DNA of 64,000 nt from an uncultured Chloroflexia bacterium (GTDB lineage: Bacteria > Chloroflexota > Limnocylindria > Limnocylindrales > CSP1-4). A model generated the notes under the pieces. That model worked only from the letters and a program-made list of their open reading frames with translations. It searched no databases and was not told the DNA's origin. Positions 1 through 64,000 of this stretch are shown here, one piece after another; positions within the stretch are counted from its first letter, which is position 1, and each line of letters opens with the position of its first letter. The position numbers and the translations under genes are program-made. The stretch spans positions 13,740 to 77,739 of the forward strand of contig CAVZND010000014.1 in NCBI GenBank assembly GCA_963776545.1. Reading direction: 5' to 3'.

Positions 1-44
1 CGCGTCACCATACGGGGCGCAGTCGAGCCACAGGGAGGAAGCGG

Positions 45-953
45 ATGCAGGTCGGGTTGCTGGTGCCCCAGGGTTGGAAGGGCGAGTACGACGGTTGGCC
101 GGCAGCCGACGCGTGGGCCCGGACGGTGGCCCTCGCCGAACAGGCGGAAGCCCTCGGCTTCGAGTCGCTCTGGGTCTTCGACCACTTCCACACGGTGCCC
201 GCCCCGACCGACGAGATCACGCTCGAGGGCTTCTCGGTCCTGACCGCTCTCGCGATCCTGACCAAGCGGGTCCGTCTCGGTCACATGGTCGTCTGCACCG
301 GGTTCCGCAACCCGGCCCTCACGGCGAAGCTCTCGTCGACGATCGACGTCATCAGCGGCGGGCGCTTCGAGCTCGGGATCGGCGCGGGCTGGAAGGAAGA
401 GGAATGGATCGCGTACGGCTACGGCTTCCCGCCACTCGGTGAGCGCATGGCGGCGTTGGGCGACCACCTCGAGGTCATCACCCGGATGTTCCGCCCGGGT
501 CGGGCCTGGTTCGAGGGTGAGTACGCGAACGTCCAGGGCGCCATCAACGTGCCCAAGGGCCTCCAGGCGCCGCGCATCCCGATCATCGTCGGTGGCAACG
601 GCCGCCGCCGGACGGCGGGCTACGCGATCAAGTACGGCGACGAGCTCAACCTGGTTTTCATCGATCCCGACGAGGTCGCGATCCGGATGGCCGAAGTCCG
701 CGCGCGGTGCGAAGCCGAGGGCCGCGACCCGGCGACCTTGCGATTCTCGCTCTACCTCAAGGACGAGCAGATGCGTCAGACCGGCCAGGCACGGGTCGAC
801 GTCCTGGCCCGCCTGGCGGAGATCGGCGTCGATCGGGCGGTCTGCTTCCCGACCCGCTGGTCACCGACCCTCGATGCGCAAGCGGCGTTCGCCGAGGACT
901 GCCGCGCGGCGGGATTGACGCTCGATCCCGGCCCGGTGGGCGCGTCGACCTAG
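45..953 (+). CDS. LLM-class (luciferase-like) flavin/F420-dependent oxidoreductase
   Basis: 302-aa ORF with a GGAGG RBS upstream. TIM-barrel LLM signature region (GFESLWVFDHF…GIGAGW). Confidence 0.8.
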   Translation: MQVGLLVPQGWKGEYDGWPAADAWARTVALAEQAEALGFESLWVFDHFHTVPAPTDEITLEGFSVLTALAILTKRVRLGHMVVCTGFRNPALTAKLSSTIDVISGGRFELGIGAGWKEEEWIAYGYGFPPLGERMAALGDHLEVITRMFRPGRAWFEGEYANVQGAINVPKGLQAPRIPIIVGGNGRRRTAGYAIKYGDELNLVFIDPDEVAIRMAEVRARCEAEGRDPATLRFSLYLKDEQMRQTGQARVDVLARLAEIGVDRAVCFPTRWSPTLDAQAAFAEDCRAAGLTLDPGPVGAST

Positions 954-1432
954 GAGGCGCGCTCGGTGGTGGTCGACGCCGCCCGGCCGATCCGGCCGAT
1001 CCGGCGTCGCGGCCAGTAGCGGAACCACGCCCGACCGACGAGCAGCTCCAGGGGAACCGGGCCATACCGACGCGAGTCGCTCGGCTCGCCGAACCCGGCC
1101 GCCTCGGTGATCTCGGGTGACGCGTCGCTCAGCAGCCAGGCCTCGTCCTCGGCGAGCTCGAGGAACCCGTCGGCGAACGGGACCCGGTCGCTCGGCCCCG
1201 CCGCCACGCGCTTGACCGCGAGTCCCTCGCCGTCCGGCTCGCGAAAGACGACGACCGAGCCCCGACGCGGCCAGCGCGTGACCGTCGGATCCACGAGCAA
1301 CCAGTCCCCGGCGTCGATGGCCGGCCGCATGCTCGCTTCCGCGACGGCGACCCGCCACGGCCCGCGCAGGCGATCCGCGAGGCTCGTTGCACGACGAGGC
1401 CCCGCCGGTCGGCGGGGCCTTCGGTCCGTCAC
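950..1432 (-). CDS. sodX: S26-family signal peptidase, Ni-SOD maturation protease (SodX-like)
   Basis: SM…GDWLLV catalytic-serine region typical of SodX, immediately downstream of sodN. Start uncertain; it overlaps the 3' end of sodN. Confidence 0.65.
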   Translation of the reverse strand: MTDRRPRRPAGPRRATSLADRLRGPWRVAVAEASMRPAIDAGDWLLVDPTVTRWPRRGSVVVFREPDGEGLAVKRVAAGPSDRVPFADGFLELAEDEAWLLSDASPEITEAAGFGEPSDSRRYGPVPLELLVGRAWFRYWPRRRIGRIGRAASTTTERAS

Positions 1433-1448
1433 GGAACGGGCGTCGCGC

Positions 1449-1880
1449 TCAGCCCGGGCGACCCGCCACGCGCGTCTTCTCGAGCCCGCCTGTCGCCTTC
1501 CAGGCCGCATCGACCTCGTCGATGAGCTCGAGCAGCTTCTTCGCGTCGGCGAGGTCCGTCGACGCCTTCACCTTCGAGGCCTGCTTGTTGGCGTTCCAGA
1601 AGAGCTCGTGGAGGTTCGGGACCTTCTCGAGATGCTCGGGCTTGAAGTAGTCGTGCCAGAGGACGTCGAGGTGGTGCTTGACCAGGTCGGCGCGCTCCTC
1701 CTTGATGTGGAGGCAGCGGCCGCGGAAGGTCGGGTCCTCGTTCGCCGCGTACTTCTCGATGATCCGATAGACGGATTCGGCCTCGATGCGCGCCTGTTCG
1801 GGATCGTAGACCCCACAGGGCAGGTCGCAGTGGGCTCGGGCGGTCGTGCTGGGGGCAAGCCAGCGAGTCAGGCGGGACAT
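1449..1880 (-). CDS. sodN: nickel superoxide dismutase precursor
   Basis: Ni-hook HCDLPCGVYDP follows a 13-aa leader. AAGGAG RBS 4 nt upstream of the ATG at 1880. Confidence 0.92.
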   Translation of the reverse strand: MSRLTRWLAPSTTARAHCDLPCGVYDPEQARIEAESVYRIIEKYAANEDPTFRGRCLHIKEERADLVKHHLDVLWHDYFKPEHLEKVPNLHELFWNANKQASKVKASTDLADAKKLLELIDEVDAAWKATGGLEKTRVAGRPG

Positions 1881-1950
1881 GGGACTCCTTCGCACTGGGT
1901 AGTGGGTCACACCCTATCGCCTTCCGGGGTGGCTCGAAGTGTCCGAGCCG

Positions 1951-1984
1951 CGGCCGGACGTGTCAAACACGCAACGTCCGGCCG
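1951..1984 (-). terminator. perfect 11-bp inverted repeat (CGGCCGGACGT-12nt-ACGTCCGGCCG), putative terminator or operator
   Basis: Lies ~18 nt past the stop of the 2002..4140 gene and ~70 nt upstream of sodN. A nested GTCAAAC/GTTTGAC inverted repeat sits inside it. No U-tract. Confidence 0.35.
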
Positions 1985-2001
1985 ACGTTTGACGTTGGTT
2001 G

Positions 2002-4140
2002 CTAGCTCGTGGCCGCGGCAGGCTCGGGCTCGGTGGCCGCAGCGGGAGTGGGAGCAACGGGTGCCGGTCGTCCGAGCTGGATGCCGATCGAGTCGAGCCA
2101 GCGTCGGATGTTCCTGTAGATGGCCGGTGCCCCGAGTGGGACCGGCTCGTCCAGCTCCCAGTCGGACGGATGGAGGATGAACGGCTCGGTCTGGGGGCCA
2201 CCGAGGCCGCCGTGCGAGCCGATCAGCTCCTCGAACGCGGCGACCTCGCCGAGCTCCGGGTCGTACTGGCTGAGGAGCAGGATGTCCGGCGCGTGGGTCA
2301 TGGCGTCCTCGCGTCGCAGGCTCATGATCGTGTGCTCGCCGAAGAGCAGCGTGGGGTCGCGGTCCTCCACCCGGTCCTCGTCGAGGAAGCGGATGCCGTT
2401 GTTGTCGATCGCCATGGCGCCGTGCTGCGACGAGCGGACCATGACGAGCCCGACGCCCGGGTGGTCGACGAGCGCGCTGAGCAGGCCCGGATGCAGCTCG
2501 TCGAGCTCCTCCACGGTGAGCCGATGGTCGTAGCCGGTGAACCACACGAGGCCGAGATTGCCCGACCCGACGACCACGATCGCCGACTCGTCCGCCGGGG
2601 GCGGGATCTCGGTCGCGTCGAGGTCGACGACGCCGTCGGTGGTCCGCCCCGCCAGCGCGGCCCGGGCGACCGTGGGGCCGACGCCTTCGCTTCGGGTGAT
2701 CTCGGAGAGGAACGCGTTGACGAAGGTCGAGCCCTCGGCCTGGGTCTTGGTCTGGACCAGCGTCGCTCGACCGCTCATCAGGTCCCGGACGACCTCGCCC
2801 AGGCTCTGGCCGTAGCGCTGCTTGAACGTGGCGCCCAGGCTCTGGCCGTGATCCGAGAGGACGACGAAGCGATACGGCCGCGGCGCGTCCTGGGCGGCAT
2901 GGGCGAGCGTGCCGATCGCCCGGTCCACCCCGTCGAGGGCCTCGAACGACTCGACCCGCTCCGGTCCGCAGTGGTGGGCCAGCTCGTCGTAGTCGGTGAA
3001 ATCGGCGTAAATGACGTTCGTCCCCCGATACATCTCCTCGATGATCAGGGACACGTTGACGTCGCGTAACAGCACGTTGCTCGCGGCCCGCATCCCGGCG
3101 TACTTCATGCCGCGGTGCATCTGCGGGCGGATGCCCGAACGTCGCGTCCGACGTGCCTGGTAGCGCTCCTTGATGAACTCGCCGAGGAAGAGCGTGAACG
3201 AGCGCAGGTAGCCGCTCGGACTCAGGAAGAAGCCGAGGAAGGCCTTGCTGTCGCCGATGCCCTGCGACTCGTCCTTGATGGCGGCGGTCGTGAGATAGGC
3301 GCGGGTCGCGTCGCCTGTGACGAGGTTGCAGATGCTCGCGCCGTTGTTCGAGAGCAGGCCCTCGCCGTCGGAGATGCGTCGGACGATCTCGCCCGCGTCG
3401 TCTGGATTGCTCGACTGCATCAGGTGCTGCCGATCGCGTTCGTACCAGCGGAAGGCGGGGATCCCGTCGTTGTTGCCGTGGAGGATGCCCGCCTGGCTGG
3501 CCGAGGTCATCGACGGCAGGATCGCCTCCCAGCGCGACAGCTTGTGGCTGCCGTCCCGCACCCAGTCGGCCATCGTGTTGACCGAGCCGGCGCGCATCCG
3601 GCCGGCCAGGATCGGATGGGCCAGCCCGTCGATCTGGACGATGACCAGGCCGGGCTGGTCCGTCTTCGCCGCCGCTCGCTTGATGAGCAGGCTCTGGACC
3701 AGGAGCCCGTAGAACGAATCGCCACTGTCGACGCCCAGGATGGCGGTCAAGACCGTGTTGATGATGGCGAACACGAACGAGCCGACGAGGGCCGGCACGA
3801 ACCCGCCGATGTGGACCCCGGGCACCACGTTGGCCGCGATCACGAACACGAGCACCTGGAGGACCAGGACCGAGATCCCGGTCAGGACCAGCGATCGCGG
3901 CGCGACCAGTGCCAGAACGACCGGCCGGATGATGGCGTTGAACAGCGCCATGACGATGACGACGAGGACCCCGGCGCCGAACGTGTCAACAGTGATGCTG
4001 GGCAGGAGCAAACTCGTCAGCCAGAACGAGATCGCCGAGACGAGCAGGGTGACGACGAGGCGCTTGAAGAGCGCCCACGGGCCGCCGCGCCACTCCCAGA
4101 GCACGCGAAGCTGGGTCCGGTACAAGGCGAAGATGCTCAT
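2002..4140 (-). CDS. membrane protein with phage-holin-family (4-TM) N-terminal domain fused to an alkaline-phosphatase/type-I phosphodiesterase family domain
   Basis: 712 aa. N-terminal ~140 aa are a hydrophobic holin-like domain paralogous to 11964..12353. The remainder matches the nucleotide pyrophosphatase/AlkP superfamily. Confidence 0.75.
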   Translation of the reverse strand: MSIFALYRTQLRVLWEWRGGPWALFKRLVVTLLVSAISFWLTSLLLPSITVDTFGAGVLVVIVMALFNAIIRPVVLALVAPRSLVLTGISVLVLQVLVFVIAANVVPGVHIGGFVPALVGSFVFAIINTVLTAILGVDSGDSFYGLLVQSLLIKRAAAKTDQPGLVIVQIDGLAHPILAGRMRAGSVNTMADWVRDGSHKLSRWEAILPSMTSASQAGILHGNNDGIPAFRWYERDRQHLMQSSNPDDAGEIVRRISDGEGLLSNNGASICNLVTGDATRAYLTTAAIKDESQGIGDSKAFLGFFLSPSGYLRSFTLFLGEFIKERYQARRTRRSGIRPQMHRGMKYAGMRAASNVLLRDVNVSLIIEEMYRGTNVIYADFTDYDELAHHCGPERVESFEALDGVDRAIGTLAHAAQDAPRPYRFVVLSDHGQSLGATFKQRYGQSLGEVVRDLMSGRATLVQTKTQAEGSTFVNAFLSEITRSEGVGPTVARAALAGRTTDGVVDLDATEIPPPADESAIVVVGSGNLGLVWFTGYDHRLTVEELDELHPGLLSALVDHPGVGLVMVRSSQHGAMAIDNNGIRFLDEDRVEDRDPTLLFGEHTIMSLRREDAMTHAPDILLLSQYDPELGEVAAFEELIGSHGGLGGPQTEPFILHPSDWELDEPVPLGAPAIYRNIRRWLDSIGIQLGRPAPVAPTPAAATEPEPAAATS

Positions 4141-4142
4141 GG

Positions 4143-5504
4143 ATGCCCTTTCGCAACGCGCGGGTGACGACGAGCGCTCACGGTATCATCGCCGAGATGA
4201 GCGACCGAGCATTGCCCGGCGTCGAAGGCCCTCCGGCTTGTCCCTTCATCGCGTTCGAGGACGAGCGCGATGAGCGCTCGTCGAGTCCCGATCACCGCCA
4301 TCGCTGCTATGCCGAGGTTCGCCCGGCGCCCCGAGCGCTCGCGCACCAGGAGGCGTACTGCCTCTCGAGCGCCTTCCCGGTCTGCCCCACGTTCCAGGAC
4401 TGGGCACGTCGGGAGGCGGCCCAGGCGCGCTCGGCCGGTCGAGCCGTCGCGGCGCCACCGGCCATGGCGACGGCCGTCGATGAGGAACCGGAACCGGCCG
4501 CCGCGGCCGAACCCGACGAGCCGAAGGTGGCCGCGGGCCCGCCCCCGCCCGACGCGGCCGATGAGGTGGCGGCGCCCGAGGACGATGCCGACCCATGGGC
4601 CGCCCCGCCCCATGACGACGAGGAACCGGTCATCCATCGGAATCCGCCCCGCGACTGGGCCGCGCCGCCGCCATGGGCGACCAGCGGGGCCGCCGGCATG
4701 TCGACCGCGGGCGGCCAGGGCGGGGGTCGCCCGGACGACCAAGCGCCGGACTTCCTCGCCAGTCGTGACCCGGCACGCGGGCTCGCCGGCAGCGCCGCCG
4801 ATCGGCTGGCCGGCGGGACGCCAGCGTCCACACCCGCGTCGAAGGGCGCTTCGACCTCGCCCGCCGCGATGCCCTCGGATGAACTCGCCGGGCTGGTCGC
4901 CGGGGCGGCCGTCAGCAACGCCCGAGCGCGGACGTCGGAGCCGATCACCCGGCCGCCGAGCGGCGCGTATCCCACGACGACTGCGTCCGGCCGCCGGCCG
5001 ACCGTCAGCTCCACGCGCACGCGCGCGCAGCAGCACGACGGGCCGTCGTGGGAGAGCGCGAAGCGCTACGAGGCGTATCCGACCATCAAGACCCGGGCCG
5101 GCCTGCCCGGCATCCCGCGCATCGCGGTCCTGGCCGGCGCCCTTGGCATCGCGGCGCTGGCCCTGTTCTTCCTGCCCGCGCTGCTGGGCGTCGGTGGCGG
5201 CGGCAGCGGGTCGAGTGCTTCCCCGAGCCGGTCGGCGGCGGCGGCGACCGCGACGCCCGCGCCGACCCCGATCCCCGAGCCGACGGCACAGACCTACACG
5301 GTCAAGGCCGGCGACACGCTCCTCAAGATCGCCAAGAAGTTCGACGTGACCGTGGACGAGCTCCTGGCCGCGAACAAGGGCGCGATCAAGAACAAGGACC
5401 AGATCAAGGTGGGGCAGAAGCTCATCATCCCGGTGCCGACGCCGGACGAGGTGACCGACCCGTCTGCCGCCGCGCCCGAGGAGAGTCCGACGCCCGAGCC
5501 CTAA
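4143..5504 (+). CDS. LysM peptidoglycan-binding protein with Cys-rich N-terminus, Pro/Ala-rich linker and one TM segment
   Basis: C-terminal LysM (YTVKAGDTLLKIAKKFDVTVDELLAANK). True start may be the internal Met at 4197. Confidence 0.7.
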   Translation: MPFRNARVTTSAHGIIAEMSDRALPGVEGPPACPFIAFEDERDERSSSPDHRHRCYAEVRPAPRALAHQEAYCLSSAFPVCPTFQDWARREAAQARSAGRAVAAPPAMATAVDEEPEPAAAAEPDEPKVAAGPPPPDAADEVAAPEDDADPWAAPPHDDEEPVIHRNPPRDWAAPPPWATSGAAGMSTAGGQGGGRPDDQAPDFLASRDPARGLAGSAADRLAGGTPASTPASKGASTSPAAMPSDELAGLVAGAAVSNARARTSEPITRPPSGAYPTTTASGRRPTVSSTRTRAQQHDGPSWESAKRYEAYPTIKTRAGLPGIPRIAVLAGALGIAALALFFLPALLGVGGGGSGSSASPSRSAAAATATPAPTPIPEPTAQTYTVKAGDTLLKIAKKFDVTVDELLAANKGAIKNKDQIKVGQKLIIPVPTPDEVTDPSAAAPEESPTPEP

Positions 5505-5514
5505 GGCGCCGCGC

Positions 5515-5844
5515 CTAGCGGGGCGCGATGTTGATGGCCGTGATCTTGCCCGCCTCGACCCGGAAGGTCGCGTCGATGTGCTGGGTCGGGGCGCCCGGCC
5601 GGACCACGAGCAGATCCGCCTCGTAGGTATTGCCGGTGTCGCGGATCTCGCCCGGGATCATGCGCAGGCCGGAGTCGCCGCGCAGGAACCAGCCGCCGAC
5701 GCGCTCGACCCCGCGCAGCGTCTGCACGCTGTCACCGACGTGCACGCGCATCTCGGTCATCTCGTCCATCAGGGCCACCGCGCCTTCGCGGTCGCCTCCG
5801 TTGAGCTTCTCGAAGAAGTCTTCCATCGTCTCGACAGCACCCAT
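5515..5844 (-). CDS. SnoaL-like / NTF2-fold small protein
   Basis: ATG at 5844, ~110 aa. The longer upstream ORF extension is likely spurious. Confidence 0.5.
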   Translation of the reverse strand: MGAVETMEDFFEKLNGGDREGAVALMDEMTEMRVHVGDSVQTLRGVERVGGWFLRGDSGLRMIPGEIRDTGNTYEADLLVVRPGAPTQHIDATFRVEAGKITAINIAPR

Positions 5845-5851
5845 GGCCTGA

Positions 5852-6553
5852 GTGTACCGTCGGGCGCCCATGGACGCCGTCCAGCGATCGACCGACGAGC
5901 TGCGGGCGCGCCTGGCCGCCGCCTGGCCTCTGTTCGGGTTGACTCTGCGGACCGAGCGCCTGGTCCTGCGCCTGCCCACCGACGACGAGCTGCTCGACCT
6001 CATGGACCTCGCGCGGGCGGGGATCCACCCACCCGACGAGATGCCGTTCGGGGTCGCCTGGTCGACGCAGCCGAGCCCGGCTTTCGAACGGGGCTACCTC
6101 GCCTATCACTGGGGCAACCGGTCGGGCTGGTCGGCCGGCGATTGGGAGCTGGGCCTCGTCGCGTCGTTCGAGGGCACCCTGATCGGGATGCAGGGCATGC
6201 ACGCCCGCGACTTCGCGACTCGACGGACGGTCGGCACGGGGTCGTGGGTAGGCCAGGTGTTTCAGCGGCGCGGCTTCGGCAAGGAGATGCGGGCCGCCTT
6301 CCTGGCGCTCGCCTTCGACGGGCTCGGTGCCCAGCTGGCGGAGACCGAGGCGTTCCTCGACAACGCGGCCTCGAATGCGGTCTCGCGAGCCTTGGACTAC
6401 GAGGAGAACGGGTTCGGGTCGATCGCGCCGCAAGGCACGCCCCGCGAGACCCAGCGGTTCCGCATGACCGCCGAGCGGTGGCGCTCCCGTCCGCGCCCGG
6501 CGGTCACGATCGAGGGCCTCGAGGGCTGTCTCGAGCTCTTCGGGGTGGCCTAG
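5852..6553 (+). CDS. GNAT family N-acetyltransferase (RimJ/RimL-like)
   Basis: Acetyl-CoA binding motif QRRGFGKEM; 233 aa. Confidence 0.8.
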   Translation: MYRRAPMDAVQRSTDELRARLAAAWPLFGLTLRTERLVLRLPTDDELLDLMDLARAGIHPPDEMPFGVAWSTQPSPAFERGYLAYHWGNRSGWSAGDWELGLVASFEGTLIGMQGMHARDFATRRTVGTGSWVGQVFQRRGFGKEMRAAFLALAFDGLGAQLAETEAFLDNAASNAVSRALDYEENGFGSIAPQGTPRETQRFRMTAERWRSRPRPAVTIEGLEGCLELFGVA

Positions 6554-8760
6554 AAGCCGCCGCCGGCGCCACCTCCGCCACCGCCCGAGCCGCCACCGCC
6601 GAAGCCGCCGCCACCCCCACCGCCCGACGACGACGGCGAGTTCCCGATCGTGCCGAGCGCCGACATCATGCCGCCGATGTCGGGGATGGCCGAGTCGGAG
6701 AAGATGCTGCCGCCGCTCCCGCCGACACCGCCGGCGCCGACGAACGCGGACCCGTCCGACGTCCGGTACCAGGTCGGGAACCAGACGACGGAGGCGTTCG
6801 GGGCGGCCGCCTTGACGTCGTCGAGGCTGCGGCTCAGGACGCCTTCGATCTCGCCCTGGAGACCCAGCGCCGTGCCCCAGACGACGGCCTGGTCCGGCGT
6901 CTCGAGCCATTCGAGCCCGGCCTCGTCGACGACCTGCTGCATCGAGCGTGCCTGGGCCATCGTCTTCTCGAGCGTGCGTCGGTACGCGGCCAGCATCGCG
7001 CGGATCATGGAGCCGGGCATCGTGACGGCGGGCATGAACCGGGCGAACAGCACGATGACGATGCCACCGAGCAGGACCGCCCCGCCGATCAGCACGAGCC
7101 CGGAGATCGGGACGTTCCAGCCCACGACGAGCGCAACGACGCCGGCCACGATGGCGAGCACGCCGCGACCGGCCCAGCGAGTCGTGACCTTGCTCGGCGC
7201 CTCCCCGAACCAGCCGCGCTTGACGACGTGCTTCTCCAGCGCCTTGTCGAAGTCGGCCACGGACGACCCGAATTTGGGCAGGTCGTCGGGCTTGATGTAG
7301 CCCTCGTCCTCGCCGGCGCTGAGCGAGCGGAGCTCCTTGAGCGCGACCTCCTCGGCCGGTCCGATCGGCCGCCGCGCGTTCCTTGCCCGTTGCGCCTCCT
7401 CCATCTCATCGCCCTTGGCCGGGTCCACGTCGACCCCGACCTTGTGGCTCAGGCCGAGGAGCCCGGTCTCCTCGCGGAACGAAAGGAGCCCTCGGCTCGC
7501 GAGATCGAGCATCGCCGTGGTCAAGGCGCGACGCGACGTGCCACCGTCCATGACCATCGCCCCGGACGCCGCGGTCAGGTCGGGCGGCGGAGCCGGCATC
7601 AGGATCGAGGGGTCGTCGAGGTAGACCGGGTCCTTGCCGAAGCGCCGCCAGTTGATGAACGCCCAGCCGCTCAGGCCGAGGAACGCGATCGGCGCGCCGA
7701 CGAGCCCCAGGACCGCGTTCAACTGGCGCGCCCATTCGAGCGAGGCGGCGTGCTCCGGTGTCGCCGCCTCGTCGACCTTCCGGAGGGCCACCTCGAGGGC
7801 ACCGTCGAAGTCGGCGTTGCGCAGCAGCGGGACCATGTCGTTCTCGAAGATGGCCTGGCGTTCCGCATTGCTCAGGAAGGCCGCCTCGAACCCGGGCGCC
7901 GCGTACAGCTGGACCTGGCCGTGCTGGAGCGAGGGATCGATGTCGAAGAAGATCACCATGCCGTCGTTGAAGCCGGCCCGCCCGATGCCCCACTGGTCGA
8001 TGAGTGCCCGGGCGCGCGATTCGGTTTCGGACGTCTCGACGCCGTAGTCTGTCAGCTGCGTGTAGACCACGACCTCGGCACCGGTCCGCGCCTCGATGCC
8101 GTCGATGACGGACTCGGCCCTGACGATCGCGTCCGGGCTCAGGATGCCGGCGTTGTCGTAGACGGCCCGGCCATCGACGGGATCCGGGAACGGCGGGCCC
8201 GGCGACGGTTCGGGCGCACCCGGCGCCGACGACCCCGCCGCCACCTCGAATGTCGTTCGAAGGACATGGCCAAGGGCGACGAGGATGGCACCGTCGGTGT
8301 CGTCGGCCCGGAACAACGGCAGCATCTCGTCGGTGAAGATCGCCTGGCGCTCGTCGGACGAGAGGTAGGTCGAATCGAACCCCTTGCCGGCATACAGCTG
8401 GAGCTGTCCGTCTGATCGACCGTTGTCGAGTTCAAGCAGGATCACCAGCCCGTCGTCGATGCCGGCCCGTCCGATGCCCCACTCGTCCATCAGCGCGGCG
8501 GCGTCAGCTTCCGCTCCCTCAGTCGTGAGGTCGTCCCGACCCATCGCCTGCGTGTACAGGACGACCTCGACCCCGGTCTGCGCCTCGATGGCGTCGATGA
8601 TCTGCTCTGCCTGGGCGATGGTCTCCGGACGTGAGCACGCCGGCGTAGTCGTAGACCGCCTGGTCGTTGACGGGCTCCGGGTACGGTGGCCCGGGTGGCG
8701 GCGTCGTCGGGGCGGGGCTCGCGCCGAGGACCGACCCGATCGCGAGGAGCGCCCAGGCGA
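6550..8760 (-). CDS. secreted/membrane protein with two TPM (DUF477) domains + DUF2207 membrane domain and Gly-rich C-tail; apparent frameshift
   Basis: Signal peptide and first TPM domain are in one frame (ORF 8519..9526). The rest is in the 6550..8544 frame. The switch falls near 8625-8632 (…YAGVL|SPETIAQAEQ…). Confidence 0.6.
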   Translation of the reverse strand, partial: SPGRSSRSGRSSARAPPRRRRHPGHRTRSPSTTRRSTTTPACSRPETIAQAEQIIDAIEAQTGVEVVLYTQAMGRDDLTTEGAEADAAALMDEWGIGRAGIDDGLVILLELDNGRSDGQLQLYAGKGFDSTYLSSDERQAIFTDEMLPLFRADDTDGAILVALGHVLRTTFEVAAGSSAPGAPEPSPGPPFPDPVDGRAVYDNAGILSPDAIVRAESVIDGIEARTGAEVVVYTQLTDYGVETSETESRARALIDQWGIGRAGFNDGMVIFFDIDPSLQHGQVQLYAAPGFEAAFLSNAERQAIFENDMVPLLRNADFDGALEVALRKVDEAATPEHAASLEWARQLNAVLGLVGAPIAFLGLSGWAFINWRRFGKDPVYLDDPSILMPAPPPDLTAASGAMVMDGGTSRRALTTAMLDLASRGLLSFREETGLLGLSHKVGVDVDPAKGDEMEEAQRARNARRPIGPAEEVALKELRSLSAGEDEGYIKPDDLPKFGSSVADFDKALEKHVVKRGWFGEAPSKVTTRWAGRGVLAIVAGVVALVVGWNVPISGLVLIGGAVLLGGIVIVLFARFMPAVTMPGSMIRAMLAAYRRTLEKTMAQARSMQQVVDEAGLEWLETPDQAVVWGTALGLQGEIEGVLSRSLDDVKAAAPNASVVWFPTWYRTSDGSAFVGAGGVGGSGGSIFSDSAIPDIGGMMSALGTIGNSPSSSGGGGGGGFGGGGSGGGGGGAGGGF

Positions 8761-8817
8761 TCGCTGCGACGACCCCGACGAGGGACCGCGTCCGCCCGCG
8801 GCGGACCGTGCGCCGGG

Positions 8818-10719
8818 TCACGCCGTCACGCCGATGCCGGCGTGCCGGACCCGGAGCCGGCGCACCAGCTCGGCCGCCTGCTCGTAGCGCCCGAAGCTGG
8901 GCATGATGTACGTCCCCGCGACGAGGTGGTCGACCTGGGCGAGCAGCGAGAGGCTCAGCTCGAGGCCGACCTCGGCGCCGCGGTCCCCGGCCTCGCGCAT
9001 CGCCGTCCGGGTCGCGTCGGGGATCGTGATGCCGGGCACCTCGTTGTGCAGGAACTCGGCGTGGCGGGTGCTCTGCAACGGCAGCACGCCGAGCAGCACC
9101 GGCAGCGGGAAGCCGCCCGGACCGAAGCGACGCCGGGCCTCGGTGTCCATCGCATCGACCTGGGCGAGGTCGTACAGCGGCTGGGTCATGATGAGATGGG
9201 CTCCGGCCGCGATCTTGCGCTCCAGGCGGTCCCACTCGGTCGCCGCGTCGGCCGCCGTCGGGTCGAGGGCGCAGGCGATCGTGAAGCCGGCAGGCGCGCC
9301 GATCGGGCTGCCCGCCCCGTCCTCGCCGCGGTTCAGGCGGGCGAGGACCTCGACGAGGCCGATCGAGTCGACGTCCCAGACGCCCGTCCCGGACGGGTAC
9401 TCGCCGATCCGCGGCGGATCGCCGGTCAGCGCCAGGATGTTGCGGACGCCCAGGGCGTGGGCGCCGAGCAGCTCGGACTCGATGGCCATCAGGTTCCGGT
9501 CGCGGGTCGTGAAATGGATGAGGCACTCGAGGTCGAGGTCGTGCTGGATGCCGAACGCGACGGCCATCGCGCCCATCCGGACGCGGGCCATCGCCGAGTC
9601 GCTGATGTTGACGAGGTCGACCCCGGCCGCCTGGAGCAGCCTGGCCGCCTCGATCGTCCGCTCGATCCGGATCGAGCGCGGCGGATCGATCTCGACCGAG
9701 ATGACGAACCGGCGGTCCTGGAGCGCGCGAAGGACGCCGGTCGGGGGCAGGGCGCTCGAGGTCTCGTCCGGGAGCGGGCCGACCGTCAGCGTGCTCGTCC
9801 GTCTCGGCATCGTGGCTGGCGTGGCATCGCTCCCCGGCGCCAGCGCGTCGAGCGCGGTCCGCATCGCCCGGATGTGGTCCGGGGTCGTCCCGCAGCAGCC
9901 GCCCACGATGGCCGCCCCGGCATCGACGAACCGGGCCGTCATCGCGGCCAGGTAGTCGGGCGCTGCGGCGTAGACGAACTGGCCCTCGATCCGCTGTGGA
10001 AGCCCGGCGTTCGGGATGATCGCCCGGCCGGTCCCGCCCATGCCGGTCAGGGCGTCGAGGCAGCCCTGCGGCCCCGCGCCGCAGTTCACCCCGACCACGT
10101 CGACATGCATGCCGTCGAGGAGCTGCGCGGCCCCGAATGGGAGCGTGCCGTCCGGCAACTCGACGTCCTCGCCGAAGGTCAGCATCGCGATGATCGGCAG
10201 GTCCGCGGACGCCTCGCGAGCTTCCTCGATGGCGATGGCAAGGTGGCCGAGCAGGGAGAACGTCTCGAACTGGAAGAGGTCGACGCCGCCCTCGAGCAGG
10301 CCGTCGATGGTCTCGCGGAACGCCGCTCGCACGGCCGCATCCCCCAGTCGGAGGACGTCCGGGGTCGGGCCGCCGAGCGGACCGATCGACCCTGCGACCA
10401 GGACCTCCCGGCCGGCGACGTCGCGTGCCTCGCGGGCGATCTGCGCGCCGCGCCGGGCGAACCGACCGGCCTGGTCCGCGAGGCCATGGGGCGCCAGCCG
10501 GACCCGGTTCGCCCCGAAGGTCGCGGTCTCGATGAGGTCGGCGCCGGCGTCGAGGTATTCGCGGTGGATGGCGCCGATCAGGTCCGGGCGGGTGGCGACC
10601 AGCTCATCGAGATTCGCCCGTTGCGGGATGCCACGCGAGAACAGGAGCGTGCCCATGGCCCCGTCCGCGAGGATCGGCCCGGCAGCCAGCCGTTCCCGCA
10701 GGCGCGTTCGTGCGTCCAT
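8818..10719 (-). CDS. yitJ: bifunctional homocysteine S-methyltransferase / 5,10-methylenetetrahydrofolate reductase (YitJ-like)
   Basis: N-terminal Hcy-binding S-methyltransferase domain followed by an MTHFR TIM-barrel; 633 aa. Confidence 0.85.
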   Translation of the reverse strand: MDARTRLRERLAAGPILADGAMGTLLFSRGIPQRANLDELVATRPDLIGAIHREYLDAGADLIETATFGANRVRLAPHGLADQAGRFARRGAQIAREARDVAGREVLVAGSIGPLGGPTPDVLRLGDAAVRAAFRETIDGLLEGGVDLFQFETFSLLGHLAIAIEEAREASADLPIIAMLTFGEDVELPDGTLPFGAAQLLDGMHVDVVGVNCGAGPQGCLDALTGMGGTGRAIIPNAGLPQRIEGQFVYAAAPDYLAAMTARFVDAGAAIVGGCCGTTPDHIRAMRTALDALAPGSDATPATMPRRTSTLTVGPLPDETSSALPPTGVLRALQDRRFVISVEIDPPRSIRIERTIEAARLLQAAGVDLVNISDSAMARVRMGAMAVAFGIQHDLDLECLIHFTTRDRNLMAIESELLGAHALGVRNILALTGDPPRIGEYPSGTGVWDVDSIGLVEVLARLNRGEDGAGSPIGAPAGFTIACALDPTAADAATEWDRLERKIAAGAHLIMTQPLYDLAQVDAMDTEARRRFGPGGFPLPVLLGVLPLQSTRHAEFLHNEVPGITIPDATRTAMREAGDRGAEVGLELSLSLLAQVDHLVAGTYIMPSFGRYEQAAELVRRLRVRHAGIGVTA

Positions 10720-10747
10720 CGCGGCACAGCGTACCGTGCCGTCCGCG

Positions 10748-11827
10748 CTAGATGGTCCCGCGTCGCCGCCCGAGCGTGAGCGTGCCGTCCGGGCCGAGCA
10801 GGACCTGCGGCGGCCGTGGACGGCCGTTATAGGTGGAGCCGAGCGAGGTCGCGTAAGCGCCGGCGTCGGCGATGGCCACGAGATCGCCCCGGCGGAGGGG
10901 CGGCAGGTCGTGCGTGCCGAGCGCGTCGGTCGATTCGCAGATGGGCCCTTCGACGCGGGTCGGCTCGATGGGGCCCGGCCGTTGCGTCAGCGCCCGGATC
11001 GGGTGGCGTGCGCCGTAGAGGGCCGGCCGGATCAACTCGGTCATGCCGGCATCGAGGATGACCTGGCGGCCGCCGCGGTCCCGGACGTGAAGGACGCGCG
11101 CGACGAGCCAGCCGGCCCGGGCGACGAGCGCCCGCCCGGGTTCGATGGCCAGGCGCGTCGGCCGGCGGTCGGCCGGGATCGCGTCGAGGAGCGCCGGCAG
11201 CTCACGCGCGAACCGCTCGGGCGCCGGCGAGGGCTCGCCCAGCGGCCGGACGGGAAAGCCGCCGCCCAAGTCGACCGTGTCGAAGGTCTCGATCGTGCCT
11301 TGCCACAGCGCCGCGAGGGCGAGCGCCTTGCGGACGCCGTCGCGCCAGGCATCGACCGCCCCGAGCTGCGACCCGACGTGGAGGTGGATGCCGCGCGGCC
11401 GGAGGACCGGACCCGCGGTCTCGATCGCCTCGCCGATCTCCGACTCGGTCATGCCGAACTTCGAGCCGCCCGCGCCGACCGCAAGGCCGGCGAGCGTCTC
11501 GGGTGCGACATCGGGATTGACCCGATAGAGGACGTCGATCGGTGGCGCGGCCACTCGCCGGGCGAGGCGCGCCAGCGCTGCGGCCTCGTCGACCGACTCG
11601 AGAGCCACCCAGGCCAGTGGGGCGCCGTCCACGGCCGCTCGGACCGCGGCGCCGAGATCGGCCTGGGTCTTGCCGATCCCCTCCAGCGAGATCCGATCGT
11701 TCGGCACGCCGGCTCGCCGCGCCAGCGTCCATTCGCCGCGCGACACGACGTTCGCCCCGAACCCGCGCGCGGCGACGGCCGCGATCACCGCCGGGACGTC
11801 GTTGGCCTTGACCGAGTACTGCCGCAC
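10748..11827 (-). CDS. lysA: diaminopimelate decarboxylase (PLP, fold III)
   Basis: YSVKAN PLP-lysine motif and EPGR/ESTD motifs. Conserved N-terminal residues continue upstream of the GTG at 11827 with no canonical start. Confidence 0.8.
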   Translation of the reverse strand: MRQYSVKANDVPAVIAAVAARGFGANVVSRGEWTLARRAGVPNDRISLEGIGKTQADLGAAVRAAVDGAPLAWVALESVDEAAALARLARRVAAPPIDVLYRVNPDVAPETLAGLAVGAGGSKFGMTESEIGEAIETAGPVLRPRGIHLHVGSQLGAVDAWRDGVRKALALAALWQGTIETFDTVDLGGGFPVRPLGEPSPAPERFARELPALLDAIPADRRPTRLAIEPGRALVARAGWLVARVLHVRDRGGRQVILDAGMTELIRPALYGARHPIRALTQRPGPIEPTRVEGPICESTDALGTHDLPPLRRGDLVAIADAGAYATSLGSTYNGRPRPPQVLLGPDGTLTLGRRRGTI

Positions 11828-11963
11828 GATCGGGTCCGGGAACGCGTCGCGGACGGCCAGGGCCGCCGCCTCGAGCGTCTCGAGGTCGGTGACGAAGAGC
11901 GGCGTCCCGTAGCGCCGCGCGGCCGCGCGCAGCGCTACGGCGATCTCGGGCAGCCGGTCGGAC

Positions 11964-12353
11964 TCAGGCAGCAGGGACGACCGCGCCGATGACGGTGTTG
12001 ACGATGCTCAACACGATCGAACCGATGACCGCGGCGACCACGGCGTCCACGCCGAAGGTCGGCGGGAAGCCGCCGACGGTGAGGTCGAACTTGGCGAAGT
12101 CGGCGATCAGGGCGGTCAGTAGCAGCAAGCCGGCGTTGATGACGAACCCGATCAGCCCCATCGTCAGCAGCGAAAGTGGCGTCGCGACCACCTTGATGGC
12201 CGGTCCGATCATGCCGTTGACGACGCCGAAGATCGCGGCGATCACCAGGAGGCCCACGGGCGCGCCTTCGTACGAGACGTATTCCGGCAGGAACTGCGTC
12301 AGGATGTAGAAGGCGATGGCCGTGACGATGGTCCCGGCGACGAATTTCCTCAT
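11964..12353 (-). CDS. phage holin family (4-TM) membrane protein
   Basis: ATG at 12353 with a GGAGGA RBS. Paralogous to the N-terminus of the 2002..4140 protein. Confidence 0.7.
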   Translation of the reverse strand: MRKFVAGTIVTAIAFYILTQFLPEYVSYEGAPVGLLVIAAIFGVVNGMIGPAIKVVATPLSLLTMGLIGFVINAGLLLLTALIADFAKFDLTVGGFPPTFGVDAVVAAVIGSIVLSIVNTVIGAVVPAA

Positions 12354-14043
12354 CCGGCGTCCTCCGAGCGATGGACCACCTCGCCGCCGACGACGGTCAG
12401 CGCGACCTTCGTGCCCAGGATGGACGATGGCCCTCCCGCGAGGATATCGCGGTCGAGTACCGCGATATCGGCGTCCATGCCGGCCTTCACCGTGCCGCGC
12501 CGTTCTTCCGCGAACGCTGCGTAGGCGGAACCATGTCCGTACGCGGACAGGGCCTCGGGCAGCGGCAGCTTCTCGCTCGGCAGCCAGCCGCCGACGGGCG
12601 ACCCGTTGCTCGTCTGGCGGTTGACGGCCGCATGCAGCGCCCGGATCGGATCGAATGGGACGACGTTCCAGTCCGAGCCGAACGCGAGGACCCCGCCCGC
12701 TCGCCGGATCGACGCCCAGTTCCACGCCTGACTCGCCCGGTCCGGGCCCACCTTCCCGGCCCAGACGTCGGTCTGGTTTGGGGACGGATCGGCGTGGAAG
12801 GGCTGCATCGATGCGATGACCCCGAGGCGCCCGAACCGATCGACGTCAGCGCGATCGACCATCTCCGCGTGCTCGACGCGATGCCGCCGGCCACGAGCCG
12901 GCGGGGGATTGACGCTCGCTGCATGCTCGAACGCGTCGAGGCTCATCCGCACACCGGCGTCGCCGATAGCGTGCAACTGGACCTGCCAGCCCCGACGGTC
13001 GGCCTCGGCGACGAACGCGTGGAGTTGCCCGGCGTCCCATTCCGGACGTCCGACCGAGGTGTCGTCGACGTATGGCGCCAGCATCGCCGCGGTCCGCGCC
13101 TCGATGACGCCGTCGGCGAAGCCCTTCAGGATCCCGGCGTCCAGCCACGATCCGCCACGCAGGTCCCCGACGAGCGTCTCGTAGCGCTCGAGGGTCGTGC
13201 GCCACTCGTCGAGCGACCCGCCGGGGCGCATCGGTAGGGCGATCCGCGAGCGCAGGCGCAGCGAGCCGTCCTCGAGCAGGCGACGCCAGAGCGCGACCTC
13301 GTCGGGCTCGATCCCGGCGTCCTGCACGGACGTGATCCCGGCCGCGTGCAGGTCGGTGATGACCCGGCGCGCCGCCCCGAGGACCTCGTCCGTCGACGGC
13401 CGTGGCAGGACGTCGGTCAGCAGGTCCTGGGCGCTCTCTTTCAGGACGCCCGTCGGTTCCCCGGTCGTCGGGTCCCGGACGATCTCGCCGCCGGGCGGGT
13501 CGGGCGTGTCGCGGTCGATCCCCACGGCACGGAGAGCCAGCGTGTTGACCCAGCCGGTATGCCCGTCATAGCAATCCATGTAGGACGGCCGATCCGGGAC
13601 GGCTCGATCCAGCTGCTCCCGTATCGGCAGACCCCCGGGGAACGCCATGTACATCCAGCCGCGACCGAGGACCCAGGCAGCGTCCCGGGTCGCCCGGGCA
13701 TGGGCACCGATGGCCGCCTGGATCGCCTCGACCGACTCGAGCTGGAACAGGTCGACGCGACCGATGTCCTCTTCGACGCTGCTCAACAGGTGGAAGTGGG
13801 CATCGTCGAAACCGGCCGTGATGAGGCCGCCGCGGGCGTCGACGACCGTGGTCGACGGGCCGTGCCAGTCCCGTCTCGCTTCCTCGTCCCGACCGATCCA
13901 GGCGATCCGATCGCCGACCACCGCCACGGCCGTCGGTGTCGCGATCGGCCGTGGCCCGATGTCCGAGCCATACGGACCGAGCTGGCCCGGTCCGAACGCC
14001 TCGAAGACGCGACCGCCGACGATCAGCAGGTCGGCTGCCGGGC
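12350..14043 (-). CDS. amidohydrolase family protein (Amidohydro_3 metal-dependent hydrolase)
   Basis: LLIVGGRV…GFDDAHFHLL metal-binding region and a C-terminal DADIAVLD motif. The 782-aa track ORF is over-extended; the real start is near 14040. Confidence 0.75.
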
Positions 14044-14640
14044 TCACCAGGCCAGGCCAGCCTGCAGGTGCGCCTTGACCGCGGGCCACTCGGGCGCGAT
14101 GACGCTGAAGTAGGCCGAGTCGCGAAGCGAGCCGTCGGGCATGATCATGTGCTGGCGGAAGACCCCCTCGAACGTCGCGCCGATCCCCGCGAGCGCGGTG
14201 CGCGAGCGCTCGTTCTGGTTGTGCGTCTTGAACTCGACCCGGTTGGCCCCGAGCGTCTCGAACGCATGGGTGAGCTGGAGCAGCTTCGCCTCGCGGTTCG
14301 CGCCGGTCCGCTGGAACGGGGTGCCGACCCAGGTCCAGCCGATCTCCAGGCGCTTGTGCTCGGGCACGATCGACATGAAGCGCGTGCTGCCGATCGCCCG
14401 CCCCGACGTCCGGTCGATGGTCACGAACGGCCGCTCCGTGCCTGCCTCGGCGTTGGCGATGGCGGTGTCGAGCCACCGGCGCAGGCCGGCGTCGTCCTGT
14501 GGGCCCATGATCGTCCAGCGCCAGAGTGCGGGGTCGAAGGCGACCCGCATCAGGTCGTCGAGGTGGCGCGCCTCGAGCGGTTCGAGTCGGACGCGCTGAC
14601 CCTCGAGGACCACCGGCTCGACCCACGTCTGCGACGGCAT
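14044..14640 (-). CDS. GNAT family N-acetyltransferase (RimL-like)
   Basis: ATG at 14640. C-terminal 199 aa of the track ORF. Confidence 0.75.
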   Translation of the reverse strand: MPSQTWVEPVVLEGQRVRLEPLEARHLDDLMRVAFDPALWRWTIMGPQDDAGLRRWLDTAIANAEAGTERPFVTIDRTSGRAIGSTRFMSIVPEHKRLEIGWTWVGTPFQRTGANREAKLLQLTHAFETLGANRVEFKTHNQNERSRTALAGIGATFEGVFRQHMIMPDGSLRDSAYFSVIAPEWPAVKAHLQAGLAW

Positions 14641-14712
14641 GCCGCGATGGTACCGGCCGGGCGCCGACCCGGGGTCCGCCGTGGTCCGACCCGCCCATGT
14701 ACGCTTCGGTCG

Positions 14713-15150
14713 ATGAACCGAGGTCTCACCGTCGAGCAGCTCGACGGTCTTCTCGACGAGCAGCACCTCGCGACCCTTGCCACGTTCCGCCAGGACGGCA
14801 GCGTCCTCCAGTCCCCGCTCTGGTACGTCTGGGAGGACGGTGGCTTCACGCTCGCGATGGCCGCGACGGACGGCAAGCTCAAGCACATCGCGCGGGACCC
14901 GCGGGTCACGATCGTGGTCGCGGAGGATGCCCTGCCGTACCGCGGGTTCGAGGTCCGCGGGCTCGCCCAGCTGACGGATCGCCCATATCCACCCACCATC
15001 CGACGCATCGCCCGACGGTATGTCGGCGCGAAGGGGGAGTCCTTCTACGCGGACAGTCACGAGGGCGTCGTGGTCCGGGTCGAGCCGGGCGAGGCCCGCG
15101 GCTGGGATTTCCGCGACGATCTCGGGGCGATGGGGGTGTGGCACCCGTGA
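14713..15150 (+). CDS. pyridoxamine 5'-phosphate oxidase family protein (PPOX-class, likely F420-dependent)
   Basis: ATG at 14713, 145 aa. Convergent with the GNAT gene. Confidence 0.75.
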   Translation: MNRGLTVEQLDGLLDEQHLATLATFRQDGSVLQSPLWYVWEDGGFTLAMAATDGKLKHIARDPRVTIVVAEDALPYRGFEVRGLAQLTDRPYPPTIRRIARRYVGAKGESFYADSHEGVVVRVEPGEARGWDFRDDLGAMGVWHP

Positions 15151-16899
15151 CCGCGTTCGACGAGACCTTCCGGGCGTTCCTCGACGACCTGTTCCGGCTT
15201 TATCCGGTCACCGCGACGGCGATCGGCGACCATCGGTTCGACGGCGCGTGGTCCGACGCGACCGACGCCGGCCGCCAGGAGCGCCTCGCCGCCCTCGACC
15301 GCTGGCAGGCGGCCTTCGAAGGCCTGGGCGAGCTCACGCCGGACGAAGCGATCGATCGCGATCTGATCCTGGGCGAGATCGACGCCTCGCGCTTCGCCGA
15401 GGCGGAGCTGCGCGAGGACACCTGGAACCCGCTCGAGTGGGTCTACGTGATCGGCGCGGGCCTGTTCACGCTCATCGCCCGGGCGTTCGCCCCCTTGGCT
15501 GATCGGCTGGCGTCGGTGGCGAGCCGGCTCGAGCGCCTGCCGGCGGTGTTCGACGGGGCCCGGGTGGCCCTGGTCGGCGTCGATGGTCGCCCGGTCGGGC
15601 GGTTCCAGACCGAGACGGCGCTCAAGCAGCTGCCCGGGATCGGGGCGTTGATCGACGACGCACTCGCCGAGGCCGACGCACACGCCGACGATCCGGCCGT
15701 GAGCGCAGTCACGCCACGGTTGCGGGCCGCGGCCGACACAGCCAGGGCGGCCATCGCCGCGTTCGAGACGCACCTGCGGGAGGTCGTCCTGCCAGCGAGC
15801 GACGGCGAGGCCCGGCTCGGGACCGGAGCTCTTCGCCCGGAAGATGCGCCACACGATGCGCTCCGCCGACCTGACGCCCGAGCGGATCCTGGCCGCGGCG
15901 GAGCGGGAGTACGTCGCCGTCCGGGCCGAGATGGTCCGCCTGGCCGGCGAGATGTGGTCGACGTGGGTGCCGGACCGGGCACGCCCCGACGACGACGGCG
16001 CATTGGTCCGCGGCGTACTGGACGCCATCGCGGCCGATCACCCGGCGGCCGACGAGCTCCTCGACTGGTGTCGCGAAGAGACCGCCCGGATCGAGGCCTT
16101 CTGCACGGAACGGGGACTGATCGGGATGGCCGACGAGCCGCTCGACATCCAGTGGACGCCGGTCTTCCTGCGCGCCTTCGGGGGCGCGATGCTTTCGTCG
16201 CCGGGACCGCTCGACAAGGGCCAGAAGGCGTTCTTCGCCATCACGCCGATGCCCGACGACTGGACGCCGGAGCAGCGCGAGTCGTACCTGCGCGAGGACA
16301 ACGCCCGGATGCTGCGCCTCCTGTGCATCCATGAGGCCATCCCGGGGCACTACCTGCAGGGGGCCTATGCGAACCGGAATCCCTCGCTGCCGCGGGCCAT
16401 CTTCGCGAGCGGCCTGTTCGCCGAGGGCTGGGCCGTCTACGTGACCCAGGTCATGATGGACGTCGGGTACGGCGCGGACGATCCGGCGCTCCTGCTCACC
16501 CATTGGAAGTACTACCTGCGCTCGACCACCAACGCGATCATCGACGCCCGGATCCAGGCCGGCGACATGGACGGCGAGGCGGCCGTCCGGCTCATGGTCG
16601 ACGGCGGGTTCCAGGAAGAGGCGGAGGCGCGCGCCAAGTACGACCGGGCGCGCCTGTCATCCACCCAGCTCTCGACGTATTTCGCCGGTTCGCTCGAGAT
16701 GTGGGACATCGAGCGCGAGGTGCGCCGCCGGGCGGCCATCGCCTCGGGCGACCCGCGCGGCGCCGACGCCGTGCCCGAGCCGCGCGTGGTCGGGGGCTTC
16801 GGCGAGACGCCCGGGTTCGTCTACCGGCGCCACCTCGAGTCGGTCATCGGCCAGGGCTCGCCGCCGACGTCGCTCCTCAGGCGCATCCTCCTGGGCTAG
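15147..16899 (+). CDS. DUF885 family protein; apparent +1 frameshift
   Basis: GTG start overlaps the PPOX stop (GTGA). N-terminal half is in the 14526 frame, C-terminal half in the 15844 frame. Junction near 15822 (…RLGPELFARKMRHT… restored by removing one A). Confidence 0.65.
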
Positions 16900-16909
16900 C
16901 CGGCCGGCC

Positions 16910-18268
16910 TCACCGGCCGACCGCCCGCGCCGTCATCTCGAGCGCCTCCACCTCCGCCTCGTAGATCGCCCCGAGGCGTGCCCCCAGGTCGGCGAGGATG
17001 GCCTCGACCCGCTCCGGCGGTAGCGGGAACGCGTCGGCGTACCGATCGCGGATCGCCCAGGCGGTGGCACCAGCGGCGCGGGCTCGGGCGCGGCCCGGCT
17101 CGCCGGCCATGACCGCCTCGTGCAGCTGCTCGACGGCCTCCACGGCGTCGGCGGCACCATCCAGGTCGGGTGGGACCGCCGCATCGGCGAGCTCCTCCCA
17201 CAGGTCGGCGGCGCTCCGCCAGGCTTGCGCGGCATCGCCGAGCGCGGGGTTCTCCAGCGCGCCGGCCGCCTCGTCGAGCGATGTCGCGTACAGCTCGCGC
17301 AGATGTCCGCCCCACGGACCGACGTCGCCGTCGACGCTTTCGAGCAGGCGCAGCAGCGAGTCGAACAGGCCGTGACCGTCGGCGAAGACCTTCGGCCATG
17401 CCTTGGCGTTGCGGGTGTCGGTCATGAGCCGGCTCCACTTGCGCCACGCGGGCAGTGAGAACGAGTCGGATGGCGATCGGAGGTGGTCCACCTGGTCCTC
17501 CAGGCCGGCCCGCATGGCGGCCCGCAGCCGGTCCGCCGGGATCGGCCCCGGAGCGGTCCGCAGGCTGACCATCCGGTGCTTGTAGGAGCCGATGCGGCCA
17601 CGGGCCGCGGCCATGACCTCCGGTGGGATCCGAAGGGGCGCCTGGCCGCGGTCGTCCACGGCGTATGAGCCGTCGGGTTCGCGGCCCGTGATGACCACCG
17701 TGTGGCCGCAGTAGCCCCACAGGGCGTCCGGCAGGCCCCACGTGTCGATCCCCCTGAGGTCGACGGACGCGATGACGTACGCGCCGGCGTCGAGGCGCGC
17801 GTCGAGTGCGGCCTGCGCGGCCCTGGCCCCGCCCGTCTCGTGCCGGTCAGCCTCGATGCCGAGCCGCTCGAGCGTCTTGCCCGTCCAGCCGGGGATCCAC
17901 GGGTACTGCCACTGGTTCTGGAAGCCGAGGGTCAGGATGGGGCCTTGGCGGCCCTTGAACTCCCAGAGGATGTAGCCGGCCCCCAGGCCGCCGCCGATGC
18001 CGAAGATGGCGGCCTCGCTGAGGGGCTTCCCGGTCAACCCCGAGACGACGCCCTGGTTCGCGAGGACGTTGGCGAGCGTCGCCGTCTCCGGGTGGTGGCC
18101 GCCGCGCATCCGGTAGGCAGCGCCGCCGCTGCCGGGACCGTTCGACGCGCCTGGATCGGGCGCCGGGTCGGCGGAAGCGAGCAGGCTCCGCCGCGCCGCG
18201 GCATACCGTTCGCCGGTCTTCGCCATGCGCGCGCGGACGACCCGCTTGAAGGCCTTGTCGGTGGTCAT
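16910..18268 (-). CDS. BtrH N-terminal domain / DUF4872-containing protein
   Basis: 452 aa. ~50-aa basic N-terminal extension precedes the BtrH_N-like region. Confidence 0.6.
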   Translation of the reverse strand: MTTDKAFKRVVRARMAKTGERYAAARRSLLASADPAPDPGASNGPGSGGAAYRMRGGHHPETATLANVLANQGVVSGLTGKPLSEAAIFGIGGGLGAGYILWEFKGRQGPILTLGFQNQWQYPWIPGWTGKTLERLGIEADRHETGGARAAQAALDARLDAGAYVIASVDLRGIDTWGLPDALWGYCGHTVVITGREPDGSYAVDDRGQAPLRIPPEVMAAARGRIGSYKHRMVSLRTAPGPIPADRLRAAMRAGLEDQVDHLRSPSDSFSLPAWRKWSRLMTDTRNAKAWPKVFADGHGLFDSLLRLLESVDGDVGPWGGHLRELYATSLDEAAGALENPALGDAAQAWRSAADLWEELADAAVPPDLDGAADAVEAVEQLHEAVMAGEPGRARARAAGATAWAIRDRYADAFPLPPERVEAILADLGARLGAIYEAEVEALEMTARAVGR

Positions 18269-18539
18269 CGGTCAGTCTCCGTCACGGCCGTCGACGCTCG
18301 CGCCCACGCCGCCGCGCCGTCGGCCGGTCGGATGGTCGACCGGTTCGTCCCGAGGATCCGGATCCCCTTTACCGCCGCAACGCCGGGCCGCGTGGGGGCT
18401 CGGTCTGGCAGTCGGGCGCGGGAGGCGCCGTCTCTAGTGTACGACGCCTCGGAATCGGGTCGCCAGCCGCGTGAAGCGCAGGTGGATCGGCAGGATCAGG
18501 ATCCAGAGCGCCTCCGCGGCGGCCGGGGCAGCTGTTCGT

Positions 18540-21500
18540 TCACTTGCGGTCCTTCTTCGACGATCGCCGTTTCGTCGGCTCCCGCTTCGGTCCTGTCCGG
18601 GTCTTCGCCGACGGCACCGCGGCGCCGTTGCGCGACGCCCCGGCCAGCGAGGTCCTGAGCGCGTCGATCCGATAGCCGGCGGCCTTCGCGCTCGCCACGA
18701 GGCGGGCCGCGGCGTCCGGGCCGGCCGGCGGAGCGCGACGCTTCGGGGGCGCCTCGATCGCATCGAGCCTCCGCGCCCACTCGAGCTGAGCGGCGAACCG
18801 ATCACCGTCGAGCCACTCGATGCCTTCCCACGTGTTGACGCCGATGGCGGTCCGGACGACGTCGCTCGCCAGCCAGCGCTCGAGGAGCCGGGCATCCGCG
18901 GTCCGTGCCGGCCCACGGATGCCCGAAGGCCGAGGCAGGGTCAGCAGGACGCGGACCTGGTCGGCCACGGTCCAGGCCTCCCCCTCGTCGAGACCGGTCT
19001 CGCGCAGGCCCGCGGCCAACGCGCCGGACAGGCGGAGCTCGTCGTACCACGCCCGGCTGGTCGCGGCGACATCGCCGTCAACGGCCAGCTCCCCGGTCTG
19101 CGACAGCGCCAGCCACCCCAGGAGCGCGGCTCGATCCATCCGCGACGATGGGAGGTCCGCGCCCGTCATCGCCGGCGCGACGCGGCGTCGAACGGCGGCC
19201 GCCAAGACCGCCGGGTCTCCCGACACGCCGGTCGCCTGGCCGATCGCCGCCAGGAAGACGGCGAACCGCCGCTCAAGTTCGTCGAGCGCCTTCGGCGTGG
19301 CCGTGCCATCGAGGACGGCGCTCACGAGCCCGCTCGCGAAGATCGCCCGCAACGGCCTATGTACCGGTTCGAGCTGCAGCTCTCGGAGCGCATCCTCGAG
19401 CGAGGGCACCGGCCGCTCCCCGAGGCGTGTCGCCAGGTGCGCCCACTGGCCCGACATCCCGTCATGGATCTCGCGGAACTCCCAGAAGACATGCGTGGCG
19501 TAGGCATCGAGCGCCACGTAGAGGCCCCGATCGTGCAGGTCGTGGGCCGAGCGCAGCGACTCGAGGCCACTCCGGGCATCGCGAAACGCCACGAACACGG
19601 TCGGGTCGTCCGGGAGGCCCAATCCGTCCGCGAGCGAGCGTCGGACGATCCGCTTCCGGCCGCCGCCATCCTTGCGGGCGTACGGCGCCGATTCCCGGAT
19701 CCAGCCGCTGGTCGAGCCGTACCGGTCGTGGTAGACGACCAGGGACCGCTCGGGCCCGCTGCCGTTCGAGTAGGCGAAGACGTCCTCGTCGACCCGGCCG
19801 CTGTCGGTGACCAGGTCGTACAGCAGGAAGTCGTGCGCCTCGGCGAACCAGGCGCGACGGTGGAGCAGCGGGAAGATCTCGCGCTCGTGCCGTTCCACCA
19901 GCCACGGATCGGGGTGTTCGTCGAGCGTCGCGCGCTGGAACTCCATGCCGTACTTCTCGCTGAAGCCCTGGACCTGGCCATGACCGAGCATCGGGAGGCC
20001 GGGGAGCGTGGCGAGGACCGTGGCGACACCGAAGTACTTGTCGCCCTTGCCGAACTGCTCGAGCGCCGTCTTCTCGTCGGGATTGCTCATGAAGTTGACG
20101 TACCGCTTGAGGATCTCGGGGTCGAATTCGATGGTTTCCTTGATGACCCGTCGGTAGCCCTCGCCGTCCTCGTCGCGGAGCATGTGCATGAAGGCGCTGT
20201 TGTAGACCCGGTGCATGCCGAGGGTTCGGACGAAGTACCCCTCGAGCAGCCAGAACGCCTCGGCCAGCAGGAGGGTGTCCGGGACCTCGGCTGCCACGCG
20301 GTCGACCACGTCCCGCCAGAACTCGACGGGCATCCGCCTGGCGAACTCGCGCCTGGACATCGCGTGCTCGGCCCGCGACGGGATGCCGCCCGGTTGCCCT
20401 GGCTCCGGCCACCAGAGGCGCTCGATATGCTTCCTCGCAAGGACCATCGCGGCGTCGAAGCGGATGATCGGGAATCGTCGGGCGACCGCGAGGATCGTCG
20501 CGATGACCTGTTCGCGGACGGCGGGATCCAGGAAGTCGAGCTGGGCCGTGTCGTTCCAGGGGAAGCTCGTCCCGTCGTTGCCGTGGTAGACGTAGCGGGT
20601 CGCCCCGGTCCGCCGATCGAACCGCTTGAAGACGACGGCCGCGTCGCTGTCGTCCCAGTAGTGGTCCTCGAGGACGATGCCGACCCGATCGTCCGACGAG
20701 AGGTCCGGGCCGCCGAAGGTGTACGCGGGGTAGGGTGGCTCGTCGAGGGACAGGAACCACTCCGGGTGCTCGACGACCCAGTTCGAGTCGATGCCCATGT
20801 GGTTGGGCACCATGTCGCTCGCCAGGCGGATGCCACGCGCCCAGGCCCGGTCGCGGAGGGTCGCGTACGCCGCCTCGCCGCCGAGGTCGTCGGCGATCCG
20901 GTAGTCGTCGAGCGAGTAGGCGGACGCGACCGCGTCGACGTTGCCGCGCATGCGCTTGATCCGTTCCGACGCCTTGGAGCGTTCCCACAAGCCGATGAGC
21001 CAGAGCCCGGTGACGCCCCAGCGGGCGAGCATGTCGAGCTCCTCGTCGGGGATCGCGTCGAGCTTCCTGATCTGGCGGCCGTACGCCCGCGACAGCTGGT
21101 CGAGCCACACGTACGTGCTCTTCGCCATCAGGACGACGCGCGGCATCCACGCCGAGTCCGACGAGAACGCCTCCGGCTCGTCCGCACTGCCGAGCTTGGG
21201 CACCTCCCCGCGCGTCGTCCCACCGCCGCCGCCGAAGCGCAAGTGCAGCGCCGCCTCCTCCTCGGCGAGGATCCCGAGTGCCAGGTCCAGGCGGGCCAAC
21301 AGGGCGATGAGGGCGTCGCCCAGGATGCCGGCCCAACGTTCGCGGATGTAGCGCAGCTGGCCGGCCAGCGAGGTCGGGGAGTGGCGCGCCGGCGCACGGA
21401 GCAGCTCGAGGAGCGATTGGCCGTCGGGTCCGATCCGGGGGCCCTCGGCGAACGCGACCTCCAATCCGGCGATGGCATCGCGATAGCGCGTGGCCCGCTC

Positions 21501-21968
21501 CAGCGGCCGGTCGTCGACGAGCTCGCGCAGCGGTCCGAGCGCCGGGTTCTCGTTGGCCACCCGGACCAGGATGAGTTCCTCGAGGCGCGTCGCGCGCGGC
21601 TCCGGGCGGGCGGTCCGACCGGGGAACTCGGCGGCGAAGCGGTCCAGCAGGTGCTTCGTGTCGTTCCGCCCGATGCGCGCCTCGAGCCCGGCTAGGGCGC
21701 CGTCGATGGCCCGGGGCCGGCGGTCCTCGTCGTAGCGGGCGATCACGAGGTGGCCGATCTCGTGGATGAGGCCCATCGCCCCGATGTCGCCGGCAGAGAC
21801 CGCCGGCACGCCGTCCGGGCGGAGGTCGTTCATCCGGTTGGCAAGCCGTCGAACGGCCATGAGGTCGGTGGTGACGAGGTCCCCGGTCGAGCCGATCAGG
21901 CTTCGGTCGACGCCATACCGCTTGCGGGCCCGGCGCTGGACGTGGAACTCACGCATCGACCGAAGCAT
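18540..21968 (-). CDS. large alpha-amylase family (GH13) protein
   Basis: 1142 aa. Central GH13 catalytic barrel motifs (DMVPNH, GIRFDAA, EAFW, FMSNPD). Confidence 0.8.
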   Translation of the reverse strand: MLRSMREFHVQRRARKRYGVDRSLIGSTGDLVTTDLMAVRRLANRMNDLRPDGVPAVSAGDIGAMGLIHEIGHLVIARYDEDRRPRAIDGALAGLEARIGRNDTKHLLDRFAAEFPGRTARPEPRATRLEELILVRVANENPALGPLRELVDDRPLERATRYRDAIAGLEVAFAEGPRIGPDGQSLLELLRAPARHSPTSLAGQLRYIRERWAGILGDALIALLARLDLALGILAEEEAALHLRFGGGGGTTRGEVPKLGSADEPEAFSSDSAWMPRVVLMAKSTYVWLDQLSRAYGRQIRKLDAIPDEELDMLARWGVTGLWLIGLWERSKASERIKRMRGNVDAVASAYSLDDYRIADDLGGEAAYATLRDRAWARGIRLASDMVPNHMGIDSNWVVEHPEWFLSLDEPPYPAYTFGGPDLSSDDRVGIVLEDHYWDDSDAAVVFKRFDRRTGATRYVYHGNDGTSFPWNDTAQLDFLDPAVREQVIATILAVARRFPIIRFDAAMVLARKHIERLWWPEPGQPGGIPSRAEHAMSRREFARRMPVEFWRDVVDRVAAEVPDTLLLAEAFWLLEGYFVRTLGMHRVYNSAFMHMLRDEDGEGYRRVIKETIEFDPEILKRYVNFMSNPDEKTALEQFGKGDKYFGVATVLATLPGLPMLGHGQVQGFSEKYGMEFQRATLDEHPDPWLVERHEREIFPLLHRRAWFAEAHDFLLYDLVTDSGRVDEDVFAYSNGSGPERSLVVYHDRYGSTSGWIRESAPYARKDGGGRKRIVRRSLADGLGLPDDPTVFVAFRDARSGLESLRSAHDLHDRGLYVALDAYATHVFWEFREIHDGMSGQWAHLATRLGERPVPSLEDALRELQLEPVHRPLRAIFASGLVSAVLDGTATPKALDELERRFAVFLAAIGQATGVSGDPAVLAAAVRRRVAPAMTGADLPSSRMDRAALLGWLALSQTGELAVDGDVAATSRAWYDELRLSGALAAGLRETGLDEGEAWTVADQVRVLLTLPRPSGIRGPARTADARLLERWLASDVVRTAIGVNTWEGIEWLDGDRFAAQLEWARRLDAIEAPPKRRAPPAGPDAAARLVASAKAAGYRIDALRTSLAGASRNGAAVPSAKTRTGPKREPTKRRSSKKDRK

Positions 21969-22019
21969 GGCATGGCCGATGGGCGCTCACGCGCACGTCA
22001 CGCCGCCCCCCGGGATGCG

Positions 22020-23042
22020 TCAGACGCGAGCGGCGTCCGCGTGGCGGGTCGACGCGACGTGTTCGATGGACCGGCGGAGGAGTTCCAGGCCCGACGGATC
22101 GAACTCGTAGGTCCACGAGCGGATGCGTTCGGGGCGAGAGAACCGTTCGGCCAGGCCCGCCGCCTGCGCCTCACGCGACAGGAGGATGAGATCCGCCGTG
22201 CGGTCGATGAGGGCCACCTGTTCGTCGCTCTCGATGAGCGCGGAGACGATCTCGACCCCGGTCGTCCCCGACAGGGACAATGTCTCGAGGATGTTGTCCG
22301 TGCCACGCTCGGACGCGCATACCAGGCCGACTCGCGAGCCCCGCGGCAGGCCGGCGATCTCGTGGACCATCTCGAGGTAGCCGGGGCCGACCAGCATCGC
22401 CACGACCGGGAGTCGGCCCGCGACCAGCGCCTGGGCCTCGTCGGCGTGGAATGTCGTCGTCGCCACCAGGTCGTAGTGGAACCGGTCGAGGCGCTCCGGC
22501 AGGTCGTCGAGCAAGGCGCCCTCTGCCTCGATCATGCCGGGGAAGGCATCGACCAGGCGCTCGGCGTCGTACCCCGCGTCGGCGTTCGTGCATTCCGTGA
22601 ACAGGACGTGCACGAGCGAACCGGGACGCTTGCGCTCAGTGGCGGCCGCGAACGTCGCGCTCGCGAGTTCGTCGGCCGTGAAACCGGCGTGGGCTGCACG
22701 ACGAAGCATCTCTGAGACGATGCCCGCCAGGGCCTCGGCGCCTCGACGCTGCGGTGGGCGATCGGCCACGTGCGTCCCGGCGCCGTGACGGCTCGAGACG
22801 TAACCCGCGTCCGACAGGCGGCGATAGACCGCCCGGATGGTGTTCGGATTGACTCGGAGGGCCGCTCCGAGCTCGCGGACCGGCGGGAGTCGTGATCCGG
22901 GCAGCAGTCGACCGGAGTCGATCTGGTAGGCGAGTTGCCAGAAGATCTGGGTCGAGATCGGGACGTCCGAATCGCGCTCGACGTCGAGCGAGCCGGCGTC
23001 GGCGCCGGTCACCGATCCAGGAACGAAATCGTCAGTTGACAT
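22020..23042 (-). CDS. GntR family transcriptional regulator with C-terminal effector domain
   Basis: HTH_GntR (LPPVRELGAALRVNPNTIRAVYRRL); 340 aa. Confidence 0.8.
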   Translation of the reverse strand: MSTDDFVPGSVTGADAGSLDVERDSDVPISTQIFWQLAYQIDSGRLLPGSRLPPVRELGAALRVNPNTIRAVYRRLSDAGYVSSRHGAGTHVADRPPQRRGAEALAGIVSEMLRRAAHAGFTADELASATFAAATERKRPGSLVHVLFTECTNADAGYDAERLVDAFPGMIEAEGALLDDLPERLDRFHYDLVATTTFHADEAQALVAGRLPVVAMLVGPGYLEMVHEIAGLPRGSRVGLVCASERGTDNILETLSLSGTTGVEIVSALIESDEQVALIDRTADLILLSREAQAAGLAERFSRPERIRSWTYEFDPSGLELLRRSIEHVASTRHADAARV

Positions 23043-23108
23043 AGTCCATTAGTCCAAGTAGTGTTCGTTTTGGCCTAGTCCACTATAACAAGTCAAGGAA
23101 GGTGCCTG

Positions 23109-23243
23109 ATGGAAGGGATGTTCTTCGTCTTCCTGACGGCCGTGATCACGGTCGTTGGTTTGGCCGCACAAGGTTGGGGCGTCGACAGCCGCGAATGGTC
23201 CGATGACCCGCGTCGGTCGGAGTACCCCGTCTCGATCCGGTAG
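23109..23243 (+). CDS. small hydrophobic protein (44 aa), not in ORF track
   Basis: AAGGAAGG RBS 7 nt upstream. MEGMFFVFLTAVITVVGLAAQGW…, one TM helix. Divergent from the GntR gene. Confidence 0.35.
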   Translation: MEGMFFVFLTAVITVVGLAAQGWGVDSREWSDDPRRSEYPVSIR

Positions 23244-23306
23244 ATCGACTCACTCGTCCGTTTCTCACGTCAGCCCGTGGCGCGCAGGCCGCGGGCTGAC
23301 GGATTC

Positions 23307-23534
23307 TCAGGGCAGGAACGGCGGGATCCCGTGGCGCGACGACTCGACCGCGTCGAGCGCGGCAGACCGGTGACGGGCCTCGGCCGCCTGGAGCTCCGAC
23401 AGTCGGGTGGCTGCGTCGAGCTCGTCCTTGTGGCGCTGCTGCCGGTCGTCGTCCAGGCGACGTTGCCGTCGGGTCATGACGATCACGCCGACGATGATCG
23501 GGGCGACGATCAGGAGCCCGGGCAGGAGGTCCAT
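23307..23534 (-). CDS. small membrane protein (75 aa)
   Basis: N-terminal TM helix followed by a charged tail. Confidence 0.35.
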   Translation of the reverse strand: MDLLPGLLIVAPIIVGVIVMTRRQRRLDDDRQQRHKDELDAATRLSELQAAEARHRSAALDAVESSRHGIPPFLP

Positions 23535-23572
23535 GACCTGACGCTAGCACGTCCGGCAACGCGTCATGGTCG

Positions 23573-24910
23573 TCAGGCGGCGGCGCGCTCCCGGACCTCG
23601 CGGAGATCCTCCGACAGCCGATCCGCGAGGCGGGAACCGGACAGGTCGTCGACGAGCCGCGCGGCGTGTTCCGCGGCCCGGATGACGAGGCCCGTCTCCG
23701 GCCGGTCCGGCGACTCCCAGAACCAGCCGCAGCTGGCGAACATCGCCAAGCGCCAGCGCTGGGCGGCCATCGTCCCGAGGAATCGGCGCCTCGAGTCCTC
23801 GCCGGAGCCCGAGCCGAGCCATCTCGCGGCGAACGCGGCCTCATCGACCGCCCCGATGACGACGTCGACATAGTCGTCGCGGGCGGCCCACGGGTCGGGC
23901 GAGCCGGGCACGGTCCGGGCGATCAGCTCGGTCTCGGTATCGATCGCTTCGGCCAGGCGCTCCAGCGCGGCGCGCAGCGGCGCCTTCCACGCCCCATCCC
24001 CCACACAGTCGCACGCCTCCCGCCAGCGGGCGACGCCGTGGTGGCAACTCCACGAGGTGCCCTCGACGAGATCGGCGAGCGGGAACGGACGGCCATCGTC
24101 CCGGACCACGTCCGCGAGGGTCGCCACCTCGTAGCCGAGGTCGGTGTCACCCACCAGACGAGCCAGGAACATGTCGCGATGTGGCTGGTGGTGGCCGTAC
24201 AGCTCGCCATCGGTCGCGATGAGGGCGAACCGCGGCGCGCCGTCCTCGTCCGAGGCCGAGCCAAGGACCGGTCCGATCCGCTCGTACGCGAATCGGTCGG
24301 CGTTCTCGGTGGCGTAGGTCTCGAACGAGACAGAGGTCGAGAGGCCCCCGTCATACGCGGCGACGACGATGGACCGCCCGTCGCCGAGCTCGACCCGGTA
24401 CGCGCGACGCGTGTCGAACTCCGGTGCGGTCAACTGCCACGGTGCCAGGATCGTGTGGGTCGCGCCCTCCTCGACGAGCAGGCGCAGCGTCTCGCTGTCG
24501 GCGGCGGTCTCCGGCAGCCACACACCGGACGGGCGACGTCCGAACCGGAACTCGAAGTCGCGCAGGCCCCAACGGATCTCGGTCCGGCGCTCCGAGGCCG
24601 ACGCGAGCGGGAGGATCGTGTGGTGGAAGGGCTGGGCGAGGCCATTGACGCCCTCGTCGCCGGTGACGAATCCACGGTAGGCGACCGGGTCGCCGTCGAC
24701 GAGCCAGCTGGCGAGGGTCGGCCCGAGGTCCCAGGAGACGCGGCCGTAGTTGCCGAGCTCGGCATTGGGTCGGTAGCAGTCGGCGGCGATCCGGGTGTTC
24801 CAATCACGAGCCGGGGCGGCCGTCGGTTCGACCGGCACGAGGCCGGTGGCCGGATCGATCCGCGACGGCTGGTAGAAGTGCCCGTGGACGACGAGGCGGG
24901 GCCGGCTCAT
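23573..24910 (-). CDS. glycoside hydrolase family 57 protein (DUF3536-type)
   Basis: Starts MSRPRLVVHGHFYQPSR (GH57 N-terminal motif). Its ATG overlaps the upstream gene's stop (ATGA). Confidence 0.8.
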   Translation of the reverse strand: MSRPRLVVHGHFYQPSRIDPATGLVPVEPTAAPARDWNTRIAADCYRPNAELGNYGRVSWDLGPTLASWLVDGDPVAYRGFVTGDEGVNGLAQPFHHTILPLASASERRTEIRWGLRDFEFRFGRRPSGVWLPETAADSETLRLLVEEGATHTILAPWQLTAPEFDTRRAYRVELGDGRSIVVAAYDGGLSTSVSFETYATENADRFAYERIGPVLGSASDEDGAPRFALIATDGELYGHHQPHRDMFLARLVGDTDLGYEVATLADVVRDDGRPFPLADLVEGTSWSCHHGVARWREACDCVGDGAWKAPLRAALERLAEAIDTETELIARTVPGSPDPWAARDDYVDVVIGAVDEAAFAARWLGSGSGEDSRRRFLGTMAAQRWRLAMFASCGWFWESPDRPETGLVIRAAEHAARLVDDLSGSRLADRLSEDLREVRERAAA

Positions 24911-27054
24911 GCCTCGAGCGCCCGATCCCGGTCCGTCGTGACCGTGTTGGCGACGACGACCGACCATCGATCGCCGGGTCCCAGCGCGATGGGCCACGAC
25001 AGGAGCCAGCCGCTCCCCTGGTAGACGCGTTCGAAGCCCTGCTCGGAGTTCGAGATCGTCTCGACCGGGGCCCACCAGGCATCGGCCGGAGTCGAGACCG
25101 TCGTCGCGATCGCGAGCCCGATGTAGTCGTTGCCTTGGGCGAACCGCTCGACGCCATTGGCCTGGCCGCTCCCGTCGTGCGGGGAGCGCTCGCCGTCGAA
25201 TTCCCACCACGCCGCGGGGTTGTGGCCGCCGCCGAGCATCGTCGTCGTCCATTCGATGCCGAGTCGGGCGTCGATCCGCGCCGCGCCGAGGTGCTCGAGG
25301 TCGAGCGTCAGTTCCAGCGTCGGATCACGCCGATCGCCGGCGAGGCGGAGGCGCTTCGTCACGCGGACCCCGGCGCTCACGTCCCCGGTGGCCACCGTCG
25401 TGTCGCGCCGGGCGGTAAGGGATCCGACAGCCAGTTCGACCGCCTCGAACGATCCGTCGATCGCGTCACCGAGCTCCGGGGCCGCGGCACTCGCCCAGGC
25501 CGCCGGCGTCGCGTCGGGGGCCAGGAACCGGACCAGGCCGCTCCGCCGCTCGTAGCCGTCGTAGACGAGCCGATCGGCCAGCCCGGCCTCCTTCACCCAG
25601 ACCGCCTCGTGGATGGAGGTCGCCCCGCCCTCGTGGCGCGTCTCGCCGGCGTCCCGGTCGTCGTGCTGCCGCAGCACGTCGTGATACGCCTCCGGCCGAC
25701 GACGCATCACCGCCGCGACCGCATGGCATACCGGCCGGATGTCCCAGGAGCCGATGCCGGCGCCCTCGTCGAGATCGACGGTCACGACCTGTCCGGGCGT
25801 CGCGAGCCGGATTTCGTCGACGCCGTCCATGTCGAGGTCGAGCCGCTCGGCGGCCCGGAGTGAGCCGAGAGCCGTATCGGCCAGGTCCTCGGCGGCGATC
25901 AGGTGCTCGTAGGTCGCGAGGCGCATGTGGCTGATGTAGATGCCCCCGAACATGCCGTGCCAGTAGCAGTCGTTCGACTGGCCCTGGTAGAGGTGATCGA
26001 GCGCGCGGTCGCGCGCAGCCCCTGGCGGCATCGCCTCGACCTTCTCGGAGGTCCGGAGCATCTGCTTGTGCAGGTCGTTGATCTCGCGGTACTTGACCTG
26101 GAAGTTGCGCCAGAACGCCCCGCGCAGCCAGCGCGCCTCGGGCCGGCCGGCCGCCTGCGCCGCATGCAGCGACTCGGCGAAGACGCGGCTCTCGTTCGGG
26201 GGCAGCGCCCATTCGCCCATCTCGACATAGGACCCGGTCGGCACGTACACGCGGCCGGCCGGCGGGTGGGCCGCCAGCCATGCGGAGGGGGTCACCATCG
26301 CAAGCCAGTCCGCGTTCGCCTCGAACGCCTTGAAGAGCCGTTCGACGTACCGCCCCTTGCCCCAGCAGTGTTCCCACGTCGTGGGCCAGGCCCCGAACTT
26401 CTCGCCGTCGTCGCCCATCATCCCGACCCGCGAGCCGTCCTCGGTCGCGTGGCCGCGGAGGTAGTCGACGACGTCGTCGACCTCGCGGAACGGGATGCGG
26501 TACCGGAGGCCCTGTTCGGTGCCGAAGACGCGCAGGAGGCGGCCCTGGTCCTCGGTCGTGTACGGCCCCCACATCGCTTCCTCGGCGATGGTCGCGGCGC
26601 GGAAGTGTGCATCGTCGAGGATCGTCCAGTCGTACCCGCCGGCGACCAGCGATGTCGGCAGGTCCGGTTCCCAGACCCGTTCGGCGAGCCAGGCGCCCGT
26701 CGGCCGGCGCCCGAACAGCGTCTCCAACTCGTCACCCATGCGCCGCAACTGGCCGATCCGGTCACGCTCGGGGAGGGAGGCGAGCACCGGCTCGTAGAAG
26801 CCGCCGCCCATGATCTCGACCTGGTCGCGCGCGACGAGCGCGCGCAGGCGATCGAGGAACTCGGGGCGCTCGGCCTGGAACCAGTGCAGCAGCGGGCCGG
26901 TGTAGTGCAGCGCGATCCGGACACCCGGATGGCGCTCCAGCGCCGCCACCATCGGTTCGTATGCGACCTCGTGGACCTCGGCGAACACCCACCCGAAGTT
27001 GCCGACTGGCTGGTGGTTATGGATCGCGAGCGCGAGCGCGATGCGATCGGTCAC
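24907..27054 (-). CDS. GH57 alpha-amylase/4-alpha-glucanotransferase-like protein with DUF1925/DUF1926 C-terminal domains
   Basis: IALALAIHNHQPVGNF motif. GTG at 27054, 5 nt after the glgP stop. Confidence 0.8.
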   Translation of the reverse strand: MTDRIALALAIHNHQPVGNFGWVFAEVHEVAYEPMVAALERHPGVRIALHYTGPLLHWFQAERPEFLDRLRALVARDQVEIMGGGFYEPVLASLPERDRIGQLRRMGDELETLFGRRPTGAWLAERVWEPDLPTSLVAGGYDWTILDDAHFRAATIAEEAMWGPYTTEDQGRLLRVFGTEQGLRYRIPFREVDDVVDYLRGHATEDGSRVGMMGDDGEKFGAWPTTWEHCWGKGRYVERLFKAFEANADWLAMVTPSAWLAAHPPAGRVYVPTGSYVEMGEWALPPNESRVFAESLHAAQAAGRPEARWLRGAFWRNFQVKYREINDLHKQMLRTSEKVEAMPPGAARDRALDHLYQGQSNDCYWHGMFGGIYISHMRLATYEHLIAAEDLADTALGSLRAAERLDLDMDGVDEIRLATPGQVVTVDLDEGAGIGSWDIRPVCHAVAAVMRRRPEAYHDVLRQHDDRDAGETRHEGGATSIHEAVWVKEAGLADRLVYDGYERRSGLVRFLAPDATPAAWASAAAPELGDAIDGSFEAVELAVGSLTARRDTTVATGDVSAGVRVTKRLRLAGDRRDPTLELTLDLEHLGAARIDARLGIEWTTTMLGGGHNPAAWWEFDGERSPHDGSGQANGVERFAQGNDYIGLAIATTVSTPADAWWAPVETISNSEQGFERVYQGSGWLLSWPIALGPGDRWSVVVANTVTTDRDRALEA

Positions 27055-27061
27055 GGGCGCT

Positions 27062-29242
27062 TCAGCCGGCCTCGGTGATGACCGGCGCCAGGACCGGCTC
27101 CTGGACCTCGACGCCCGCGGCCGGGAGGTAGAGCCGCTCGGTGTACTCGTGCAGCATGCGGGTCGTGGAGAAGCGCCACAGGGCGGTGGCCATGGCCCGA
27201 CGCATGACCCCGAGCCAGGCGGCGGGCACGCCGGACGCATCGCGGTCGTAGTAGGTCGGGACGATCTCCTCCTCGAGGATCCGGTACAGGTCCTGGGCGT
27301 CGGCATGATCCTGGGCGGCCTCGTCGGGGTTCGTCTCGCGCCCGCCGATGGCCCAGCCGTTGTCCCCCGTATAGCCCTCGTCCCACCAGCCGTCGAGGAC
27401 GCTCACGTTGGGCACGCCGTTCTGTGCGGCCTTCATGCCCGACGTGCCCGACGCCTCGAGTGGCCGGCGCGGGTTGTTGAGCCACACGTCGGTGCCCTGC
27501 ACGAGGAAGCGGGCCACGCGCATGTCGTAGTCCTCGAGGATGAAGACCCGACCGCGGAGCCCGGGCGAGCGTGAGAGCTGGAAGATCTCCTGGATGACCT
27601 TCTGGCCGGGCCGGTCCGCCGGGTGAGCCTTGCCGGCGAACACGATCTGGATCGGCCGCTGCTCGTCGCGCAACATCCGCTCGAGTCGGCCGAGGTCCGT
27701 GAACAGGAGACCCGAGCGCTTGTACGTCGCGAAGCGGCGCGCGAACCCGATCGTGAGGATCGATGGGTCCAGCGCGGTTTCGAGCTCGGCCAGGACCGAG
27801 GGCGCCTCGCCGTGGCGGCCGAACTGGCTGCGCAGCCGGCCCTGCGCGAAATGCGCGAGTTCGCGCTTCTGGCGCAGGTGCGCCTCCCACAGGTCACGCG
27901 CCGGGATGCGCTCGATGCGTTCCCAGAACCGGCCCTGCCGGGTGCCCGCGTCAAGGTCGTCGAGGTCGGCGTCGAGGTAGCGCGCCAGCAGGTCGCCGAT
28001 CGGTGCCCCCACCCAGCTCGGGCCGTGGACGCCGTTCGTGATGCCGAGGATGTCGTGGTCGGTGACGCCCTGCCATGTCGCGTTCGCGGTGAGCGCGTGG
28101 AGCTGGCTGACCGCGTTGGCGCCGTTGGTCAGGCGCAGCGAGAACGCGGTCATGTCGAACTGGCCGTGGTCGCCATCCATCCCCACCCCGAGGTCGAGGA
28201 CCTGTGCGATCGGGACGCCGCCCCGGTCGAGCAATGGACCCGCGACGCGCAACACGAGGTCGGCGTCGAAGCGCTCGTTGCCCGCGGACACGGGCGTATG
28301 GATCGTGAACACGCTGTCGCGCCGGACCGCCTTCCATGCGTCGTCCAGCTTCGCCCCGGCCGCGACGTGCTCGCTGGCCCGCTCGGCGAGCAGGAACGCC
28401 GAGTGCCCCTCGTTGAGGTGCCAGACGGCGGGGGCCAGGCCGAGGGCCCGGATCGCCCGCACGCCTCCCACCCCCAGCACGAGCTCCTGGTGCAGCCGCA
28501 TCTCGCGGCCGCGGACGTACAGCATGTGCGTGATGGGCCGGTCCTGTTCCGGGTTCTCCGGCAGGTCCGTGTCGAGGAGCAGGACCGGCACGCGCCCGAC
28601 CTCGGCGAGCCAGACCCCCACCGCCAGGTCGCGATCGGGTAGTTCGACCGTGACCGTGAGCGGCAGACCGTTCTCGTCCTGGACGCGGCTGATCGGCAAC
28701 TGCGACAGGTCGTAGTCGGGGTAGGCGTGCTCCTGGTGGCCGTCCGCGTCGATCGTCTGGCGGAAGTAGCCCTTGCGGTACAGGAGCCCGACGCCCAGCG
28801 CCGGGAGCGCCATGTCGCTGGCCGACTTCATGTGGTCGCCGGCGAGCACGCCGAGGCCGCCCGAGTAGATCCCGAGGGACTCGTGGAAGCCGTACTCCGC
28901 GCAGAAGTAGGCGATGGGGCCGGCGAGGGCGTCCGCGTACTTGCGCTGGAACCAGTGGTCGGACCCGTTGGCCATGTACTGGTCGAATTCGGCGAGGACG
29001 TCCTGGTACTCGGCCAGGAACTTGGCGTCGTCGAGGAGGCGGGGCCACTCGGTCGATCCACTGATGACCAGGATCGGGTTCCGATACCGGGTCCAGGCGG
29101 TGCGATCGATGAGGCTCCACAGACCGCGCGTCCGGGGGTGCCACGCCCAGTACAGGTTGTACGCGAGGCGCCGCAGCCCCTCGAGCCTCGGCGGAAGCGG
29201 GAACGTCGCCGCCGGGATCGCCGGGACGCGGACGGGGTCCAT
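27062..29242 (-). CDS. glgP: alpha-glucan (glycogen/maltodextrin) phosphorylase, GT35, DUF3417-type
   Basis: PLP-site region TSGMKAAQNG and EASGTSGMK; ATG at 29242. Confidence 0.88.
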   Translation of the reverse strand: MDPVRVPAIPAATFPLPPRLEGLRRLAYNLYWAWHPRTRGLWSLIDRTAWTRYRNPILVISGSTEWPRLLDDAKFLAEYQDVLAEFDQYMANGSDHWFQRKYADALAGPIAYFCAEYGFHESLGIYSGGLGVLAGDHMKSASDMALPALGVGLLYRKGYFRQTIDADGHQEHAYPDYDLSQLPISRVQDENGLPLTVTVELPDRDLAVGVWLAEVGRVPVLLLDTDLPENPEQDRPITHMLYVRGREMRLHQELVLGVGGVRAIRALGLAPAVWHLNEGHSAFLLAERASEHVAAGAKLDDAWKAVRRDSVFTIHTPVSAGNERFDADLVLRVAGPLLDRGGVPIAQVLDLGVGMDGDHGQFDMTAFSLRLTNGANAVSQLHALTANATWQGVTDHDILGITNGVHGPSWVGAPIGDLLARYLDADLDDLDAGTRQGRFWERIERIPARDLWEAHLRQKRELAHFAQGRLRSQFGRHGEAPSVLAELETALDPSILTIGFARRFATYKRSGLLFTDLGRLERMLRDEQRPIQIVFAGKAHPADRPGQKVIQEIFQLSRSPGLRGRVFILEDYDMRVARFLVQGTDVWLNNPRRPLEASGTSGMKAAQNGVPNVSVLDGWWDEGYTGDNGWAIGGRETNPDEAAQDHADAQDLYRILEEEIVPTYYDRDASGVPAAWLGVMRRAMATALWRFSTTRMLHEYTERLYLPAAGVEVQEPVLAPVITEAG

Positions 29243-29309
29243 GGGCGGGGATGATACCGGGTCGGGATGGACGGACGAACGGGCGCTCCGGGCGACTAGG
29301 ATGCCGGGC

Positions 29310-30806
29310 ATGCCATTGCGCATCGCGTTCCTCGCGTCCGAGTGCGAGCCATGGGCCAAGACCGGGGGCCTCGCCGACGTCGTCGATGCGCTCGCTCGCG
29401 CCTTGGGGCGTGTACCGGCAGGCGACATCACGGCCCCGGTCGACGTCTTCCTGCCGCGATATCGAACGGTGCCCGCGCCCGATCCCGGAACGATCGAGCG
29501 GCCGACGGTCATCCGCGTCCCGGACCCGCGCGCCCCGAGCGGCACGAGCGAGGTGACGATCCTCGATGTCGCGGCCGACGGATACCGGCTTCGCCTCGTC
29601 GATCATCCGCCGGCATTCGACCGGGACGGGTTCTACGGCGATGCGACAGGCGACTACCCGGACAACGCCTGGCGCTTCGGCCTGTTCTGCCGGGCCGCGT
29701 TGGAGGCGCTTCGGGCGGATGGGATGCCCGTCGATGTCCTGCACCTCCATGACTGGCATACGGGCCCGGCGGCCATCTTCCGCGACGCCCGGTACGACGA
29801 CGACCCGATCGTGGGTCGGGCGGCGATCCTCCTCACCCTGCACAACCTGGCCTACCACGGCTGGGTCCCGCGGGAGTCGCTCAACCAGCTCGGCCTGCGA
29901 CCGGGCGACGGGATCGTGGCCCGCGAGGCCGACGGCCTGGACCTCCTCGCGGCCGGGATCGAGCGGGCCGAGTTGGCCAACACGGTCTCGCCGACGTTCG
30001 CGGCCGAGGCGCTGACCCCGGCCTTCGGGATGGGCGTCGACGGTCTGCTCCGCTCGAAAGGCGACCGGTTCTTCGGCGTCCTCAACGGTCTCGACACGAC
30101 GGTGTGGGACCCGGCCACCGACCCTGACATCGCCGCCACCTATTCGCTGACCGACCGGACCGGCAAGGCGGCATGCCGCGCCGACCTCCTCGGGCGCCTC
30201 GGGTTCGACCCGGCCGACCCTGGGACTGTCTTCGGCATGATCGGCCGGCTCGATCCCCAGAAGGGGTTCGACCTCGTCGCCGGCGCCGCGCCGGCGATCC
30301 TCGAGCGTGGCGGGCGGATCGTCGTCCAGGGCAGCGGCCATCCGGAGCTCGCCGATCCGTTCCGAAGACTCGTCGCGGCGAATCCGGACCGGGTGGCGCT
30401 CATCGAGCGCTTCGACCGGGTGATGGCGCGCCGCATCTACGCCGGCGCCGACGCGTTCCTCATGCCGTCACGGTTCGAGCCGTGCGGGCAGGGCCAGATG
30501 ATCGCGCTGCGCTACGGGACGCCGCCTGTCGTCCATCGGACGGGCGGCCTCGCGGACACGGTCGTCGACGTGACGCGGCAGCCCGGTGCCGGGACCGGCT
30601 TCGTGTTCGACGAGGCGACACCAGGGGCGCTCGTCAGGGCCTGCGAGCGGACGATGACGATGCACGCGGCCAGTGGCGCGACATGGCGGCGCTTGCTCGA
30701 GCGCGGCATGGCCGTCGACTTCGACTGGGTGACGGGCTCCGCACCGCGCTACGTGGAGGCGTATCGGCGTGCCGTCGGACTCCGGGCCGCGGCCAGGGGC
30801 GCCTAG
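29310..30806 (+). CDS. glgA: glycogen synthase (GT5, ADP-glucose type)
   Basis: ATG at 29310. KTGGLADVV motif; divergent from glgP. Confidence 0.88.
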   Translation: MPLRIAFLASECEPWAKTGGLADVVDALARALGRVPAGDITAPVDVFLPRYRTVPAPDPGTIERPTVIRVPDPRAPSGTSEVTILDVAADGYRLRLVDHPPAFDRDGFYGDATGDYPDNAWRFGLFCRAALEALRADGMPVDVLHLHDWHTGPAAIFRDARYDDDPIVGRAAILLTLHNLAYHGWVPRESLNQLGLRPGDGIVAREADGLDLLAAGIERAELANTVSPTFAAEALTPAFGMGVDGLLRSKGDRFFGVLNGLDTTVWDPATDPDIAATYSLTDRTGKAACRADLLGRLGFDPADPGTVFGMIGRLDPQKGFDLVAGAAPAILERGGRIVVQGSGHPELADPFRRLVAANPDRVALIERFDRVMARRIYAGADAFLMPSRFEPCGQGQMIALRYGTPPVVHRTGGLADTVVDVTRQPGAGTGFVFDEATPGALVRACERTMTMHAASGATWRRLLERGMAVDFDWVTGSAPRYVEAYRRAVGLRAAARGA

Positions 30807-31612
30807 TCGAGCGCGTGGCGGAGCGCCGCGAAGAGCTTCTCCGGATGGGTCGGCTGCGGCGAGTGTGGTGCCCCGACGAGCGTCGTCACGTGGTCGGCGC
30901 CATACCGTTCGGCGAACGTCGTCGTCGCCTCGTTCGACAGGAGCCCGCCAGTGGCCGGATCGCCGCGGACCACGCGGACATCAAGCCGGGCTGCCGCCGG
31001 ATCCGAAAGGGCGGCCAGACCGCCATCCCAGTCGCCATTCTCGAAGAGGATCTGGCGGACCGCGTCGAGGTCCGTGCCGCGAGCCGCCAGTTCCACCGCA
31101 TCCAGGTCGCCATCCGCCCATTCCGGGTTCGTGGCATGGGCAGCGGCGCGGGCCGCCTCGGGGCTTGCCGGGAGCCTGGTCGCCGCCTCGGTTGCCTCCG
31201 CGATGATGGCGACGAGCGAGATCACCGGTGGGTCGAGGAGCACGAGTCGCGACGGACACAGGCCTGCCGTCGCCAGGTTGGTGGCCACCATCGCGCCCCA
31301 GCTGTGGGCCACGACCTGGAGCTCCGCCCGATCGAGCCCGGCCGTCCGGATGAACGCCACCAGGTCGGTCGCGGTCTCGCGGAATCGCGCGCGCCCCGTC
31401 CAGTGGCCGGTCTGGCCGTGACCCGGCAGGTCGACCGCGACGACGCGCCGGCCGGTCGCGGCGAACGCCGGTCCGAATCGCCACCAGATGGCGGCCGAGG
31501 CCGTGATGCCGTGCACGAGCAGGAGTGGCCGAGCCGACGCATCACCCCAGGTCAGCGCCGAGAAGGGGATCCCCGCGGCCACGACGGTCACTCGAGCGCT
31601 GGTCTCGTCCAT
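30803..31612 (-). CDS. alpha/beta hydrolase fold protein
   Basis: HGxxxS nucleophile elbow (VAHSWG); 269 aa. Confidence 0.75.
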   Translation of the reverse strand: MDETSARVTVVAAGIPFSALTWGDASARPLLLVHGITASAAIWWRFGPAFAATGRRVVAVDLPGHGQTGHWTGRARFRETATDLVAFIRTAGLDRAELQVVAHSWGAMVATNLATAGLCPSRLVLLDPPVISLVAIIAEATEAATRLPASPEAARAAAHATNPEWADGDLDAVELAARGTDLDAVRQILFENGDWDGGLAALSDPAAARLDVRVVRGDPATGGLLSNEATTTFAERYGADHVTTLVGAPHSPQPTHPEKLFAALRHALD

Positions 31613-31679
31613 CGAACGCCGACGCTAGCACATCGACGGACCGCTAGAATCGAGCGGTCCCAGTCGTCCGGAGGGTCCC

Positions 31680-32069
31680 ATGGCCAACCAGTTCGTCGTG
31701 CAGCTAAAGAACGAGCCCGGGGCCATGGCCAACCTGGCCGAGGCGCTCGCGGCACGCGGCGTCGACCTGCGGGCGATCGGCGGCGGCAGCATCGGCGATT
31801 CCGGCCACGTGATCATGACGACGGCCGACGACCCGGCCACCAAGGCGGTGCTGGACGAGGGCGGCTACACCTATATCGAGGGCGAATCGATCCTGACCGA
31901 GGTCGATGACCGACCCGGCGGCATGGCCCGGCTCTCCCGCGCCCTCGCCGATGCGGGCGTCAACATCTACGGGCACCTGTTCCTCGGCCGGTGGGGTGAT
32001 CGCGCGATGTTCGCATTCGTCGTCGACAAGCCCGACATCGCGCGCCCGATCCTCGAGCGCAAGGGCTGA
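31680..32069 (+). CDS. tandem ACT-domain protein
   Basis: 129 aa, two ACT-like repeats. Confidence 0.65.
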   Translation: MANQFVVQLKNEPGAMANLAEALAARGVDLRAIGGGSIGDSGHVIMTTADDPATKAVLDEGGYTYIEGESILTEVDDRPGGMARLSRALADAGVNIYGHLFLGRWGDRAMFAFVVDKPDIARPILERKG

Positions 32070-32109
32070 CCGAGCCGACGCGCCGAGCCTTCCGGATCGC
32101 GAGGCCGCC

Positions 32110-32862
32110 GTGGACGACTTCGAGCGTTACCGGTTCGACCTGAACGGGTACCTCGCGCTGCCGGGCGTGCTGGCCCCGGCCACCGTGGCGCGGCTCGACG
32201 CGCTGATGGACGAGCGGATCGCCGCGGACGTCCCAGCCGACGCCCATACATACCGGTTCGGTAACGTCCTCGACTGGAGCCCCGACGTCCGCGCGCTCAT
32301 CGACCATGAGCCGGTCCTGCCGTACCTCGAGGAGATCCTCGGGCAGGGCTTCCGGCTGGATCACGACTACGCGGACCTGATCCGGCACGGCAAGGGCCCG
32401 ATCGGGACCAAGCTGCATGGCGGGGCGATCCCGTACGACGCCGGCCAGTCGTACGCCTTCGTCGAAGGCCGGCCGCGGTCCGGGCTGCTTGTCGTCGCCT
32501 ACAACCTGCGCGACGTCAACCCGGGCGACGGCGGGTTCGGGTGCGTCCCGGGCAGCCACAAGGCGAACCTGCCCTTCCCCGAGTCGTGGAAGGAGCTGGA
32601 GATCGACGAGGAGCTGGACCTGGTCCGGGCCGTGACCGGTCCGGCCGGCACGGCGATCATCTTCACCGAGGCGATGACCCACGGGACGCTTCCATGGCGC
32701 GGGGCGGGGGAGCGGCGGACGCTGTTCTTCAAATACGACCCGGGCCCGTATGCCTATGGCGCGACCTTCTACGACCGCGACCGCTGGCCCGACCTCACCG
32801 AGCGCCAGCGCGCGATCCTGGAGTCGCCCAATGCTCGCTACCAGGGCCGCCCGACGGCGTGA
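32110..32862 (+). CDS. phytanoyl-CoA dioxygenase (PhyH) family Fe(II)/2OG oxygenase
   Basis: GTG at 32110 is the first start after the ACT stop. HxD…H facial triad context. Confidence 0.7.
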
Positions 32863-33058
32863 GTCTGGCGGCGCAAGTCGACCCCTGACCATCGGCCCGG
32901 AGGCTCGTTCGGCCGACATCGAGTATGCTCACGGCCTTCGTGCTCGATGGGCGCTCCGGTCGGCGCCCCGGTCTCATACCGTTCGATCCCGATCCACCTA
33001 CGCCCTGACCGGGCCCCGCCACCGGGCGGGAGGGCCCTTCGTCAGGAGCGTCTACTCC

Positions 33059-34684
33059 ATGTCCTTCGATGGTCTCGGGCTGTCGCCCGAGCTCCTCAGC
33101 ACGGTCGCCAGACAGGGCTACACCGTGCCCACCCCCGTCCAGGCAGAAGCCATCCCGCTGGTCCTCGCCGGCCGCGACCTCATGGCCGGCGCGCAGACCG
33201 GCACCGGCAAGACGGCCGCGTTCGTGCTGCCGATGATGCAGCGGCTCCATGCCAGCGCCCGCGACGGTCGTCGCGGCGTTCGCGCGCTCATCCTCGCGCC
33301 GACCCGCGAACTCGCCCTCCAGATCGCCGAGAGTGTCCGTACCTACGGCGCGGGGAGACCCATCCGCTCGGCCGCCATCTATGGCGGCGTCGGCTTCGAT
33401 CCGCAGGTCCGGGCCCTGCGTGGTGGGGCCGAGATCGTCATCGCGACGCCCGGTCGCCTGCTCGACCACGTCGGGCAGCGGACCATCGACCTGTCCCAGG
33501 TGGAGATCCTCGTCCTCGACGAGGCCGACCGAATGCTCGACATGGGCTTCATCCGCGACATCCGCAAGATCCTCGCGATCCTGCCCGCGCAGCGCCAGAA
33601 CCTCCTCTTCTCGGCGACCTTCTCCGATGACATCCGACGGCTGGCAGGCGGTCTGCTCCACGACCCGGCGACCGTCCAGGTCACGCCCCGCAACACCCCG
33701 TCCGAGCTGGTCAGCCAGGTCGTCCACCCGGTCGATCGCGAGCGCAAGCGCGAGCTGCTCAGCCACCTCGTGAAGTCCGGCGTCATCTACCAGGCGCTCG
33801 TCTTCACCCGGACGAAGCACGGCGCGAACCGCCTCGCCACGCAGCTCGAGCACGACGGCATCCCGGCCACCGCGATCCACGGCAACAAGAGCCAGCCCCA
33901 ACGGGTTCGCGCGCTGGCCGACTTCAAGGCGAACAAGTACGCGATCCTCGTCGCGACCGAGGTCGCCGCGCGCGGCCTCGACATCGACTCGCTGCCGCAC
34001 GTCGTCAACTTCGAGTTGCCGATGGTCGCCGAGGACTACGTCCACCGGATCGGCCGGACAGGTCGTGCCGGCGTCGACGGCCGGGCCGTCTCGCTGGTCT
34101 GCGTTGACGAAGCGAAGCTCCTGTACGACATCGAGCGCGTCCTCGGCCGTTCCATCCCGTCCGAGGTTGTCCCGGGCTTCGAGCCCGATCCCCGCATCCG
34201 ACCCGAGGCGATCCTGCGCGGCGGCCTAGGTGGCGCCCGACCGGGTGTCGGCCCCCGCCAACGACCCGTCGGCGCGCCCCGACATGCCGGTGCGGGGTCG
34301 CCGCAGCGAGCGATCAGCCGCCCGGGCGGCGCTCGACCGCACGCCGCGGCGCGGTCGTTCGGTTCGACTCCGGCGGGAGTGCCGAACGCCCATCGCGGGG
34401 GCGGGCATGCGTCCGGCCCGAACCGCGGTGGCCACGCCCCGGCGCGGCGACTCGAAGGCGGCCGCCCGTCAGGCGGTCATCCCTCGCAGCCCGGGCAGTG
34501 GCTCGGCCAGCGCCCGAACCAGGGTGGTCGACCCGCCCAGGGCGGGCCGAACGATCACGGCCCGCGTTCGAGCAACGGCCCGCGTCCGAACCACGGGCCG
34601 CGCCCGAACGGACGTCCCGAGGGCGCTCCATCGGCGCTGCCGGGCGAGCGCCTGGCACGCGTCGGCGGCCGAGACGAACGCTAG
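33059..34684 (+). CDS. DEAD-box ATP-dependent RNA helicase with Arg/Gly-rich C-terminal tail
   Basis: Q-motif, [15 protein letters not shown] and HRIGRTGR motifs. ~196-nt leader upstream. Confidence 0.9.
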
Positions 34685-34851
34685 AGGCCCGGTGCCTGGC
34701 CCGAGGCCGAAGACCTCCACCGGGGTCGGCCCCCGGCATCAAGCGGCTTGGCCCTTCGAAGCAGCGCGGCGGGGGCTGCTACGATGCCCGTCACCGCACA
34801 GAGGGCAGTCTGACGGCTGCACGCCTGAGCAGCGCACCGCGAGCACGACGC

Positions 34852-37800
34852 ATGCGAATCGGGGCGTGCGTTCTTGTTGTGCTCGCCTCCGCGACGCTGA
34901 GCCTGCCGCCAGCGGCCGCCGCCGCGGCGACGCTCCCCGCTGGCTTCAGTGACGACCCCGTGGTCAGCGTGGGCTCCCCGACGGACCTCGCCTTCACGCC
35001 CGATGGGCGGATGCTGATCACGACCCAACCGGGCCGACTACGCGTCGTCGCCGACGGGACGCTCCTGCCGACGGCCGCCCTCGACCTCGTCGCCGCGGGC
35101 ACTGTCTGCTCGAACTCGGAGCGCGGCCTGCTTGGAGTGGCCGTGGATCCGCACTTCACCGCGAACGGCTACATCTACCTCTTCCACACATTCAAGAAGT
35201 TCGGCGTGTGCGATGTGAACACGTCGCAGGCTCCCGTCCACCGCGTCTCACGCTTCACTCTGTCACCGTCGCCGGCGAACACGGTCGATCTGGGGAGCGA
35301 ACTCGTGCTCATCGACAACATCCCCTCCCCGGCGGGTTACCACAACGCCGGTGATCTGGCGATCGCTGCTGACGGCTTCCTGTATGTCAGCGTCGGTGAC
35401 GGCGGCTGCCAGTTGGACGACGCGAGTCGATGCTCCACCCAGAACGACAACGCGCGCTCCCTCGATACGTTGCTTGGCAAGATCCTCCGCATCGGCCTCG
35501 ACGGATCCGTCCCGACCACGAACCCCTACGCTGGACTAAGCGGCGCCCGTCGTTGCGGCGATCCGGCCGGTGTGCCGAACGGGACGGGTCCGTGCATCGA
35601 AACGTTCGCGTCCGGGCTACGGAACCCATTCCGATTCGCCTTTCGGCCAGGAACTAGTGAATTCCACATCAATGACGTGGGCCAGGCGACCTGGGAGGAG
35701 ATCGACCTTGGTCGCGCGGGCGCCGACTACGGCTGGAATGTCCGCGAGGGCGACTGCGCCGTGGGCTCGACCTCGGACTGCGGAGCCCAGCCGGCAGGCA
35801 TGACGAACCCGATCCACGCTTACGGACACGCAGACGGCTGCCGATCGATCACCGGCGGTGCGTTCGTGCCGGTCGGGGTCTGGCCCTCTGCGTTCGATAA
35901 CGCGTACCTGTTCAGCGATTACATCTGCGGCAAGATCTTCCGCCTGGTGCCGAACGCATCGGGCGGCTTCGACCAGGTGGAGTTCGCCACAGGTCTCGGC
36001 GGATCGAGTGCGGTCGCCATGACGTTCGGCCCGTACGGGAATACCCAGGCGCTCTACTACACCACATACGCTGGCGGTGGCTCGGTGAGGCGGATCGCTG
36101 CGGTCACGAGCACGAATAGCCTCCCCATCGCGAACGCCGGGACGGCCGGGACGGCGAGCGGGGTGCCGGTGGCCATCACCCTGACCGGTTCGGACGTCGA
36201 GACCTGCGACCTGTCGTTCACCGCCCCGGCCACGACCGTCGCCGGCGGGACACTCGGCGGGCTCGATCCACGCGGCTGCGTCTCGGGCAGTCCGAACACC
36301 GACTCGGCGTCGGTCACGTACACCCCGCCAGGCGGCGGCTTCGCCGGTCCCGACAGCTTCACCTTCACGGTCGACGACGGGACGGACCCGTCCACACCAA
36401 AGACGATCTCGATCACGGTCGGCGGGTCGGCCGGTACCGCCACGTTCGGCGCGGCCGCCGACGCCCAGGTCAAATCGAGCAGCGCCAACACCAACTACGG
36501 CACGCTCGCCACGATCCGGACCCGCGACGGGACCGGCTCCTCGTCCAGCCCGATCTACCGGAGTTATCTGCAGTTCAACGTGGCCGGCGTGTCGGGCACG
36601 GTCAGCGACGTCAAGCTGCGCCTGTTCGTGACCGACCCGAGCCCGCACCTCCAGCAGGTCTTCGCGGTCACCCCGGACACCTGGACCGAGTCGGGACCCG
36701 GCGGCATCACCTACAACGCGACCCCGGCGATCGACACCCCGGCGAGCCCGCTCGCGAGCGCACCCGTGCCGACGACTGGCTGGGTCGAGATCGACCTGCC
36801 GAACAGTGCCGTGAGCGCCAACGGCCCGCTCAGCTTCGCGCTCAAGAGCGCCGGCGGCAACAGCGCCATCTTCAGCTCCAGGGAGGGCGCCAACCGACCC
36901 CAGCTCGTGGTCACCTACGCCGGGGGGACTGCCAACTCGCCCCCCACGGCGACCGGCGGGTCTCCGACGGGGACGACCGAGGACAAGGCGCTGACCCTGA
37001 CCATCGGGGGCTCCGATCAGGAAACGTGCGACCTGATCTTCAACGTGCCAGCGACGACGACCCATGGGACGATCGGCTCGCCGACGCCTGTGGGCTGCAC
37101 GTCAGGCAGCCCGAATGCTGACACCGCCAGCGTGACGTACACGCCGGCCGCCAACTACAGCGGCCCCGACAGTTTCGGCTACACGGTGACCGACAGCGCT
37201 GGCGGGACGTCCACGCCGTTCACTGTCAACGTCACCGTCAGTCCGGTCAACGACGTCCCCATCGCGAACGCCGGGACGGCCGGGACGGCGAGCGGGGTGC
37301 CGGTGGCCATCACCCTGACCGGTTCGGACGTCGAGACCTGCGACCTGTCGTTCACCGCCCCGGCCACGACCGTCGCCGGCGGGACACTCGGCGGGCTCGA
37401 TCCACGCGGCTGCGTCTCGGGCAGTCCGAACACCGACTCGGCGTCGGTCACGTACACCCCGCCAGGCGGCGGCTTCGCCGGTCCCGACAGCTTCACCTTC
37501 ACGGTCGACGACGGGACGGACCCGTCCACACCAAAGACGATCTCGATCACGGTCGGCGGGTCGGCCGGTACCGCCACGTTCGGCGCGGCCGCCGACGCCC
37601 AGGTCAAATCGAGCAGCGCCAACACCAACTACGGCACGCTCGCCACGATCCGGACCCGCGACGGGACCGGCTCCTCGTCCAGCCCGATCTACCGGAGTTA
37701 TCTGCAGTTCAACGTGGCCGGCGTGTCGGGCACGGTCAGCGACGTCAAGCTGCGCCTGTTCGTGACCGACCCGAGCCCGCACCTCCAGCAGGTCTTCGCG

Positions 37801-38061
37801 GTCACCCCGGACACCTGGACCGAGTCGGGACCCGGCGGCATCACCTACAACGCGACCCCGGCGATCGACACCCCGGCGAGCCCGCTCGCGAGCGCACCCG
37901 TGCCGACGACTGGCTGGGTCGAGATCGACCTGCCGAACAGTGCCGTGAGCGCCAACGGCCCGCTCAGCTTCGCGCTCAAGAGCGCCGGCGGCAACAGCGC
38001 CATCTTCAGCTCCAGGGAGGGCGCCAACCGACCCCAGCTCGTGGTCACCTACGGGCCTTGA
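34852..38061 (+). CDS. secreted multidomain protein: PQQ-dependent sugar dehydrogenase (GSDH-like) beta-propeller + Ig-like/cadherin-like units + DNRLRE-like beta-sandwich, duplicated module
   Basis: Signal peptide MRIGACVLVVLASATLSLPPAAAAAA. GSDH motifs (GLLGVAVDP, LRNPFRFAF). The 3' half holds two identical 792-bp modules. Confidence 0.75.
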   Translation: MRIGACVLVVLASATLSLPPAAAAAATLPAGFSDDPVVSVGSPTDLAFTPDGRMLITTQPGRLRVVADGTLLPTAALDLVAAGTVCSNSERGLLGVAVDPHFTANGYIYLFHTFKKFGVCDVNTSQAPVHRVSRFTLSPSPANTVDLGSELVLIDNIPSPAGYHNAGDLAIAADGFLYVSVGDGGCQLDDASRCSTQNDNARSLDTLLGKILRIGLDGSVPTTNPYAGLSGARRCGDPAGVPNGTGPCIETFASGLRNPFRFAFRPGTSEFHINDVGQATWEEIDLGRAGADYGWNVREGDCAVGSTSDCGAQPAGMTNPIHAYGHADGCRSITGGAFVPVGVWPSAFDNAYLFSDYICGKIFRLVPNASGGFDQVEFATGLGGSSAVAMTFGPYGNTQALYYTTYAGGGSVRRIAAVTSTNSLPIANAGTAGTASGVPVAITLTGSDVETCDLSFTAPATTVAGGTLGGLDPRGCVSGSPNTDSASVTYTPPGGGFAGPDSFTFTVDDGTDPSTPKTISITVGGSAGTATFGAAADAQVKSSSANTNYGTLATIRTRDGTGSSSSPIYRSYLQFNVAGVSGTVSDVKLRLFVTDPSPHLQQVFAVTPDTWTESGPGGITYNATPAIDTPASPLASAPVPTTGWVEIDLPNSAVSANGPLSFALKSAGGNSAIFSSREGANRPQLVVTYAGGTANSPPTATGGSPTGTTEDKALTLTIGGSDQETCDLIFNVPATTTHGTIGSPTPVGCTSGSPNADTASVTYTPAANYSGPDSFGYTVTDSAGGTSTPFTVNVTVSPVNDVPIANAGTAGTASGVPVAITLTGSDVETCDLSFTAPATTVAGGTLGGLDPRGCVSGSPNTDSASVTYTPPGGGFAGPDSFTFTVDDGTDPSTPKTISITVGGSAGTATFGAAADAQVKSSSANTNYGTLATIRTRDGTGSSSSPIYRSYLQFNVAGVSGTVSDVKLRLFVTDPSPHLQQVFAVTPDTWTESGPGGITYNATPAIDTPASPLASAPVPTTGWVEIDLPNSAVSANGPLSFALKSAGGNSAIFSSREGANRPQLVVTYGP
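36123..36914. repeat. direct repeat copy 1 (792 bp), identical to 37257..38048
   Basis: Nucleotide-identical over the full length. Encodes the Ig-like + DNRLRE-like module. Confidence 0.9.
37257..38048. repeat. direct repeat copy 2 (792 bp)
   Basis: Identical to 36123..36914, separated by a 342-bp diverged Ig-like unit. Confidence 0.9.
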
Positions 38062-38119
38062 CGCGCCCACTGGAGATCGGCTGGTTGGCCCGCTCCCTCA
38101 CGGGCCTGCCGCCTCGTGA

Positions 38120-39448
38120 CTACGGCGCCCGCGCGGCGATGTCCCGGAGGTACGCGTCGATCTCCGGGACGGAGCGCAGGGCCCGTTCGAAATAGCCGTT
38201 GACCGCACTGAGCGCGGCGTCCTGGATGCCGCTCATCTCGTCCGATCGGTCGGCATGCGACTCGCGCGCCTCGAGCGATTTCCGTAGGTCGAGCAGATGG
38301 CCGACCATCTTCGCCTCCTCCGGGCCATCGAGCGCCTGGATGGCCGACATGATCAAGCCGTCGACCTGCGAGACCATCGTGTGGGTGGCAAAGGTGTCGC
38401 CCGATGACGCGGCATCGTCCAGCGTCCGGATCAACGCGGAGACCTGATACAGCGCCGTGACCGGCTCGTCGAACAGCTCGCGGATGTAGGCGGCCTCGCG
38501 GTACTTGCCGTTCATCCGGAAGACGTTGTACATCCGTCGCGCGGCCTTGCCGAAGTTCGGCTCCTTGACGGTGTACTTCCAGACCTCGTGCTCGAGGGTG
38601 TCGACGTAGTCGTCGACCGAATCTGCCGACATCTCCTTGACGAGCTTCGAGAAGAGCGGGATCGAATCGGTCTCGAGGTAGACCTCCTGGTAGTAGGGGT
38701 CGAGGAAGCCGTCGAGCGGCACGATCGTCCCGTCTGGCGCCTCCCATGTCGGATCGAGGACGTTGCTGGCGTTTGCCAACTGGCCACGGGTCTTGTCGGC
38801 GATGACCCAGTCGAGCTTGCACCAGCCTGGGTCGTGCGACGCGTCCTCCCAGGTGTAGACCCGCACTGAGCCGTCGGGCAGCGTGACCTCCATCTGCCCG
38901 GCCTTGACCTCCTCCATGGTCCAGGACATCCCGGACCCGGCTCCGACCGGGCTGCCACCCTTCGTCGCGGCGACCTGGTGCGTCCCGAACTTGACCTCCC
39001 AAAGCCGGTGGGTCGGTCCGGAGGCCGTGGCGAGCGCCTTCTCACGCATGAGATCGGCCAGGATGGCGCACGCCTCCTCGCGCGTGTCTGCCCGGATGTG
39101 GACCCGCTCGAAGAAGTCGCAGTCGGCCGGATAGGCGTTGATCTTGCTCTGCGCGGCCGATCCGGAGATCGACAACGCCGTCAGGACCTGCGGCGGCCGG
39201 TCCTCGAAGCCCACGATCGTCGCCATCTCGCGGAACCGGGCGAGATCCTCCGGCAGGAAGTCGAGCATCGAGACCCGATGGCCGTAGACGCCGGTGTCGA
39301 CGTCGACGACGAGCTCGCCACCGCTCGCCTCCGTCTCCATCGCGGCGACCCACTCCGCCGCCTCGCGCTCGTCGAGCTCGACGCCCAGCCGCGTGGCCGA
39401 CGCGACCACCCGTGCGATCGCTTCATCCGATGAAGTCCCGGTTGCCAT
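38120..39448 (-). CDS. hypothetical cytoplasmic protein (442 aa), no recognisable family
   Basis: Single long ORF with unbiased composition. Stands alone between convergent neighbours. Confidence 0.55.
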   Translation of the reverse strand: MATGTSSDEAIARVVASATRLGVELDEREAAEWVAAMETEASGGELVVDVDTGVYGHRVSMLDFLPEDLARFREMATIVGFEDRPPQVLTALSISGSAAQSKINAYPADCDFFERVHIRADTREEACAILADLMREKALATASGPTHRLWEVKFGTHQVAATKGGSPVGAGSGMSWTMEEVKAGQMEVTLPDGSVRVYTWEDASHDPGWCKLDWVIADKTRGQLANASNVLDPTWEAPDGTIVPLDGFLDPYYQEVYLETDSIPLFSKLVKEMSADSVDDYVDTLEHEVWKYTVKEPNFGKAARRMYNVFRMNGKYREAAYIRELFDEPVTALYQVSALIRTLDDAASSGDTFATHTMVSQVDGLIMSAIQALDGPEEAKMVGHLLDLRKSLEARESHADRSDEMSGIQDAALSAVNGYFERALRSVPEIDAYLRDIAARAP

Positions 39449-39561
39449 GGCACGCGCCCTCCTCTGCCTGCTCGTCCGAAGTGTATGACCCTCGATGCGC
39501 CGCGGCGATGACCGTCCGCTAGAGTGGGGGACGAGGGCAGGACGACATCGAGGAGGCGGCC

Positions 39562-40281
39562 GTGGAGGACCTCAAGGACCAGGTCGTGGCCATCACCGGT
39601 GCGAGCGCCGGGATCGGTCGCGCGACGGCTCGGGAACTGGCTCGCGCGGGCGCGCGCGTCGTCCTGGGGGCACGCCGGCGGGACCGGCTCGACGCCATCG
39701 AGACGGAGTTCCCGGGCCAGGTGGCCGCAGTCGAGATGGACGTGCGGAAGCCTGCGGATAGCAAGCGTCTCGTGGCGACGGCGCTCGAGCGCTTCGGGCG
39801 CCTGGACAGCCTCGTCGCGAACGCCGGCATAGGGATGTACGGCGGCATCCTCGACCGAACGGATGAGGAGCTCGCCACGATGCTCGACACGAACGTCGGC
39901 GGGACGGTCTGGCCGATCCGGGCCGCCGTGCCCGAGATGCTCAAGGCCGGCCGCGGCGACATCGTCATCGTGGCCTCGGTCGCCGGCTTCCGCGGTGGCG
40001 CGGACGAGGCCGTCTATGCCGCGACGAAGTTCGCCCAGGTGGGGCTCGCCGGATCGCTCGATCGCGAACTGCGCGACAAGGGCATCCGGGTCACGACGAT
40101 CGGCCCGGCCGGGACCTCGACCGAGTTCGCGATCGGCGCAGGCCGCACCGAGGGCATGCCCGAGCTCAAGACCTACCTCAAGCCCGAGGACATCGCCTTC
40201 GCCATCCGGACCGTCCTCGAACAGCCCCGCCGGCTGCGGACGCAGTACTGGACGATCTGGAGCATGGCCCAGGGCAGCTGA
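39562..40281 (+). CDS. SDR family oxidoreductase
   Basis: TGASAGIG and YAATK motifs. Confidence 0.85.
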   Translation: MEDLKDQVVAITGASAGIGRATARELARAGARVVLGARRRDRLDAIETEFPGQVAAVEMDVRKPADSKRLVATALERFGRLDSLVANAGIGMYGGILDRTDEELATMLDTNVGGTVWPIRAAVPEMLKAGRGDIVIVASVAGFRGGADEAVYAATKFAQVGLAGSLDRELRDKGIRVTTIGPAGTSTEFAIGAGRTEGMPELKTYLKPEDIAFAIRTVLEQPRRLRTQYWTIWSMAQGS

Positions 40282-40307
40282 GCGTCGCCGACGAGGCTGC
40301 GATGGGC

Positions 40308-40730
40308 CTATCCCAGCAGGGCATCCGTCGCCGGGTCGGCGACGCCGCCGTAATACCGATCGAGTACGTCGACGAATAGCGCTTCGCTCGGGGCTGCCCG
40401 GTGGAACAGCGTCATGCACGAGCGGACCTTCATGGCATCGAGCGAGCCGAAGATCTGCTCCGCCGTTCGACCTCGCGTTTCCATCAGGACGCCGGCGCAC
40501 TCGCGGAGCCGGGCGCCAAGGACCGGGTGCGCGAGGTAGGCCTGGGCCTCGTCCAGCGAGACGATCGAGAAGCGCTGCGACATCGCGCTGTGTCCGAGCC
40601 CCGCGATCTGCGGAAAGACGAACCAGATCCAGTGCCCGGTCTTCCGTCCGGCTCGCAGCTCCGCGAGCGCGCCGCGGTACCCGTGCTCCTGCTCGACGAT
40701 GAATCGCTCGAGGTCGTCCGTCACCGAGCC
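40308..40730 (-). CDS. DUF1810 family protein
   Basis: LERFIVEQEHGYRGALAEL…WIWFVFPQ motif region. Confidence 0.6.
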   Translation of the reverse strand, partial: GSVTDDLERFIVEQEHGYRGALAELRAGRKTGHWIWFVFPQIAGLGHSAMSQRFSIVSLDEAQAYLAHPVLGARLRECAGVLMETRGRTAEQIFGSLDAMKVRSCMTLFHRAAPSEALFVDVLDRYYGGVADPATDALLG

Positions 40731-40815
40731 GCGACACCCGCGCCCGATGGGCTTGCGGCGCCAGCACAACCAACCACGGCGAGGATGACCGCAGCGACCG
40801 CCGCGACCAAGCACA

Positions 40816-42036
40816 TCATCGGGTGAACTCCAATCCGTCGAGGACCGGCTGCACGTCCTTCAGGAAGGCGTCCCAGTCGGCGGCCGGAGCCTCGATGTCG
40901 ACGACCAAGGACGACCCGTCGCCGCGGTCGAGCAGGATGTATCTCGCCCTTCCGGTCCCGATCAGCCGCAATCGGTTCGACCAGTCGCCGCCGTCCGACC
41001 CGCTAAACGAGAACGTGTAGAGGCCGGCGTCGCAAGTGGGCGTCCAGCCGGGAGTCATCGAGAGGTCGACCATGATCCCGCGCAGGCCGCCGATCGTGAC
41101 CTCGGTCGGCGCCGAGACGACGAGACCCGGGAGGGTCCCGAGCCAGTTCGAGAGGTCGTCAGGCGTCCGCCCGACACCGGCGGCGCCCGCGTTCGTGTCG
41201 CAAGGCACGACCTGGTCCGACGCGTAGGCATTCGAGATCAGCGTGACCGTCGCCGAGTCGGATCCGATCGGCCGCCCGAGCCCGAACAGGCCGTTCTTCA
41301 TGTCGGGGCCACCCGCCCAGCCATCGGGCACCGTGTACGCCAGTCGTCCGGTCGTGCCATAGCTGAACGGACGGAAGTCCGTGGCCTGATGGCGACCCGG
41401 CTGCAGGGGCCCGATGTCGGTCCTGGTCCAGTCGCCGTGCAGGACGGCTGCCCGGTCAGTGCACGCATCGCTCACGGGCGTCAACGTCAGGCGCTGACCA
41501 CCCAGCGAGAGGCGGAACTCGTACGTACCTGCGTCGCCCACGTGGCAGTGCCAGTACTGGGACCCCACATCGAGCATCCGAAGCTCGAGGCGGTCGGGTC
41601 CGACCAACGACGCCGTGTTGTGCACGTCGGCGCGGTCGAAGATCGTGAGCGACGTCGGGCCGATGACGATATCCCACCCGAGGACCGTGGTGCCCGAATG
41701 CATGAAAGGAAGCGGGTGGTCCCCGACAGGACGCCATTCGGCCTGGAGCGACGCCGGCAGCGTGCCTGACCCCGCAGACAGCGGGCCCCCGGTGCCGCCG
41801 GTCCGGATGATGAGCCCGGCCCCGATCCCGGCCACGGCCAGCACGACCGCGGCCGCGGCGGCGAACCGCAGGCCGGGATGGATGGCGGGCAACCTCGTTC
41901 GGAGACCGGCGAGGCGTGGCTGCGGGGCACGGTCGATGCGATCGAGGGTGTCGACGAGGAAGCGCTCGGGCATCTGCGTCGGACCCTCGCTGAACCACCG
42001 ATCGAGGACGTTGTCGAGGTCAAGGTCACGCGTCAT
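40816..42036 (-). CDS. putative anti-sigma factor / membrane-anchored protein co-transcribed with the ECF sigma
   Basis: ATGA overlap with the sigma gene. Cytoplasmic N-terminus, one TM segment, ~300-aa extracytoplasmic domain. Confidence 0.55.
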   Translation of the reverse strand: MTRDLDLDNVLDRWFSEGPTQMPERFLVDTLDRIDRAPQPRLAGLRTRLPAIHPGLRFAAAAAVVLAVAGIGAGLIIRTGGTGGPLSAGSGTLPASLQAEWRPVGDHPLPFMHSGTTVLGWDIVIGPTSLTIFDRADVHNTASLVGPDRLELRMLDVGSQYWHCHVGDAGTYEFRLSLGGQRLTLTPVSDACTDRAAVLHGDWTRTDIGPLQPGRHQATDFRPFSYGTTGRLAYTVPDGWAGGPDMKNGLFGLGRPIGSDSATVTLISNAYASDQVVPCDTNAGAAGVGRTPDDLSNWLGTLPGLVVSAPTEVTIGGLRGIMVDLSMTPGWTPTCDAGLYTFSFSGSDGGDWSNRLRLIGTGRARYILLDRGDGSSLVVDIEAPAADWDAFLKDVQPVLDGLEFTR

Positions 42037-42584
42037 GCCGGTCGTCCTCCGATGGCGATCACCCGGGCATCCGCGTCCAGCGCCGCGCGCATCGCGCGGT
42101 GGGCATGGTGGAGTCGGGAACCGGCCGTGCCGACCGGGATGCCCAGGATCTCGGCGATCTCAGCGGCGTCGCGGCCTTCGAAGTGGTGGAGCACGAGGAG
42201 TGCGCGTTGCTCGGCCGGCAGGCGTCGGAAGCCACGCTCGAGCTGGTCGCGATCGGCGACGCTGAGGAAGTCGTCGCGCACCGTCGGGGCGTCCATCGGC
42301 AGGACGCGCAGGTTCGCGACGCGGCGACGCTCACGCTTCGCTTCGGCGAGGCACGCGCGGACGACGAGTCGGTGGAGCCAGGCGTCGAAGCGGTCCGGAT
42401 CCCGGAGGCCGGGCAGGTCCCGCCAGGCAACGATCAGCGCCTCCTGCAGGGCGTCCTCGGCCCGATCGACGTCACGGAGGATCCGCTGGGCGAGCGCGTA
42501 CAGGCGGTCGCCCCGCACCCGGATCAGGTCGGCATACGCCTCCCGGTCGCGGCCCCGTGCCGCTTCGACCAGATCGCGATCCAT
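42033..42584 (-). CDS. RNA polymerase ECF-type sigma-70 factor
   Basis: Sigma70 region 2 and region 4 motifs. Confidence 0.85.
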   Translation of the reverse strand: MDRDLVEAARGRDREAYADLIRVRGDRLYALAQRILRDVDRAEDALQEALIVAWRDLPGLRDPDRFDAWLHRLVVRACLAEAKRERRRVANLRVLPMDAPTVRDDFLSVADRDQLERGFRRLPAEQRALLVLHHFEGRDAAEIAEILGIPVGTAGSRLHHAHRAMRAALDADARVIAIGGRPA

Positions 42585-42764
42585 CGCGCCTGCTTTGCGC
42601 TGGCACCCAGAGGGGGCGCTGTCCGGACACTATGGGGCCGAAACGCGGGCTGCCCTTCAATCTCGGGCGATGGGAGCGCAAACGCCTCGACCTTTGACGA
42701 CCCGGGCCTCGACGCGACGGGGATCATCGCGGCATGATGCTCAGGCCCTGCATGGAGTCGGTGG

Positions 42765-43925
42765 ATGTTGTCCCGTCCCGAGCCCGCGTGCCTGCTGATC
42801 GCTGACATCTCCGGTTACACCAGCTACCTGGCCGGTGCCGAGCTCGATCACGCCCAGGACATCCTGGCCGACCTGATGACCACCGTCGTGACCGCCCTCA
42901 GGCCGACGTTCCGCCTGGCGAAGCTCGAAGGCGATGCGGCCTTCGCCTATGTGATCGCGGAGCGGATCGACGGCTCGCAGCTCCTCGACACGGTCGAACG
43001 GACCTACTTCGCGTTCCGGCGGCGACTCCGCGACATCGCCCAGGCGACCGCCTGCGAGTGCAACGCCTGCGTCCTGATGCCGCGGCTCGATCTCAAGGTC
43101 ATCGCCCACCACGGTTCGGTCATCCGCCACCGGGTCGCCGGACACGAGGAGCTGGTCGGCTCCGACGTCATCGTCGCCCATCGGCTGCTCAAGAACCACG
43201 TCGTCGAACGGCTCGGTCTGCCGGCCTACGCCCTGTTCAGCGCGCCGTGCATCGAGATGATGGGCGTGGACCCCGTCGCGCTCGGCATGGCCGAGCATCG
43301 GGACACGTACGACGACCTGGGCGAGGTCGTCGGCTGGGTCCACGATCTCGGGGCGGCCTGGGCCGCCGAACTCGAGCGCCGGCGCGTGGTCGTCTCGGAG
43401 CGTGACGCCGGGTACATCTACGACGTCGTCCAGCCGGCGCCCCGGGACATCGTTTGGTCGTTCGTCACCGACCCGGCCCTCCGGCCCCGGTGGCAGGCTG
43501 GCGTGACCGGCGTGGACCAGCTGCCCACCAGCCCCCGACGCGGCACCGGGACGATGAACCATTGCATGCATGGGGCGGAGGTCCTCGTCGAGGAGATCCT
43601 CGACTGGCGACCCGTCGACCACGTCACGATCCGCACGACCCTGCCCAACGGCTTCCAGGCCATGAACACGTTCGCGTTCGAGGACGCAGAGGAGGGGACG
43701 CGTGTTCGGATCCTTTTCACCTGGGGCAAGAACCGTCGCGAGCGCGAGGCGGCCGGGGCCATGCGCGAGTTCATCGCGCCGCTGGTCGAACTCGGCCAGT
43801 CGAACCTGCACGACGTACTGGTCGAGGAGATGGCGAACCGTGCGGCGATCGCGGCGGAGGTCCCGCCCGAACCGGCGGCACCCGAATCCCTTGAACGGGA
43901 GCTGCGCGAGCCGATCCGGCTCTAG
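42765..43925 (+). CDS. DUF2652 domain + SRPBCC (polyketide cyclase/dehydrase-like) protein
   Basis: 386 aa; divergent from the ECF sigma. Confidence 0.6.
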   Translation: MLSRPEPACLLIADISGYTSYLAGAELDHAQDILADLMTTVVTALRPTFRLAKLEGDAAFAYVIAERIDGSQLLDTVERTYFAFRRRLRDIAQATACECNACVLMPRLDLKVIAHHGSVIRHRVAGHEELVGSDVIVAHRLLKNHVVERLGLPAYALFSAPCIEMMGVDPVALGMAEHRDTYDDLGEVVGWVHDLGAAWAAELERRRVVVSERDAGYIYDVVQPAPRDIVWSFVTDPALRPRWQAGVTGVDQLPTSPRRGTGTMNHCMHGAEVLVEEILDWRPVDHVTIRTTLPNGFQAMNTFAFEDAEEGTRVRILFTWGKNRREREAAGAMREFIAPLVELGQSNLHDVLVEEMANRAAIAAEVPPEPAAPESLERELREPIRL

Positions 43926-43940
43926 AAGGAGGATCGAGCT

Positions 43941-44384
43941 GTGAGCCCATCGGTCGACATCAGTGCACTCCCAAGGTGGGGTTTTGCCGATCCCGGACCG
44001 CTGCGAGATGAGCTGACCGCCCTGGCCTTGTCCGGTCACAAGACGACCACGGCCAGCCTGTTGGTCGAGTTCGCGCTCGAGGGCGAGTCCGTCCCGGTGG
44101 CCGGCCAGCTCGACGTGCTCATGGACTCGGACCAGCGTCCGGTCGCGATCGTCGAGAACATCAGCGTCCGCACCGTGCGATTGGCCGACGTCGACAATCA
44201 GCATGCGATCGATGAGGGTGAGGGGTATGCCGATGCCGCCGCGTTCCGGGTCGACCACGAGGCCTACTGGAACGGCTACATCGACTGGATCCGGAACGGT
44301 CTCGGCGATCCCGGCTTCACCCTGACCGATGACACGCTGGTCGTCCTCGAGCGGTTCCGGATCCTCGAACGCCTCGAGCCGTGA
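43941..44384 (+). CDS. ASCH domain protein
   Basis: 147 aa, ASCH-like beta-barrel pattern. Confidence 0.65.
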   Translation: MSPSVDISALPRWGFADPGPLRDELTALALSGHKTTTASLLVEFALEGESVPVAGQLDVLMDSDQRPVAIVENISVRTVRLADVDNQHAIDEGEGYADAAAFRVDHEAYWNGYIDWIRNGLGDPGFTLTDDTLVVLERFRILERLEP

Positions 44385-44393
44385 GGAATGAAA

Positions 44394-44424
44394 CCTCGTC
44401 GCCCTTCCGGAGCGCTAGCCGATA
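44394..44424. repeat. imperfect direct repeat A (28/31 identical to 45438..45468)
   Basis: CCTCGTCGCcCTTCCgGAGCGCTAGCCGaTA. Contains overlapping palindromes AGCGCT/GCTAGC. Confidence 0.8.
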
Positions 44425-44513
44425 ACTCGGCTCACCCAGCCTAGGATCCGCTGAGGGGGCCGCCGTCAGCTCGACGGTCATCGAATCGGCCGTTCGCACT
44501 CCCGGCCGAAGCG

Positions 44514-45329
44514 TTGCAGCTGTGTGCCATCATCCTGCCGATGAGCCAGAAGCCGGGAGGAGAGGGTCCCGCCACGCCGTCGCCTCCAGGTGACCCCACC
44601 TGGCTGCATCGGAACGTCGGGAAGATTTTCGCGGGCGTAGTGACACTCGTCGTAGCGCCGCTCTTTGTCGCGATCGTTGCCCCGGCGATCACCCCCTTGG
44701 TCATTGGCGGCCCCTCGCCTGCACCGACCCACGTCTTTGAGGAGACCAACGGACCTACAGCTCCTCCACTAACGGATACAGACGTCCGCTTCTACCGGCC
44801 ATTCACGGACCAGGGCCTGCCGCCCTACGCTGACGTGACGAAAGTCAAGGGCGGATGCTTCTCTGAGTCGATGACGAGCGCGGATCCGCAGGCCCTGCGG
44901 TGTTCGTACGACGATGTCGATGGGAGTCCGATCCTCGATCCGTGTTGGGTGAATGTCGAACGAACGCAGGTGGCCTGTCCCAGGTCGCCATGGGGCAGCG
45001 ATATCACCTTGATGGATCCCTTGACCGAGCTTTATGAGGACCCAAACGCTGACGGGCTGGCAACGCCAGATCCGACGAGCAATCCTTTCGCGATCGAACT
45101 TGTGACGGCGGCAGGAACGCACTACGGGTGCATAGCGATCGTCGCCTACGCCGGCGACGTCGCCGGCTACCGCCGGAATTACGACTGCGCACCAATCGAC
45201 AATGACGTCGTCCTGCCCGGCTACGCCTTCGGCGATCCCGATCGTTCGCGAGACCTGTGGCGCATTCGGTTCGCGGCGACCGACAGCACCGACCTAGTCC
45301 TCGTCAGCGTGGTGCGCGTCTGGTTGTAG
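44514..45329 (+). CDS. hypothetical membrane-anchored secreted protein (Cys-containing), lower GC
   Basis: TTG at 44514 or ATG at 44541. One N-terminal TM segment. GC ~60% against ~70% in the flanks. Confidence 0.5.
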   Translation: MQLCAIILPMSQKPGGEGPATPSPPGDPTWLHRNVGKIFAGVVTLVVAPLFVAIVAPAITPLVIGGPSPAPTHVFEETNGPTAPPLTDTDVRFYRPFTDQGLPPYADVTKVKGGCFSESMTSADPQALRCSYDDVDGSPILDPCWVNVERTQVACPRSPWGSDITLMDPLTELYEDPNADGLATPDPTSNPFAIELVTAAGTHYGCIAIVAYAGDVAGYRRNYDCAPIDNDVVLPGYAFGDPDRSRDLWRIRFAATDSTDLVLVSVVRVWL

Positions 45330-45437
45330 CCCACCAATCTCGATCGGCGGCGGAGTCAGGCGTCCGGGTTCGGCTCGAGCGTCATCGGTGCGACGGCCTC
45401 CTCCTATGGCCGCTGCGAACTGCGACCAGTCGGCCAC

Positions 45438-45468
45438 CCTCGTCGCACTTCCCGAGCGCTAGCCGTTA
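45438..45468. repeat. imperfect direct repeat B
   Basis: CCTCGTCGCaCTTCCcGAGCGCTAGCCGtTA. Lies between the convergent genes 44514..45329 and 45527..46264. Confidence 0.8.
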
Positions 45469-45526
45469 GTCGCGAGTCTCGCCATCCTGACGACCCTGTG
45501 AGGTTGCACGAACGCCTCATTCGCGC

Positions 45527-46264
45527 TCAGGGCCAAAGCTGTGGCCGCGTGGTTGGCTTTGCTAACGAGACAGTGACTGCACCCGTCCAGACCTGCTCGA
45601 CGTCCTCGGCGCCCATCACGGCAGCCGCGGCAGCGCGCTGAGCCCAGTCGAGAACGCGTCGCCAACCCGGGTCGGTGATGACTGGCTCCAGCGTGCAGCC
45701 ATCGCGCATTTCGTAGAGGTGATCACTGGTCCGGCATGCCAGCATCGTCAGCGCCGAGTCGATGCGGCTCGTGGCCGAGTACGACGTGTCCTCAAGACCC
45801 AACAGCCGCAAGCGTGCGTAGTCCGGGAAAGGTGGGGTGCCGGCGGGCAGGGTGGCGGCCAGGGCCTCGACCTCGGCGGAAGTCATGCGCTCAGTCAAGG
45901 TGACGATCTGGAGGGCCCGATCGCCGTGTGGCCCAAAGGCGACTGCAAGGGGTAGTTCCTCGAGCACCCGGTAGGCCTCGCAGTAGCCGGTTGTCGGCCA
46001 CTTCGCCGTGAAGCTGCGCTCCTCGAGACCCTCGACTTCACCGACCCTGAACAGTCGGGCGTTTGGGCCGTAGGTGTGGCAGTCCGTCGCCTCGCGGACC
46101 AGCTCGAAGCGATATGGCTGACCCATGAACCAGGAGGGCGCAGGCGTGTCCTTGGCGTCACGTCGCTCACCGACCACGGGGCAGCGCTCATGGCGGCGGA
46201 TCTCCGGGTTCCAGTGGACGAAATAGGTCTGGTCACTGGCAACCCGACGTAGGCGCTTGAACAT
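45527..46264 (-). CDS. hypothetical protein, lower GC
   Basis: ATG at 46264. The track ORF's N-terminal extension (…LCQLSY…) is antisense of the tRNA. Confidence 0.5.
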   Translation of the reverse strand: MFKRLRRVASDQTYFVHWNPEIRRHERCPVVGERRDAKDTPAPSWFMGQPYRFELVREATDCHTYGPNARLFRVGEVEGLEERSFTAKWPTTGYCEAYRVLEELPLAVAFGPHGDRALQIVTLTERMTSAEVEALAATLPAGTPPFPDYARLRLLGLEDTSYSATSRIDSALTMLACRTSDHLYEMRDGCTLEPVITDPGWRRVLDWAQRAAAAAVMGAEDVEQVWTGAVTVSLAKPTTRPQLWP

Positions 46265-46363
46265 GCGAGCAGCGTCCACTGCAGGTGTGTGAGCCGCAAG
46301 TGGGCCGAACGTCCTGCCCTTCGCCAGGTCGTCGAAGAACGCCTGATAGACTTCGCGCCGCGG

Positions 46364-46439
46364 GCGGGAGTAGCTCAGTTGGCAGAGCGGCAGCCTTCCA
46401 AGCTGCATGTCGCGAGTTCGAACCTCGTCTCCCGCTCCA
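46364..46439 (+). tRNA. tRNA-Gly (anticodon UCC), CCA encoded
   Basis: Cloverleaf reconstructed by hand. Acceptor GCGGGAG/CTCCCGC, D-arm GCTC-AGTTGGCA-GAGC, anticodon stem GCAGC/GCTGC, loop CTTCCAA, T-loop TTCGAAC, discriminator U. Confidence 0.9.
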
Positions 46440-46471
46440 GACCCAACCTCAGTCAGCCGGCGTTTCGTGCC

Positions 46472-47047
46472 TCACCGCGCGCCGATCACGCCGGATCGGC
46501 TGGCCTGCCCGAGGTGGGCGACCCAGGACTCGAGCACGCGACGATGCCGGTCTTCGAGCTTGACCAGCCCTCGCCTCGAGTGCAGCAGGTCGCGCACTGC
46601 GTCGAAGGTCATCCCGTCGGTCTTCATGAGGTAGGCGGCGAGGACCGTCGCCGATCGACCCCTCCCCTTCGCGCAGTGGATGAGGAGCGTCCGACCGTCC
46701 GCGAGCTGGTCCTCGATCCAGACGACAGCCTCGGTCAGGACGGCCTCGTCCGGCACGGTCACGTCGGGCACGTGGAACTGGCGATGCGTGATGCCGTGCG
46801 CGTCGTAGAAGGCGAGCTTGGACGTGCGCTCCGCCCGGGTGTCCAGCACGGCCGTGATCCCGAGCGTGGTGATCGCCTCGTAGTCCCGCCGGTATGTCGG
46901 CGCGCCGCCGAGCCAGAGCCTGGGCTCGATCTGCGAGAACCAGGCGTTGCCCATGAGTCGCTCGTACGTGAACCGGATCGCGGGGTACAGGCGGTCGAAC
47001 GCCCGGTGGAACGTGGACAGGCGGGGTCGCGGCTCAGGGGACGACAA
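46472..47047 (-). CDS. dual-specificity protein phosphatase (CX5R)
   Basis: HCAKGRGRS active-site motif. Confidence 0.8.
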   Translation of the reverse strand: MSSPEPRPRLSTFHRAFDRLYPAIRFTYERLMGNAWFSQIEPRLWLGGAPTYRRDYEAITTLGITAVLDTRAERTSKLAFYDAHGITHRQFHVPDVTVPDEAVLTEAVVWIEDQLADGRTLLIHCAKGRGRSATVLAAYLMKTDGMTFDAVRDLLHSRRGLVKLEDRHRRVLESWVAHLGQASRSGVIGAR

Positions 47048-47957
47048 TGTCCACGGCCCCGGGCATGACGTCGACCGTCACGGGCGTGCGCCCGATGTAC
47101 TCGCCGTCCGTCCACACGGGCTGGTCGGGTTGGGTCTCGATCGTGATCGAGCGGCACTGGCGGTGGTAGCGGGTCGCTTCCGCCGTGGGCAGGTCCAGGA
47201 AGCGGATGACGGCGGTCGCGATCGTCGCGTAGGAGTTCTTGTCGATGAGGAAGCAGTCGAGCAGCCCGTCATCGACCGCATACGAGTGGGTGATCCTGAG
47301 TCCGCTCCCCATCATCCCGGAATTGACGACGTAGACCCTCGAGGCGTCGAACTCGAGCAATTCGCCGTCCAGCTCGACGTGGTAGTGGGCGTTGGGCGTC
47401 GCGTCTCCGACATGGCGGGTGGCGTTGACCAGGTACGCGAACACCCCGTACTTGTCCTTGAGCTCTCGACTCGTCTGCGCCTCTGGTTCGACCCCCACGT
47501 ACATCCGCTGCACGAAGTACCGGTCGGCGGTCTCAGCCTGCCCGAGGTCGCGGAGCCGGCCGACGTCGACGGCACGCGTCGTCCGACTGGTGCACAAGAC
47601 CTCCGTGGCCTCCCGGAGATTGCTCGGCACGCCCATCTCCCGGGCGAACCCGTTGCCCGTCCCCCCGGGCAGGATGCCCATCGGCGTTCGGTGCCCGGTC
47701 CGGACCGCCTCCTTCAGGAGGGCATTGACGATCTCGTGCTGCGTGCCGTCTCCGCCGTAGCCGGCGACGAGGTCCATGCCGTCCTCGGTCGCCTTCCTCG
47801 CTTGGGCGGCGGCATCCCCGTACTTGTGGGTGACGCTGACGTCCCATTCCACCTCGTACCGTCGGAAGACGTCGTTGATCGTGTTGAGGATCGGCTCGTC
47901 GCCGCCCGAGGCCGGGTTGATGATCACGTGCACACGGCGGTACGGCGCATCGGGCAC
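47034..47957 (-). CDS. diacylglycerol kinase catalytic-domain lipid kinase (YegS/DagK-like)
   Basis: GGDGT motif and NPxSGG N-terminus. Confidence 0.85.
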   Translation of the reverse strand: MPDAPYRRVHVIINPASGGDEPILNTINDVFRRYEVEWDVSVTHKYGDAAAQARKATEDGMDLVAGYGGDGTQHEIVNALLKEAVRTGHRTPMGILPGGTGNGFAREMGVPSNLREATEVLCTSRTTRAVDVGRLRDLGQAETADRYFVQRMYVGVEPEAQTSRELKDKYGVFAYLVNATRHVGDATPNAHYHVELDGELLEFDASRVYVVNSGMMGSGLRITHSYAVDDGLLDCFLIDKNSYATIATAVIRFLDLPTAEATRYHRQCRSITIETQPDQPVWTDGEYIGRTPVTVDVMPGAVDIVVP

Positions 47958-48126
47958 GGGCGTGCTCCTGCTTCGGTCAGCCCTGTCGTGACGATGATGC
48001 CTGAATTTGTATCGCTCGTCGCGTCCCGAGCAGGCGTGTGGCTGTGGACATGTGCACGTTTGGTAGCATCAGCCTAGTCATACGAGCTGGACCGCAGCGC
48101 CTGCGGCCGTCCCACGGGAGTCCGCC

Positions 48127-48909
48127 ATGACGACCGGTACGCTCGCGGGCCAGGCGGCGATCGTCACCGGTGGCGCTCGAGGCATCGGCCGGGCGATCGC
48201 GGCACGGTTCGCCCGCGACGGCGCCGACGTCCTGATCGCCGACCTTGACCAGGCGACCGGCGAGACCACCGCGGCGGAGATCGGCGACGAAGCGGCTGGC
48301 GGAGTGGCCTTCGTCCAGGCCGATTGCGCCGACCGTCACGACGTCGAGCGTGTCGTGGACCAGGCGATCGGCATGTTCGGACGGCTCGACATCTTCATGG
48401 CCAACGCGGGCATCGGCTCCACTGTCGCGTTCCTCGACACGACCGACGCGCAGTGGGATCGCGTGCTGGCCACGAACCTGCGCGGCGCCTTCATCGGGGT
48501 GCAGTCGGCGGCGCGGGCGATGCGCGCGGCGGGCAACGGCCGGATCGTCGTGACAGCCTCGACGAACGCGTTCTGGATGGAGACGAACCTCGCCGCGTAC
48601 AACGCGTCGAAGGCGGGCGTCCTTGCCATGGTCCGGACCGCCGCGATGGAGCTCGCGCCCCTCGGCATCACGGTCAACGCCGTCGGGCCGGGCCTGATCG
48701 CGACCGACCTGACCCGCGAGGTGACCGACGATCCCGCCAGCGCCCGGGCCTACCTCAGCCAGATCCCCCTCGGGCGCTTCGGCGAACCGGACGACGTCGC
48801 GGGCGCCGTGGCGTTCCTCGTCTCGCCCGACGCGGCCTGGATCACTGGCCACCTCCTCGTCGTCGATGGCGGCCAGACCCTCGGAACCCCGTTCCGCGAC
48901 CCACCATGA
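48127..48909 (+). CDS. SDR family oxidoreductase
   Basis: TGGARGIG, NAG and YNASK motifs. Confidence 0.85.
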   Translation: MTTGTLAGQAAIVTGGARGIGRAIAARFARDGADVLIADLDQATGETTAAEIGDEAAGGVAFVQADCADRHDVERVVDQAIGMFGRLDIFMANAGIGSTVAFLDTTDAQWDRVLATNLRGAFIGVQSAARAMRAAGNGRIVVTASTNAFWMETNLAAYNASKAGVLAMVRTAAMELAPLGITVNAVGPGLIATDLTREVTDDPASARAYLSQIPLGRFGEPDDVAGAVAFLVSPDAAWITGHLLVVDGGQTLGTPFRDPP

Positions 48910-50801
48910 TCCGGCGGCCGGTCGCGATGCTCGTGGTGGCCGCCCTGCTCGTCGGGGCCTGTGAGTCCGCGCAGCCATCGACGCCGCCGACGACGAGCCC
49001 CACCCCGGCCGCCGTCGATTGGCACGACCCGAGCCTGCCGCCCGACGTCCGCGCCGAGGCCCTCCTCGCGGCGATGACGGTCGACGAGAAGATCGGCCAG
49101 ATGACCCAGCTCGAGAAAGACTCGGTCGACCCGGCCGGGGTCACGAACCTGCTGCTAGGCTCCGTCCTGAGCGGCGGTGGCGGGGCCCCGAACCAGAACG
49201 ACGCGGCCGGCTGGTACGCCATGGTGGAGGCGTACCAGGAGGCGGCCCTCGCGACCCGCCTCGGCATCCCGATCCTCTACGGCGTGGACGCGGTGCACGG
49301 TCACGGTAACGTGGTGGGCGCCACGATCTTCCCTCACCAGATCGGCCTGGGCGCGGCGAACGACGCCGGCCTCGTCGAGCGGATCGGCCGGGCCACAGCG
49401 GTCGAGCTGGCGGCCACGGGCATCCGCTGGGACTTCGGCCCCGTGCTGGCCGTTCCGCAGGACGTCCGCTGGGGGCGGACGTACGAGGGCTTCAGCGAGG
49501 ATCCACTGATCGTCGCTGACCTCGGCAGCGCGTTCATCCGCGGCCTCCAGGGCCCGGACCTGACCGCGATCGATTCGGCCGCCGCGACCGCCAAGCACTT
49601 CGTCGGTGATGGCGGCACCGCCTGGGGTTCGTCAACGACCCAGGACTACGCCATCGACCAGGGCGTGACCGACCTCGACGAAGCCACGTTCCGCGCCATC
49701 CATCTCACGCCGTACGAGGATGCGATCGCGGCGGGCGTCCGGGTCGTGATGGCCTCGTTCTCCAGCACGGGCGCCGGCAAGGTCCACGGCGACCATCACC
49801 TGCTGACCGAGGTGCTCAAGGGCGAGCTCGGGTTCACCGGGTTCATCGTCTCGGACTGGGGGGCGGTCGACCAGGTCGATCCCGACTACGACACCGCGGT
49901 GGCGACGGCCATCTCCGCGGGCATCGACATGGTCATGGTCCCGTTCGACGCCGCACGCTTCCAGGCGGCTGTCCGGACGGGCCTCGCCGCCGGCACGATC
50001 GAGGGCACGCGCGTGGATGACGCGGTCGCGCGGATCCTGCGCGTGAAGTTCGAGCTCGGTCTCTTCGAGACGCCGATCCCGCCCGGACGCGCAGCCGACC
50101 TCGGTTCGGCCGCGGATCGCGACCTGGCCCGGAGTGCCGCGGCCGCCTCGGCGGTGGTGCTCAAGACCACGGCCGGGGTGCTGCCCGTGGCCGGCGACTC
50201 CGGCCGCGTCCTGTTGGCCGGCTCCGGCGCGGACGACATCGGGCTGCAGTCGGGCGGCTGGACGATCGAGTGGCAGGGATCCGCCGGCCCGATCACGCCG
50301 GGGACGACGATCGCAGGCGCCCTGTCGGCTCGCCTGGGCGATCGCGTGACGGTGAACCCGGCCGGGGACTTCCCGGCCGGGACGCGAGCCCGCACCGGGA
50401 TCGTCGTGCTCGCCGAGCCGCCGTACGCCGAGGGCCCGGGCGACTCCGGCACGCTCGCCCTGCCGCGGGCCGATGTCGCGATCGTGGGCAAGGTCCGGCC
50501 CCTGGTCGACCGACTCGTCGTGGTCATCCTGTCGGGCCGGCCGGTCATGCTCGGTCGCTTCTGGTCCGATGCCGATGCGGTGATCGCCGCCTGGCTGCCC
50601 GGGACCGAGGGAACGGGCATCGCGGACGTGCTGCTCGGGGACGTGCCGTTCGGGGCCACGACGCCGTACACGTGGCCGCAGGCGCCCGACGACGCACCCC
50701 GGACTGGCAAGGACGCGTGCGACGGCGCGGTCTTCCCGAGCGGCTACGGCCTCGACGCGAGCGGGACGTTGCTCGGTCCGGAAGCCTGCGCGACGCCCTG
50801 A
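48906..50801 (+). CDS. glycoside hydrolase family 3 (beta-glucosidase-like), lipoprotein
   Basis: Lipobox LLVGAC. GH3 motifs (KHFVGDG, SDW). ATGA overlap with the upstream SDR. Confidence 0.85.
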   Translation: MIRRPVAMLVVAALLVGACESAQPSTPPTTSPTPAAVDWHDPSLPPDVRAEALLAAMTVDEKIGQMTQLEKDSVDPAGVTNLLLGSVLSGGGGAPNQNDAAGWYAMVEAYQEAALATRLGIPILYGVDAVHGHGNVVGATIFPHQIGLGAANDAGLVERIGRATAVELAATGIRWDFGPVLAVPQDVRWGRTYEGFSEDPLIVADLGSAFIRGLQGPDLTAIDSAAATAKHFVGDGGTAWGSSTTQDYAIDQGVTDLDEATFRAIHLTPYEDAIAAGVRVVMASFSSTGAGKVHGDHHLLTEVLKGELGFTGFIVSDWGAVDQVDPDYDTAVATAISAGIDMVMVPFDAARFQAAVRTGLAAGTIEGTRVDDAVARILRVKFELGLFETPIPPGRAADLGSAADRDLARSAAAASAVVLKTTAGVLPVAGDSGRVLLAGSGADDIGLQSGGWTIEWQGSAGPITPGTTIAGALSARLGDRVTVNPAGDFPAGTRARTGIVVLAEPPYAEGPGDSGTLALPRADVAIVGKVRPLVDRLVVVILSGRPVMLGRFWSDADAVIAAWLPGTEGTGIADVLLGDVPFGATTPYTWPQAPDDAPRTGKDACDGAVFPSGYGLDASGTLLGPEACATP

Positions 50802-50906
50802 CGCGGCGGTCGGCCTCGCGCGTATCGAGATCACCGACTCGCGCGCCGCCCGGCGCCGCAAACACGACCCTGTCGCAAACGGACGGTCCGCGCGTAGACT
50901 CGCGCG

Positions 50907-53900
50907 ATGGTGACCATGGTCTCGAGTCCGGAACTCGTCGGGCGCGCGTCAGAGCTCGCGGCACTGCGGGCAGCGCTGGCACGCGCGGCCGACGGCGAGC
51001 CGGGAATCGTGGTGGTCGCCGGCGAGGCGGGGATCGGCAAGACGCGGCTGATCGAGGAGCTCGTCGCCCTCGCCAAAGAGGACGGCGCGCGCGCTCTCGT
51101 CGGCGGCTGCCTGGACCTCGCCGACGACGGCCTGCCGTACGCGCCGCTGACCGAGGCGTTGCGGACGTTCCTGCGCGACCTGCCTCCGGATCGCATCGCG
51201 TCGATCCTGGGACCGGCGCGCGAGGAGATCGGCCGGCTGCTGCCCGGGATCGGACCGGTCGTGTCGGCGGGCACCGCCGGCCGTGACTCCGCCTCCGACG
51301 CGCGCTCGGGCCTCGCCCAGGCGAGCCTGTTCGGACTCGTCCTGGGGCTGCTCGGCGACCTCGGCGCGGAGGCCCCGACCCTGCTGGTCTTCGAGGACCT
51401 GCACTGGGTCGATCGCGGGACGCGGGACCTGGTCACGTTCCTTGCCCGCAATCTCGAGCGCGATCGCCTGCTGCTCGTGCTGACCGTCCGGACCGACGGA
51501 CTCGCGCATGGCGCTCCGGTCGCGGCCTGGCTGGCCGAGCTCGAGCGCGATCCGCGGACGAGCCGCCTGGACCTGGAGGGCCTGGATCGGACCGACGTCG
51601 CCCGACAGGTCGCCACGATCATGGGCGGCCTCGCCGACGACGCCCAGGTCGACCGGATCCACGCGCGCTCGGGTGGCAACCCGTTCTTCGTCGAAGAGCT
51701 CGTCGGGGTCGAGCGGCGCGGCGGCAACGGGCCGCTGCCGCGCACCCTGTCCGAGACGCTGGCCGGCCAGATCGCCGCGTTGCCCGACGAGAGCCAGCGG
51801 GTGCTCGGCGTCGTGGCCGTCGCCGGGCGACCGGTCGACGAGCGGCTCGTCGCGGCGGTCTCGGAGCGCGACGAGGTGGCGATCCGAGAGCCGATCCGGG
51901 CCGCCGTCACGGCGGGCGTGCTCGTTCCCGACCCGGCCACCGGCTCGCTCCGACCACGTCACGCGTTGCTCGGCGAGGTGCTCGAGCAGGAGCTGCTGCC
52001 GGCCGAGCGACGAAGCATCCACGAGCGGTTCGCCATCGTCCTCTCCGAGCGGTCGGAGCTCGCCGACCCGAGCCCGGCCGGAGCGGCCGCCGAGCTCGCC
52101 CATCACTGGCTGGCCGCCAACCGGCCGAGCGAGGCGTTCGGTGCCTGCGTCGCCGCGGCCCAGGCGGCCGAATCGGTCTATGCCTTCGCGGCGGCCTGTC
52201 GCCAGTACAGCCTCGCGATCGGGCTCGAGTCGCGGCTGTCGGATGAGGAGCGCAGCGCCTCGGGCGCGCCGGACCCGGTCGAGCTTCGGCGACGAGCGGC
52301 GTGGGTCGCCGACGACGCGGGTGACAGCGAGCAGGCGATCGCCTGGATCCGCGAGGCGCTCGAGCGTGTCGATGTGACCGAACAGCCGGGCCTGGCCGGC
52401 TATCTCCACTCCCGGATCGGCTACGGCCTGTGGACCCAGGACCGCAACGAGGAGGCGCTCGCGGAGCACCGGGAGGCCGTCCGGCTGGTGCCCGAGAAGC
52501 CGCCGACGGCCGAGCGCGCGCATGTGCTCGTGGGCCTCGCCGGATGGTTGATGGGCGCCGGTCACTACGGGGAGTCCCGACAGGTCGGCGAGCAGGCGAT
52601 CGCCTGCGCGGTCGCCGCCGGCGCGGCTGCCGCCGAAGGTCGTGCGCGGGCCATCGTCGGGCCCGACCTCGTCTCGCTCGGCGAGCCGGAAGCGGGGATC
52701 GCCGAGCTGGAGGCCGCACGCCGGATCGCCCAGGAACAGCGTCTCATCGACATCGAGATCCTGGCGCTCGCCAACCTCTCGTATCAGTTGATCGTCGCCG
52801 ATCGCCTCGACGACGCCGTGGCCGCGGCGACCGATGGCATCGACGCCGCGAGATCGCACGGTCTCGAGCGCCGGTTCGGCCCGCACTTCCACGCGGTCGC
52901 GATCGACGCGCTGTTTCGTGCGGGGCGTTGGGCGGAGGCCGAGGCGGACGCCCGCAGCAGCCTCGATCGCCAGGCTGGTGGGCTGGGCACGGCATATCGC
53001 GATGTCGCCGCCGCGCGCCTCTTCACCGCCCGTGGCGAGGCGACCGTCGCGCATGCGCTGCTGGCGCCCTCGGAGCGCCTGGCGGTGGGCGAGATCGACG
53101 CCGACGTCGGGGCGTACGTCGCGCTGGTCGCCGCCGAGCTCGCGATCGACGAAGGCGAGCCCGAGCGGGCGACCGCGGCCGTGACCACGGGCTGGGCCCA
53201 CCTCGACGCCGGTGACGACACGGTCCTGGTCGGACCGCTCTGCGCCCTCGGCCTGCGCGCGGCCGCGGACCGCGCCGAACGCGCACGGGCATTGCGCCGC
53301 CCGGCCGAGATCGCCTCGGCCGAAGCCGACGGGGCGGCGGCGATGGCACGCGCCGAGAGCCTCTGGACCGAGCACCCGCCGACGACGGCCTCGGGCCGAG
53401 CGCTGCAGGCGCTGTGTGCGGCGGAGTCGGCGCGCCTCGCGGAGACCGCGGACGCCGCCGCCTGGCGGGCGGTCGCCGACGCGTGGGCTTCGGTGCCCAC
53501 CCCATACGCGACGGCCTACGCGCGACTGCGCGAGGCGGAGGCGTCGTTGATGAGCGGTGGCCGCGACGACGCGGCCGTGACCCTGAACCAGGCGTCCGAG
53601 GCCGCGACCGCGCTCGGGGCCCGGCCGTTGCTCGACGGCATCGACCGACTCGCGCGACGCGGCCGGCTGGCGATCGCCGCGGTCGAGCCCGCGGCCGCCA
53701 CGTCAGGCGATGACGAAGCCGGGGACCTCGTGGCCGAGGCGGCCTCGAAGGCCGGCCCGGTCGCGCCTGCCGGCCCGCTGGTCGATCTTGGCCTCTCGGT
53801 GCGGGAACTCGAGGTACTCGCGCTGGTGGCGGCAGGTCGGACCAACGGGCAGATCGCCAAGGAACTGTTCATCAGCCCCAAGACGGCGAGCGTGCACGTG

Positions 53901-54005
53901 ACGCACATCCTCGACAAGCTGGGCGTCAGCAGCCGGATCGAGGCGGCCATGATCGCGGCCAGGGCCGGCCTGGCCGCCGCCGACGAGACGGACGACCGGG
54001 ACTAG
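50907..54005 (+). CDS. LAL-family regulator (AAA ATPase + TPR-like region + LuxR HTH)
   Basis: Walker A GEAGIGKT; C-terminal LuxR HTH. Confidence 0.85.
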
Positions 54006-54490
54006 TCGCCGGTTCGTCCAGGCCGCTTCCGTGATCGGCCGGCCGGTGGCACGCTGACGGCGAAGATCTGGACGGGGATGCCCTCGGCGTCCTTCGTGCC
54101 GACATGGATGTCCTGGATCAGGAGCCCGTCGGCGGTCACCCGCTTCACGAAATCCAGGAGCGTGCCGCTTTCGTCGGTCAGATGCTCGGCGCGCACTTCG
54201 TACACCTGGGCGGCCCAGCCCTCCTTCACGAGGAGTCTCCTGGCGGCGTGCGCGGCCCGGTCGTGGTCCTCGTCGGCCGAGCGTCCATCCACCCAGAAGG
54301 TGAACTCGCCGCCGAACTCGATCTGGCTGCCACCGGCAGCGCGCAGGTTGAACCCCTTGCTCTTGAGGAAGGTGAGCATCTCGACGAGGGCGCCAGCGCG
54401 GTAGGTCGCGCTGATCGCGCCGTCTTCGCCTTCTTCGCCCTCGATCGTCATGCCGCTCTTCGGCACGCTGGCCCTGACCTGGAGATGCAT
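54002..54490 (-). CDS. tandem ACT-like domain protein
   Basis: GGAGGAGG RBS. Architecture similar to the 31680..32069 protein. Confidence 0.5.
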
Positions 54491-54584
54491 CCCGGACCTC
54501 CTCCACCCCCTCCGACGATGACGGTCCGGAAATGGTACGACCCGGGTGTACGCGTTCCGTCACCCAGGTCGTACCGGATCGCTG

Positions 54585-54761
54585 TCACGCGCTGGTCGGC
54601 TTGAACATGAGCCAGCGCAGGTCGCGGACGCGGAACCGATCTCGCGGCTCCTCGTGCACGACCGTGCTGCGGTTCCGGACCAGGCGATCGCGCCTGGCCT
54701 CGTCTTCCAGCGCCGCGTGGCGGGCCTTGGCGAGCTGAAGCATCGTCTCCGGGTGATTCAT
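54585..54761 (-). CDS. small hypothetical protein (58 aa)
   Basis: AAGGAGG RBS 7 nt upstream of the ATG (MNHPETMLQLAK…). Confidence 0.4.
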   Translation of the reverse strand: MNHPETMLQLAKARHAALEDEARRDRLVRNRSTVVHEEPRDRFRVRDLRWLMFKPTSA

Positions 54762-54926
54762 CTCGAACCTCCTTGGATGGTCCGCCGAACACGTGTCGGC
54801 GATGTCGTCCAAGGTGGCGTCGATCGGCGCTGGGGCCATCGGGCGGCGACCCGACGATCGATCGGGGCGGACCCTCAATCTCGGAGGCCGTCTTAAGGGG
54901 GCTACCTTAGGAGGCCGGGCCCAGGG

Positions 54927-55334
54927 TCAGTCGAGCCAGACGCGATCCTGGTTGTCGGGGTCGTCGATCGGCGACGAGATGAAGAGGACCTGCGGCGCGT
55001 CCTCGAACTGGCCGCCGTGCGGGGTGTTCGCTGGGATGACCCAGACATCGCCCTTCTTGACCGGCCGCGTGACGCCGCCGACGGTCACCGAGCCCGTGCC
55101 CTCCAGGACGTAGCCGATCTCGTCGTGGGTCGTGTGGACGTGCGAGCGGAACGGTCCCGCATGGCCCTGGAAGACGAAGACGCTCGACTGCGAGCCATGA
55201 CCGAGATAGGTCCGCTTGAACACGTCGGCGTCGGTGAGCTTGTCGGCCTCGACGGCCGCGGCGACGTCCACCACGTCGATCTTCGTCAGGTGGCTCAGGT
55301 CCCCGGCCGGGTGGTCGGTCTCGTGATGGCTCAT
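54927..55334 (-). CDS. cupin domain protein
   Basis: AAGGAGG RBS. Cupin motifs G(X)5HxH and PxGxxH. Confidence 0.75.
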   Translation of the reverse strand: MSHHETDHPAGDLSHLTKIDVVDVAAAVEADKLTDADVFKRTYLGHGSQSSVFVFQGHAGPFRSHVHTTHDEIGYVLEGTGSVTVGGVTRPVKKGDVWVIPANTPHGGQFEDAPQVLFISSPIDDPDNQDRVWLD

Positions 55335-55977
55335 CGGCGATCCTCCTTCGCTCGGTCGCGTCGGGCGACCACCGCTTCGAACAGGAAGTGATAGACCTCG
55401 GTGTGGCGCTTGGCCTCCCACACGTCGTCGCCCCAGATGTAGGCGCCGTGGTCGGCGACGATGACCGCGAATGTCCGCTCGAAGCGCGGATCGGCCAGGA
55501 CCGCCTCGAGCTGCTCGACCAGCTCGCCCTCGCGCGGCGTGTTACGGATGACCGGCAACAGGTGGACGTCGCGGTTGCCGAGGCCGCGGATGCCCTTGAG
55601 CATCTCGAGGTCGCGGATCTCGATGTGGTCCGAATCGGTCGCCAGGTCGCCGGCCAGGACCGCGGAGAGGGCATGCGAATGGACCACGCTCCGGGCGCCG
55701 CGTTCGCGGGCGGCGAGGCAGAAGATCGAGTTGCACTCGCTCGGGCGCAGCGACGGGTCGGCCGGGGCGTCGAGCACGCGCCCGTCGGCGGTATCGACCG
55801 TGAAGAACTCGTCGGGCCGGATCCGTTCCTTGTGAACGCCCGTCGGCGCCAGCAGGAGGCCTCCCCCGTCGGCCGGCCCGGAGATGCCGCCACCGGTCCC
55901 CGACACCCAGCCTTTCCCGTAGAAGGTGCCCAGCAGCTCGACGAGCAGCTCACGGGTGGCTCGTTCGGCGGTGCTCA
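55331..55977 (-). CDS. mtnB: class II aldolase/adducin family (methylthioribulose-1-phosphate dehydratase-like)
   Basis: GSGGGIS…HSH motifs; ATG at 55977. Confidence 0.7.
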
Positions 55978-56083
55978 TGACGCTGGGTAGGGTAGCGCCG
56001 CGACCGCCCGGCCGGCGCGACGAGGCGGCTCGCCGGTCCGCCGATGTCGACCCGCTCGGACGGTCTGGTCTATCGTCCGCCGC

Positions 56084-57832
56084 GTGACCCAGCGAACCGG
56101 ACAGCGGCCGGACACGGACCGACTCATCGCGGACCGGTACCGGCTGGGCGAGATCATCGGGCGCGGCGGGATGGCGACCATCTATCGCGCCCACGACACG
56201 CGCCTCGGCCGCGACGTCGCGCTCAAGCTCCTGCGACCCGAGATCAGCGCCGATCGCGACCTCGCCGACCGCTTCCGTCGCGAGGCCCTGGCTGCGACGG
56301 TCCTTCGCCATCAGAACATCGTGGCGTGCACGGACACCGGCTCGGACCCGGCCGGACCCTTCATGGTCATGGATCTCGTCGAGGGGGAGGATCTCGCCGC
56401 GCGCCTGGCGCGGACGGGACCGCTCTCGTCCCGCGAGGTCGCCCGCATCGGGCTCGACATCGCCCGAGCGCTCGGGGTCGCACACATCCGCGGGATCGTC
56501 CACCGAGACGTGAAGCCCAGCAACATCCTGATCGCTCTCGACGGCCGCGCGATGATCACCGACTTCGGGATCGCCCGGTTGGCCGCCGATGCCGAAGGGG
56601 CCCTGCCGGGGACCACCCTCGGCTCGGTCCAGTACTTCAGCCCCGAGCAGGCGCAGGGCCTGACCACGACCCCCGCCTCCGACGTCTATGGCCTGGGCCT
56701 GGTCATGTACGAGGCCCTGACCGGTCTCCGGCCGTGGGGCGGCGACACGCCCGGCCGCATCGCCCTCGCCCGCGTGGGTGCCACGGCCCCGTCGCCACGG
56801 GACGCCCGGGCGGACGTCCCGATCGCGCTCGACGCGGTCATCACGAAGGCGCTCGCGGCCGATCCCGCGACCCGCTATCCGAGCGGAGCGGCCATGGCCG
56901 TGGCCCTGGAGCCGCTCCTGGGCGCGGTCGATCCCGGCAGCCGCACGACCGTCGTCGACCGGAGCGCGTGGGCGACGGCGCCCGGGCCGGATCGGGCCGG
57001 TTCCACGGCAGCCCGCGGCCGCCCGGCGGGAGGATCGGGAGGGTCGGGCGGCCGGATCGGCCGCGTGCTCGGCTTGGGCATCATCGGGCTCGCGGTGGCG
57101 GCGCTGGCTGTCGCCGCGCTCCCCGCGCTCGGCCAGGTGGGCGGCCCCGCCCCCGCAACGACCAGGCCGACTGCGACCTCGGCCGCGGTCGCGGAAGTGA
57201 CGCCCCGCCCGACCCCGAAACCGACCCCGAAGCCGACCGCGACGCCCCAGCCGACCCCGGACCCGACACCCAAGCCGACGCCGAAAGCGGCCGATCCCAG
57301 CGACGTGGCCGGCCTGTGCGACCCGTTCTTCGACCTGGCGTGCTCGCTCGGCCCCGGGCGCTACGCGCCGACCCGGTTCGAGCCGGCCGTCTCGTTCAAG
57401 CTCGGCGATGGCTGGTCGACGGCCAGCAACGCCGAACGGCTCGTCGTCCTGACCCGGGACGAGGGGTTCATGACCCTCGCCAGCGCGGTCGAGGTGCGCG
57501 GCGGGTCGGGTCGCGAGGAGGACACGTCCAAGAAGTTCATCGCCGCGGTCGCGGGACACGACGGCCTGTCCGCGACGCGTCCGGCGAAGGTCAAGATCGA
57601 TCGCCTCCGCGGCCGCTCGGTCGACGTGACGCGGTCCAGCCGCAGGCGCCTCGAGCTCTTCGCGGCCGACGGGACGCCCTACTACCTCGAACCGGGCCGA
57701 GTCACCCGCGTGGTCGCACTCGACGTCGGGGACGAGGTGCTCGTGATCGTCATCGAACCGAATGACGGTCACGACCTGCGCGCCATCCTCGACACCGCCG
57801 ACGACGTCGCCGCGAGCCTGCGGACGCGCTGA
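56084..57832 (+). CDS. Ser/Thr protein kinase with TM segment, Pro/Thr-rich linker and extracytoplasmic domain
   Basis: GxGxxG…VALK, HRDVKPSN and DFG motifs. (TPKP)n linker at ~57200-57290. Confidence 0.9.
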   Translation: MTQRTGQRPDTDRLIADRYRLGEIIGRGGMATIYRAHDTRLGRDVALKLLRPEISADRDLADRFRREALAATVLRHQNIVACTDTGSDPAGPFMVMDLVEGEDLAARLARTGPLSSREVARIGLDIARALGVAHIRGIVHRDVKPSNILIALDGRAMITDFGIARLAADAEGALPGTTLGSVQYFSPEQAQGLTTTPASDVYGLGLVMYEALTGLRPWGGDTPGRIALARVGATAPSPRDARADVPIALDAVITKALAADPATRYPSGAAMAVALEPLLGAVDPGSRTTVVDRSAWATAPGPDRAGSTAARGRPAGGSGGSGGRIGRVLGLGIIGLAVAALAVAALPALGQVGGPAPATTRPTATSAAVAEVTPRPTPKPTPKPTATPQPTPDPTPKPTPKAADPSDVAGLCDPFFDLACSLGPGRYAPTRFEPAVSFKLGDGWSTASNAERLVVLTRDEGFMTLASAVEVRGGSGREEDTSKKFIAAVAGHDGLSATRPAKVKIDRLRGRSVDVTRSSRRRLELFAADGTPYYLEPGRVTRVVALDVGDEVLVIVIEPNDGHDLRAILDTADDVAASLRTR

Positions 57833-57984
57833 CCGGCACGCCCGGTCGGGCGACGCCGTCGGGTGCGGCGATGGGACGTCCGGTGCCGTCTGGTGGGCCA
57901 ATCGAACCAGAGACACGCCTGGTGGGCGCGCCCACCCTTCGGAAGTGCAACCAGCGGCGTTCTACCGAGCGCGGCGGTCGGGCG

Positions 57985-59996
57985 TGGCAAGGGTGGGGAG
58001 GCGACGCCTGTTCGACGACACCCACGTGCTGCTGGCGATCGCCATCTGCGTGGCGTCCACGATCATCGAGCTCGTCTCGGGCAATCCAGAGGTCCTGCAG
58101 GTCGTCGCCCTCGGATTGCTGTACGTCGCCTTCCAGATGGGGCTCGGAGCCTGGCGAACGCCGATCTCGCGTCCCACGCCACGTCTCCTGTTCGCCGTCG
58201 CATTCGTGTTCGGCTTGAGCCTGACGGTCGGTGAGGTCGCCGCGCGACCGATGACCTCGCTGTACCTGCCGATCGTGTCAGTGGCGGCTGCGTACGGCCG
58301 GCGCGAAGGGCTGATCGTCAGCCTTGGGGCGGTCATCGCCTACGCCGCGCCGATCTTCCTACTCGACACGCCGGTGTCGCCGCTGATCCAGCGAGGCGCC
58401 GCGTTCCTCGTCACGATGGTCGTCCTCGCGATGGGGACTCGGCGCACGGTGGGCGCCCTCGAGGCGGCGATCCTGCGCGCCCGCCGAGCCCGGACCCGCG
58501 AGCGACGGCGGGCCCGCCAGATGGCCGGCATCGAGGCCGTCGGCCACCTGCTCGCGCGGGGCTCGTCGTCGGCAGCCCTCGAGGGGCTGATGGACCTCAT
58601 GACGGGGCGCTTCGGCTATCGCTACGTGTCGATCTACCTGCTCCAGGACGATGGGACGGTGCGGCTGGGGGCGCAGCGCGGGTACGAGACCGTCCTGGAG
58701 ACATTCGACGGCTCGACCGGCGTCGTCGGTCGCGTGATGCGGACCCGTGAGACCGCCTTCGTTCGCGATACCCGCGACGATCCCGACTACCGCGCGGCCA
58801 ACCAGGACGTCCTGAGTGAGATCTCGACACCGCTCCTGGCAGCGGGCGAGTTGCTCGGTGTGCTCAACGTCGAGGACCCCCGGGTGGACGGCTTCGACGA
58901 CAGCGACCGCTCGACCCTGATCCTCATCGCCGAGCGTGTGGCCGCAGCGATCGCCCTCGGCCGGGAGCGCCTGGCCATCGCCCAGCGAGCCGAGCTCTTC
59001 CAGGCCCTGGCCGGGTTCTCGCGGACCGTCAACGCGTCGCTCGATCCTCGCCAGCTCTTCGAGGTCATCGTGGAGGCGGTCGCGACCACGATGCGGAGCG
59101 ATCTGGTCGTCCTGACCACACGTGACACGTCGGTCGGCGACTATCGGATCGCTTCGATGAAGGGCGGCGATCACCAATTCGTCGGCGTCCGGATCCCGGA
59201 GGGTGAGGGGATGTCCGGACGCGCCATCGCCGAACGACGCCTGGTCGTCGAGGCGCGACTGGAGCGTTCCGGGTTCCCGTCGACGGTCCAGACCGCCCAG
59301 AGCGCCGACGTCATGACGTCGGCCGCCGTGCCGCTCCTCTCCGACGACGCCGTCCTGGGGGCGCTCTCGGTCGCGCGGCTCGACCTGTCACGACCGTACA
59401 CGCAGCTCGAACAGGAGGTCCTGCCCATCATCGCGGGCCACGTCTCGCTGGCGATCGCGAACGCGGAGCTGCATGCCCAGATGGCGGACGCGGCGATCCG
59501 CGATCCACTCACCGGGCTGTTCAACCGTCGCTACCTCGACGCCGCCTTGGAGCGACTGCTCGCCGCCCGCGACCGCCTCGAGCCTTCGGAGCGCCGGCCG
59601 GTCGCCGCGATCTTGTTCGACCTCGACCACTTCGGCAACTTCAACAAGAAGCATGGGCATCGGGTCGGAGACACGGTGCTCCGGACGTTCGCCTCGATCC
59701 TGCAGGGCCGGTTCCGGGCGAGCGACATCGTCGCGCGATACGGTGGCGAGGAATTCCTCGTCTTCCTCGACGGCGCGAGCCTCGCCGAGGCGGCGAGGAT
59801 CGCCGATGAGGTCCGGCGTGAGCTCGCGTCCATGCCGATCGCCCTCGACGGTGGCGGTTCGGTCCGGGCCACGGTCTCGGCGGGTTGCTCGGCCGTCGGG
59901 CCCCAGATCAGTTCGACCGAGTCGCTCTTGCAGGTGGCCGACGTCGGCCTGCAGATGGCAAAGCGTGCGGGGCGCAACCAGGTCGTCGCGGCCTGA
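57985..59996 (+). CDS. membrane sensor diguanylate cyclase (TM region - GAF x2 - GGDEF)
   Basis: RYGGEEF active site. Start approximate (GTG ~57976-57985). Confidence 0.8.
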
Positions 59997-60026
59997 CGGA
60001 GTGGACCCGGTAGGCTTCGCGACCTG

Positions 60027-60986
60027 ATGCCCCTCGTCGCCATCCGTGGCCTGACCAAGCGCTACCCCGGCGGCGTGACCGCCCTCGACGGCCTGACGCT
60101 CGACCTGGAGCCCGGCGTCATCGGCCTCGTCGGCGCGAACGGAGCCGGCAAGAGCACGCTCCTCAAGATCCTGCTGGGCCTGCTGTCGCCGACCTCGGGC
60201 ATGGCCGAGGTGATGGGCATGGACGTCCGGGGCCAGGGAACGGCCATCCGCCAGTTCGTCGGCTACATGCCCGAATCGGACTGCCTGCCGCCCGAGACAT
60301 CCGCGACGGACTTCGTGAGCCACATGGCCCAGATGTCCGGCCTGCCAGGCTCCGCGGCCCGGGAGCGGACGGCCGAGGTCCTCCGCCACGTCGGGCTGTA
60401 CGAGGAGCGCTACCGGGCGATCGGCGGCTACTCGACCGGCATGAAGCAGCGGGTGAAGCTGGCCCAGGCGCTCGTTCACGATCCCCGGCTGCTCCTGCTC
60501 GATGAGCCGACCAACGGGCTCGATCCGGCCGGTCGTGACGAGATGCTGGCGCTCGTTCGGCGGACCGGCACCGAGTTCGGCATCGCGGTGATCGTGGCGA
60601 GCCACCTGCTCGGTGAGATCGAGCGCGTGTCGGACTATCTGGTCGCGATCGACGCCGGGCACTTGCTGCATGCGGCTCCCCTCGGCACGTTCATCGAGCG
60701 GACCGGCTACCTCGCGGTCGAGGTGGAGGAGGGGGAGGAGCGCCTGGCGGCGGCCCTGGCGGCGGGCGGCCTGACGCCGGCCGTCGACGGACGGACGGTC
60801 GTCGTGCCGATCCAGGACGAGCGCCCGTACGACATCGTGCGCGACGCCCTGGCGGAGCTGGGCCTGCCGCTCGTCCGTCTCGAGCAGCGCCGCAAGGGCC
60901 TCGAGGACCTATTCGCCGACGCCCCGCTGGATGCAGCCGTGGCGTCCACGGCGGATCCGGCCGACGGCCCGGGGGCATCGGCATGA
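60027..60986 (+). CDS. ABC transporter ATP-binding protein
   Basis: Walker A GANGAGKST, LSGGM-like signature, Walker B LLLDEP. Confidence 0.9.
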   Translation: MPLVAIRGLTKRYPGGVTALDGLTLDLEPGVIGLVGANGAGKSTLLKILLGLLSPTSGMAEVMGMDVRGQGTAIRQFVGYMPESDCLPPETSATDFVSHMAQMSGLPGSAARERTAEVLRHVGLYEERYRAIGGYSTGMKQRVKLAQALVHDPRLLLLDEPTNGLDPAGRDEMLALVRRTGTEFGIAVIVASHLLGEIERVSDYLVAIDAGHLLHAAPLGTFIERTGYLAVEVEEGEERLAAALAAGGLTPAVDGRTVVVPIQDERPYDIVRDALAELGLPLVRLEQRRKGLEDLFADAPLDAAVASTADPADGPGASA

Positions 60987-61923
60987 CGGCACCGATCCCG
61001 GTCGCCCGGACCGGCGCGACCCCCGCCACCGGTCCGGGCGGGAGCATCTACGACCTGGGCTACCAGGGCTACCACGGCCCGCGGCTCGGGCGTCGGAGCG
61101 CATCGGCGGCCCTGCTCCGCAACACCATCCGCTCGGCCTACGGCATCGGGCGCGGCGGCCGAGCCAAGCTTGCACCCTTCGCCCTGACCGGGCTCGCGAT
61201 CCTGCCCGCGATCCTGGCGGTCGGGGTGGCCGCGCTCATCGCCCGATCTGGCGCGACCGGCCAGCTCGAGGGCGCATCGCCGGTCCGCTACGAGACCTAC
61301 CACGGCCTCACGGTGACGCTCGTGATGCTCTTCTGCGCCGCGCAGGCCCCGGAGCTGTTCGGTCGCGACCAGCGCTACGGTGTCCTGCCGCTCTACTTCT
61401 CGCGGGCGATCACCCGGACCGACTACGCCCTCGCGAAGGTCGCCGGGCTCATCGTCGCGCTCCTCATCATCGACCTCGTGCCGCAGGCCATCCTGTTCGT
61501 CGGGCGGGTGCTGGTCGCCACCGATCCCGCGACCGGCCTGAGCAAGGAGGCAGCGGCCGTCCCGCGCTTCCTGTTCCAGGGCTTGCTGACCGCGGGCCTC
61601 CTTGGCGGCGTCTCGGCGCTCATCGCCGCCTGGACCCCGCGACGCGCGTACGCCACCGCCGGCATCATCGCGGTCTCGATCATCCCGCCGGTGCTCGTCG
61701 CCCTGCTCACCGCCCTGACTGGCAGCGACACCGCGCGCGTGCTCGTGCTGTTCAGCCCGGGCGACGTCCTCGACGGCGCGAACGCGTGGATCTTCGGGTC
61801 CATCTCCGAGAACCCCGCGATCGTGGCGCTGGGGCTGCCGGGCCAGCTGTACGTGACGGCGGCGCTCGTCGTGTCGGCCGTGGCGATCGGGCTGACCGTC
61901 CGACGCTACCGACGGATCACGGC

Positions 61924-61927
<4 letters not shown>
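60983..61927 (+). CDS. ABC-2 type transporter permease
   Basis: Six predicted TM segments; ATGA-coupled. Confidence 0.75.
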
Positions 61928-62843
<916 letters not shown>

Positions 62844-62847
<4 letters not shown>

Positions 62848-63566
62848 CGCCGTTCAACACGCTCGTCTCGGTGACGCTCCGCGGCCTCCTCGGCCGGCGT
62901 CGCCTGCTGCTCATGCTGGTCCTGGCCAGCATCCCGGTCCTGCTCGGCGCCCTCGTCCAGCTGCGCGGCGGCCGCGCGGACGTGGAGCGCGTGCTGGCCA
63001 TCCTCGTCGTCCAGACGGTCATGCCGATCGTGGCCCTCATCCTCGGCACCGCGTCGCTCGGTCCCGAGATCGAGGACGGGACGATCGTGTACCTCCTGAC
63101 CAAGCCGATCCGACGCTGGCTGGTCGCGTTCGCCAAGATCGCCGTCGCCGTCGCGGTCACGGCCGCGCTCGTCGTGCCGGTCACGATCGTCACCGGCATG
63201 CTGGTCGGCGGGGTCCGCGCCGATCCGCTGGCCATGACGTTCGCCTTCGCCATCGCGTGCCTGGCCGGCGGTGGCGCCTATGCCGCGGTCTTCGTCGCCC
63301 TGAGCACGATGACCGGTCGCGCCCTCGTCATCGGACTCGTCTACGTGCTCATCTGGGAAGGCGCGCTCGGCGACTTGCTCGAAGGGACGCGCTTCCTCTC
63401 GATCCGCCAGGCGACGCTCGGGATCGTCGCCGGCCTGCGCGGCGAATCGGACGGGACGACGCTCCAGATCGGCGTCTCGGCCGTCGTCCTGACGATCGCG
63501 ATCCTCGGCTCGCTGCTGTTGACGAGCTGGCGTCTCGCGCGGTTCGAGGTCCGCGCCGGGGACTGA
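62844..63566 (+). CDS. ABC-2 type transporter permease (second)
   Basis: ATG at 62844. Hydrophobic, 240 aa. Confidence 0.75.
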
Positions 63567-63690
63567 GCGCTTGACCGCTCTGGCGTCGGTGGGTAGATTC
63601 GCCATCGACAAGCGACCTTGCATCTGCGAGTCATGTGGACTTGCTGCAGGTCGACCCCAGGCCGACTCGCCACCGGAGGATCGCCCGACC

Positions 63691-64000
63691 ATGACCGCCG
63701 CGTTCTTCCTGTTGCTCCGCGAGGGCCTGGAGGCCGCGCTCATCGTCGGCATCGTCGGCGCCTACTGCGTCAAGGTCGGGCGCCGGGATGCACTGCGTGC
63801 CGTGGCGATCGGGGTCGGGGCCGCGCTGGCGGTGTCAGTGGGGGCCGGCCTCGTGGTGGCGCTCACCGTGGGCAGCCTGCCGATCGCCGTGCAGGAGACC
63901 CTTGAAGCCGTGGCCGCCCTGATCGCCGTGGCCGTGCTGACCTGGATGCTGTTCTGGATGCGTCGCCAGGGGCGCGCCATGAAGGGCGAGCTCGAGCAGG
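63691..64000 (+). CDS. FTR1/EfeU-family iron permease (5' partial, runs off the window)
   Basis: Not in the ORF track. GGAGGA RBS. MTAAFFLLLREGLEAALIVGIV… carries the REGLE iron-binding motif. Confidence 0.6.
   Translation, partial: MTAAFFLLLREGLEAALIVGIVGAYCVKVGRRDALRAVAIGVGAALAVSVGAGLVVALTVGSLPIAVQETLEAVAALIAVAVLTWMLFWMRRQGRAMKGELEQ

Follow-up and report, generated by a model that had tools for sequence, protein, structure and literature searches.

Within a 64,000-nucleotide stretch of DNA from an uncultured Chloroflexia bacterium (hereafter, the window), a single ORF contains two nucleotide-identical copies of a module, A, separated by a unique domain, B. The explanation that we favor, and regard as likely, is that the gene encodes a PQQ-dependent sugar dehydrogenase bearing a tail of Ig-like and CBM96 domains, that its A-B-A arrangement is old, and that its A copies are kept identical by recombination.

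Gene organization and extent of the repeat

Self-comparison of the window revealed a longest uninterrupted identity of 798 bp between the two copies, A1 and A2, whose starts are spaced 1134 bp apart (Table 1). The preliminary description had reported an identical intragenic repeat of 792 bp (36123..36914 and 37257..38048); that repeat is real, and 6 bp longer. The pair is the sole direct repeat of at least 60 nt in the 64-kb window, so a chance origin need not be considered. The two copies lie in frame in one uninterrupted ORF, the product of which comprises, in order, a signal peptide, a GSDH propeller (X), module A (a Big_9 Ig-like domain followed by a CBM96/DNRLRE domain), B (an extra Big_9 domain), and a second A.

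Table 1. Coordinates of the A-B-A gene and its features in the window
Feature	Position	Strand	Basis
Whole gene, encoding a predicted secreted multidomain protein of 1069 amino acids (ATG start)	34852..38061 (stop codon included)	+	Uninterrupted ORF
Predicted Sec signal peptide MRIGACVLVVLASATLSLPPAAAAAA, putative cleavage near the AAA run	34852..34929	+	Hydrophobic core then Ala run, read from sequence
X, six-bladed beta-propeller, soluble glucose/sorbosone (PQQ) dehydrogenase family	34930..36120	+	PF07995, phmmer, AF2, Foldseek
His164 codon, aligned with catalytic base His144 of A. calcoaceticus sGDH	35341..35343	+	phmmer alignment to 8re0/1c9u
Arg257-Asn258 codons (GLRNP motif), aligned with sGDH Arg228-Asn229	35620..35625	+	phmmer alignment
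A1, first repeat copy	36122..36919	+	Exact identity; Big_9 Ig-like ~36121-36426, CBM96/DNRLRE beta-sandwich 36436-36918
B, unique 336-bp spacer, additional Big_9 Ig-like domain	36920..37255	+	Big_9 best stretch residues 695-795
A2, second repeat copy (Ig + CBM96), then GP-stop	37256..38053	+	Exact identity

The start of the protein, MRIGAC, is conserved in related loci L003 and L004, and gene synteny is kept in L001 through L004 and in L032. Residues 3-13 form a helix of low pLDDT in the AF2 model. A lipoprotein reading of the sequence IGAC (residues 3-6) was dropped: the Cys lies before the hydrophobic core and, at residue 6, is too near the N-terminus for a lipobox. At the opposite end, the -GP that follows A2 recurs in L002 and L003, the single-copy orthologues, with C-termini reading VVTYGP-stop in the window protein, VVTFGP in P0002 and VVTFAAGP in P0003.

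Interrogation of the window by tblastn with X, A and B for a donor paralogue gave no match beyond the gene. Scans for promoters and terminators found no sigma-70-like promoter, and terminator-like matches were at background level. Long ORFs on the minus strand, at 35617-37065 and 37102-38070, were taken to be high-GC artefacts, as they mirror the repeat and lack support. GC-biased gene conversion was likewise considered and discarded: GC3 is 93% in A, 87.5% in B and 82% in X, and it is higher still, 96-97%, in L002 and L003, where A is single-copy, so the high GC3 of A is not a conversion signature.

The propeller domain

The protein matches PF07995 (GSDH) over residues 42-327 with 126.1 bits (cutoff 25; E=2.5e-36), and phmmer searches of the PDB with the propeller retrieved 2ism, 1c9u, 3a9g and 2g8s. 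Nearly every 10-residue block of the propeller has a pLDDT above 90 in the AF2 model, the minimum being 82. Its top Foldseek matches are all sGDH/Asd-family structures, those in the PDB including 2ism (E=3.6e-19, TMt 0.86), 7cdy, 7cgz, 3a9g and 2g8s at target-normalised TM values (TMt) of about 0.83-0.87. TIGR03606 (non_repeat_PQQ) gave 64 bits against a cutoff of 434.55; as judged from these profile scores, the window protein is inside the broad PF07995 family and outside the curated TIGR03606 subfamily.

The counterparts of the catalytic His and of the substrate/PQQ-contacting Arg-Asn pair of sGDH (Table 1) are each at least 96% conserved within the subfamily: among 80 homologues, the corresponding columns hold His in 77, Arg in 78 and Asn in 79. 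The phmmer alignment to solved enzymes left the last two blades and the C-terminal PQQ-binding residues of the propeller unaligned. Given this and the low TIGR03606 score, we infer PQQ binding from the three residues and the predicted fold.

The domain shares its six-bladed propeller fold with 2ISM (T. thermophilus TTHA0570), 2G8S (E. coli Asd/YliI) and 3A9G (the Pyrobaculum PQQ sugar dehydrogenase), and with A. calcoaceticus sGDH (1C9U; Foldseek TMt 0.65). The PF07995 match, the catalytic His with the Arg-Asn pair, and predicted export are features in common with soluble PQQ-dependent aldose/glucose dehydrogenases. Identity to the solved PQQ dehydrogenases is only 19-26%; the window propeller is larger (~397 amino acids) and has Cys-rich insertions, and none of the solved enzymes has a C-terminal Ig/CBM tail like that of the window protein.

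The Ig-like and CBM96 tail

Two stretches of the protein match CBM96 (PF24517; 173.4 bits, cutoff 26, E=4.4e-51; profile positions 2-164 of 164) and DNRLRE_dom (NF033679; 144.2 bits, cutoff 34, E=3.6e-42; positions 1-164 of 164), the best stretches in A1 being residues 529-689 and 536-688, respectively. Three stretches match Big_9 (PF17963; 77 bits, cutoff 23.6, E=2.2e-21) and the tandem-95 model NF012211 (93.9 bits, cutoff 90). The AF2 pLDDT of the CBM96 domain is ~90 in the second copy and ~80 in the first. Module A had no phmmer match in the PDB at E<=0.01, and is thus tied by fold comparison only to two solved structures: 8wab, a chondroitin-sulfate-binding CBM (E=9.6e-8, TMt 0.73), and 7vbo, annotated "Alginate binding domain CBM" (E=2.9e-5, TMt 0.63). 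The latter is TM6-N4, the founder of CBM96 and the alginate-binding module of alginate lyase Dp0100, in which binding needs a basic groove (Lys10, Lys22, Lys25, Lys27, Lys31, Arg36 and Tyr159); for most DNRLRE domains, no function has been assigned (PMC9971899). While the beta-sandwich fold is shared with TM6-N4 and 8WAB, identity is 16-24%, and the window module sits on an oxidoreductase, not a lyase. The only solved CBM relatives bind acidic polymers, namely alginate and chondroitin sulfate.

Pfam and NCBIfam profiles (PF07995, NF033679 and the Ig-like Big_9, all above cutoffs), AF2 and Foldseek therefore uphold the secreted GSDH-type propeller with Ig-like and DNRLRE/CBM96 units of the preliminary description. 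The combination is not the unusual one that had been supposed: PF07995 and PF24517 occur together in 41 of the 120 best database matches. These belong with a subfamily in which a PQQ-dependent sugar dehydrogenase (propeller 50-66% identical to that of the window) is joined through a PKD or Big_9 Ig-like spacer to DNRLRE/CBM96, and members among the best 120 include proteins of Thermomicrobiales, Myxococcota and Vicinamibacterales. Most of the subfamily have PKD spacers instead of Big_9, and only the small clade comprising the window, L001, L004, L032 and L034 showed the doubled, nucleotide-identical Ig-CBM96 module with an extra Big_9 between its copies. In design principle only, a secreted PQQ propeller joined to a CBM recalls the fungal AA12 pyranose dehydrogenase of Coprinopsis cinerea, CcPDH, which consists of cytochrome b, a PQQ propeller and CBM1 (PMC4332668, PMC6881789). 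CcPDH differs from the window protein in being eukaryotic, in its cytochrome domain and cellulose-binding CBM1, and in having no repeated module.

Age of the duplication and proposed homogenization of its copies

Complete identity of A1 and A2 had been taken to imply a very recent duplication, in which one B-A or A-B unit would have been copied so lately in the window genome that no substitution arose. Zero differences in 798 bp and the existence of single-copy orthologues fit such an event, yet B copies nothing in the gene, having only 54% amino acid identity to the Ig part of A, and A-B-A with an orthologous B is present in at least three further assemblies (L004, L032 and L034) that are 6-9% distant from the window. 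In L004, a Chloroflexia MAG (MFD02242.bin.2.318), the copies have the same 1134-bp spacing, are 100% identical to one another over 801 bp, and each depart from the window copies at 62 sites, identical for the two. Nucleotide identity between the window and L004 is 91.9% in B (dS 0.20) and 93.2% in X (dS 0.21); B, being orthologous and as diverged as X, indicates that the A-B-A arrangement predates that divergence, as do the equal spacing and equal junctions. An age beyond a dS of about 0.2 predicts ~60 differences between copies, whereas none is observed. A very recent duplication is contradicted by these data, and we consider it highly improbable.

Other relatives conform to this pattern. L001 is 98.8% identical to the window (99.7% in B, at the nucleotide level) and its A copies differ solely by a 2-bp indel. 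L032 is 93.8% identical to the window and its own A copies are 98.5% identical, with scattered differences that are private to one copy, on a contig with frameshift errors. L034, a JGI contig of 1252 bp, contains the tail of A1, then B, A2 and the stop codon. Overall, A copies are 98.5-100% identical within a genome (100% in the window and L004, 98.5% in L032) and 92-96% identical between lineages, and a distance matrix groups them by genome, not by position. This excess of within-genome over between-genome identity supports homologous recombination between the copies, as first suggested. Since diverged genomes have the A-B-A arrangement in common and A is near-identical within each, sequence comparison indicates that the duplication is old and that recombination between the copies keeps A1 and A2 alike (concerted evolution). 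No partial conversion tract is visible in the window, where the copies are fully identical.

A-B-A goes back to an ancestor shared by several lineages now 6-9% apart. The mechanism that we propose is that homologous recombination has since repeatedly replaced the sequence of one A copy by that of its partner, whether through gene conversion within the gene or through recurrent unequal crossing-over.

An assembly expansion had also been raised, whereby an assembler or polisher would have expanded a single A or homogenised two diverged copies. Its plausibility derives from shared methods: L001, L004 and L032 have Flye-style "contig_N" names, L004 stems from the MFD Nanopore pipeline, and four of the five A-B-A assemblies, the window included, may share one sequencing project and pipeline. 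MFD MAGs were generated from Nanopore reads with metaFlye assembly and Medaka polishing (PMC12313526). Against an artefact, B requires genuine A-to-B and B-to-A junction reads, and such junctions are seen again, besides the window, in five assemblies of different samples, one a Nanopore/metaFlye MAG (L004) and two short JGI contigs (L034 with both junctions, L033 with B-to-A only). The ORF is unbroken across both junctions in the window and L004, and the same type of assembly separates cassettes that are 94-96% identical in L031 and the 98.5%-identical copies of L032. A repeat of 0.8 kb is far below the typical Nanopore read size, and below the minimum overlap of Flye. An artefact is, in our judgment, very unlikely, and the window genome probably has the two copies seen in the assembly, or more in some cells.

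Module copy number and the Ig-Ig-CBM96 cassette

Variation in module copy number among orthologues, which the preliminary description had proposed looking for, was found. The layout is X-A-stop in three syntenic orthologues of 683-690 amino acids (L002, L003 and P0004), with B absent from L002 and L003, and an unrelated gene on a related contig (L031) contains at least three tandem B-A cassettes, mutually 94-96% identical. Copy number thus varies by in-frame gain or loss of units. The tail of the window protein represents 1.7 units of a 1134-bp Big_9-Big_9-CBM96 cassette, which related bacteria also carry, tandemly repeated, in a different secreted protein. The recombination invoked above to homogenize A could also remove B-A precisely and in frame, yielding the 683-690-residue single-module form. 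When metagenome contigs were scanned with the full protein, only distant propeller relatives (at most 55% identity) and no further A-B-A loci were retrieved. A look-up for the exact window protein found no identical entry.

A broader scenario is that the 1134-bp cassette is mobile and recombination-proficient, being exchanged by soil Chloroflexia-like bacteria among unrelated secreted enzymes, and that identity of its copies is selected for quick, reversible switching among one-, two- and multi-CBM forms. We regard this as an outside prospect. If it were true, the cassette would act as a copy-number "rheostat" for the grip of an extracellular oxidoreductase on polysaccharide, comparable to phase-variable repeat adhesins but residing in a free-living environmental enzyme. 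The hosts of the cassette are the PQQ dehydrogenase of the window and the L031 protein, which has a metallophosphatase/Laminin_G-like N-terminus.

Enzyme or adhesin

Nucleotide-identical tandem repeats are known in surface proteins such as alpha C/Rib of group B Streptococcus, Esp of Enterococcus and Bap of Staphylococcus. Their recombination-homogenised intragenic repeats, in-frame unit gain and loss, and Ig-like units resemble features of the window gene, which differs in having two copies only, with a unique domain between them, and in being part of a predicted enzyme, not of an anchored adhesin, in an uncultured soil Chloroflexia-like bacterium with no sign of immune or phage pressure. An unlikely alternative casts the protein chiefly as a surface adhesin or structural component, its propeller a non-catalytic binder like HHIP and its identical repeats allowing fast changes in length or antigenicity, as seen in repeat adhesins of Gram-positive bacteria. 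The same fold does occur in non-enzymatic HHIP (phmmer, Foldseek), but the catalytic His and Arg-Asn pair are conserved in the window protein and dN/dS of the propeller, 0.09, signifies strong purifying selection; the corresponding value of 0.56 for the CBM part indicates weaker constraint there. Against the BapA/LapF adhesin C-terminal model the protein scores a weak 25 bits, far under the cutoff of 180. Big_9/tandem-95 repeats are typical of large adhesins, and module copy number differs among relatives; against this, the protein has two modules and no long array, and its sequence has neither a cell-wall anchor or sorting motif nor a transmembrane segment at the C-terminus.

Regarding the gene product instead as an enzyme, we propose that it is exported through the Sec pathway and acts as a PQQ-dependent aldose/sugar dehydrogenase of sGDH/Asd type, its propeller followed by a non-catalytic tail of Ig-CBM96, Ig and Ig-CBM96. 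The CBM96 modules would tether the enzyme to polysaccharide, with the Ig domains as spacers and the presence of two CBMs increasing avidity, and the propeller would convert reducing-end or free sugars to lactones. From the sequence and modelled structure, the probable role is sugar oxidation on or near a possibly acidic polysaccharide, with the CBM96 ligand, the sugar substrate and the avidity effect being suppositions of this model.

Implications

Comparison with relatives shifted the interpretation of this locus from a new duplication or artefact to an old duplication kept uniform by recombination, and cautions that in genome scans the perfect identity of intragenic repeats gives no date for a duplication. 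As an instance of concerted evolution the finding is clear-cut but ordinary, and it leaves current understanding intact. What it adds is a further documented case in which a secreted oxidoreductase directed at carbohydrates, in an uncultured soil lineage, shows concerted evolution together with varying module copy number; it also identifies a reusable Ig-Ig-CBM96 cassette. PQQ propeller-CBM96 fusions emerge as a large, biochemically uncharacterised family, for which the clade of the window offers natural one-CBM and two-CBM variants suited to tests of avidity.

Gene architecture and an exact internal repeat

The region contains one uninterrupted plus-strand ORF, whose ATG (MRIGAC...) is kept as the start in orthologues at two related loci of other assemblies, L003 and L004. 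Comparing each base with the one 1134 positions further on revealed 798 bp of unbroken identity between two of its segments, A1 and A2, slightly more than the 792 bp correctly reported in the preliminary description; this pair is the sole direct repeat of at least 60 nt across the 64-kb window. Since a unique segment (B) separates the copies, the gene layout is X-A-B-A-GP-stop, where X is the propeller part.

Positions of features in the window, unless a locus is named
Feature	Position	Strand	Remark
tRNA-Val(cac), 90 nt	14880-14969	+	ARAGORN; anticodon at position 28
DEAD-box helicase (DEAD + Helicase_C)	33062-34684	+	upstream; long Gly/Pro/Arg/Asn-rich low-complexity C-terminal tail
18-bp tandem repeat, 2.9 copies	34557-34609		in helicase tail
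Dehydrogenase ORF, 1069 aa	34852-38061	+
X, propeller part	34930-36120	+
A1, first repeat copy	36122-36919	+	exact identity
B, unique 336-bp segment between copies	36920-37255	+
A2, second repeat copy	37256-38053	+	exact identity
442-aa ORF	38120-39448	-	convergent with dehydrogenase gene
Mismatch cluster against L001	38174-38774		3' part of 442-aa ORF
tRNA-Gly(tcc)	46364-46439		ARAGORN and Rfam
222-aa gene	L003 4453-5121	-	between dehydrogenase gene and 442-aa ORF; lacking in window

Profile searches of the protein identified PF07995 GSDH in one stretch (126 bits, E=2.5e-36; cutoff 25), full-length PF24517 CBM96 in two (173 bits, E=4.4e-51; cutoff 26), PF17963 Big_9 in three (77 bits, E=2.2e-21; cutoff 23.6), NF033679 DNRLRE_dom in two (144 bits, E=3.6e-42; cutoff 34) and NF012211 tandem-95 in three (93.9 bits; cutoff 90), while TIGR03606 scored 64 bits in one stretch, below its curated cutoff of 434.55. 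At the N-terminus an Ala run follows a hydrophobic core, which suggests a Sec signal peptide. An AlphaFold2 model based on 112 aligned sequences had pLDDT >90 over most of residues 30-470 and ~90 in the second CBM96, with the Ig domains poorly modelled. Foldseek comparison with the PDB placed soluble PQQ sugar dehydrogenases first (2ism, 7cdy, 7cgz, 3a9g and 2g8s, TMt 0.83-0.87; 1c9u group, TMt ~0.65), then HHIP, a non-enzymatic protein sharing the propeller fold; the CBM part matched the chondroitin-sulfate-binding 8wab (TMt 0.73) and the alginate-binding 7vbo (TMt 0.63), the founding CBM96 (PMC9971899). In a phmmer alignment, catalytic His144 and Arg228-Asn229 of the Acinetobacter calcoaceticus enzyme (sGDH) correspond to His164 and Arg257-Asn258, residues kept in 77-79 of 80 homologues. 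Profiles, folds and aligned catalytic residues thus uphold the earlier assignment of a GSDH propeller, Ig-like units and DNRLRE/CBM96 domains. The combination itself, previously thought unusual, is not: PF07995 and PF24517 occur together, mostly with PKD spacers, in 41 of the best 120 of 5264 significant matches among scored candidates. These 41 derive from Thermomicrobiales, Vicinamibacterales and many metagenomes, and source annotations already read "PQQ-dependent sugar dehydrogenase" or "DNRLRE domain-containing protein".

Module arrangement among relatives

Related sequences carry either both modules or one. The single-A proteins terminate in -GP or -GA, much like the window protein, and two of their loci, L002 and L003, share synteny with the window: a DEAD-box helicase lies upstream and a 442-aa ORF downstream.

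Related loci and proteins
Locus or protein	Source	Identity to window	Arrangement
L001	ENA ERZ25039502, contig_277220	98.8% nt	A-B-A; copies differ by 2-bp indel only
L004	CAVVDC010000009.1, MAG "uncultured Chloroflexia bacterium MFD02242.bin.2.318"	~91% nt	A-B-A; copies 100% identical over 801 bp, spacing 1134 bp, ORF intact at 1069 aa
L032	ENA ERZ25039524, contig_55375	93.8% nt	A-B-A; copies 98.5% identical
L034	JGI, 1252-bp contig	~92% nt	A1 present as its final 111 bp, followed by B, A2 and stop; 2 differences between copies in comparable 111 bp
L033	JGI, 2379-bp contig	~85.5% nt	begins within B, then B-A-stop
P0002 (L002), P0003 (L003), P0004	683-690 aa	84, 81, 76% aa	single A; X-A-stop

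The assembly expansion raised in the preliminary description is contradicted by B, which is unique, in-frame and orthologously conserved, with both junctions present in several assemblies of different samples. Homogenisation of the copies by polishing is unlikely, because the same kind of assembly separates copies 94-98.5% identical (L031, L032) and the 0.8-kb repeat is short: typical Nanopore reads and Flye's minimum overlap both exceed it. Long reads across the repeat, proposed earlier as a check, effectively exist for the relatives, since MFD MAGs were built from Nanopore data by metaFlye assembly and Medaka polishing (PMC12313526). In the window's own population two copies are likely, as assembled.

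B itself encodes a Big_9 domain, which shares 54% identity with the Ig part of A. A different, frameshift-ridden multidomain gene (L031; ENA ERZ25039565, contig_10647, ~4050-8090), whose N-terminal part matches Metallophos and Laminin_G_3 weakly, contains at least three tandem units of ~1.13 kb in the order Big_9(B-like)-Big_9-CBM96, 94-96% identical to one another and ~74% to the B-A unit of the window. A-B-A therefore represents 1.7 units of a cassette existing elsewhere; no second cassette copy lies outside the gene in the window.

Probable concerted evolution of the repeat copies

The perfect identity had been read as a very recent duplication, a view that comparison with L004 overturns. 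B is orthologous between the two (91.9% nt, dS 0.20), with dS near that of X (93.2% nt, dS 0.21), so the A-B-A arrangement is older than their divergence. For A (dS 0.15), the same 62 substitutions (7.8%) separate both L004 copies from both window copies, despite which the L004 copies are identical to each other. Independent evolution would have left ~60 sites differing between copies; none differs in the window or L004, and in an 11-sequence matrix the copies cluster by genome, not by position. Homogenisation through homologous recombination classically leaves such a pattern, and it could proceed by gene conversion and/or unequal crossing-over. The L032 copies differ by 10 mismatches and 2 indels, scattered and each private to one copy; as that contig carries obvious frameshift errors, these may be sequencing noise.

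Single-module form and a probable mosaic history

Recombination between A1 and A2 would remove B-A in frame and yield exactly the layout of L002 and L003. The short form may have arisen by such a deletion, or may be an old allele class. Between the window and these loci, X (L002 2100-3357; L003 2356-3608) is 80-82% identical (nt; dS ~0.63), clearly more diverged than A (89-91% nt, dS 0.16-0.20) and flanking genes (86-90%), and L033, no nearer to the window than L002, nevertheless has B-A. The excess divergence of X suggests a mosaic gene, reflecting two old propeller allele classes or allelic replacement through recombination. GC3 of A is very high, at 93% in the window (36121-36918) and 96-97% in single-copy L002 and L003, against 82-88% in the propeller, a bias unrelated to duplication.

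Neighbouring features

The 442-aa ORF, conserved in L001-L004 and L032 and absent in L033, had no Pfam, NCBIfam or PADLOC match, and the 222-aa gene of L003 none in Pfam. The cluster within the former holds 37 of the 67 window-L001 mismatches and looks like a recombination patch or hypervariable segment. The tRNA-Val is probably a false positive, Rfam giving no tRNA there at gathering score.

Functional implications

The protein probably acts as a secreted PQQ-dependent sugar dehydrogenase that CBM96 modules hold on polysaccharide, the Ig-like domains serving as spacers; avidity should be higher with two CBMs. Purifying selection on the propeller is strong (dN/dS 0.09), and the CBM part is far less constrained (0.56); both solved structural relatives of the latter bind acidic polysaccharides. 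Fungal AA12 PQQ dehydrogenases with CBM1 may be regarded as functional analogues. The phenomenon is of a known kind, in an already known protein family. It provides a tidy case, spanning several lineages, of concerted evolution with variable module copy number in a secreted oxidoreductase. The organism is an uncultured soil bacterium, and among its named relatives a Chloroflexia MAG is the closest.

Follow-up and report, generated by a model that had tools for sequence, protein, structure and literature searches.

Organization of the locus

Within the window, the 64,000-nucleotide stretch of DNA analyzed here, a variable accessory segment (the patch, 44385..46363) extends from the stop codon of an ASCH gene to base 1 of a tRNA-Gly(UCC) gene (46364..46439, + strand). 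The tRNA gene, detected by both ARAGORN and Rfam (68.8 bits), lies directly beside the patch, as the original prediction had placed it, and forms its right boundary. The patch contains two convergent genes, C on the + strand and D on the − strand, which had been described as having no assignable function; consistent with this description, neither matched any entry in Pfam, NCBIfam or PADLOC.

Gene C (44541..45329, + strand) had been predicted at 44514..45329. The stop codon was placed correctly, but the TTG at 44514 is an alternative start and the ATG at 44541 is the likelier one, giving a protein of 262 aa that is identical to database protein P0001. The protein comprises an N-terminal transmembrane helix, a Pro-rich linker and a ~170-aa domain with six Cys residues, and its AF2 model has a pLDDT of 49. 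Gene D (45527..46264, − strand, 245 aa) was said to end 100 bp from the 5′ end of the tRNA gene; the distance holds, but it is the 5′ end of the gene (ATG 46264), not the 3′ end, that faces the tRNA. The AF2 model of D (pLDDT 58) is only half confident, and Foldseek searches of the PDB and BFVD with this model gave nothing below E = 0.1. Remote-homology analysis of D returned only a remote match to PHROG 8332 (function unassigned, E = 1.5e-7) and a weak, borderline match of the family profile to RepDE, a Rep_trans nicking enzyme, in its active-site region (4cwe, E = 0.002). As none of 26 members of the D family carries a Pfam Rep_trans signal and the local Tyr at the RepDE match is not conserved across the family, a RepDE-like function is retained as a lead only. 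Both families are rare: 5.8 billion proteins contain six homologs of C and four of D (the latter by word search), versus more than 4800 of the neighboring core gene DUF2652, and a profile search for D found 30 cluster representatives in 1.84e9.

The composition of the patch is atypical in both GC content and codon usage. A fall in GC from ~70% to ~60% had been claimed; the drop is real, but amounts to ~6 points rather than 10 (64.9% for 44385-46363 vs. a window mean of 70.9%). The lowest 1-kb GC value of the whole window (63.5%) falls inside the patch, with the 300-bp minimum (60.3%) at 44800-45099. The GC3 values of C (0.73-0.74) and D (0.76-0.78), which depend slightly on the ORF bounds used, compare with a mean of 0.86 over 45 ORFs (z = −2.2 and −1.8, respectively).

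Gene C is bracketed by two 31-bp direct repeats on the + strand (motif string CTTCCSGAGCGCKMGCCGWWA) that are identical at 28 positions and both contain the palindromes AGCGCT and GCTAGC, exactly as predicted. Copy 1 (44394..44424) follows the stop codon of ASCH by 9 nt and precedes the ATG of C by 117 nt, and copy 2 (45438..45468) lies between the 3′ ends of C and D. Finally, the 46 bp immediately upstream of the tRNA (46318..46363, + strand) contain, by eye, an extended −10-like element, TGATAGACT, at 46344-46352, which suggests that this flank probably carries the tRNA promoter; a scan for two-hexamer promoters found nothing.

Comparison with related genomes

To compare synteny, two close relatives (L014 and L016, ~90% nucleotide identity) were aligned with the window, and in both the interval from the flanking core genes to tRNA-Gly(UCC) is occupied by unrelated DNA. 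Homology to L014 is lost at 43923 and regained at the initial base of the tRNA (46364), whereas homology to L016 is kept through ASCH to its stop codon (44384), followed in L016 by 697 bp of unrelated DNA and then the tRNA. The locus is therefore polymorphic for presence or absence of the patch, with a common right breakpoint at the tRNA (46364) and left breakpoints that differ between the two relatives. The unrelated DNA of the relatives ends where homology restarts, at base 1 of the tRNA, which makes the patch a genuine indel, and neither relative conserves the two genes at this position. Strain L004, which is near-identical, shares the arrangement of the window. The same locus also provides a precedent for small insertions, as L014 and L016 carry a one-gene insertion bracketed by ~60-bp duplicates of the 3′ end of DUF2652.

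The tRNA gene itself is identical to the allele of a more distant MAG labeled Chloroflexia (L001), and differs from those of L014 and L016 at 8 of 76 positions, including compensatory changes in the stems. The 46-bp flank likewise aligns with att copies a and d of L001, where it forms part of an att-like repeat, and not with the regions upstream of the tRNA in L014 or L016. Both allele and flank thus group with L001 rather than with L014/L016.

In L001, the 5′ half of tRNA-Gly is present in four direct copies, one being the intact tRNA and the others partial (7528-7605, 9799-9860 and 19687-19812); the three partial copies have the arm CAATGCCAGGTCATGCCGG in common, and the four copies bound three tandem modules. 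A homolog of D adjoins a tRNA-half copy in L001 and L002, and a degenerate copy in an independent metagenome (L031), in the same order and orientation as D beside the tRNA in the window, with nucleotide homology spanning 45507-46317 (L001 and L002) or 45527-46317 (L031). The D segment and the segment that contains the repeat motif sit in different L001 modules. No recombinase was found in the L001 modules with Pfam and PHROGs; the att-adjacent protein, a secreted protein of 360 aa whose signal sequence is lipoprotein-like, lacks a sequence match in the PDB. IMG/VR was searched with the att arm for an autonomous element, and none was found. Neither the tRNA nor its flank occurs a second time in the window, so the left boundary of the island is placed by synteny only.

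Together, the synteny, the rarity of both genes, the composition and GC3 values, and the linkage of D to att repeats support the earlier suggestion of a small, horizontally acquired cassette beside the tRNA. We read the patch as strain-specific foreign DNA, the remnant of mobile elements whose insertion point is the start of tRNA-Gly.

Origin of the 31-bp direct repeat

The 31-bp repeat is not a chance occurrence. A 28-nt degenerate consensus allowing at most three mismatches found only the two sites in the window and none in 100 shuffled sequences. Direct pairs matching at 28 or more of 31 positions within 3 kb number three in the window, the other two lying inside repetitive protein genes, and ten Markov simulations gave none. 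Outside the window, the motif has a highly restricted distribution. A 37-nt block comprising the core of copy 2 and 16 nt downstream (45448..45484, + strand) is 89% identical to L001:5452-5488 and L002:3015-3051 (E = 2.4e-7), within the tRNA-Gly island of these relatives, and this island is the sole other motif site in the GTDB genomes, JGI metagenomes and IMG/VR. Degenerate 21-nt scans over all three collections returned only the L001 copy and chance matches with unrelated flanks, a stricter 29-nt scan of the JGI metagenomes returned no matches, and the GTDB contigs of the L001 genome contain one true copy. The motif is absent downstream of ASCH in L016. Only three contexts of the motif are known; one core is surrounded by three different pairs of flanks, as fits a recombination junction. 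Most likely, the 31-bp repeat arose as an att-like duplication when the C gene inserted. An exact look-up of the ASCH protein, made in search of an empty site (ASCH, one motif and D, with no C), gave only ASCH-C-D arrangements. The possibility that the motif is simply a companion of gene C was rejected, as the contexts of two C homologs (L005 and L018) lack it.

An alternative that we consider unlikely, but take seriously, is that the two copies are passive relics, the 3′ ends of a small island gene brought together by deletions and rearrangements in a decaying island, with no insertion at the repeat and no present function. Both copies can be read in the same frame to a common stop (NLVALPER* in copy 1, TLVALPER* in copy 2), with two of their three mismatches synonymous in the LVALPER* frame, and in L001 the copy forms the genuine 3′ terminus of a small, lipoprotein-like ORF (...TLPERAP*). 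The mosaic nature of the patch, with segments that correspond to different L001 modules, also suits such a history. However, the edges of the repeat are sharp and the flanks on both sides are unrelated; in copy 1 an in-frame stop lies eight codons upstream, so that what both copies retain is just the final 31 nt, and two independent truncations at one and the same base are unlikely. Furthermore, conservation runs 16-17 nt beyond the stop codon (17 nt in the L001 copy).

A further alternative, which we regard as improbable, is that the repeat acts in cis on gene expression, as a promoter or operator for a regulator of the element or host or as a shared terminator; the original prediction had raised shared operator or terminator elements. 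The location of copy 1 upstream of C would suit a promoter or operator, as would that of the L001 copy, ~50-60 nt upstream of a 104-aa gene on the same strand, and the TA-to-GC change in L001 retains the central 6-bp palindrome (GCTAGC to GCGCGC, by eye). Copy 2, in contrast, lies between convergent 3′ ends with no gene downstream; the scan found no sigma-70-like or terminator-like site, and there is no third copy in the 64 kb, including upstream of the local ECF sigma gene. A terminator or structured RNA was rejected after the consensus scan, the folds of the three motif copies on both strands and Rfam all proved negative: there is no stem-loop with a T-tract, and the folds are no more stable than those of shuffled sequences (z = 0.0-1.1). 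Nor is the motif widespread as a generic regulatory site, with two copies in the window, GTDB and JGI matches that share no flank similarity, and the single copy in L001 noted above. Finally, it is scarcely credible that the patch is native DNA, with a lower GC set by the rapid evolution or the amino-acid composition of two lineage-specific genes, and with a repeat that is coincidental: the GC drop is indeed modest and L004 shares the arrangement, but the unrelated DNA at this site in relatives of ~90% identity largely refutes the idea, and both the linkage of D to att repeats elsewhere and the absence of the repeat from all shuffles and simulations oppose it.

Search for a recombinase and for known element types

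In accordance with the original prediction, no integrase is present among the genes within ~10 kb. The patch genes and their neighbors gave no recombinase match in Pfam, PHROG or NCBIfam, and no recognizable recombinase was found in the window, L004 or L014. Target duplications of DDE transposons and MITEs are ~2-14 bp long. A DDE transposon or MITE was rejected here, as the repeat is 31 bp long and imperfect, no inverted repeat joins the inner ends and there is no transposase. An integron cassette was rejected because neither copy has a GTTRRRY core (GTTAGTC of copy 2 fails at the third R) and there is no integrase. Phage or plasmid origin was likewise rejected: IMG/VR, INPHARED and PLSDB contain no relatives, tblastn against 50,697 phage genomes and against plasmids gave no matches, and the only link is the remote match of D to PHROG 8332.

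Interpretation

Our preferred explanation, which we judge to be probable while leaving considerable room for doubt, is that the patch is an accessory islet that varies among strains and occupies an insertion hotspot at tRNA-Gly(UCC), that C is an insertion nested within it and that the 31-bp repeats are the junction copies of that insertion. Integrative modules would insert on the 5′ side of tRNA-Gly(UCC), and the islet would be what is left of them. Each module would bring its own copy of the first 41 nt of the tRNA together with ~46 bp of upstream flank, probably including the tRNA promoter; the tRNA would therefore stay intact after insertion, while the displaced 5′ half would mark the far end of the module. 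Gene D would be the terminal gene of one such tRNA-Gly-associated module, with the tRNA-proximal junction at 46317/46318, and the module appears to have been cut ~20 nt beyond the D stop codon, with loss of attL and presumably of any recombinase. Gene C would represent a separate, single-gene insertion nested in island DNA. The 31-bp repeats would be its two junction copies: a short segment that served as target or identity sequence, and that began as the 3′ end of a small gene carried by the island, may have been duplicated as the C segment recombined in. Against this explanation, no recombinase, second tRNA-half copy or empty site was seen, C homologs elsewhere are not flanked by the motif, and the contexts in which the motif is known number just three. 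The 3′ half of the tRNA is also L001-like, which a pure exchange of the 5′ half does not explain.

The islet resembles several known systems in part. Islander (PMC4383910) catalogs tDNA-integrated genomic islands, including tandem arrays, and accepts a 5′ fragment upstream of the tDNA as a configuration. Like those islands, the patch directly adjoins a tRNA gene, is missing from close relatives, deviates in composition and carries orphan cargo genes, and in L001 a regenerated tRNA and displaced fragments mark the ends of tandem modules. Unlike them, the window contains no integrase and no displaced tRNA fragment (such fragments are present in L001 and L031), the identity block is the 5′ half plus the upstream flank, and the islet is only 2 kb long. 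Williams, in 2002, is said to have described the 3′ part of the tRNA as the commoner identity block. Degenerate genomic islets, from which the integrase and one att site have disappeared, are similarly small, carry accessory genes only and retain one recognizable tRNA junction; the patch differs in its nested one-gene segment, which is bracketed by a separate 31-bp direct repeat with no relation to the tRNA. Integrative elements that target the 3′ end of a protein-coding gene and duplicate it on insertion offer a parallel for the repeat, which reads as the last eight codons and stop, as in L001, and for the insertion at DUF2652 in L014 and L016; they differ in that the inserted segments here are one gene long (0.3-1 kb) with no recombinase, and the repeat in the window has lost its gene body. 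Integron gene cassettes, too, consist of a single promoter-poor gene between short repeated sites, in one-gene units that vary among strains, whereas here there is no intI, the 31-bp repeat lacks the imperfect inverted-repeat architecture of attC as well as its core, and the units do not form a uniform array.

A more far-reaching proposal, which we consider very improbable, is that the 31-bp motif, the tRNA-Gly 5′-half repeats and the DUF2652 3′-end repeats are all junctions of a single unrecognized trans-acting system that would mobilize one gene or a few at a time in this Chloroflexia-labeled lineage by means of a recombinase of undescribed type, with no integrase encoded by the element. The D family would be one candidate for that recombinase, judging from its occurrence in three independent contexts in the att-adjacent slot usual for integrase genes and from the borderline RepDE match.

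Taken as an accessory islet with a nested insertion, the locus represents otherwise familiar biology, that of islands decaying at tRNA genes, and an ordinary case of well-known genome variation. Two features stand out: the recombinase is consistently missing from all modules seen, and insertions of a single gene between duplicated gene ends (30-60 bp) recur. Two very rare orphan protein families can now be labeled as mobile cargo, and a concrete att sequence, the tRNA 5′ half with the arm identified in L001, is available as a probe with which to search for the autonomous element. In this uncultured soil lineage, which is rich in GC and has received little study, tRNA-Gly(UCC) emerges as a hotspot where genes turn over on both sides.

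A variable segment between the ASCH gene and tRNA-Gly(UCC)

The patch was compared with the corresponding regions of two relatives, contigs L014 and L016 (both ~90% identical in nucleotide sequence across the flanks), and in both of them its two convergent genes, hereafter C and D, are replaced by other DNA, as a horizontal cassette would predict. In L014, the match to the window ends at 43923 and restarts precisely where the tRNA begins (46364). L016 keeps the ASCH gene through its stop codon (44384), followed by 697 bp of unrelated DNA and then the tRNA, past which the match jumps straight to 48093. The patch is thus an indel, and these homology breakpoints establish 44385, the left coordinate originally proposed, and the tRNA edge as the true boundaries of the variable segment. 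The place of C and D is taken by one gene directly 5′ of tRNA-Gly (L014:12481–13123, L016:~4229–4870), with two tandem C-x-D-C...DFDH...C-A-N-C-H motifs and a stop codon that falls within the tRNA's first 10 nt; it looks HNH-like by eye, and Pfam gives no significant match.

The near-identical contig L004 shows the same ASCH–C–D–tRNA order. Its identity to the window is a mosaic, 99–100% over ~44000–50000 and 80–95% left of ~43950; the low-identity side (window 40750–44000) carries ECF sigma, putative anti-sigma and DUF2652 genes. This drop marks the DUF2652/ASCH junction as a probable further recombination breakpoint, and the mosaic suggests either that DNA was recently imported by recombination or that the sigma/anti-sigma region is hypervariable. 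Variation extends to the other side of the tRNA (46440–48092): in L016, which has neither the phosphatase nor the DAG-kinase gene, 48093 follows the tRNA directly, the more distant MAG contig L001 has an ABM-domain gene instead of the window's genes, and even L004, near-identical elsewhere, differs from the window at ~10 of the 46 nt 3′ of the tRNA.

The reported fall in GC content is real but its size was overstated: the patch (44385–46363) has 64.9% GC versus 70.9% for the window, ~6 points rather than 10. The lowest 1-kb value of the window (63.5%) falls within it, and the minimum over 300 bp is 60.3%. Both predicted genes were recovered as ORFs, C at 44541–45329 on the forward strand (alternative start, TTG at 44514) and D, convergent with it, at 45527–46264 on the reverse strand. 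Their GC3 values of 0.73–0.74 and 0.76–0.78 (ranges by ORF bounds) compare with a mean of 0.86 for 45 coding-like ORFs of the window (z-scores of −2.2 for C and −1.8 for D). To the left lie an ECF sigma/anti-sigma-like pair, a DUF2652 plus SRPBCC protein (42765–43925) and an ASCH protein (43941–44384); to the right are a dual-specificity phosphatase, a DAG-kinase-like protein, an SDR and a GH3 glycosidase. No recombinase was found among the genes up to ~10 kb away, in the window or in annotated near-identical contigs, matching the lack of an integrase noted at the outset. The tRNA-Gly(UCC) (46364–46439) is the sole RNA of the window that passes Rfam; ARAGORN also called a 90-nt tRNA-Val(CAC) within an ORF (14880–14969), which does not reach the Rfam gathering threshold and is therefore probably a false positive.

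Rarity and predicted features of C and D

The DUF2652 protein, with more than 4800 homologs, many at 70–93% identity, is the product of a core gene. Among 5.8 billion proteins, C has six homologs and D has four, and a full HMMER profile search of 1.84 billion returned only 30 cluster representatives for the D family. C is predicted to start with a short cytoplasmic stretch, followed by a single transmembrane helix, a Pro-rich linker and a conserved domain of ~170 aa that contains six Cys; its AF2 model is poor (pLDDT 49). D is predicted to be cytoplasmic, with a mostly helical C-terminal half (moderate confidence), and its structure model gave no fold match in PDB or BFVD. Its best-conserved part (~residues 59–141) matches PHROG 8332, a family of unknown function (E = 1.5e-7). 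A profile match of the D family to the Rep_trans structure RepDE (4cwe, E = 0.002) is borderline and lacks Pfam support in 26 members. In L001 and the related islands L002 and L003, several divergent D paralogs stand in tandem beside STAND NTPase and WD40 genes, an arrangement in which one would more typically find cargo genes than a recombinase. The farthest D homolog of the word search (52% aa, on L017:1–5453) has as neighbors a gene for HTH_3 plus Peptidase_M78 (ImmA/IrrE-like), one of 94 aa and an SseB-like one, again an apparently accessory or mobile setting.

Link to tRNA-Gly-targeting modules

L001, a 1.08-Mb contig from a MAG labelled 'uncultured Chloroflexia bacterium', carries the best D homolog (80% aa) along with an intact tRNA-Gly(UCC) identical to that of the window. 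Three more direct copies of the tRNA 5′ part are present (7528–7605, 9799–9860 and 19687–19812), the best comprising 46 bp of upstream flank and tRNA nucleotides 1–41, and after each of the three comes the same arm, CAATGCCAGGTCATGCCGG. They bound three tandem modules of ~5.0, 2.2 and 9.8 kb. This region (L001:2366–19812, also in L002 and L003) carries tandem D-family paralogs, TIR/STAND NTPase with WD40 genes, a cREC_REC protein and secreted lipoproteins, with no recognisable recombinase in the three modules; one ORF that is frameshift-fused in L001 is intact in L002. The third module ends with this best D homolog, whose 5′ end faces the att copy, matching D and the tRNA of the window in both order and orientation. 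In L031, an independent JGI metagenome contig whose D homolog is 74% identical at the amino-acid level, the DNA just upstream of D again holds a degenerate tRNA-Gly 5′ half with the arm.

Nucleotide homology between the window and L001 covers the D unit (45507–46317) and the flank plus tRNA (46317–46442). The 46-bp flank and tRNA allele of the window are of the L001 type: the tRNA differs from those of L014 and L016 at 8 of 76 positions, compensatory stem changes included, and the flank is wholly different. Within the flank, TGATAGACT reads by eye as an extended −10-like element, whose end is ~12 nt upstream of the mature tRNA 5′ end; we infer from its sequence that it is the tRNA promoter, which the element would have supplied on replacing the 5′ side. 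In islands at tRNA genes, the 3′ part is more commonly the one restored. The Islander method paper (PMC4383910) accepts as legitimate an island configuration with a 5′ fragment upstream of the tDNA. No second tRNA-half copy is present in the 64-kb window, so the far end of the module has probably been lost, and the match to L001 stops 20 nt beyond the stop codon of D.

Origin of the 31-bp direct repeat

The two direct repeats around C (copy 1, 44394–44424; copy 2, 45438–45468) are identical at 28 of 31 positions, as predicted, and exceed chance expectation. A 28-nt degenerate consensus (≤3 mismatches) matches the 64-kb window at these two sites alone and has no match in 100 dinucleotide-preserving shuffles. 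Counted over the whole window, direct pairs that agree at ≥28 of 31 positions and lie no more than 3 kb apart number three, against zero in ten Markov simulations. The other two pairs are internal repeats in large repetitive protein genes. One (7961–8480, 489-bp spacing) is an internal domain duplication in a 755-aa protein (...DEWGIGRAG.../...DQWGIGRAG...); the other (36118–38054, period ~1134 bp, ~92% identical over ~800 bp) lies in a giant Big_9/CBM96 surface protein gene (34108–38061) and gives extra BLAST pieces with L004 and L014.

By the simplest mechanism, the C segment (1044 bp with one repeat counted in) would have entered island DNA by recombination at a short target and duplicated that target on entry, like attL and attR. 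That the repeat is a recombination junction is a tentative reading, to which we give slightly less than even weight; no empty site was found, so insertion of C at this point is something we infer. The repeat edges are sharp and the flanks unrelated, one motif core occurring with three different flank pairs. The same locus offers a precedent: ~60 bp of the DUF2652 3′ end (window 43857–43925) is duplicated around an inserted gene in L014 (11075–11650) and L016 (2920–3740), with the second copy ~400 bp downstream. The enclosed gene encodes an 84/85-aa membrane protein with weak holin-like Pfam matches. In L016 a third copy, incomplete, stands immediately ahead of ASCH; in the window, ASCH follows DUF2652 directly.

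As the chief alternative, the two copies would be gene ends left behind as passive relics. The sole true extra copy (L001:5452–5488, also in L002), within the first tRNA-Gly module, shares 37 nt with copy 2 and the 16 nt downstream (89%, E = 2.4e-7) and comprises the 3′ end of a small lipoprotein-like ORF (...TLPERAP*) together with 17 nt past its stop. In that frame, copies 1 and 2 both read LVALPER*, with two of the three mismatches synonymous; copy 1 has an in-frame stop eight codons upstream, so no gene body is left. A regulatory site, as in the operator alternative first raised, is unlikely because copy 2 sits between two convergent 3′ ends, and the motif is rare: a degenerate 21-nt pattern covering all known variants has eight matches in 185,579 GTDB species genomes, 11 in JGI metagenomes and none in IMG/VR, which rules out a generic site, and among these matches only the L001 copy has similar flanks. 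The motif is also absent from the flanks of C homologs in two other contexts (L005 and L018). A terminator or structured RNA is ruled out by a terminator scan and RNA folds.

A probable acquired islet at a tRNA-Gly hotspot

At the sequence level, the patch is linked to the L001 tRNA-Gly islands in three ways: by the tRNA allele with its flank, by gene D and by the motif. With the indel and the rarity of its genes, these module links support the original prediction of horizontal acquisition, and the patch is very likely an acquired islet tied to tRNA-Gly-targeting modules. The fuller reading, a decayed islet that lacks an integrase, lies 5′ of the tRNA at a tRNA-Gly(UCC) hotspot and contains a nested one-gene insertion flanked by an att-like 31-bp duplication, is the one we favor with fair confidence. 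Two features of the system are unusual: a recombinase is consistently absent, and one-gene insertions bounded by duplicated gene ends recur.
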